From Fibrobacterota bacterium (GTDB taxonomy: Bacteria; Fibrobacterota; Fibrobacteria; UBA11236), in the NCBI GenBank assembly GCA_043753995.1, contig JAYUVP010000068.1:1-23490 (forward strand): a DNA stretch of 23,490 bases, in the 5' to 3' direction. This document shows, in pieces, positions 1 to 23,490 of this stretch (position 1 is the stretch's first letter; each line of letters begins with the position of its first letter). The notes under the pieces are model-generated. The model did not search any database, was not told the DNA's origin, and worked only from the letters and a program-made list of their open reading frames with translations. The translations under genes and the position numbers were made by a program.

Positions 1-225
1 GAGATTTCAATTTTAAATCAATGAAAATGGGATACAACTTTCAAACCGCAACACCCTATTTTATGCCCGGTATCTGGGGTAGGGTTCGGTTTTATTTTAG
101 CAATGGAGCCAGTTTCGGCTCGGTCGTATTCGAAGATCGCGCGCCATTTACAACAGGAATATCAAGGTCAAAAGGCAAGCGTTTCGTAAACGGTCACAAA
201 AACTTGACGTATAATTTGGTGGGTA

Positions 226-260
226 GGAAAAGCAAATAGTTTTTTGCTATTTGCTTTTCC
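226..260. terminator. Perfect 14-bp inverted repeat; possible terminator or stability hairpin for the minus-strand repeat-protein gene, or a protein-binding site
   Basis: GGAAAAGCAAATAG (226-239) is the exact reverse complement of CTATTTGCTTTTCC (247-260), with a 7-nt loop, 55 nt past the stop at 316. The stem is AT-rich and has no clear U-tract, so terminator function is uncertain. Confidence 0.45.
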
Positions 261-315
261 CTGAATTCACCTCGTTAAGACTTGCTGAATTTCCTGGCCA
301 AACCCGCTTCGGCTC

Positions 316-2661
316 TTAGAGCGGCAGCTTTGAACGCCGTCCCATTATATCTAGCCGTCCTTGGCCGCCGGGCAATAGGAAAAGGCCAGGTTGGCGCGCT
401 TGCACCTGCAAGCCATTGCGTTTGGCCGCCAAAGCGCGCCTCAAGGACGCCGGAGATTTTTGCAAGACCACATTGCGCGCATTGGTCGCCGCGGTTAGGC
501 TGACATTGTTCACGGTTTGGGTGACATAGCCATCCTTGCTGAGAGTCAAGGTTCCATTATTGACCGTACTTGCAAATCCGCTGAAGGAGAATTCGCCGCT
601 GGCATTGGTGGTATCTAGCAAGGTGATGGCACTTGCGCCATTGGTTCGGAAGCTCACGATGACACCGGCAATGGCGGCGCTATCGGCGCCTTTCACGATT
701 CCCGTCAAGGCCTTGGTATTGGAATCGGTAGCACGGGCCAGGTTGATTCGTAAGGTATCGAGTCCATCTTCAGTCACTGCGCGGCTACCTCCCTTGGCGA
801 CATAGCCGGCCAAGGTGGCGGTCACCGAATAATTGCCTGTGATGACTTTTTCGAAAGTGGCATAACCCGAAGCATTGGTGATGCCGGTCATCTGCCGTCC
901 ACCGCTGGTGGCCACCAAGGCCACACCGCTGATGGCGGGATTGGTCGCCGAATCCAAGCCGACATAGACAATCAAGGTACCGACGGTAGGAGGCGCCAAA
1001 ACGACATTGGCCGTGGTGGTCGCGCCGGTGGTGACTGCCAAACCATTGGTCGTGCCGGTGGTGAGGCCGGTAGCTGAGACGGTGATGGAATAGCCCGTGC
1101 CAACGGCAACGGTATCGAAGCTATAGGCGCCATTGGCACCAGTGACCGCGGTATCCACCGACCCGCCTTGACCCGAGCGGCGCAGCACGACGGTGGCGCC
1201 TGCGACCACCGAACTGTCAGGCAATTTCTTAACGACACCGGCCACCTTGCCAGGCGCGGGAATGGGCTCGATCACGATATTGGCGGTGGTGGTCTTAGCC
1301 GTATCCACGGCAATATTATTGGTCGTGGAAGTGAGGTAGCCCGCCAGACTCACGACGATGGAATACCCGGAAGCGACGGTAATATCATTGAAGGTATAGC
1401 TTCCATCCGCGCCTGAAGTCGCGGTATCGGCAAACCCGGCATTCTGGCGACGCAAAATCACCATTGCCCCCACGGCTACCGAACTGTCAGGCATTTTTTT
1501 GACCACACCGGCCACCTTGCCAGGTGCGGCAGGAACAGCCATAACCACTATCGGCGTCACGGTCGCTCCACTGCCCACGGTCACATTGTTGATGGTGCGC
1601 GTCACCAATCCCGTGGCGGAGGCCGTCAGGGTATAGGTGGTCGCAGTGACGGAATCAAAAGAAAAGGCACCCGTGGCGCCGGTAATGACCGTGTCGGCGA
1701 AAGTCCCGCCATTGTTGCGGCGAATGATAACGGTCGCACCCGCGACCACCGAACTGTCAGGCATTTTACGCACCACACCCGTGATTTTGCCGGGAGAGGG
1801 AGGCACGGCCAAATAAACCGTGGGTGTGGCGGTGACACCGCCAGTCACCGTGACATTAGAGTTACCCGTGACATAACCCGTGGCCGAGGTGGCGAGGGTA
1901 TAGCTCGCTGCGGGAACCGAATCCCAGCCGAATTTTCCTTCAGCATCTGAGACCAGAGTGTCACTGAAGCCTGTACCCGTCGTGCGACGAATGATGACGG
2001 TTGCGCCTGCTAGCACGGTGCTGTCGGCGGACTTGCGGACCACGCCCGCGACCTTACCCGGCAATCCCACTGGGGCGAGGAAGACATTCAAAGTCGTCGT
2101 GGCCGCAGTCAATACATTGACGCCATTCGTGGTGCTGGTGGTGAACCCACTATCAGAAACAACCACCACATAATTGGTATTCACCGGAACCGAGTCGAAA
2201 GAATAAGCGCCATCGGCTGCGGTTTCAACGGTATCGGCAAAGCTGGTGCTACTGGTGCGGCGAATAATTACCCTAGCTCCTGCCACCAAGGCACTATCAG
2301 GCAATTGGCGCACAACGCCAGCCACTTTGCCGGGAGCAGGTATAGGCGAGAGAGAAATATTGGCCAGGCTGATGGTGGTGTCTGCCGTTCCTGCATTGGC
2401 CTGAGAGCTCGCCGAATTCAGAAAACCGGCCTTGGATGCAATGACCGTATAATTTCCCACCGCGACATCGGTAAAGCTAAAGGCACCGGCGGTATCGGTC
2501 ACCACGGTGTCACGCCCTTGATTTCCTTGGCGGAGTATGACCGTGGCCTCGGCCACGGCAGTGTCACTTCCCTGTTTCGTCACTTTCCCGTTAACCGTCG
2601 CGGCTTGCATACCCGTTGGCAGCAAAGCCGAAACCAGTAATCCCCAAATCCATGGCTTCAT
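316..2661 (-). CDS. Secreted surface protein with about 8 tandem carboxypeptidase-regulatory-like (prealbumin-fold beta-sandwich) domains and a basic C-terminal tail
   Basis: 781-aa ORF with signal peptide MKPWIWGLLVSALLPTGMQA and an AAGGGG RBS upstream. About 90-aa repeats follow 'PGK[VI]xGVVxxxxDSxxxxGAxVxxRR...DT..T...G.[YF].F..V....Y.[LIV].[VA]S..G[YFL]'. Rich in Thr/Ala/Val/Gly. Ends RLDIMGRRSKLPL. Confidence 0.85.
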   Translation of the reverse strand: MKPWIWGLLVSALLPTGMQAATVNGKVTKQGSDTAVAEATVILRQGNQGRDTVVTDTAGAFSFTDVAVGNYTVIASKAGFLNSASSQANAGTADTTISLANISLSPIPAPGKVAGVVRQLPDSALVAGARVIIRRTSSTSFADTVETAADGAYSFDSVPVNTNYVVVVSDSGFTTSTTNGVNVLTAATTTLNVFLAPVGLPGKVAGVVRKSADSTVLAGATVIIRRTTGTGFSDTLVSDAEGKFGWDSVPAASYTLATSATGYVTGNSNVTVTGGVTATPTVYLAVPPSPGKITGVVRKMPDSSVVAGATVIIRRNNGGTFADTVITGATGAFSFDSVTATTYTLTASATGLVTRTINNVTVGSGATVTPIVVMAVPAAPGKVAGVVKKMPDSSVAVGAMVILRRQNAGFADTATSGADGSYTFNDITVASGYSIVVSLAGYLTSTTNNIAVDTAKTTTANIVIEPIPAPGKVAGVVKKLPDSSVVAGATVVLRRSGQGGSVDTAVTGANGAYSFDTVAVGTGYSITVSATGLTTGTTNGLAVTTGATTTANVVLAPPTVGTLIVYVGLDSATNPAISGVALVATSGGRQMTGITNASGYATFEKVITGNYSVTATLAGYVAKGGSRAVTEDGLDTLRINLARATDSNTKALTGIVKGADSAAIAGVIVSFRTNGASAITLLDTTNASGEFSFSGFASTVNNGTLTLSKDGYVTQTVNNVSLTAATNARNVVLQKSPASLRRALAAKRNGLQVQARQPGLFLLPGGQGRLDIMGRRSKLPL
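1000..2340 (-). repeat. Intragenic tandem repeats of about 270 bp (five closely related domains)
   Basis: The motif ACCGAACTGTCAGGCA recurs near 1208, 1478 and 1748 (270-nt period), with more diverged copies near 2020 and 2290, matching the PGK[VI]xGVV protein repeats. Confidence 0.8.
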
Positions 2662-2847
2662 ATTTTTCCCCTTGTTGAATTTCCGGGAATGAATCCCGAC
2701 TCAGGGCGAAAGATATGCGTTTTACCCGCATGAACATTGATTTTTATTTGCGTCACACTTCTTGGACAATCAGGTCCGCACAGGGATGCGCGATGTACGA
2801 AATGGGCCGCCCCTCGGGGTACGAAATTAGGGTTTTGGGCCGTATTG

Positions 2848-3429
2848 CTAAATGCCCCTCTGAATGTGATCGATGAAAACGCGCATGCCAACGGCGAGTA
2901 AGGCAATCCCTCCCCACATTTCAGCACGATGCGCGAAGCGCGATCCGACGCGGGCACCGAAGTGAATCGCGGGCCAGCAGAGGAGAGCGGTAATTAATCC
3001 AATAACCGTGACTCCAGATAAAAGAGATATGCCCATGGCCCCGAAGGTGAGCCCCACGGCAAGCGCGTCCAAGCTGGTGACCAAACCCATCAGAAGAAGC
3101 GAGCGCCATGCGAAGGGATGGCCAGCCTTGTCCGGTTTTTCCTCGGCTTCGGGATCGCGCGCTAAACCTTCGCGAATCATCTTGAGACCGATGCCACCGA
3201 GCACCAGCAGGACTATCCAATGATCATAGGGTTGCAGCCAGCCCTTGGCCACCTCGCCCACCCCCGCGCCGATCAAGGGCATCATGGCTTGAAACAATCC
3301 GAAGCATAGGGCCATGCGCACGGCTTCTGCATAGCGGACCTTGGGATGGGCCAGCCCAGCGGCGATAGCGACGGCGACGGCGTCCATGGCCAGGCCGCCC
3401 GCCGTGAGAAAAAGAAGGGGGTTCATCAT
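2848..3429 (-). CDS. mntP: Manganese efflux pump MntP family membrane protein
   Basis: Hallmark motifs LAMDAVAVAI, FGLFQAMMPLIG, DHWI and VTSLDALAVG with about 6 hydrophobic segments. Start taken at ATG 3429 (or 3426) rather than the track's 3507. Confidence 0.9.
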   Translation of the reverse strand: MMNPLLFLTAGGLAMDAVAVAIAAGLAHPKVRYAEAVRMALCFGLFQAMMPLIGAGVGEVAKGWLQPYDHWIVLLVLGGIGLKMIREGLARDPEAEEKPDKAGHPFAWRSLLLMGLVTSLDALAVGLTFGAMGISLLSGVTVIGLITALLCWPAIHFGARVGSRFAHRAEMWGGIALLAVGMRVFIDHIQRGI

Positions 3430-3570
3430 GATGGGTGCGCAAAGTACCTCGAACGGCTCCAAAAGCGTCGTAAAACCCGTCTTTGTCTCCACCGTGCGGC
3501 AAACCAAATCTTGCTATTTCGTCACCAAGGTTGCGGCCGACTTTCACCTCCCTGACGGCCCATTTTACCC

Positions 3571-6504
3571 GTGCCAAAAACGACTCCTGAATTTGCCCTG
3601 GCGCAAAGCACTTATTGCGGCCAAGCTTCCGATTTGATGCAGGCCGGTTCGGCCCAACCCTTTATGCAACCCTGGTATATCCCCATTGCTTGCAGCCCGC
3701 GTGAAACCGGCATGCCCATGGGTGGCATAGGCTCGGCTTTCACCCTGACGCCCGCGGGAACAACGCCCGTGATTTCCGCAGTGGGCGGCTTGCACCTCAC
3801 GGCCAAGCCCGAGGAGTCGATTCGCCTGCATTCATTTTTCTTTGGTGAGCGACGCGCCGACGCGCCTTTGCGCGTTGCGGATGCTGGCGGCCTCTTGCGC
3901 CGCAATCGTTTCGCGGCCTTGCTGAAGCAGGATGGCAAACCCTGGTTGAGCGGCGAGGAAAGCGAAGCCGAGGTGGCCCAAGTCGTTGCGAGCATGGCGG
4001 CGCACCCCCGGCTTTTCCAAGACAATGCCGAAGCCTTGCAGCGATGGCAAATCGAATTGTCGCCGCGCACACGCGAAGCCCTGGCGGCGGGGCCGTCACC
4101 CACCTTATCGCGGGCTTTATTGCTCGATGTTTTTGGTTCGTCCCTGGAATTGGTTGCCGATCATGCGACAGCCTTAACCGGTGACAGCGAAGTGCAAACT
4201 CTCGCGGGACAAAACGCCTACAGCGCTGCCGAGATGAGTTATCAAGGCCTTTATCCCCTGGCGCAAACCGAATTCAACTCGAAGCATCATGCCCTGCGCC
4301 TGCGTAGCTTGGCTTTCACGCCCATGATTGCTGGCGACGAGCGTTGGTGCAGCTTGCCCGTATCGGGGACGGTTTTTGAAATCGAAAATCCCACTGCCGA
4401 AGCCCGTGAGGCGACCTTGGTTTTCACCTTGGAAAACTTCATCGGCGACGAAGTCATCAAGGCGCGGCCCGGCGTGCAAGACGCTTGGTTTTATCTGGTC
4501 CGCACCGCCCGCTATCAGCGCGGACGCTTCGTCGAAACACCCCTGGGGGCACAGAGCCGGGCCATCGGTTTCACCCTGGAACAGGAGCCCGGGCAAGAGA
4601 GCGGTGAAATTCGCGGCAGCATGTCCGCCTTGGTCGAAGCGCCCGAAGCACCCGGCTTTTGGGCCACTGCCACGCCGACAGCCTATGCCGAAAACGAAGT
4701 CGGCTTGGTGAAAGAAGCCTTGCGCACGGGCCGTTTGCAAACCTCGCGCCTCCTCCCCTTGGCCACCGGACGCGAGAGAGGATTGGGTGCGCTATGCGTC
4801 ACCGTGATGTTACCCCCCGGCGCTCGGCGCGAAGTGACTTTTTCATTGGCGCTGGATTGGCCAAGCATTGACATGCACCCCTTTCATTCGCGCAAGAAAT
4901 ACACCGAGTTCTACCCAGAGGCCGCGGGTCGTTCCGAAGCCATGGCCGCCGATGTATTGCGAGATCGTCCTAACCTATTGGCGCGCATCGCCGCCGATCA
5001 CGCCGCCAGCGCCCAGCTCGGCGAATTGCCGGAACTATTACTCCAGGGCAAGAACGGCGCACCGGAGCGCCTACTCACCCAGCTCGCCAATACCTTGGGA
5101 TTTTTGGCCGATGCCACGGTTTGGGACATAGACGATCGCTTTTGGATACGCGAATGCGCCGACTATCCTTTTTTCAATTCACTCGATGTGTATTTCTACG
5201 GCAGCTTCTCGGTATTGCGCCTGTTACCCCGCCTCGACGGTTGCGTGCTACGCGACTTCGCCCACGCCATACGCTCCGATGACCCCAGACGGCGGCGGCA
5301 TTGGGAGTACATGCATGAGCCCTATGCCGACTTGCCTGAAGAGCGGCTGGAAGGCCCGCGCGGCGTCGAAGGCGCCGTGCCGCATGATATGGGCAGCCCC
5401 TTTGATCCTTCGCCTGATGCCTATATCTGGCATAATGTCAAGCACTGGAAAGACCTCGCCCCCAAATATCTCCTTTTGCTTTGGCGTCACTACCGGGTTA
5501 CGGGCGATTCCGAAGTCTTGCGCGCCTGCTGGCCCGCCGCGCGCGCCGCCATCGATTATCTCGACAAGATGCGCACCGGCAATTCGCCCATTCCATTGAC
5601 AAATGGCACTGATGACACTTTCGATAATCTTGAATCGCGGGGCATATCGATTTATTGCGGCTCTCTTTGGGTGGCCGCGCTCGCCGTGGGTGAAGCCCTG
5701 GCCAAGGCCATGCGCGATATCGAATTGGCCGAAGCCTGGAAAACCCAGCGTGACCAAAGCGCCCAAGCCTTAACCGCCGCGCTTTGGGACGACAAAGCGG
5801 GCTATTATCACTTCTGGAAGGACGCCCGCGACGGCGTTGTCAATCAAGACGTCTTTGCCGATCAATTACTCGCCGATTTGTGGCTACGCCTCTTGCAACT
5901 TCCGCCGCTCACTCCCGATTCCGAAGCGCGCCGCGCGGCCCAAACCGTGCTCGCCCTCAATTATCGCCGCAATAGCCCTTGGATAGGAGCGGCCAATCTC
6001 GTCGCCCGCGATGGCTCGACCCTGCCCGCCTTTCAGGCCCAAGACGTTTGGCTCGGCGTGCAGCATAGCCTAGCCGCCACCTGCGCCAAACTCGGCTTGC
6101 ATGAAGAAGCCTGGGACTTGCTGGAAACCGGCTACCGCAATCTCTATGACGAGGCCCGCATCCCCTTCGGAGCGCCCGAAGGCTTCAATGGCAGCGTGGT
6201 CCTCACCCCCGAAAAGCTGGCGGCGGCTTTGGAAATCTCCAAGCCCGAGGCCAAGGCCTGGGTGGAGCGCCTAATCAAAGCCGGTTTGCTTTCCCGCGAA
6301 GGTCGCCCCGAAGCAACGTCACGCCAGAGTTACCCTGGGTTCGCAGCGGCTCTTGGCGCTTCCGGAGCAACCCCGGCAGAGGCGGCGCTGGTTCCCAAAC
6401 TGCACGACTTCCTGCTTAGCCATGGCCTCCAGTATACGGCGGGCCGCTATTTGCGGCCCGGCATGATATGGGCCCTTGCCTGGCCTATGAAAAAGGAAGG
6501 TTGA
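3571..6504 (+). CDS. Glycoside hydrolase family 116 (GBA2-like beta-glucosidase/glucosylceramidase), enlarged by insertions
   Basis: Motifs GMPMGGIG, YQGLYP, IRECADYPFFNSLDVYFYGS (nucleophile Glu region), GAVPHDMGSP, WKDLAPKY...YRVTGD, DDTFDNL (acid/base region), FADQL, APEG and YLRPGMIWAL. No signal peptide. Start (GTG 3571 or ATG 3637) is uncertain. Confidence 0.88.
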   Translation: MPKTTPEFALAQSTYCGQASDLMQAGSAQPFMQPWYIPIACSPRETGMPMGGIGSAFTLTPAGTTPVISAVGGLHLTAKPEESIRLHSFFFGERRADAPLRVADAGGLLRRNRFAALLKQDGKPWLSGEESEAEVAQVVASMAAHPRLFQDNAEALQRWQIELSPRTREALAAGPSPTLSRALLLDVFGSSLELVADHATALTGDSEVQTLAGQNAYSAAEMSYQGLYPLAQTEFNSKHHALRLRSLAFTPMIAGDERWCSLPVSGTVFEIENPTAEAREATLVFTLENFIGDEVIKARPGVQDAWFYLVRTARYQRGRFVETPLGAQSRAIGFTLEQEPGQESGEIRGSMSALVEAPEAPGFWATATPTAYAENEVGLVKEALRTGRLQTSRLLPLATGRERGLGALCVTVMLPPGARREVTFSLALDWPSIDMHPFHSRKKYTEFYPEAAGRSEAMAADVLRDRPNLLARIAADHAASAQLGELPELLLQGKNGAPERLLTQLANTLGFLADATVWDIDDRFWIRECADYPFFNSLDVYFYGSFSVLRLLPRLDGCVLRDFAHAIRSDDPRRRRHWEYMHEPYADLPEERLEGPRGVEGAVPHDMGSPFDPSPDAYIWHNVKHWKDLAPKYLLLLWRHYRVTGDSEVLRACWPAARAAIDYLDKMRTGNSPIPLTNGTDDTFDNLESRGISIYCGSLWVAALAVGEALAKAMRDIELAEAWKTQRDQSAQALTAALWDDKAGYYHFWKDARDGVVNQDVFADQLLADLWLRLLQLPPLTPDSEARRAAQTVLALNYRRNSPWIGAANLVARDGSTLPAFQAQDVWLGVQHSLAATCAKLGLHEEAWDLLETGYRNLYDEARIPFGAPEGFNGSVVLTPEKLAAALEISKPEAKAWVERLIKAGLLSREGRPEATSRQSYPGFAAALGASGATPAEAALVPKLHDFLLSHGLQYTAGRYLRPGMIWALAWPMKKEG

Positions 6505-6529
6505 AGCCAAGGGCTAAGGGCTAAGTCCC

Positions 6530-7564
6530 TTAGAACACGAAATTGAAGCTGGCCTGGGTGAGCAGGCCGCGCAATTCACGGTTGTGATCGAAGGGGATGA
6601 AATAACCGGCGCGTGCATCCAAAAGCATGCGCTTGGTTTTCACAAGCTCCAGGCCGAGGCAGGGCGTGACTTGCCAGATGAGATTGGAATTGGCATCGCT
6701 GGTTAAATAGGCTCCACCGATTTGATAGCCGGTATAGAGATTGAAAAAAGAACGCAGGCCTTGCCCCAGGCGGCGCGAATAAAAATCCTGGCCGAAAGCG
6801 AAGAGGAATAATTCCGTCGCCGCCAGGGAATCCTGTTTGGCCGGTTCGGTGATGGGATGCAAAAGCCCTACGCTTAAATAGGACTTGCCCCGGGTGAATA
6901 GATATTTGATTTGCGCGCCTTGATAGGCCGACGCCGAAAATTCATCCGAAGGGTTTTCGAAAAACAGGGCAGCATATTCGACGCCTGGCATATTGACAAA
7001 GGCCAGATTCGAGACGCTGGGCGTGCTCATTTCGGTATTCAGGGTCAACTTCGCTGTTGCGACCGTATCCCAAGTTTGCAGGCGCATCAGGCGTTTTTCC
7101 AAAACCCCGAGTTCATTTTGCTGTTCCTGCAGGGTTCTAAGTATTTGCGCTTGCGAGGAGGCTTCGTGGGTGGTGGCCTGTGCCTTTTTCAGCGTCTCCA
7201 CTTCTTCCTGCTTGCGCACCCACTCATAACCGAGATCTTCTTGTTCACGTTTGCGATCGGCGGCATAGTAATGCAAATCCGTGACTTCGCCCAAGCTCGA
7301 CACATCGGGCTGAATCGCCGCAATGCGTTCGGGCCGTCCTGAGAAAACGCATTCGAGTCCATTGCGGCTCGATTCGATGGAGACCAAATGCAATTGGCGC
7401 TTTTCCGCCCAAGCAAATAGCGAAACCTTGGCCGCCGCAATTTCCGACACAATCACCTTGGCCCGCAAAGACGGCTCCGGCCAACCCGCTGGGGTTGGGT
7501 CATAACCGTATTCATTGGAATAGGAAACGGAAACCGCCAGCAAAACGGCGAGGAATGGAATCAT
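6530..7564 (-). CDS. Exported protein with a DUF4349-like N-terminal region (alpha/beta plus coiled coil) and a probable C-terminal outer-membrane beta-barrel
   Basis: Signal peptide MIPFLAVLLAVSVSYS. Heptad-like helix QILRTLQEQQNELGVLEKRLMRLQ followed by ATAKLTLN. The C-terminal half has alternating aromatic/Gly strands and ends FNFVF (terminal Phe typical of outer-membrane proteins). Confidence 0.6.
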   Translation of the reverse strand: MIPFLAVLLAVSVSYSNEYGYDPTPAGWPEPSLRAKVIVSEIAAAKVSLFAWAEKRQLHLVSIESSRNGLECVFSGRPERIAAIQPDVSSLGEVTDLHYYAADRKREQEDLGYEWVRKQEEVETLKKAQATTHEASSQAQILRTLQEQQNELGVLEKRLMRLQTWDTVATAKLTLNTEMSTPSVSNLAFVNMPGVEYAALFFENPSDEFSASAYQGAQIKYLFTRGKSYLSVGLLHPITEPAKQDSLAATELFLFAFGQDFYSRRLGQGLRSFFNLYTGYQIGGAYLTSDANSNLIWQVTPCLGLELVKTKRMLLDARAGYFIPFDHNRELRGLLTQASFNFVF

Positions 7565-7790
7565 GGGATGGGTCCTTTTAGCGTTGAAATTCGCAAGCTA
7601 TTAAAGGTCATTCCACGATCTCTTAGCGGCAAGATGGCTTTTCCTTGAGCCCAGACATTGCGAAGCGGGTAGGCGACTTATTTGACCTTTAATCGGCCCA
7701 GGTGAAGTCCAACTTGCCGCATGGCCCTATCCGGTCGTAATATGGCAAGGCGATCCAAAGGGCATTCCTTGGCTTCGCTCACAGGCCTAT

Positions 7791-9161
7791 ATGAAAAGCA
7801 ATAGCGCCAAAGTCCGTTTCCGCACCGCCTGCTTTTCGCTTTTGTTTGTGCTTTTGCTTTTTCAAATCGGAAATGCTGAGCCCGATTTGCGCTATGGCTT
7901 TGTCGGGACGGGCGGCAAGGCCTTTGCGGAAAAGTTCCGCCTGTCGCATTATGTGCTCGAAGGCAACCAAGATACGCTGACAACCTTACTTTCTTCCACC
8001 TCCATTGCAAACGATCCCGCGCCGGGATTTCAAGTGATTCGCCGCGTAGCCAAATTGACCGAGCGCGTCGATGGCTTGGGCTTAAGCATTGCGGATTTTC
8101 AGAACAAGATCAGCGCTTATGGCCAGGCCTTGGCCATTTGGTTTACCCTTCCTCTCGGCCCCAAACCCGTATTCAATTGGTATTCGCCTCCGACTTCGGC
8201 CTTAATTGCTGCCGAGAGCCTTCAAATCGTGCAAACCTTACGTCGGGAAAAAGCACGCATGCCCCCCATCCCTGGAACGGTTTGGGAAATCGGCAATGAG
8301 CCCAATTTATTTCCCCCGCTTTTGCCTTCGGAGTATGCGAATCTTTTTTCGCAATACTATCGAATCATCAAGGCGGAAAACCCTTCGGCAACGGTGGCCT
8401 TCGGTTCGCTTTTCACCAAGGAAGTCGCCGAAGATTTGCGTCCCAAGATGGAAGAGTTTTTAAGCCAAGCTCTGATTGGAGCGGGATTAGGTTCTCCCGG
8501 CCAAGCCCGCTTCGATTCCGTTTATGCCAATCTTCGCAATACCCTTTTTTCCCGGTTTCTCCATTGGGGCACGGCGGATTATGCCACCCAATGTTTCGCG
8601 AGCTTAGACCCATCGATCAAGCCCGATATCCTGTCCTTGCACTTTTATCCCTATGACGATCGCCCACCGGCCCAGGGCAAGACCGAATGGAAAACCAAGC
8701 TCGCATCCCTGACTGCGGAACTGACTTCGGCGCAGCAAAGTCGCGGGGGACAGTCTCGCCTTTGGATTACGGAGTTCGGCAATATTCACGCAACCTTAGA
8801 CGAGACCGCAATCATTTCGCAAACCTCTAATCTTCTGGATATTTTCGAGTCCCAAGCCGGCCTTGAACGCTGGTTCTATTACAAGCCCACCGGGGCCGAT
8901 GAACAATTTCAATTTTTCCTGGGGTCAGAAAGGCCCTTGACCCGCTTGGCGAAAGACGCAGCCTTCGCCCCAACCGACGGACAATTTTCTTGCGCAGCCT
9001 TGAATTCCATTGGCCTCCTATTCTTCTTGCGCGCCGTGGGACAGCCTTGCGATGACAGCAATGCGCTTTCCATTCGACCCCGATCGGCGAAGCAAGGCGC
9101 GAAGGCTCCGATGCGAAAGCATCGCGACTGGATGGGCCGCACCTTAAGAGTCATGCCTTGA
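7791..9161 (+). CDS. Secreted clan GH-A glycoside hydrolase (GH39/GH5-like TIM barrel) with basic C-terminal tail
   Basis: Signal peptide. Acid/base motif WEIGNEPN, DILSLHFYP, nucleophile motif LWITEFG and WFYY. Ends RDWMGRTLRVMP. The exact family cannot be assigned by eye. Confidence 0.75.
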   Translation: MKSNSAKVRFRTACFSLLFVLLLFQIGNAEPDLRYGFVGTGGKAFAEKFRLSHYVLEGNQDTLTTLLSSTSIANDPAPGFQVIRRVAKLTERVDGLGLSIADFQNKISAYGQALAIWFTLPLGPKPVFNWYSPPTSALIAAESLQIVQTLRREKARMPPIPGTVWEIGNEPNLFPPLLPSEYANLFSQYYRIIKAENPSATVAFGSLFTKEVAEDLRPKMEEFLSQALIGAGLGSPGQARFDSVYANLRNTLFSRFLHWGTADYATQCFASLDPSIKPDILSLHFYPYDDRPPAQGKTEWKTKLASLTAELTSAQQSRGGQSRLWITEFGNIHATLDETAIISQTSNLLDIFESQAGLERWFYYKPTGADEQFQFFLGSERPLTRLAKDAAFAPTDGQFSCAALNSIGLLFFLRAVGQPCDDSNALSIRPRSAKQGAKAPMRKHRDWMGRTLRVMP

Positions 9162-9176
9162 CTTAGCTTTGCCTTC

Positions 9177-9932
9177 ATGGCCCGCACATTTAAAATCGAC
9201 ATGGAAACGCGCTTTGGTCCCTTGCGCGGTGCCTTGCCCCTTCCGGACGCACCGATGCGATTGGCAGAATTCGCGCATCAGCTTTTCCCTCTGTCGGAAC
9301 GCATCACCCAGCAAGCCGTAGACGCCGCTATTTCGGATGGCGAAACGAAAATTTCTTGTGGCCCTGGCTGCGGTGCCTGCTGCCGGCAAGCCGTGCCCCT
9401 TTCCATCCCCGAAGCCTTTTTCTTGCGCGATCTCCTCTTGTCTTTTCCATTGGCGCGCCGTGGAGAAATTCTCGGACGCTTCGAAAGCCTGCAGAAAAAT
9501 CTGAGCGAAGCAAATCTCGAATTGGAATTGCTGGCAGGAGAAACTCAAGATCAGCGTTGGATGCGATTTGGTTCTCGCTATTTCTCACTGGGCATGGCTT
9601 GTCCTTTTCTCGAAAACGAATCCTGCTCCATCCATCCCGTGCGCCCGACGGTGTGCCGTGATTTTCTCGTGACCTCGCCGCCCGAAGAATGCGCCGACAT
9701 CACTTCGGAAAAAATGGTGTGCATCGACAATGTTTTCAGCCTTCCCCATTGCCTGGCTCGGCTCACCGGCATTCTCATGGACGAAGAGCCACAACTCATT
9801 CCCATGCCCTTGGCCCTGGAATGGGCGGAAGCCCATCCCGAATGGAATCAAAAACGTTTTGACGGGGCCATGCTCTATTCGACTTTATTCGACATCGTGA
9901 AATCACTCTCCGATGCGGGGCGCAGCGCTTAG
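9177..9932 (+). CDS. YkgJ family cysteine-cluster (Zn/Fe-S chelating) protein
   Basis: CGPGCGACC ... CPFLENESCSIHPVRPTVCRDF pattern. Starts 15 nt after the GH-A gene on the same strand. Confidence 0.88.
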   Translation: MARTFKIDMETRFGPLRGALPLPDAPMRLAEFAHQLFPLSERITQQAVDAAISDGETKISCGPGCGACCRQAVPLSIPEAFFLRDLLLSFPLARRGEILGRFESLQKNLSEANLELELLAGETQDQRWMRFGSRYFSLGMACPFLENESCSIHPVRPTVCRDFLVTSPPEECADITSEKMVCIDNVFSLPHCLARLTGILMDEEPQLIPMPLALEWAEAHPEWNQKRFDGAMLYSTLFDIVKSLSDAGRSA

Positions 9933-9985
9933 AAAATATCGAAAGCAGCATCCGACGACATCGAATCGCCATCACTCCCAGGGGA

Positions 9986-10095
9986 GGGGGATGCCGAGGC
10001 CGACAATGCGGCGTAGTAAGTCGGGCCGAGGCAGGGGGGCGTTTGGATGGCGCGGATCGAGGGCTGAGCCCCCCGTCACAGGAAGGTTACCCTAG
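9986..10095. repeat. Dispersed structured intergenic repeat, copy 1 (110 bp)
   Basis: GGGGGATGCCGAGGCCGAC-N17-CGGGCCGAGGCAGGGGGGCGTTTGGATGGC...GAGCCCCCCGT-N9-GTTACCCTAG, matching 16440-16550 and 20009-20119. Confidence 0.92.
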
Positions 10096-10685
10096 GGATG
10101 GCCCTTGTCGGGCGTCGCCTTTCGTCCAAGAAGTCCCCTGGGCTGGTTGATTTGAGGTGCGGAAATTTTGTGGGTTTGTCTCGCTTTGGATATTCGGCGA
10201 TCGCGTACCGAGGTCGATGTGGCGGATACAACTGTATCGAGAATACCTTGAGCTTTGGATTCTTTCAAAGACATGGTGCCGGTGCAAAGCCCCGTCCATA
10301 GCACCGAATCCTCTTGTACTTGGTAAGGGAAAACCAAATAATCGCTGTCGATTTGAAATCCATAACCGCAAGACGCGCTGCTCATGGCGGACTTGAGGAT
10401 TATTTCGCGGCTTTCCGAGAGACCTTTGATGGCATGAGTGACTTGAAGCGTGTATCGGATGGGCGAATCGGATCGGAAGAGGATATTGCCATTGGCGTCT
10501 TTGACTATGGGAGGCTGTTCAGCCTTGACCACCTTGGCCGTGAATATCATGGAGGCTTTGCGCGCATGCGCGGCCCAATCCTGAATACCCATACAACTGC
10601 AGGACCAAGCGGCGGGCGTCAAGGCCAAGGTGGCGGAGAATATTCCAATGGGCCACGAGCGAAGTAAGCGGGACAAGGTTTTCAT
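10092..10685 (-). CDS. Secreted TIMP/NTR-like (netrin module) domain protein with basic C-terminal tail
   Basis: From ATG 10685: signal peptide ending AAWS, then CSC. Pattern A..IFTAKVV...YTLQVTHAIKG...SCGYGF....YLVF...LCTGT with four Cys. The stop TAG lies within the CTAG of repeat copy 1. Confidence 0.7.
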   Translation of the reverse strand: MKTLSRLLRSWPIGIFSATLALTPAAWSCSCMGIQDWAAHARKASMIFTAKVVKAEQPPIVKDANGNILFRSDSPIRYTLQVTHAIKGLSESREIILKSAMSSASCGYGFQIDSDYLVFPYQVQEDSVLWTGLCTGTMSLKESKAQGILDTVVSATSTSVRDRRISKARQTHKISAPQINQPRGLLGRKATPDKGHP

Positions 10686-10838
10686 GCTTGGAATGATAGG
10701 CATTTCCCTGGGGGCACTTGGGATTGGGTTTCGGCGCTCCGCTACAGGAAGTCCCAAAAGTGAGACGCGTGATCTTTCCCAAGGCTTGGAAAGGGAACGG
10801 GTATCGCTTCAAATAGAGCCATTTCGATAGTTGCTAAT

Positions 10839-10854
10839 GGGCATGCGGATTGCA
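10839..10854 (+). promoter_or_regulatory. Putative sigma-54 (-24/-12) promoter
   Basis: GGGCATGCGGATTGCA has GG(10840-41)-N10-GC(10852-53), close to the consensus TGGCACG-N4-TTGCW. It is followed by an AGGAG RBS (10873-77) and ATG 10883. Confidence 0.6.
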
Positions 10855-10882
10855 TTGAGACAAAGAGACTCTAGGAGTACCT

Positions 10883-12562
10883 ATGCCAGCTCCCCTTAAA
10901 ATCCTGACCTGTTTGCTATTCGCCACCTTGCCCGTCATCGCGGACCAATGGGCAGAATTTTCTTGCCGGGCCACCCAAGGCCTTGGGTGGCAGGGATCCT
11001 CTCAGGTCATTCGTGAGAAAATTGCCATCACCGTGCAGCCGGATCATCTAGACGTGGAACATGAGCTCGAAATAGACGCTAAGACAATAGCGAGCACGAA
11101 CGCGCCGAATTCCCCGAGCTCCCTGGAAATAACCGGTCGGCTCACTATGGCTGACGGCACGGTGATGACCGGATTGCTGCTTTGGAATGGCGACAAGATT
11201 CTCAAGGGCAAGCTCCAGACCAAGGAAATGGCGAGGAGGAAATATGAGGAAGTGGTCGACCGCAATGTGATCAATCCACCCCCACCTCGCGATCCTGCTT
11301 TGTTGGAGAAGGTGAGTGGTTCCAGGTATGCCCTCAGCATCTTTCCCGTCACTTTAAACGAGTCGCGCAAGCTTCGGCTTCGCTACCTCATTCCCACAAG
11401 ATTTGAGGACAGCACCCAGCGTTGCTCTTTTCCGCATGCATTTTCAAAAATTGCTTCCGTCACGATACGCTTTGGTTTGGGTATTCAGGGCTATGCCCTG
11501 ACCTCGTACCGGCATGATTTTAGCTTAAATACGGTCAAGAATGAAGCGGGAAGCTCTCAGCCTTTAACCTTGGATCCCGATGCCTACTTTCATTTTAGGC
11601 CCAACTTCCATGGGGAAGGAAGTGGTGCAGCTTTGCTCTACGTCACCCCGCTGTTCGGGGAATCGAATGGCTCCCGCGCCTATTTAGGATCGTCGAAAGA
11701 TGCCCTTGGGACCCAAGGGCATGCCGCGCATTTTGTCTTTCGCCCGCCTAAGGATTTATCAGGGATGAACCCAGCGAATACAACCCGGATTGTGGCCTTG
11801 GTGAGGTCGGGAAACGATTCGGTTGGAAAAGAAATCGCCCTGGATGAAAGGGCGGCCTTGGGCATCGAAGAGTTGCGGATTTTTTCAGCCTCGGCCCTCA
11901 CGGAAGGCATTACTTGGAGATTCTATCAGGGAGATAAGATTGCCAAGGAGATGATTGAAAAGCCTCGGGTCATTGTCATGGAAGATGGCCCTCAATTTGT
12001 CCGGACTTTCGGTCATACCGCTTTTTATCCTCTGGTCAAAACCATGCCCGCCTCCCTTGCCGCCGCTTGGGGATTCATCGATTCCAAGTATGCCCTGCTG
12101 GCTCTCGAACAAGACACCCTCCCGTCGGCGCAGGCGAAAGAGTATGCGACAGCCGGCGTACCGGGCCTGAATCGCAGTGATATTTTCCCCGAGGATGGGG
12201 CCCTGGAAAGCACTCCCTTATCGGCTTGGTTGATGCAAAGAAATATCGCACGGGAGGATTTGCTTGTCCCCACTCCTCGCTCCGTATCCTTGAATAATTC
12301 GTTTAGCCTCCCTGCGGGGATACGCTGGAGCTTTCGCGACGGGGCCTTGCATGTCGAGATCGATCCCTCGATGAGAGCCAGAGGCTTGCGCGTGACCTTG
12401 CATGGCCTCGATGGCCGACGGCTTCAGCAATGGCAGGGCGGTGAAATCGGTGGCGGACTTATCCAGTGGTCTCCCAAGTCCCATGGATATGGCTTTGGAA
12501 CTTGCCTGCTCCGCATCACATCAGGCACCCATACCTGGTCTGCCCGGGTGACACTTCGGTAA
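10883..12562 (+). CDS. Secreted VIT (vault protein inter-alpha-trypsin) domain protein with T9SS-like C-terminal domain
   Basis: Signal peptide and strong RBS. VIT motifs LEITGRL...GLLLW...LKGKL...ARRKYEEVV...RDPALLE...LSIFPV...RKLRLRY. The last ~80 aa 'LRVTLHGLDGRRL...IQW...GTCLLRI...SARVTLR' resemble a Por/T9SS sorting domain. Confidence 0.75.
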   Translation: MPAPLKILTCLLFATLPVIADQWAEFSCRATQGLGWQGSSQVIREKIAITVQPDHLDVEHELEIDAKTIASTNAPNSPSSLEITGRLTMADGTVMTGLLLWNGDKILKGKLQTKEMARRKYEEVVDRNVINPPPPRDPALLEKVSGSRYALSIFPVTLNESRKLRLRYLIPTRFEDSTQRCSFPHAFSKIASVTIRFGLGIQGYALTSYRHDFSLNTVKNEAGSSQPLTLDPDAYFHFRPNFHGEGSGAALLYVTPLFGESNGSRAYLGSSKDALGTQGHAAHFVFRPPKDLSGMNPANTTRIVALVRSGNDSVGKEIALDERAALGIEELRIFSASALTEGITWRFYQGDKIAKEMIEKPRVIVMEDGPQFVRTFGHTAFYPLVKTMPASLAAAWGFIDSKYALLALEQDTLPSAQAKEYATAGVPGLNRSDIFPEDGALESTPLSAWLMQRNIAREDLLVPTPRSVSLNNSFSLPAGIRWSFRDGALHVEIDPSMRARGLRVTLHGLDGRRLQQWQGGEIGGGLIQWSPKSHGYGFGTCLLRITSGTHTWSARVTLR

Positions 12563-12717
12563 ACCGAGACCAACCCCCGCGGGCCCTAGCCGGAATGTGA
12601 TTTTTAGACGTGCCATGGGGTTTTCTGACCTTCTGACATGGGGATTCAAACAATCGGATAGCCTCCAAGTGCTAGGTTTGAGCTAATATCAATTTCCTTT
12701 TAGGGGGGTATTCCGAT

Positions 12718-14139
12718 ATGAAGCAGCCTATCACCAGCGCCAGCAATTCCATTACGCTTCGCGTCAAGCTCTCCAACCTTCCAGGTGTGCTCGGCCATTT
12801 GACGGCCGCCATTGGGGACGCAGGCGGCAATATCGGCGCCATCGATATCGTGCGAAGAGAGGGCGCCTTTCTGGTTCGCGATATCACGGTCGAGACCTCG
12901 GGGGCGACTCATGCGGAGACCATTGCCGAGCGCGTGCGCGCCGTGGAGGGTGCGGAATTGGTGCAGGTTTCGGACCGAACCTTCCTGCTTCATCTCGGCG
13001 GAAAAATCGCCATCACAAGTAAGATTCCCCTGAAGACCCGCGATGAATTGTCCATGGCCTATACGCCTGGGGTTGCCCGGGTTTGCAATGCTATTCATAA
13101 GAATCCCGAGTCCGCCTTTAATCTCACCATCAAGCGCAATTCGGTCGCCATTGTCAGCGACGGATCGGCCGTGCTCGGCCTCGGCAATCTCGGGCCCTTG
13201 GCCGCCATGCCCGTGATGGAAGGCAAGGCCATGTTGTTCAAGACTTTTGGGGGCGTGGATGCTTATCCGATTTGCTTGAACACCCAGGATCCGGATAAGA
13301 TCATCGAAATCGTGCAAAATATCGCACCTGGATTTGGCGGCATCAATCTCGAAGACATTTCCGCGCCCCGCTGCTTTGCCATCGAGAAGGCCTTGCAAGC
13401 CACCATGGACATTCCCGTTTTCCACGACGACCAACATGGCACGGCCATCGTATTGACTGCCGCCTTTCTCAATGCTCTGGTTGTCTTAGGGAGAAAGGCC
13501 GAAGACTTGAAGGTGGTAGTACTCGGCATTGGCGCGGCGGGAACCGCTTGCAGCTTAATGCTGCATGAAGTGGGCGTGCGCAATATTATCGGCTGCGACC
13601 GGCAGGGAGCGATTTACAAGAGCCGACCCGACATGTCCGCGGAAAAGGCGGAGTTCGCAGCTTGGACCAATCCTAATAATGAGAAGGGCAGCATCACCGA
13701 ACTGCTGCGCGGCGCGGATGTTTTCATCGGCGTCTCGGGGCCGAATCTCGTGACGTTGAAGGATTTGAAAGGCATGAACAAGGACCCCATGGTCTTCGCC
13801 ATGTCCAATCCCGATCCGGAAATCGATCCCGAGGAAGCCCGCGAAGTGGCCGCCATCGTGGCGACGGGGCGCAGCGATTATTCCAATCAGGTGAATAATG
13901 TGCTTTGCTTCCCCGGCATTTTCCGCGGCGCTCTGGATTGCCAGGCCCGAGAAATCAATGGCGCCATGAAATTGGCGGCGGCCCGCGCCATTGCCGGGGT
14001 TATCCCCAGGGAATCGTTACAGGCGGAATACATTATCCCGAGCGTTTTCGATCCCAATGTGGTGTCGGCGGTGGCCAAGGCCGTGATTCAAGCCGCCCAG
14101 GAAACCGGCGTTGCCCGCAGGCTCATCCGGGACGCGTGA
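12718..14139 (+). CDS. NAD(P)-dependent malic enzyme with N-terminal ACT domain
   Basis: ACT motif [20 protein letters not shown]. Malic enzyme motifs [68 protein letters not shown] and [23 protein letters not shown]. Confidence 0.95.
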
Positions 14140-14223
14140 GTTCAGGGCTTGGAGCGAATTGGGTTGCCCGCACGAAGCCCGAATGCTTGGGAAATGGGAG
14201 CTGAAATGTTACTTCGCGTGGGA

Positions 14224-15903
14224 ATGAAAGCCCGGGCGACGGTCATTTCCATTTCTCTTGTTCTTGCCGCCCTTTCTTGGATCGGTTGCGATCGGAAACC
14301 GAACCCTAACTCCTCCGCTGAATCCCACTTCGGGAATCCTGTTCAGTTGGTCTCTCCAGACCAGGGACAGCTCACCGGCATTGCCTATGGTGCCGGTCGC
14401 TTCTGTGCCGTGGGCACCCAGGGACTCGTCTTCGTTGCCGAAGATGGGAAGAAGTGGCGGCAAGTGCGGAATGCCATCCAGGAAGATTTGCGGCAGGTCT
14501 TTTATCACAAGACCTGGGATGATACGGGAGCGTCCTTTGGCTCCTTCGTAGCGGTCGGGGCCAGCGGCGCGCTCTATGGCGATCAGGGCAAAGATGCCTG
14601 GAAAATCTTGTCGCCCTCTCGGGAAGGGCGCTTCTTGAGGCTGTATCATCCCACCGGGAAATGTTCGGGAGCCTTGCTGGATTCCGGCGTCCTACTCCAC
14701 GCCTCCCCAAGCAATGAAGAGAATACCGAATCATGGTCGCGCACCTATATGCGCACTAATGTGACGCTTGAGGCGGCGTGCTCGGGAGGTGGACCGCTCG
14801 GATCATTCGTGGCGGTGGGGCCACGAGGGACTATTGTCTCGCTTGCAGATTCGGAAATCGTACTCTACAACTTTGCCTTCGCCCTGCGAGAAACACCCAC
14901 CCGAGTGGATTTACACGGTGTTGCCTGGGCGGGGGACAAGTTCGTCGCCGTTGGAGATTCGGGAATCGTCCTCTCCTCCGCGGATGGGGAGCATTGGGAG
15001 AAGGAGTCCTCGGGCATTACGGGAGCAATACGCGGGGTCGCGTCCGGAATAGGAATGTGCATAGCCGTCACGGAAAATGGAATATTGGCAAGGAAGGCGC
15101 TATCGGTGGCGGACCCGGACACCCTCCCGGACCAAGACCCGCTCGCGCTAGGACTTTGGCTGTCTCCGGATTCCATCGCTTTCCAGGTGGGATGGATGGA
15201 TGCCAAGCAGGATACAAGCCGGGTCTCTCTCCTTGTTTCCCCCCGTGCAGACAATTGGGATACGAAGCTGCCAAAACTGCCGCCTTGGGGAGATCGTCTC
15301 AAGGATTTCATACCCTATGGCTGGAATATCTTTAGTCTAGACTCTGGCGATCTCAACCAAGACCATAGCCAGGATTATGCGTTCATCATCGAAGGCGATG
15401 AAACGGGGCTCCGTGATTCCATGCCGTGGAACGAGCCCTTTGACTGGACGGGTCACCGGATTTTGGCCGTCGTCTTAGGAATGGGAAGCGGGCATGAAGG
15501 CGGGAAAGGCTACCGCCTGATTCAACAATGTGATACCTGCATCATTCCACAGTATGATCAACGGATGGGGCAGGACATCTATGATGAGGGAGGCCCATTT
15601 ATCAGCAACGATACTCTAACCATCCAATCCCACGGGGTATCCATGGGAGGATGGGAGGACTATTTTCAATCGTACCACTTCAAATACATGGGCGGAACCC
15701 TTCGCCTAGTCGCGGGGGTGAGATCGAGCTCCCACAGGACGACAGGGGAATACGAGAAAAGATCGATGGATTTTTTGACGGGAGTCCTGCGGGAAGAAAA
15801 AGGAAGCGAGGGGTCGGATATTCCGGTGGCCCCAACCTTCACCTTGGATACCCTTCCCATTTCGGAGATCCGTAGTTTCGAGAATATGAAAGAGGAATGG
15901 TAG
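14224..15903 (+). CDS. Putative lipoprotein with an N-terminal WD40/YVTN/BNR-like beta-propeller and an uncharacterised C-terminal domain
   Basis: From ATG 14224: MKARATVISISLVLAALSWIG|C lipobox-like signal. Repeated F[VC]AVG..G.[IV]....DG..W blades. The C-terminal part contains DFIPYGW...GDLNQDHSQDY (DxxDG-like Ca-binding loop) ...SMDFLTG. Confidence 0.65.
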   Translation: MKARATVISISLVLAALSWIGCDRKPNPNSSAESHFGNPVQLVSPDQGQLTGIAYGAGRFCAVGTQGLVFVAEDGKKWRQVRNAIQEDLRQVFYHKTWDDTGASFGSFVAVGASGALYGDQGKDAWKILSPSREGRFLRLYHPTGKCSGALLDSGVLLHASPSNEENTESWSRTYMRTNVTLEAACSGGGPLGSFVAVGPRGTIVSLADSEIVLYNFAFALRETPTRVDLHGVAWAGDKFVAVGDSGIVLSSADGEHWEKESSGITGAIRGVASGIGMCIAVTENGILARKALSVADPDTLPDQDPLALGLWLSPDSIAFQVGWMDAKQDTSRVSLLVSPRADNWDTKLPKLPPWGDRLKDFIPYGWNIFSLDSGDLNQDHSQDYAFIIEGDETGLRDSMPWNEPFDWTGHRILAVVLGMGSGHEGGKGYRLIQQCDTCIIPQYDQRMGQDIYDEGGPFISNDTLTIQSHGVSMGGWEDYFQSYHFKYMGGTLRLVAGVRSSSHRTTGEYEKRSMDFLTGVLREEKGSEGSDIPVAPTFTLDTLPISEIRSFENMKEEW

Positions 15904-15913
15904 CTTGAGGCCT

Positions 15914-16438
15914 ATGACAAAACCATTTCCCATCCTGATCGCCTTCGCGCTTGCCCTTGCTCCCGTTCTCGCCAAGGACGCTTCGGCGGGGAATTCCGAT
16001 TGGAAATCCGAAAAGGATTTCCGCAATGCTGCCCCGATGATTCACCGTCAAGCGCTTTGGCTCGAAGCGAATCCCGGTGCGGATACATGGAGTGATAGCT
16101 TGAAGACTGTTCTCTCTTGGGGGCGCGCTGCGCCTTATGTCAGGTTGGGCACGGCCAAGGTATTTGAAAAAGAAATCCAGAACCTGCCCAAGGATCCCGA
16201 TGCGGGTCGCGTCGCTAGCATGCTGAGGGTGGGCTATGTGCGTTATGCCACCGAAGCCGATTTCGACACGCCTACGGAATTCGAGATGGCCAAGGCTGGT
16301 GTCACCTGCATGATACGCTATTATGAAAACCTGCAACAGGCCAAGCCTGAGTATTCCATTCCCGCCATGGAACGCCTGGCAGGCCTACTCCGCTCGGACG
16401 CCCTCGACGAATTCATCAAAGACAAACTCAAGAAATAA
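15914..16438 (+). CDS. Secreted alpha-helical hypothetical protein
   Basis: ATG 15914 preceded by GAGG, signal peptide MTKPFPILIAFALALAPVLA, helical charged composition, 10 nt downstream of the lipoprotein gene. Confidence 0.75.
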   Translation: MTKPFPILIAFALALAPVLAKDASAGNSDWKSEKDFRNAAPMIHRQALWLEANPGADTWSDSLKTVLSWGRAAPYVRLGTAKVFEKEIQNLPKDPDAGRVASMLRVGYVRYATEADFDTPTEFEMAKAGVTCMIRYYENLQQAKPEYSIPAMERLAGLLRSDALDEFIKDKLKK

Positions 16439-16439
16439 C

Positions 16440-16550
16440 GGGGGATGCCGAGGCCGACCGTGCTGCAGGGGTAGGCGGGCCGAGGCAGGGGGGCGTTTGG
16501 ATGGCCAGGATCGAGGGACTGAGCCCCCCGTATCTTGTAAGTTACCCTAG
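16440..16550. repeat. Dispersed structured intergenic repeat, copy 2 (111 bp)
   Basis: Same conserved blocks as copies 1 and 3. Fills essentially the whole gap between TAA (16436-38) and the minus-strand TAG (16547-49). Confidence 0.92.
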
Positions 16551-18487
16551 TCGGGTAAATTTTTCCCAAGGGCATCGCGTAACCTTGCGGTTTTCTCTTC
16601 CCCAACGGGGGTGAAGGCGATGCGGCCTCGAGCCTGGTGAAAACCTCGGGAAGGGCTATGGGCACGGGAGCGGGCCGAACGTGGGGCGATGGAATTCAGT
16701 CCCCAGTCGGATAGGGAGCGTTTCCAAATGCCGCCCGCGCCGACGAAAAGAAAACCATCCTGGATATGCATGGACACCACGGGGTGGAGCGGTGGCAGAC
16801 CTTCATTGACAGCAGTCCAGGTGACGCCCTTGTCGCGCGAAAGGGTGATGCCCGAATCGGAGGCGGCGAAGACCGCGTCCTTATAAATGAGGAGACCCAT
16901 TAAATGGCTGACGGAATTGCCATCGAGGGTATGGGTCCAGGTGGCGCCTCCGTCGGTGGAACGGTATAGGCCATCCAAATATTTACCGGCGAATAGGGTA
17001 TCGCCCGTCGCGGCAAGCCTATCTATTCCGAGCGGGGGGTTATTCGAAGGCACAAGTTTCCAAGTACCCTCAGCGGAGTCGAACTTGGCGACGCCCAAAG
17101 CGGTGCCGCCGAAAAGCCCGGCCTTTGTTTTCGCCAGGCTACGTATCCCCAGAGTTACCCCATCCTTCATCGATTGCCAGGTGCGACCCGAGTCTTGCGA
17201 GCGGAAAAATCCGCCGGTATCCGAGTTCAGGAAAAGGTCGCCACCCACCACCGAAAAACCTGAAAACTTTCCGCCCGGCCAGGGCGTCCATTTTTCCCAA
17301 GTGTTGCCGAGATCGGAGGAGCGAAAGAGTTGGTCGTGCTCTAACACGGTGATGGCAAATTGGCCCAAGGCGAAAACCATATTGGGGATGCTTTTGAATT
17401 TCGCTTTACTCGACAAATAAGTCCAGTGGGATCCAGAATCCCTGGTGGCATAGAGGCCTTCATGGGTTGCCGTCAATAGGCGGCCTGGCCCGAATTCAGC
17501 CATCGCGAGAGCCGGTCCACTTCCGAGGCCAGTATTCACGCCATTCCAAGTCGCGCCCTGATCGCCCGAACGATAAACACCGTGCACCGTGGCGGCGAAT
17601 AAGGCATTTCCCAGGGGGAGAATGTCGCTGACAAAGGAGGTATTTCTCTCGTTGAAAAAGGAAGAATCCCGTGTCCAGGTCATCCCATTGTCCGGGGAAC
17701 GAAAAAGGCCATCCTCATTGTTCATGGCGAATAGCCGATTGCCCACGGCATTGAAGGAATAGAATGCGGGATTCTCGACTCCGGGATCCAACTGGATCCA
17801 ATGGGCGCCATTATCCGCGGAGCAATACAAAGCGTAAAGGGAACGCGCGAACAAAAATTCCTCATTGCGACTCACGCCAACCATCACGGTGTCCTTCGCA
17901 TCGGGATCGGACCGGGACCAGGTAGCGCCGTCGTCCAAGGATCGATAGAAGCCGGACTCGGTGGCCGCAAAAATCATGAGCCCGGATGCGGCCACGCCGA
18001 CGATCGGTCCCGTGAGGCTCACGGGAGTGATCCGCGTCCAATGCGCGCCCTTATCGCGGCTGCGATAGATGCCACCCTCCAGGGTTCCGGCCAGCAGGGC
18101 ATCGCCCGCGAAGCAAAGGGTCATGACCGCAGTATCGGTCAGGCCCGTATTGACGCGTAGGAAGGGCGAACTTTCTCCGGCGCGGGCCCAGACCCCCCGC
18201 GACGAACCGAGATAGACCGCGCCATTGCGGGCGGCCAGGGAGGTGGGTATCCCGTATTTGAAATCCAGCCACGACTCATAGTCTTCCCAAGTCTCGCCTC
18301 CGTTGCGAGAAAGGCTGGCACCGGTACTGTGGATGATGTGTAGATCGGCTCCATCGACGGCCATGCCAAGTATGCGAGGGCCAGCAGGACCATTGGTGGG
18401 AGTCCAGGCCGCGGAAGCGTAAGCAGGAAGCAGGGCGGCGAAAATCAATATCGAAGAAAACGTGCCTCGGATCATGGATAGGAGCAT
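16547..18487 (-). CDS. Secreted BNR/Asp-box repeat beta-propeller protein (YCF48/VPS10/GH74-like fold) with basic C-terminal tail
   Basis: About 11 S/T-x-D-x-G-x-[TH]-W Asp-boxes (e.g. SRDKGAHW, SLDDGATW, SPDNGMTW, STDGGATW). Signal peptide ending AYASA. Ends RDALGKNLPD. Start uncertain (18511 GTG, 18487 or 18475 ATG). Confidence 0.8.
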   Translation of the reverse strand: MLLSMIRGTFSSILIFAALLPAYASAAWTPTNGPAGPRILGMAVDGADLHIIHSTGASLSRNGGETWEDYESWLDFKYGIPTSLAARNGAVYLGSSRGVWARAGESSPFLRVNTGLTDTAVMTLCFAGDALLAGTLEGGIYRSRDKGAHWTRITPVSLTGPIVGVAASGLMIFAATESGFYRSLDDGATWSRSDPDAKDTVMVGVSRNEEFLFARSLYALYCSADNGAHWIQLDPGVENPAFYSFNAVGNRLFAMNNEDGLFRSPDNGMTWTRDSSFFNERNTSFVSDILPLGNALFAATVHGVYRSGDQGATWNGVNTGLGSGPALAMAEFGPGRLLTATHEGLYATRDSGSHWTYLSSKAKFKSIPNMVFALGQFAITVLEHDQLFRSSDLGNTWEKWTPWPGGKFSGFSVVGGDLFLNSDTGGFFRSQDSGRTWQSMKDGVTLGIRSLAKTKAGLFGGTALGVAKFDSAEGTWKLVPSNNPPLGIDRLAATGDTLFAGKYLDGLYRSTDGGATWTHTLDGNSVSHLMGLLIYKDAVFAASDSGITLSRDKGVTWTAVNEGLPPLHPVVSMHIQDGFLFVGAGGIWKRSLSDWGLNSIAPRSARSRAHSPSRGFHQARGRIAFTPVGEEKTARLRDALGKNLPD

Positions 18488-18542
18488 AGGAAAATCCAGG
18501 CGCCTCGCCACGTTGTCATTTCATTCGGGGGCCGGAGCGCCT

Positions 18543-19169
18543 TTAGGGTGCGGAGGCGGGCATCTCCACGAGATTCACCACCGACGCCCAGAAGTCCAGG
18601 GGTGACTGTTCGGGGGGCGTGGCCACCAGTTTCTCCAGGGCGAGATCGGCGGCGCCGTGCACTAGGGACCAGTGGGCGAGAGTCAAAATCGATGCCTCCA
18701 TGCCGGGTCGCCAACCTTCGGCTTGGCAGCGCACGATCTGGCGCTCCAGCAATTGGAACGAGTCATAGGCCTCGGGGCAAGGCAAATCGGCTGAGAGGGA
18801 TTTCCCTTTGCCGGAGAACAAGAGCCGGTACATGCCAGGGCGGGCCAGGGCAAAACCCACATAAGCCCGACCCATGGCACGCAGCCCTGAAAGACCCTCG
18901 GGGGAGCCATCAAGCGAGCGTTCGAGCTCTTGGTACAAGTCTTTCCAGCCGCGGTCTATCAGTGCCGTAAGCAAGGAATCGCGATCCGGAAAATGCCGGT
19001 AGGGCGCGGTCTTAGAGACTCCGGCGCGCGCAGCCAGATCACGCAGGCTAAGGGTTGCGGCTCCTTTGGATTCAAGGTCGATGAGGGCCAGATCCAGCAA
19101 TTCTTCGCGCAGTTTGCCATGGTGATAAGGCTTGGCCGGAGCGCGCACCGATTTCGAGGGAGAAGCCAT
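18543..19169 (-). CDS. TetR/AcrR family transcriptional regulator with WHG-type C-terminal domain
   Basis: YHHGKLREELL, HTH LSLRDLAARAGVSKTAPYRHF, GRAYVGFA..RPGMYRLLF and WSLVHG. Confidence 0.93.
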   Translation of the reverse strand: MASPSKSVRAPAKPYHHGKLREELLDLALIDLESKGAATLSLRDLAARAGVSKTAPYRHFPDRDSLLTALIDRGWKDLYQELERSLDGSPEGLSGLRAMGRAYVGFALARPGMYRLLFSGKGKSLSADLPCPEAYDSFQLLERQIVRCQAEGWRPGMEASILTLAHWSLVHGAADLALEKLVATPPEQSPLDFWASVVNLVEMPASAP

Positions 19170-19183
19170 GCGGAAAAATTAGT

Positions 19184-19232
19184 GTTGGCAGCGCCAACTT
19201 TGGAGGGTAGGTTATGTAGGCATTGCCAACAT
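19184..19232. promoter_or_regulatory. Two palindromic operators (GTTGGC-N3-GCCAAC) overlapping a putative sigma70 promoter
   Basis: GTTGGC-AGC-GCCAAC (19184-98, perfect) and ATGTAGGCA-T-TGCCAACAT (19214-32, one mismatch). TTGGCA (19185-90)-17 bp-TAGGTT (19208-13) points toward the oxidoreductase gene. Confidence 0.75.
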
Positions 19233-19283
19233 GTCCTTGACATTCCCCGCGGCCCGAAGCGTCGCTCCTGGAGACACCCCACC

Positions 19284-19871
19284 ATGACAAAACCCACTCG
19301 TATCCTCGTGCTGGACGGCCACCCCAATGACGAGAGCTTTTGCCGCGCCCTAGGCGAGGCCTATGAGCGAGGTGCGCTGAAAAGCGGTGCCGAGGTACGC
19401 CGCACCGTGCTCGCCCATCTCGCTTTCGATCCCATACTCCACCAGGGTTTCCAGAAGCGCATGGACTTGGAGCCCGACCTCCTCAAAGCGCAGCAAGACA
19501 TTCTCTGGGCCGACCATCTTGTGGTGATTCATCCGGTATGGTGGGGCACCTATCCTGCTCTCCTCAAAGGTTTCTTCGACCGCGCCTTCCTGCCGGGTTT
19601 TGCCTTTCGCTACCGGCCCAATAGCCCTTGGTGGGACAAGCTCCTCACAGGCCGCTCAGGCCATATTATCTACACGGTGGATCAGCCCCTTTGGTATTTG
19701 CGCTTCGTGAACGGACGCCCCTCCGAACTCTCCCTGAAGCGCATGATACTCGGGTTTTGCGGAATAGCACCGATTCGCGCGACGGGCATCACTCCGATAC
19801 GCGATTCAACGGAAGCCTTCCGCACGAAGTGGATCGCGAAAATCGAGGAATCGGGACGGAAGCGACGTTAG
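19284..19871 (+). CDS. NAD(P)H-dependent oxidoreductase, flavodoxin-like fold (NQO/KefF/MdaB-like)
   Basis: ILVLDGHPNDESFC, LEPDLLKAQQDILWADHLVVIHPVWWGTYPALLKGFFDR, PGFAF and LLTGRS. GGAG RBS at 19270-73 before ATG 19284; the track's longer start at 18930 overlaps the TetR gene. Confidence 0.92.
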   Translation: MTKPTRILVLDGHPNDESFCRALGEAYERGALKSGAEVRRTVLAHLAFDPILHQGFQKRMDLEPDLLKAQQDILWADHLVVIHPVWWGTYPALLKGFFDRAFLPGFAFRYRPNSPWWDKLLTGRSGHIIYTVDQPLWYLRFVNGRPSELSLKRMILGFCGIAPIRATGITPIRDSTEAFRTKWIAKIEESGRKRR

Positions 19872-19996
19872 AAGCCATCTCAAAATGGCTGGTCCACAAT
19901 GAGGGCGGAATGCAACCCGCCTGGCAAGGCACGAGGAGCGTCGCTTACCGGGAGTATGCAAGCGACGAGGAACGAAGCCAGGTGGGCTGCATTCCG
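19872..19996. repeat. Long nested palindrome (possible MITE/palindromic-element remnant or structured RNA)
   Basis: 20-bp outer arms 19906-25/19977-96 (2 mismatches), 8-bp perfect inner arms CGTCGCTT 19939-46/AAGCGACG 19960-67, and a small AGCCAT/ATGGCT hairpin at 19873-90. Confidence 0.6.
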
Positions 19997-20008
19997 GCCG
20001 AATGACGA

Positions 20009-20119
20009 GGGGGATGCCGAGGCCGACCGTGCTGCGGTGCAATGCGGGCCGAGGCAGGGGGGCGTTTGAATGGCCTAGATCGAGGGGCCGAGCCCCCCGT
20101 CCTTTGCGGGTTACCCTAG
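20009..20119. repeat. Dispersed structured intergenic repeat, copy 3 (111 bp)
   Basis: Same conserved blocks as copies 1 and 2. Ends 2 bp before the minus-strand stop of the hybrid kinase (20122-24). Confidence 0.92.
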
Positions 20120-20121
20120 CT

Positions 20122-21759
20122 TTACGCTGATTTAATGAGTTGTCGCGTGCAAGCTTTGGACAGGGCCTCAGCCAATTGATTGCTGGAAAAAGGCTTGCGC
20201 AAGTATTGCACTTCCCCGCTTTGCACCAGGGGCAGGACGGCGTCGCTTTCATTGTATCCGCTGATGAAAACCACGGGCAAGTCGGGCTTGATCGTGCGCA
20301 AATCTCGAAAGAGTTCCACGCCCGATTTTCCGGCCAGCATGATGTCGAGTACGGCGGCATCCATGGGCATGGCATTCATTTTTACGAGGGCATCCTCGGC
20401 GCTAGAGGCCAAATGCGTTTGATAGCCGCGGCCTTGCAGCATGATTTCGAGGGCTTGCAATATGCCCATTTCGTCATCGACCACCAGCACGCGCAAGCTG
20501 GGTGGCTCAGGAGGAAGGACAGGCGATTTTCTTGAGGTTATGCCGGTAGGGGAGGGGATAAAAGAGGATTCCGGCACCGGGCGAAGGGTTCGCGAGGTAA
20601 CACTTGCGTTAACCTGCTTTTCACTGGCCACAGGTATCCACACTTCGAAGGCGGTGCCGCCTTGGGGAAGACGCAGCACGCGCAAACTGCCTTTATGCGA
20701 ACGCACGATGCCCAGCACCGAAGCGAGGCCGAGGCCCCGACCCGTGGACTTGGTGGTGAAGAAGGGGTCGAAGATTCGGGTCAATAATTCCTGGGGAATG
20801 CCACATCCGGTATCGGCGACTTCGAGCACGACATAATGTTTTTCGCTGAGGGGGATGGCGAAGCCTTGGGTGCTCCCGGAAAGGGGGCCCGCATCGCGCG
20901 GCTCGGCACGCAAGGTCACCGTCCCTTCGCCCACGATGGAGTCGGCGGCATTGTTGAGGAGATTCAACATGACCTGCCGCATCTGGGTAATGTCACCTTT
21001 GATAGAAGGCAAGGATTCCGGCAGGTAAGAAACCAAATGAATGCGGCGGGGAATGCCCACGCGACAAAAATCCATGGTCTCCTTCGCCAAGTCGGCGATG
21101 TCAAGGCTTTGTTGGCTAAATCGCGCACGCCCCGAATAAGCCAGCATTTGCGCGGTCAAATCGGCGGCTCGCTCCGTGGCTTGGTGTATGCAAGCCAGGT
21201 AACGCGCAAGATGCGAGGAGTCGAGGACTTGCTTTTGGGCCAATTCGGCATTGGCCAAAATGATGCCGAGAATATTGTTGAAATCATGGGCGATGCCGCT
21301 GGCCATGAGGCCCATGCTTTCGAGACGCTGGGTTTCGAACAGTCGCGCCTGCATGCGCGAATTCTCGCTCAGGATACGACCACGCTCTAAGGCATTGCGC
21401 AGGGTTTTTTCGAGCAAAAAGGGCTCGATATGATCTTTCACCAGATAATCGCTGGCGCCCAGGGCGATGGCTTGCACGCCTAAGCGCACGTCTTCCTTGC
21501 CCGAAAAAAGCACCAGGGGCCGCAAGCATCCATTTTCAATGGCCTTGCGTATTAAATCGGACCCGGATTGCGGCCCGAGATAATGATCGACCAAGGCGAT
21601 GTCAAATTGGTTTTCGCAGGCCGCCTTCAAGCCCTCGTCATATTGGGTGACCCATTGCAAATCGACTCGGAGATCGGGAATCGAATCAAGGTTGTTTTGC
21701 AAAATATCGGCATCCATCCTGCTGTCGTCGATCAAGAGAAGCTTTAACGATTCAGCCAT
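20122..21759 (-). CDS. Hybrid sensor histidine kinase/response regulator (REC-HisKA-HATPase-REC), cytoplasmic
   Basis: N-terminal REC (LLIDDS...FDIALVDHYL...GASDYLVK), H-box SGIAHDFNNIL, N-box QVMLNLLNNA, DTGCGI, FDPFFTTK, GRGLGL, and C-terminal REC (VLVVDDE...LDIML...ISGY...KPF). Confidence 0.93.
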   Translation of the reverse strand: MAESLKLLLIDDSRMDADILQNNLDSIPDLRVDLQWVTQYDEGLKAACENQFDIALVDHYLGPQSGSDLIRKAIENGCLRPLVLFSGKEDVRLGVQAIALGASDYLVKDHIEPFLLEKTLRNALERGRILSENSRMQARLFETQRLESMGLMASGIAHDFNNILGIILANAELAQKQVLDSSHLARYLACIHQATERAADLTAQMLAYSGRARFSQQSLDIADLAKETMDFCRVGIPRRIHLVSYLPESLPSIKGDITQMRQVMLNLLNNAADSIVGEGTVTLRAEPRDAGPLSGSTQGFAIPLSEKHYVVLEVADTGCGIPQELLTRIFDPFFTTKSTGRGLGLASVLGIVRSHKGSLRVLRLPQGGTAFEVWIPVASEKQVNASVTSRTLRPVPESSFIPSPTGITSRKSPVLPPEPPSLRVLVVDDEMGILQALEIMLQGRGYQTHLASSAEDALVKMNAMPMDAAVLDIMLAGKSGVELFRDLRTIKPDLPVVFISGYNESDAVLPLVQSGEVQYLRKPFSSNQLAEALSKACTRQLIKSA

Positions 21760-21864
21760 GGGATCTCTCCAACATTAAGGAATTACCTTAGTCACTCATT
21801 TTACAACCAAACCCTGCCAATAAGTCAAGACTCGGTTAAATATTATTCAAAGCCCGGAGAATAC

Positions 21865-23103
21865 ATGCCCGATTTTTTGGCGAATCTCAGGTTTTGGCCA
21901 TTTTTCAAAAAAAACACGGATAAGCCCAGCTATCAAGATTTAAAGCAGACCCATGAGAAGTTGGAAGCCTTGCTGCGCGAGCGAGAGGCCGCCGGCGAGG
22001 AGCGCTTTCGCCTTGCCCTGGAAGCTTCGCCGAATGCCATTCTGGTCGCCGATGCCCAGGGATGCATTGCCTTCGTGAATGCCCAGACGGAATCGATGTT
22101 CGGCTATGCCAGGCAGGAATTACTCGGGCAGCCTCTCGAAATGTTGGTGCCTCCATCGGCTAGGCGCGTCCACGGTCAGCACGTGCAGCATTTCCGAGAA
22201 GATCCACAAATGCGCGCCATGGGCGCGGGCCGCGAAGTGAGAGGATTGCGCAAGGACGGTAGCGAATTTCCCGCTGAAATAGCCCTGGGGCCTTTTCGCT
22301 ACGAGGGTCGCCTCAATGTCATCGCCTTTGTCGCCAATATCAGCGCGCGTAAAACCGCCGAGGAGCGCATTCACCGCCAAAGCGGCGACCTCGAGCGATC
22401 GAATCAGGACTTGGAATCCTTCGCCTATGCCGCCTCCCATGATTTGCAAGAGCCGCTGCGTGGCGTGCTCGGCTATTTGCAATTGCTGGAACGCCAATTC
22501 GGTCCCGATTTGCCTCCGAAGGCGCAGCGCTATTTGGCCCAATCCTTGGAGTCGGGCGGTCGCATGAAATCGCTCATGGACGCCTTACTGCATTATTCCC
22601 GAGTGGGTCGCCCCATGGAGGCCGAAAACATCGACGTCAATTCCCTGGTGCAGGAGGTACTGCGTGATTTGCATGCCGCTATCGCTGAGTCGGGCGCCAA
22701 ATTCACTTATGATCCTTTACCGCAAGTGCATTACAATGCCAGCGAATTGCGGCAAGTCATGCAAAATCTCCTGAGCAATGCCATTAAATTCCGAGGGTCC
22801 CGGGCTCCGGAAATTCATATTGGTTGCCGCCGTGACAGTCCCGAAAACGTGTTCTTCGTCCGCGACAATGGCATTGGTATTCCCCTGGATTATCAAGGCC
22901 GCCTGTTTCAGCTTTTCCAACGCCTGCACGCGCGCGCAGCCTATCCCGGGTCGGGCATAGGCTTGGCCATGGTGGCCAAGGCCATTCGCAGCCAAGGCGG
23001 CCGCATCTGGGTCGAATCCGCCCCCGAACAAGGCAGCACTTTTTTCTTTTGCTTAGGTACTGAAGCTCCTGTGGAATCCAAAATCCAAGAGGCAGATCCA
23101 TGA
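21865..23103 (+). CDS. PAS-domain sensor histidine kinase (Cph1-like kinase core), cytoplasmic
   Basis: PAS/PAC (LEASPNAILVAD...FVN...MFGY...GLRKDGSEFPAEI), H-box FAYAASHDLQEPLR, QNLLSNAIKF, VRDNGIGI, FQRLH and GSGIGLA. Confidence 0.93.
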   Translation: MPDFLANLRFWPFFKKNTDKPSYQDLKQTHEKLEALLREREAAGEERFRLALEASPNAILVADAQGCIAFVNAQTESMFGYARQELLGQPLEMLVPPSARRVHGQHVQHFREDPQMRAMGAGREVRGLRKDGSEFPAEIALGPFRYEGRLNVIAFVANISARKTAEERIHRQSGDLERSNQDLESFAYAASHDLQEPLRGVLGYLQLLERQFGPDLPPKAQRYLAQSLESGGRMKSLMDALLHYSRVGRPMEAENIDVNSLVQEVLRDLHAAIAESGAKFTYDPLPQVHYNASELRQVMQNLLSNAIKFRGSRAPEIHIGCRRDSPENVFFVRDNGIGIPLDYQGRLFQLFQRLHARAAYPGSGIGLAMVAKAIRSQGGRIWVESAPEQGSTFFFCLGTEAPVESKIQEADP

Positions 23104-23490
23104 CCACAGCCACCTCTCCAGTCACAAAACAAAAGCATTTGCTCCTCATAGAAGACAATCCCGCCGATGTGGAAATGGTCATGGAGTGGGCCCAGGAAAC
23201 GAATTTTCCCATGACGGTCGGCAGTGTCGAGAACGGCGAATTGGCCCTCGCCGAGCTGGAAAGCGAAGGCGTGATTTTGCCCGATTTAATATTGCTCGAT
23301 ATCAATTTACCCCGCACTTCAGGGTTGGACCTTTTGCAAACCCTGAAAAATGACCGGCGCCTTTGCAAAATCCCGGTCGTGATGCTGACCAGTTCCTCGG
23401 CTCCAGACGATATCGAACGCAGCTATCGCTCCCATGCCAATGCCTATGTGCAAAAGAGCGTGGATTTGAAGGCCTTTTACAAAGCCCTCA
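23100..23490 (+). CDS. Single-domain response regulator of the Rcp1 type, truncated by the window edge
   Basis: Not in the ORF track. ATG 23100 overlaps the kinase stop (ATGA). Reads MTTATSPVTKQKHLLLIEDNPADVE...PDLILLDINLPRTSGLDLL...IPVVMLTSS...SYRSHANAYVQK... Confidence 0.92.
   Translation, partial: MTTATSPVTKQKHLLLIEDNPADVEMVMEWAQETNFPMTVGSVENGELALAELESEGVILPDLILLDINLPRTSGLDLLQTLKNDRRLCKIPVVMLTSSSAPDDIERSYRSHANAYVQKSVDLKAFYKAL

What the first reader, a model, noticed from the sequence alone, without database searches (positions are those of the whole stretch)
9986..20119. Three copies of a 110-111 bp structured repeat, each at a tail-to-tail junction and docked on a stop codon
Seen: copies at 9986-10095, 16440-16550 and 20009-20119, all in the same orientation. 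Consensus GGGGGATGCCGAGGCCGAC-N17-CGGGCCGAGGCAGGGGGGCGTTTGRATGGC-N3-GATCGAGGG-N2/3-GAGCCCCCCGT-N9-GTTACCCTAG. The variable segments keep exact length (17 and 9 nt) while their sequence differs. The conserved blocks can pair: TGCC-GA-GGCC with GGCC-GA-GGCA (tandem GA internal loop), GGGGGGC with GCCCCCC, and possibly the 5' GGGGGAT with the 3' GTTACCC to close a junction. Three of the four convergent junctions in the window carry it. In copies 1 and 2 the terminal CTAG contains the TAG stop of the minus-strand gene; in copy 3 it is 2 bp from the stop. Inference: a REP/MITE-like family or a conserved 3'-UTR RNA or ssDNA structure (terminator, processing or protein-binding site) that inserts at or is retained at CTAG/stop codons. 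I do not recognise it as a named family, and no transposase or RAYT gene is in the window.
Basis: partly seen in the sequence, partly recalled or inferred. Interest (0 to 1): 0.78.

Follow-up and report, generated by a model that had tools for sequence, protein, structure and literature searches.

The report
Stop-codon-docked intergenic repeat family
Three near-identical 110-111 base repeats sit between genes that end facing each other, each touching the stop codon of one gene; they look like a new, lineage-restricted relative of the small hairpin repeats (REP-like elements) known from other bacteria, and their function is not established.

Summary
Three same-strand copies lie at 9986-10095, 16440-16550 and 20009-20119. 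They score 131-137 bits against their own model, and the next best site in the window scores 9.3 bits. They occupy 3 of 4 convergent gene junctions and 0 of 12 other junctions. The terminal CTAG supplies the TAG stop of the minus-strand gene in copies 1 and 2. In copy 3 it lies 2 nt past a TAA stop, in frame.

Substitutions are sharply clustered. About 85 columns are almost invariant, while the fixed-length 9-nt segment is only about 33% identical between copies.

The structure claim is only weakly supported. Two hairpins are predicted in every copy, but folding energy is no better than for shuffled sequence, and 0 of 25 pairs show compensatory change.

There is no Rfam match, no plasmid or phage match, no terminal inverted repeat, no target duplication and no transposase in the window. 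The invariant 18-mer core gave only chance hits in 185,579 representative genomes. One more copy was seen elsewhere, as a translated ORF.

Best reading: a new, narrowly distributed REP-like dispersed repeat, retained under selection at gene 3' ends. How it spreads and what it does are inferred, not shown.

The parts
9986..10095 (+). Repeat copy 1 (110 nt). It lies 53 nt after the stop of gene 9177-9932(+), and its last 4 nt overlap the stop of gene 10092-10757(-).
   Evidence: 131.1 bits
16440..16550 (+). Repeat copy 2 (111 nt). It fills the whole spacer: it starts 1 nt after the TAA of gene 15905-16438(+), and its last 4 nt overlap the stop of gene 16547-18511(-).
   Evidence: 137.4 bits
20009..20119 (+). 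Repeat copy 3 (111 nt). It lies 137 nt after the stop of the flavodoxin-like gene ending at 19871(+) and ends 2 nt before the TAA of gene 20122-21759(-).
   Evidence: 134.7 bits
16446..16487 (+). Hairpin 1 in copy 2. The arms are 16446-16455 and 16478-16487, giving 4+4 pairs split by a symmetric GA/GA internal loop. The apical 17-nt variable segment is 16459-16475. The same feature lies at 9992-10033 in copy 1 and 20015-20056 in copy 3. The two arms are also a direct repeat of the octamer GCCGAGGC, 32 nt apart start to start.
   Evidence: Predicted in the MFE and centroid structures of all 3 copies. All 8 pairs are invariant.
16488..16529 (+). Hairpin 2 in copy 2. It is a 7-bp G/C stem (16488-16494 with 16523-16529) around a 28-nt loop. 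The loop holds invariant unpaired blocks and two short variable patches. The same feature lies at 10034-10074 in copy 1 and 20057-20098 in copy 3.
16532..16540 (+). The 9-nt variable segment of copy 2. The matching segments are 10077-10085 in copy 1 and 20101-20109 in copy 3. Pairwise identity is 0.33 in all three comparisons, and the length is invariant.
10092..10095 (.). Terminal CTAG of copy 1. The complement of 10092-10094 is the TAG stop of gene 10092-10757(-).
   Evidence: The 61%-identical ortholog P0125 ends at the same alignment position.
16547..16550 (.). Terminal CTAG of copy 2. The complement of 16547-16549 is the TAG stop of the BNR/sortilin-like gene 16547-18511(-).
   Evidence: The orthologs P0005 and P0006 run 7 and 9 aa further, with unrelated tails.
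20116..20124 (-). Terminal CTAG of copy 3 plus the stop of the hybrid histidine-kinase gene. The minus strand reads TAA AGC TAG.
6505..6529 (.). The fourth convergent junction, which has no repeat. It is a 25-nt spacer holding an ordinary 7-bp hairpin that overlaps the TAA of gene 6530-7564(-).
   Evidence: The model scores only 9.3 bits here.

Best explanation
This is a new, narrowly distributed family of small non-autonomous dispersed repeats of the REP/BIME class. Each copy is 106-111 nt long and holds two different G+C-rich imperfect hairpins. It has no inverted ends and no target duplication.

Shown:
- Copies sit only in the spacers between convergent genes.
- The CTAG end lies on, or 2 nt from, the stop codon of one gene.
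- Each copy keeps about 85 positions unchanged, while the loop and linker segments of fixed length have drifted to near-random.

Inferred:
(a) The family spread by insertion next to a (C)TAG at gene ends, as single-stranded DNA handled by a tyrosine HUH enzyme (RAYT or IS200/IS605-like TnpA) encoded elsewhere in the genome. Read on the minus strand, the layout is CTAG, then a 17-nt spacer, hairpin 2, hairpin 1 and a 6-nt tail. This is the layout of elements that insert 3' of a short target without duplicating it.
(b) Resident copies are kept by the host as a 3'-end module, for example a transcription barrier or mRNA-end protection between convergent genes. That would explain why the blocks are under purifying selection at every locus.
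For: REAL FAMILY, SHARP EDGES. Three copies score 131-137 bits against 9.3 for the next best site. There is no similarity outside the edges.

POSITION. 3 of 4 convergent junctions and 0 of 12 others carry a copy. The right end lies at -3, -3 and +2 nt from the minus-gene stop. The left end lies 53, 1 and 137 nt from the plus-gene stop. Only the CTAG end is anchored.

STOP POSITION AT COPY 1. The gene docked to copy 1 ends at the same alignment position as its 61%-identical ortholog, 4 residues after a shared PD. The stop there is probably ancestral rather than made by a truncating insertion.

NO ENDS, NO DUPLICATION, NO TRANSPOSASE. There are no terminal inverted repeats or duplications. No transposase family was found in 79 of 79 ORFs of at least 80 aa. 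This fits mobilisation in trans by an HUH-type mechanism.

SELECTION. Variable columns are clustered (3 of 100,000 shuffles). The blocks are 100% identical, while the 9-nt segment is 33% identical.

FOURTH COPY. P0002 is a 160-aa ORF on a 27,472-base contig from NCBI. Its first 31 residues are a translated copy. At the amino-acid level it differs only in the loop and variable parts and keeps the stem-coding parts.

PRECEDENT.
- The termini of GTAG-tagged REPs often provide the TAG stop codon to flanking ORFs, and REPs lie mainly between unidirectional and convergent ORFs (PMC3733652; passages and section 16 read).
- E. coli REP stems carry a conserved internal mismatch that their TnpA needs. 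Recognition is of one DNA strand only (PMC8266576; passages read). The invariant GA/GA loop in hairpin 1 is the same kind of feature.
Against: - No copy number, empty site or associated enzyme could be examined, so mobility is not shown at all.
- The CTAG could belong to the element or to the target. The 3 copies cannot tell these apart.
- CTAG alone is not a sufficient target: 18 of the 21 CTAGs in the window carry no repeat.
- The gene docked to copy 2 is 7-9 aa shorter than its two closest orthologs. This fits an element-supplied stop as well as a pre-existing one.
- Young mobile copies should be uniformly similar. Here the variable segments are saturated, so recent transposition is not indicated.
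- The hairpins are no more stable than in shuffled sequence, and nothing covaries.
- The defining REP features are absent: 20-40 nt length, and a GTAG or CGTC tag next to the stem.
- All 54 hits of the 18-mer core in the representative genomes are chance matches. No wider family supports the classification.
Confidence: 0.42

Rival explanations
1. It is a family of conserved structured RNA elements that is not mobile. Either it is a 3'-UTR module transcribed with the plus-strand gene or processed from it, or it is a set of paralogous small RNAs. In this reading the invariant unpaired blocks bind a protein or form tertiary contacts, and the fixed-length variable segments are spacers or seeds.
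For: - Block-wise conservation with saturated, length-invariant linkers is the pattern expected of a functional RNA.
- The G-rich + strand folds 7-9 kcal/mol better than its complement as RNA. It carries the stable tandem GA loop, where the complement has a UC/UC loop.
- The same three-way fold is predicted for all copies.
- Copy 2 starts 1 nt after the stop of the plus-strand gene.
Against: - No Rfam match at E up to 1 for the window, or up to 10 for copy 2 alone.
- Folding z-scores are about 0, and 0 of 25 pairs are compensatory.
- No promoter-like site falls in or just before a copy. Copy 2 leaves no room for one.
- The tightly docked side is the minus-strand gene, whose transcript would carry the less stable complement.
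- The distance to the plus-strand stop is irregular (53, 1 and 137 nt).
Confidence: 0.27
2. It is a double-stranded DNA site for a sequence-specific host protein, such as a nucleoid, termination or replication-fork factor. The two direct GCCGAGGC octamers, 32 nt apart start to start, and the other invariant blocks would be the contacts. The pairing potential would be incidental.
For: - Invariance extends well beyond the stems into blocks predicted to be unpaired.
- The folds are not thermodynamically special.
- Strict spacing is kept.
- All 3 copies share one orientation.
Against: - No candidate protein, and no precedent found in my searches.
- It does not explain docking on the stop codon.
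- 85 constrained positions is long for a binding site.
- Three copies in one orientation is expected by chance 1 time in 4.
Confidence: 0.1
3. It is a classical cut-and-paste MITE, or the solo end of an IS (IS5/IS1182 with a CTAG duplication, or IS110/IS1111).
For: It has a CTAG terminus, a small size, and no coding capacity conserved across copies.
Against: - The two ends are not inverted repeats of each other.
- No CTAG or any shared duplication is present at the 5' flank in 3 of 3 copies.
- No transposase in the window.
- The variable segments do not match their own flanks better than the flanks of other copies (longest shared words 4-7 nt in both). This argues against guide-like loops of the IS110 kind.
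Confidence: 0.06

Closest known systems
GTAG-tagged REP elements and their RAYT/TnpA(REP) enzymes (Di Nocera et al. 2013, PMC3733652; Corneloup et al. 2021, PMC8266576)
   Same: - G+C-rich imperfect palindromes with a conserved internal mismatch.
- Located downstream of genes, mainly between unidirectional and convergent ORFs.
- A terminal TAG that often serves as the stop codon of the flanking ORF.
- No inverted ends, no target duplication, and no enzyme gene nearby.
   Different: - REPs are 20-40 nt single hairpins with a GTAG (or CGTC) tag directly beside the stem. They usually occur in high copy number and often as inverted dimers.
- This element is 110 nt long with two unlike hairpins in one orientation. 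It ends in CCCTAG, 21 nt away from the nearest stem, and has long invariant unpaired blocks.
- Copy number and an associated RAYT are unknown.
IS200/IS605 elements and their gene-less derivatives (PATEs). Features are recalled from general knowledge. Papers appeared in the search listing only and were not read for this.
   Same: - Sub-terminal imperfect hairpins at both ends.
- No inverted ends and no duplication.
- Insertion 3' of a short fixed target, which then appears conserved at one flank only.
- Single-strand, orientation-biased transposition.
   Different: - No TnpA or TnpB nearby.
- The 4 nt just 5' of the hairpin foot, which would act as the guide, are not conserved among the copies (TGAC, ATAC and GGAC on the minus strand).
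- A CTAG target has not been reported, to my knowledge.
Bacterial MITEs from IS5-type elements (4-bp CTAG-like duplications; recalled)
   Same: Small, non-coding, intergenic, and ending in CTAG.
   Different: No terminal inverted repeats, and no duplication at the other end.
Hairpins between convergent genes that act as bidirectional terminators
   Same: Position between converging genes. The repeat-free fourth junction (6505-6529) carries a simple 7-bp hairpin in the same place.
   Different: - No U-tract after either hairpin on either strand in all copies. Only 1 of the 27 terminator-like sites touches a copy, and it depends on the flank of copy 2.
- It is far longer and more sequence-constrained than a terminator needs to be.

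Membership tests
REP (GTAG/CGTC super-families) | 20-40 nt single palindromic unit | tested here: not met
   The unit is 110-111 nt with two different hairpins.
REP (GTAG/CGTC super-families) | Unpaired GTAG or CGTC tetranucleotide directly at one end of the stem | tested here: not met
   The ends are a 5' G-run and a 3' CCCTAG. The CTAG is 21 nt from the nearest stem. No conserved GTAG or CGTC adjoins a stem.
REP (GTAG/CGTC super-families) | High copy number in the genome and association with a RAYT gene (REPtron) | not testable with these tools
   The window is a whole 23,490-base contig.
REP (GTAG/CGTC super-families) | Location downstream of ORFs, with the terminal TAG able to serve as a stop codon | tested here: met
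   3 of 3 copies lie at convergent junctions, and 2 of 3 supply the TAG stop.
IS200/IS605-derived element (PATE) | Sub-terminal hairpins at both ends, with no TIR and no TSD | tested here: met
   Hairpin 1 starts 6 nt from one end, and hairpin 2 ends 21 nt from the other (17 nt if the CTAG is the target). No TIR or TSD.
IS200/IS605-derived element (PATE) | Conserved short target flanking one end only | tested here: inconclusive
   CTAG is present at one end in 3 of 3 copies, and the other flank is unrelated. Whether the CTAG is target or element cannot be told without empty sites.
IS200/IS605-derived element (PATE) | A cognate Y1 HUH transposase in the genome whose IS carries the same ends | not testable with these tools
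   None in the window. The rest of the genome is not available.
MITE (cut-and-paste, DDE) | Terminal inverted repeats and a flanking target-site duplication | tested here: not met
   The ends are not complementary, and there are no shared flanking bases at the 5' side.
Any Rfam RNA family | Score at or near a family's gathering threshold | tested here: not met
   0 matches at E up to 1 over the window. For copy 2 alone at E up to 10, the only match is a 9.5-bit chance hit against a gathering score of 80.
Structured RNA or ssDNA element in general | Compensatory changes in stems, or folding energy beyond shuffles | tested here: inconclusive
   22 of 25 pairs are invariant and 0 are compensatory. 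z-scores run from -0.50 to +1.35. Three near-identical sequences cannot decide this.

The most novel reading that the evidence does not exclude
The element is a previously undescribed kind of stop-codon-seeking single-strand mobile element. It would insert immediately 3' of a (C)TAG at the end of genes, so it never breaks them. It would be recognised through two unlike imperfect hairpins, one with an invariant tandem GA loop. Each resident copy would then be kept by the host as a functional module with strict geometry and free-sequence linkers. Equivalently, it could be a new protein-bound RNA or ssDNA module specific to an uncultivated lineage related to MAGs labelled Fibrobacteres.
Probability: 0.15. 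Interest if true: 0.65.

Novelty: new variant of a known kind. Interest (0 to 1): 0.4.

Why it matters
If the docking is by target choice, this would be a clean example of a mobile element that uses stop codons as safe landing sites. That would extend what is known from GTAG REPs to a different architecture and a poorly sampled lineage.

If the copies are host-maintained, the invariant 85-nt scaffold with fixed-length free linkers marks an unknown protein-nucleic acid recognition module at gene 3' ends.

On present evidence it is a modest finding: a new local repeat family whose biology resembles that of REPs.

Tried and rejected
1. GENOME SCAN. I scanned the 185,579 representative genomes with the invariant 18-mer core. 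It returned 54 loci, one match each. By blastn, by eye and by the covariance model (best 14.4 bits, E 0.12), none holds the flanking blocks, so all are chance matches. The source genome is not in that collection.

2. PLASMIDS AND PHAGES. Distant blastn gave no match in either.

3. RFAM. Nothing. ARAGORN found no tRNA or tmRNA.

4. TRANSLATED-REPEAT TRICK. I searched a profile of the open minus-strand frame of copies 2 and 3 against 1.84 billion representative proteins. There were 3 hits. Two are long low-complexity proteins matched in 10-16 short stretches, which I reject as spurious. One (P0002) is a true further copy. The other five frames were not searched.

5. GUIDE-LIKE SEGMENTS. The variable segments do not match their own flanks better than other copies' flanks, so the idea is rejected.

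6. CODING. Variation is clustered rather than at third positions, copy 1 is frame-shifted, and no peptide is conserved across the 3 copies, so coding is rejected.

7. RECODING OF UAG. This is rejected because copy 3 has a TAA before the TAG.

8. C-TERMINUS COMPARISON AS A PROXY FOR EMPTY SITES. The copy 1 gene ends where its ortholog ends. The copy 2 gene is 7-9 aa shorter than two orthologs whose tails are themselves unrelated. Together these are inconclusive.

9. TAXONOMY. The two Atlas calls were uninformative. In the malic-enzyme search, the best named relative is a MAG labelled Fibrobacteres bacterium, at 80% identity. Seven unnamed metagenome proteins reach 89-93%.

10. FOURTH JUNCTION. 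The 9.3-bit model hit at 6499-6552 is an ordinary small hairpin, not a remnant copy.

Full report
WHAT IS THERE

Similarity stops sharply at both edges. I built a covariance model from the three copies and ran it over the whole window on both strands with filters off. It returns the copies at 131-137 bits (E about 1e-37). The next best site scores 9.3 bits. There are therefore no further or decayed copies in the 23.5 kb.

The window appears to be a whole contig. Its own proteins are recorded with a longest contig of 23,490 bases. Its less conserved proteins have nearest relatives at only 58-61% identity. The malic enzyme has seven unnamed metagenome relatives at 89-93%. Its best named relative, at 80%, is a MAG labelled Fibrobacteres bacterium. 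The host is thus an uncultivated, thinly sampled bacterium. The phylum label is only as good as that one name.

ANATOMY

Of 111 alignment columns, 24 vary. 18 of those 24 lie in two segments of invariant length, 17 nt and 9 nt. Five more lie in two short patches inside the second loop, and there is one 1-nt indel. Five blocks are identical in all three copies.

The 9-nt segment is 33% identical in every pairwise comparison, which is close to random. The 17-nt segment is 47-71% identical. The clustering is not chance: as few runs of variable columns occurred in only 3 of 100,000 column shuffles.

Copies that diverged neutrally from one source would not look like this. Either the blocks are under strong purifying selection at each locus, or the linkers differed when the copies were made.

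A fourth copy exists outside the window. I searched a profile of the open minus-strand frame of copies 2 and 3 against 1.84 billion representative proteins. This found a 160-aa predicted ORF, P0002, whose first 31 residues are a translated copy. It lies on a 27,472-base contig from NCBI. At the amino-acid level it differs from the window copies in the 17-nt segment and at two residues encoded by the hairpin-2 loop. The parts encoded by the stems are unchanged.

STRUCTURE

Two hairpins are predicted in the MFE and centroid folds of all three copies, as RNA and as DNA.
- Hairpin 1 has 4+4 pairs around a symmetric GA/GA loop.
- Hairpin 2 is a 7-bp G/C stem closing a 28-nt loop.
- A 4-bp helix between the two ends is predicted for RNA only.

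The evidence for structure ends there. Folding energies equal those of dinucleotide-preserving shuffles, with z from -0.50 to +1.35 over both strands and both chemistries. Of 25 proposed pairs, 22 never vary and none has a compensatory change.

The + strand folds 7-9 kcal/mol better than its complement as RNA and 2-3 kcal/mol better as DNA. This is mostly because GA/GA becomes UC/UC on the other strand and a few G-U pairs are lost.

Invariance also covers long stretches predicted to be unpaired, so pairing alone does not explain the conservation. The two arms of hairpin 1 can equally be read as a direct repeat of one octamer, 32 nt apart start to start.

POSITION

My gene map rests on ORFs, Pfam and homologs. 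It has 17 genes and 16 junctions. The repeat is in 3 of the 4 convergent junctions and in none of the 12 others (hand-calculated hypergeometric p = 0.007). The fourth convergent junction is 25 nt long and holds a plain 7-bp hairpin.

Only one end of the repeat is anchored.
- In copies 1 and 2, the first three bases of the terminal CTAG are the complement of the TAG stop of the minus-strand gene.
- In copy 3 the gene stops with TAA 2 nt earlier, and the TAG follows in frame one codon later.
- The other end lies 53, 1 and 137 nt from the stop of the plus-strand gene.
- Copy 2 fills its spacer completely.

The window has 21 CTAGs, against about 29 expected from a second-order model, so CTAG as such is not a sufficient address. 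However, the only two genes of 16 whose stop reads C-TAG are the two docked ones.

INSERTION OR RETENTION?

Without related DNA, I compared protein C-termini.
- The copy 1 gene and its 61%-identical ortholog both end four residues after a shared PD. This suggests that the stop position predates, or is independent of, the repeat.
- The copy 2 gene is 7-9 residues shorter than its two nearest orthologs. [quoted passage not shown] This says little.

The question therefore stays open.

WHAT IT IS NOT

- It matches no Rfam family and is not a tRNA or tmRNA.
- It is not found on plasmids or phages.
- It is not coding.
- It is not a UAG-recoding signal, because copy 3 has a TAA first.
- It is not a classical MITE. 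The ends are not inverted repeats and the 5' flank has no duplication.
- Its variable segments are not guides matched to local flanks.
- No transposase, recombinase or reverse transcriptase family is found in any of the 79 ORFs of at least 80 aa.

The invariant 18-mer core occurs 54 times in 185,579 representative genomes, once per genome. None of these sites has the neighbouring blocks. The family is therefore absent from, or diverged in, all other sampled species. The source genome itself is not in that set.

MOST LIKELY EXPLANATION

The closest described things are REP elements. From the passages and section I read of Di Nocera et al. 2013 (PMC3733652):
- REPs lie mainly between unidirectional and convergent ORFs, downstream of coding regions.

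From passages of Corneloup et al. 2021 (PMC8266576):
- E. coli REP stems carry a conserved two-base mismatch that the REP-associated TnpA needs.
- Recognition is of one folded DNA strand only.

The present element shares the location, the TAG docking, the imperfect G+C-rich hairpin with an invariant internal mismatch, the lack of inverted ends and duplications, and the absence of a nearby enzyme gene.

It fails the defining REP features that I could test. It is 110 nt long rather than 20-40 nt. It has two unlike hairpins in one orientation. No GTAG or CGTC tag adjoins a stem.

Read on the minus strand, it has the layout of IS200/IS605-type ends (recalled knowledge): a fixed tetranucleotide, a 17-nt spacer, a hairpin, a second hairpin and a 6-nt tail. 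However, the bases that would act as the guide are not conserved.

I therefore file it as a new variant of the REP-like class of dispersed intergenic repeats. I propose, as inference, spread as single-stranded DNA by an HUH enzyme encoded elsewhere, with insertion beside (C)TAG at gene ends. The copies would then be retained as a 3'-end module between converging genes. Confidence is 0.42.

The main rival is a non-mobile structured RNA family (0.27). It is favoured by the selection pattern and the better folding of the + strand. It is weakened by the missing promoter room, the irregular distance to the plus-strand gene, and docking to the gene on the other strand. A double-stranded protein-binding site (0.10) and a classical MITE or IS end (0.06) are less likely.

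WHAT STAYED UNCHECKED

I could not examine copy number, orientation statistics, empty sites, an associated transposase, or covariation. These need the source assembly and its relatives. Five of the six reading frames of the repeat were not searched in the protein collections. I did not read the supplementary files of the two papers, which list REP families by species.

VERDICT

The element is a real family, new as far as my searches reach, with REP-like behaviour, an unusual architecture and a striking selection pattern. Structure, mobility and function are all unproven. Interest is 0.40.

Noticed in passing
window 1177-2339 (within gene 316-2661, minus strand): Five direct repeats of about 270 nt, 64-78% identical over an 83-nt core. 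They correspond to tandem CarboxypepD_reg (prealbumin-like) domains of a 781-aa protein; Pfam reports 8 stretches.
   Followed up: partly
window 6505-6532: The one convergent junction without the repeat has a 25-nt spacer. It holds a 7-bp hairpin (CTAAGGG / CCCTTAG) whose 3' arm overlaps the TAA of gene 6530-7564(-). This is an ordinary counterpart of what the repeat occupies elsewhere.
   Followed up: partly
window 16542-16568: In copy 2 only, the last bases of the repeat (TTACCC) pair with GGGTAA inside the last codons of the minus-strand gene, and A-TTTTT follows. This is the single terminator-like site that touches a copy. Copies 1 and 3 have only 3 matching bases at the same place, so it may be chance.
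   Followed up: partly
window 16321-16665(-) and 19806-20375(-): One minus-strand frame is open through the whole repeat in copies 2 and 3, giving ORFs of 114 and 189 aa that overlap real genes. These are spurious ORFs, but gene callers do predict such frames, which is how the fourth copy (P0002) was found.
   Followed up: yes
window 18543-19871: A TetR-family regulator (minus strand) lies divergent from a flavodoxin-like NAD(P)H-dependent FMN reductase. The listed ORF 18930-19871 overlaps the TetR gene, and the Pfam domain starts at residue 124, so the true start is probably near 19296.
   Followed up: no
window 20122-23489: A cluster of a hybrid histidine kinase with two receiver stretches (minus strand), a PAS histidine kinase, and a response regulator that runs off the contig end.
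   Followed up: no
window 10092-10757(-): A 203-221 aa protein with no Pfam family, a signal-like N-terminus and a CSC motif. Only one homolog was found among 5.8 billion clusters (61% identity, lengths 121-387 aa searched). It is a lineage-specific secreted protein or lipoprotein of unknown function.
   Followed up: partly
whole window: The window equals a whole 23,490-base contig. GC is 52-62%. The best named relative of its malic enzyme is a MAG labelled Fibrobacteres bacterium at 80% identity. Gene 2848-3507(-) is an MntP manganese efflux protein.
   Followed up: partly
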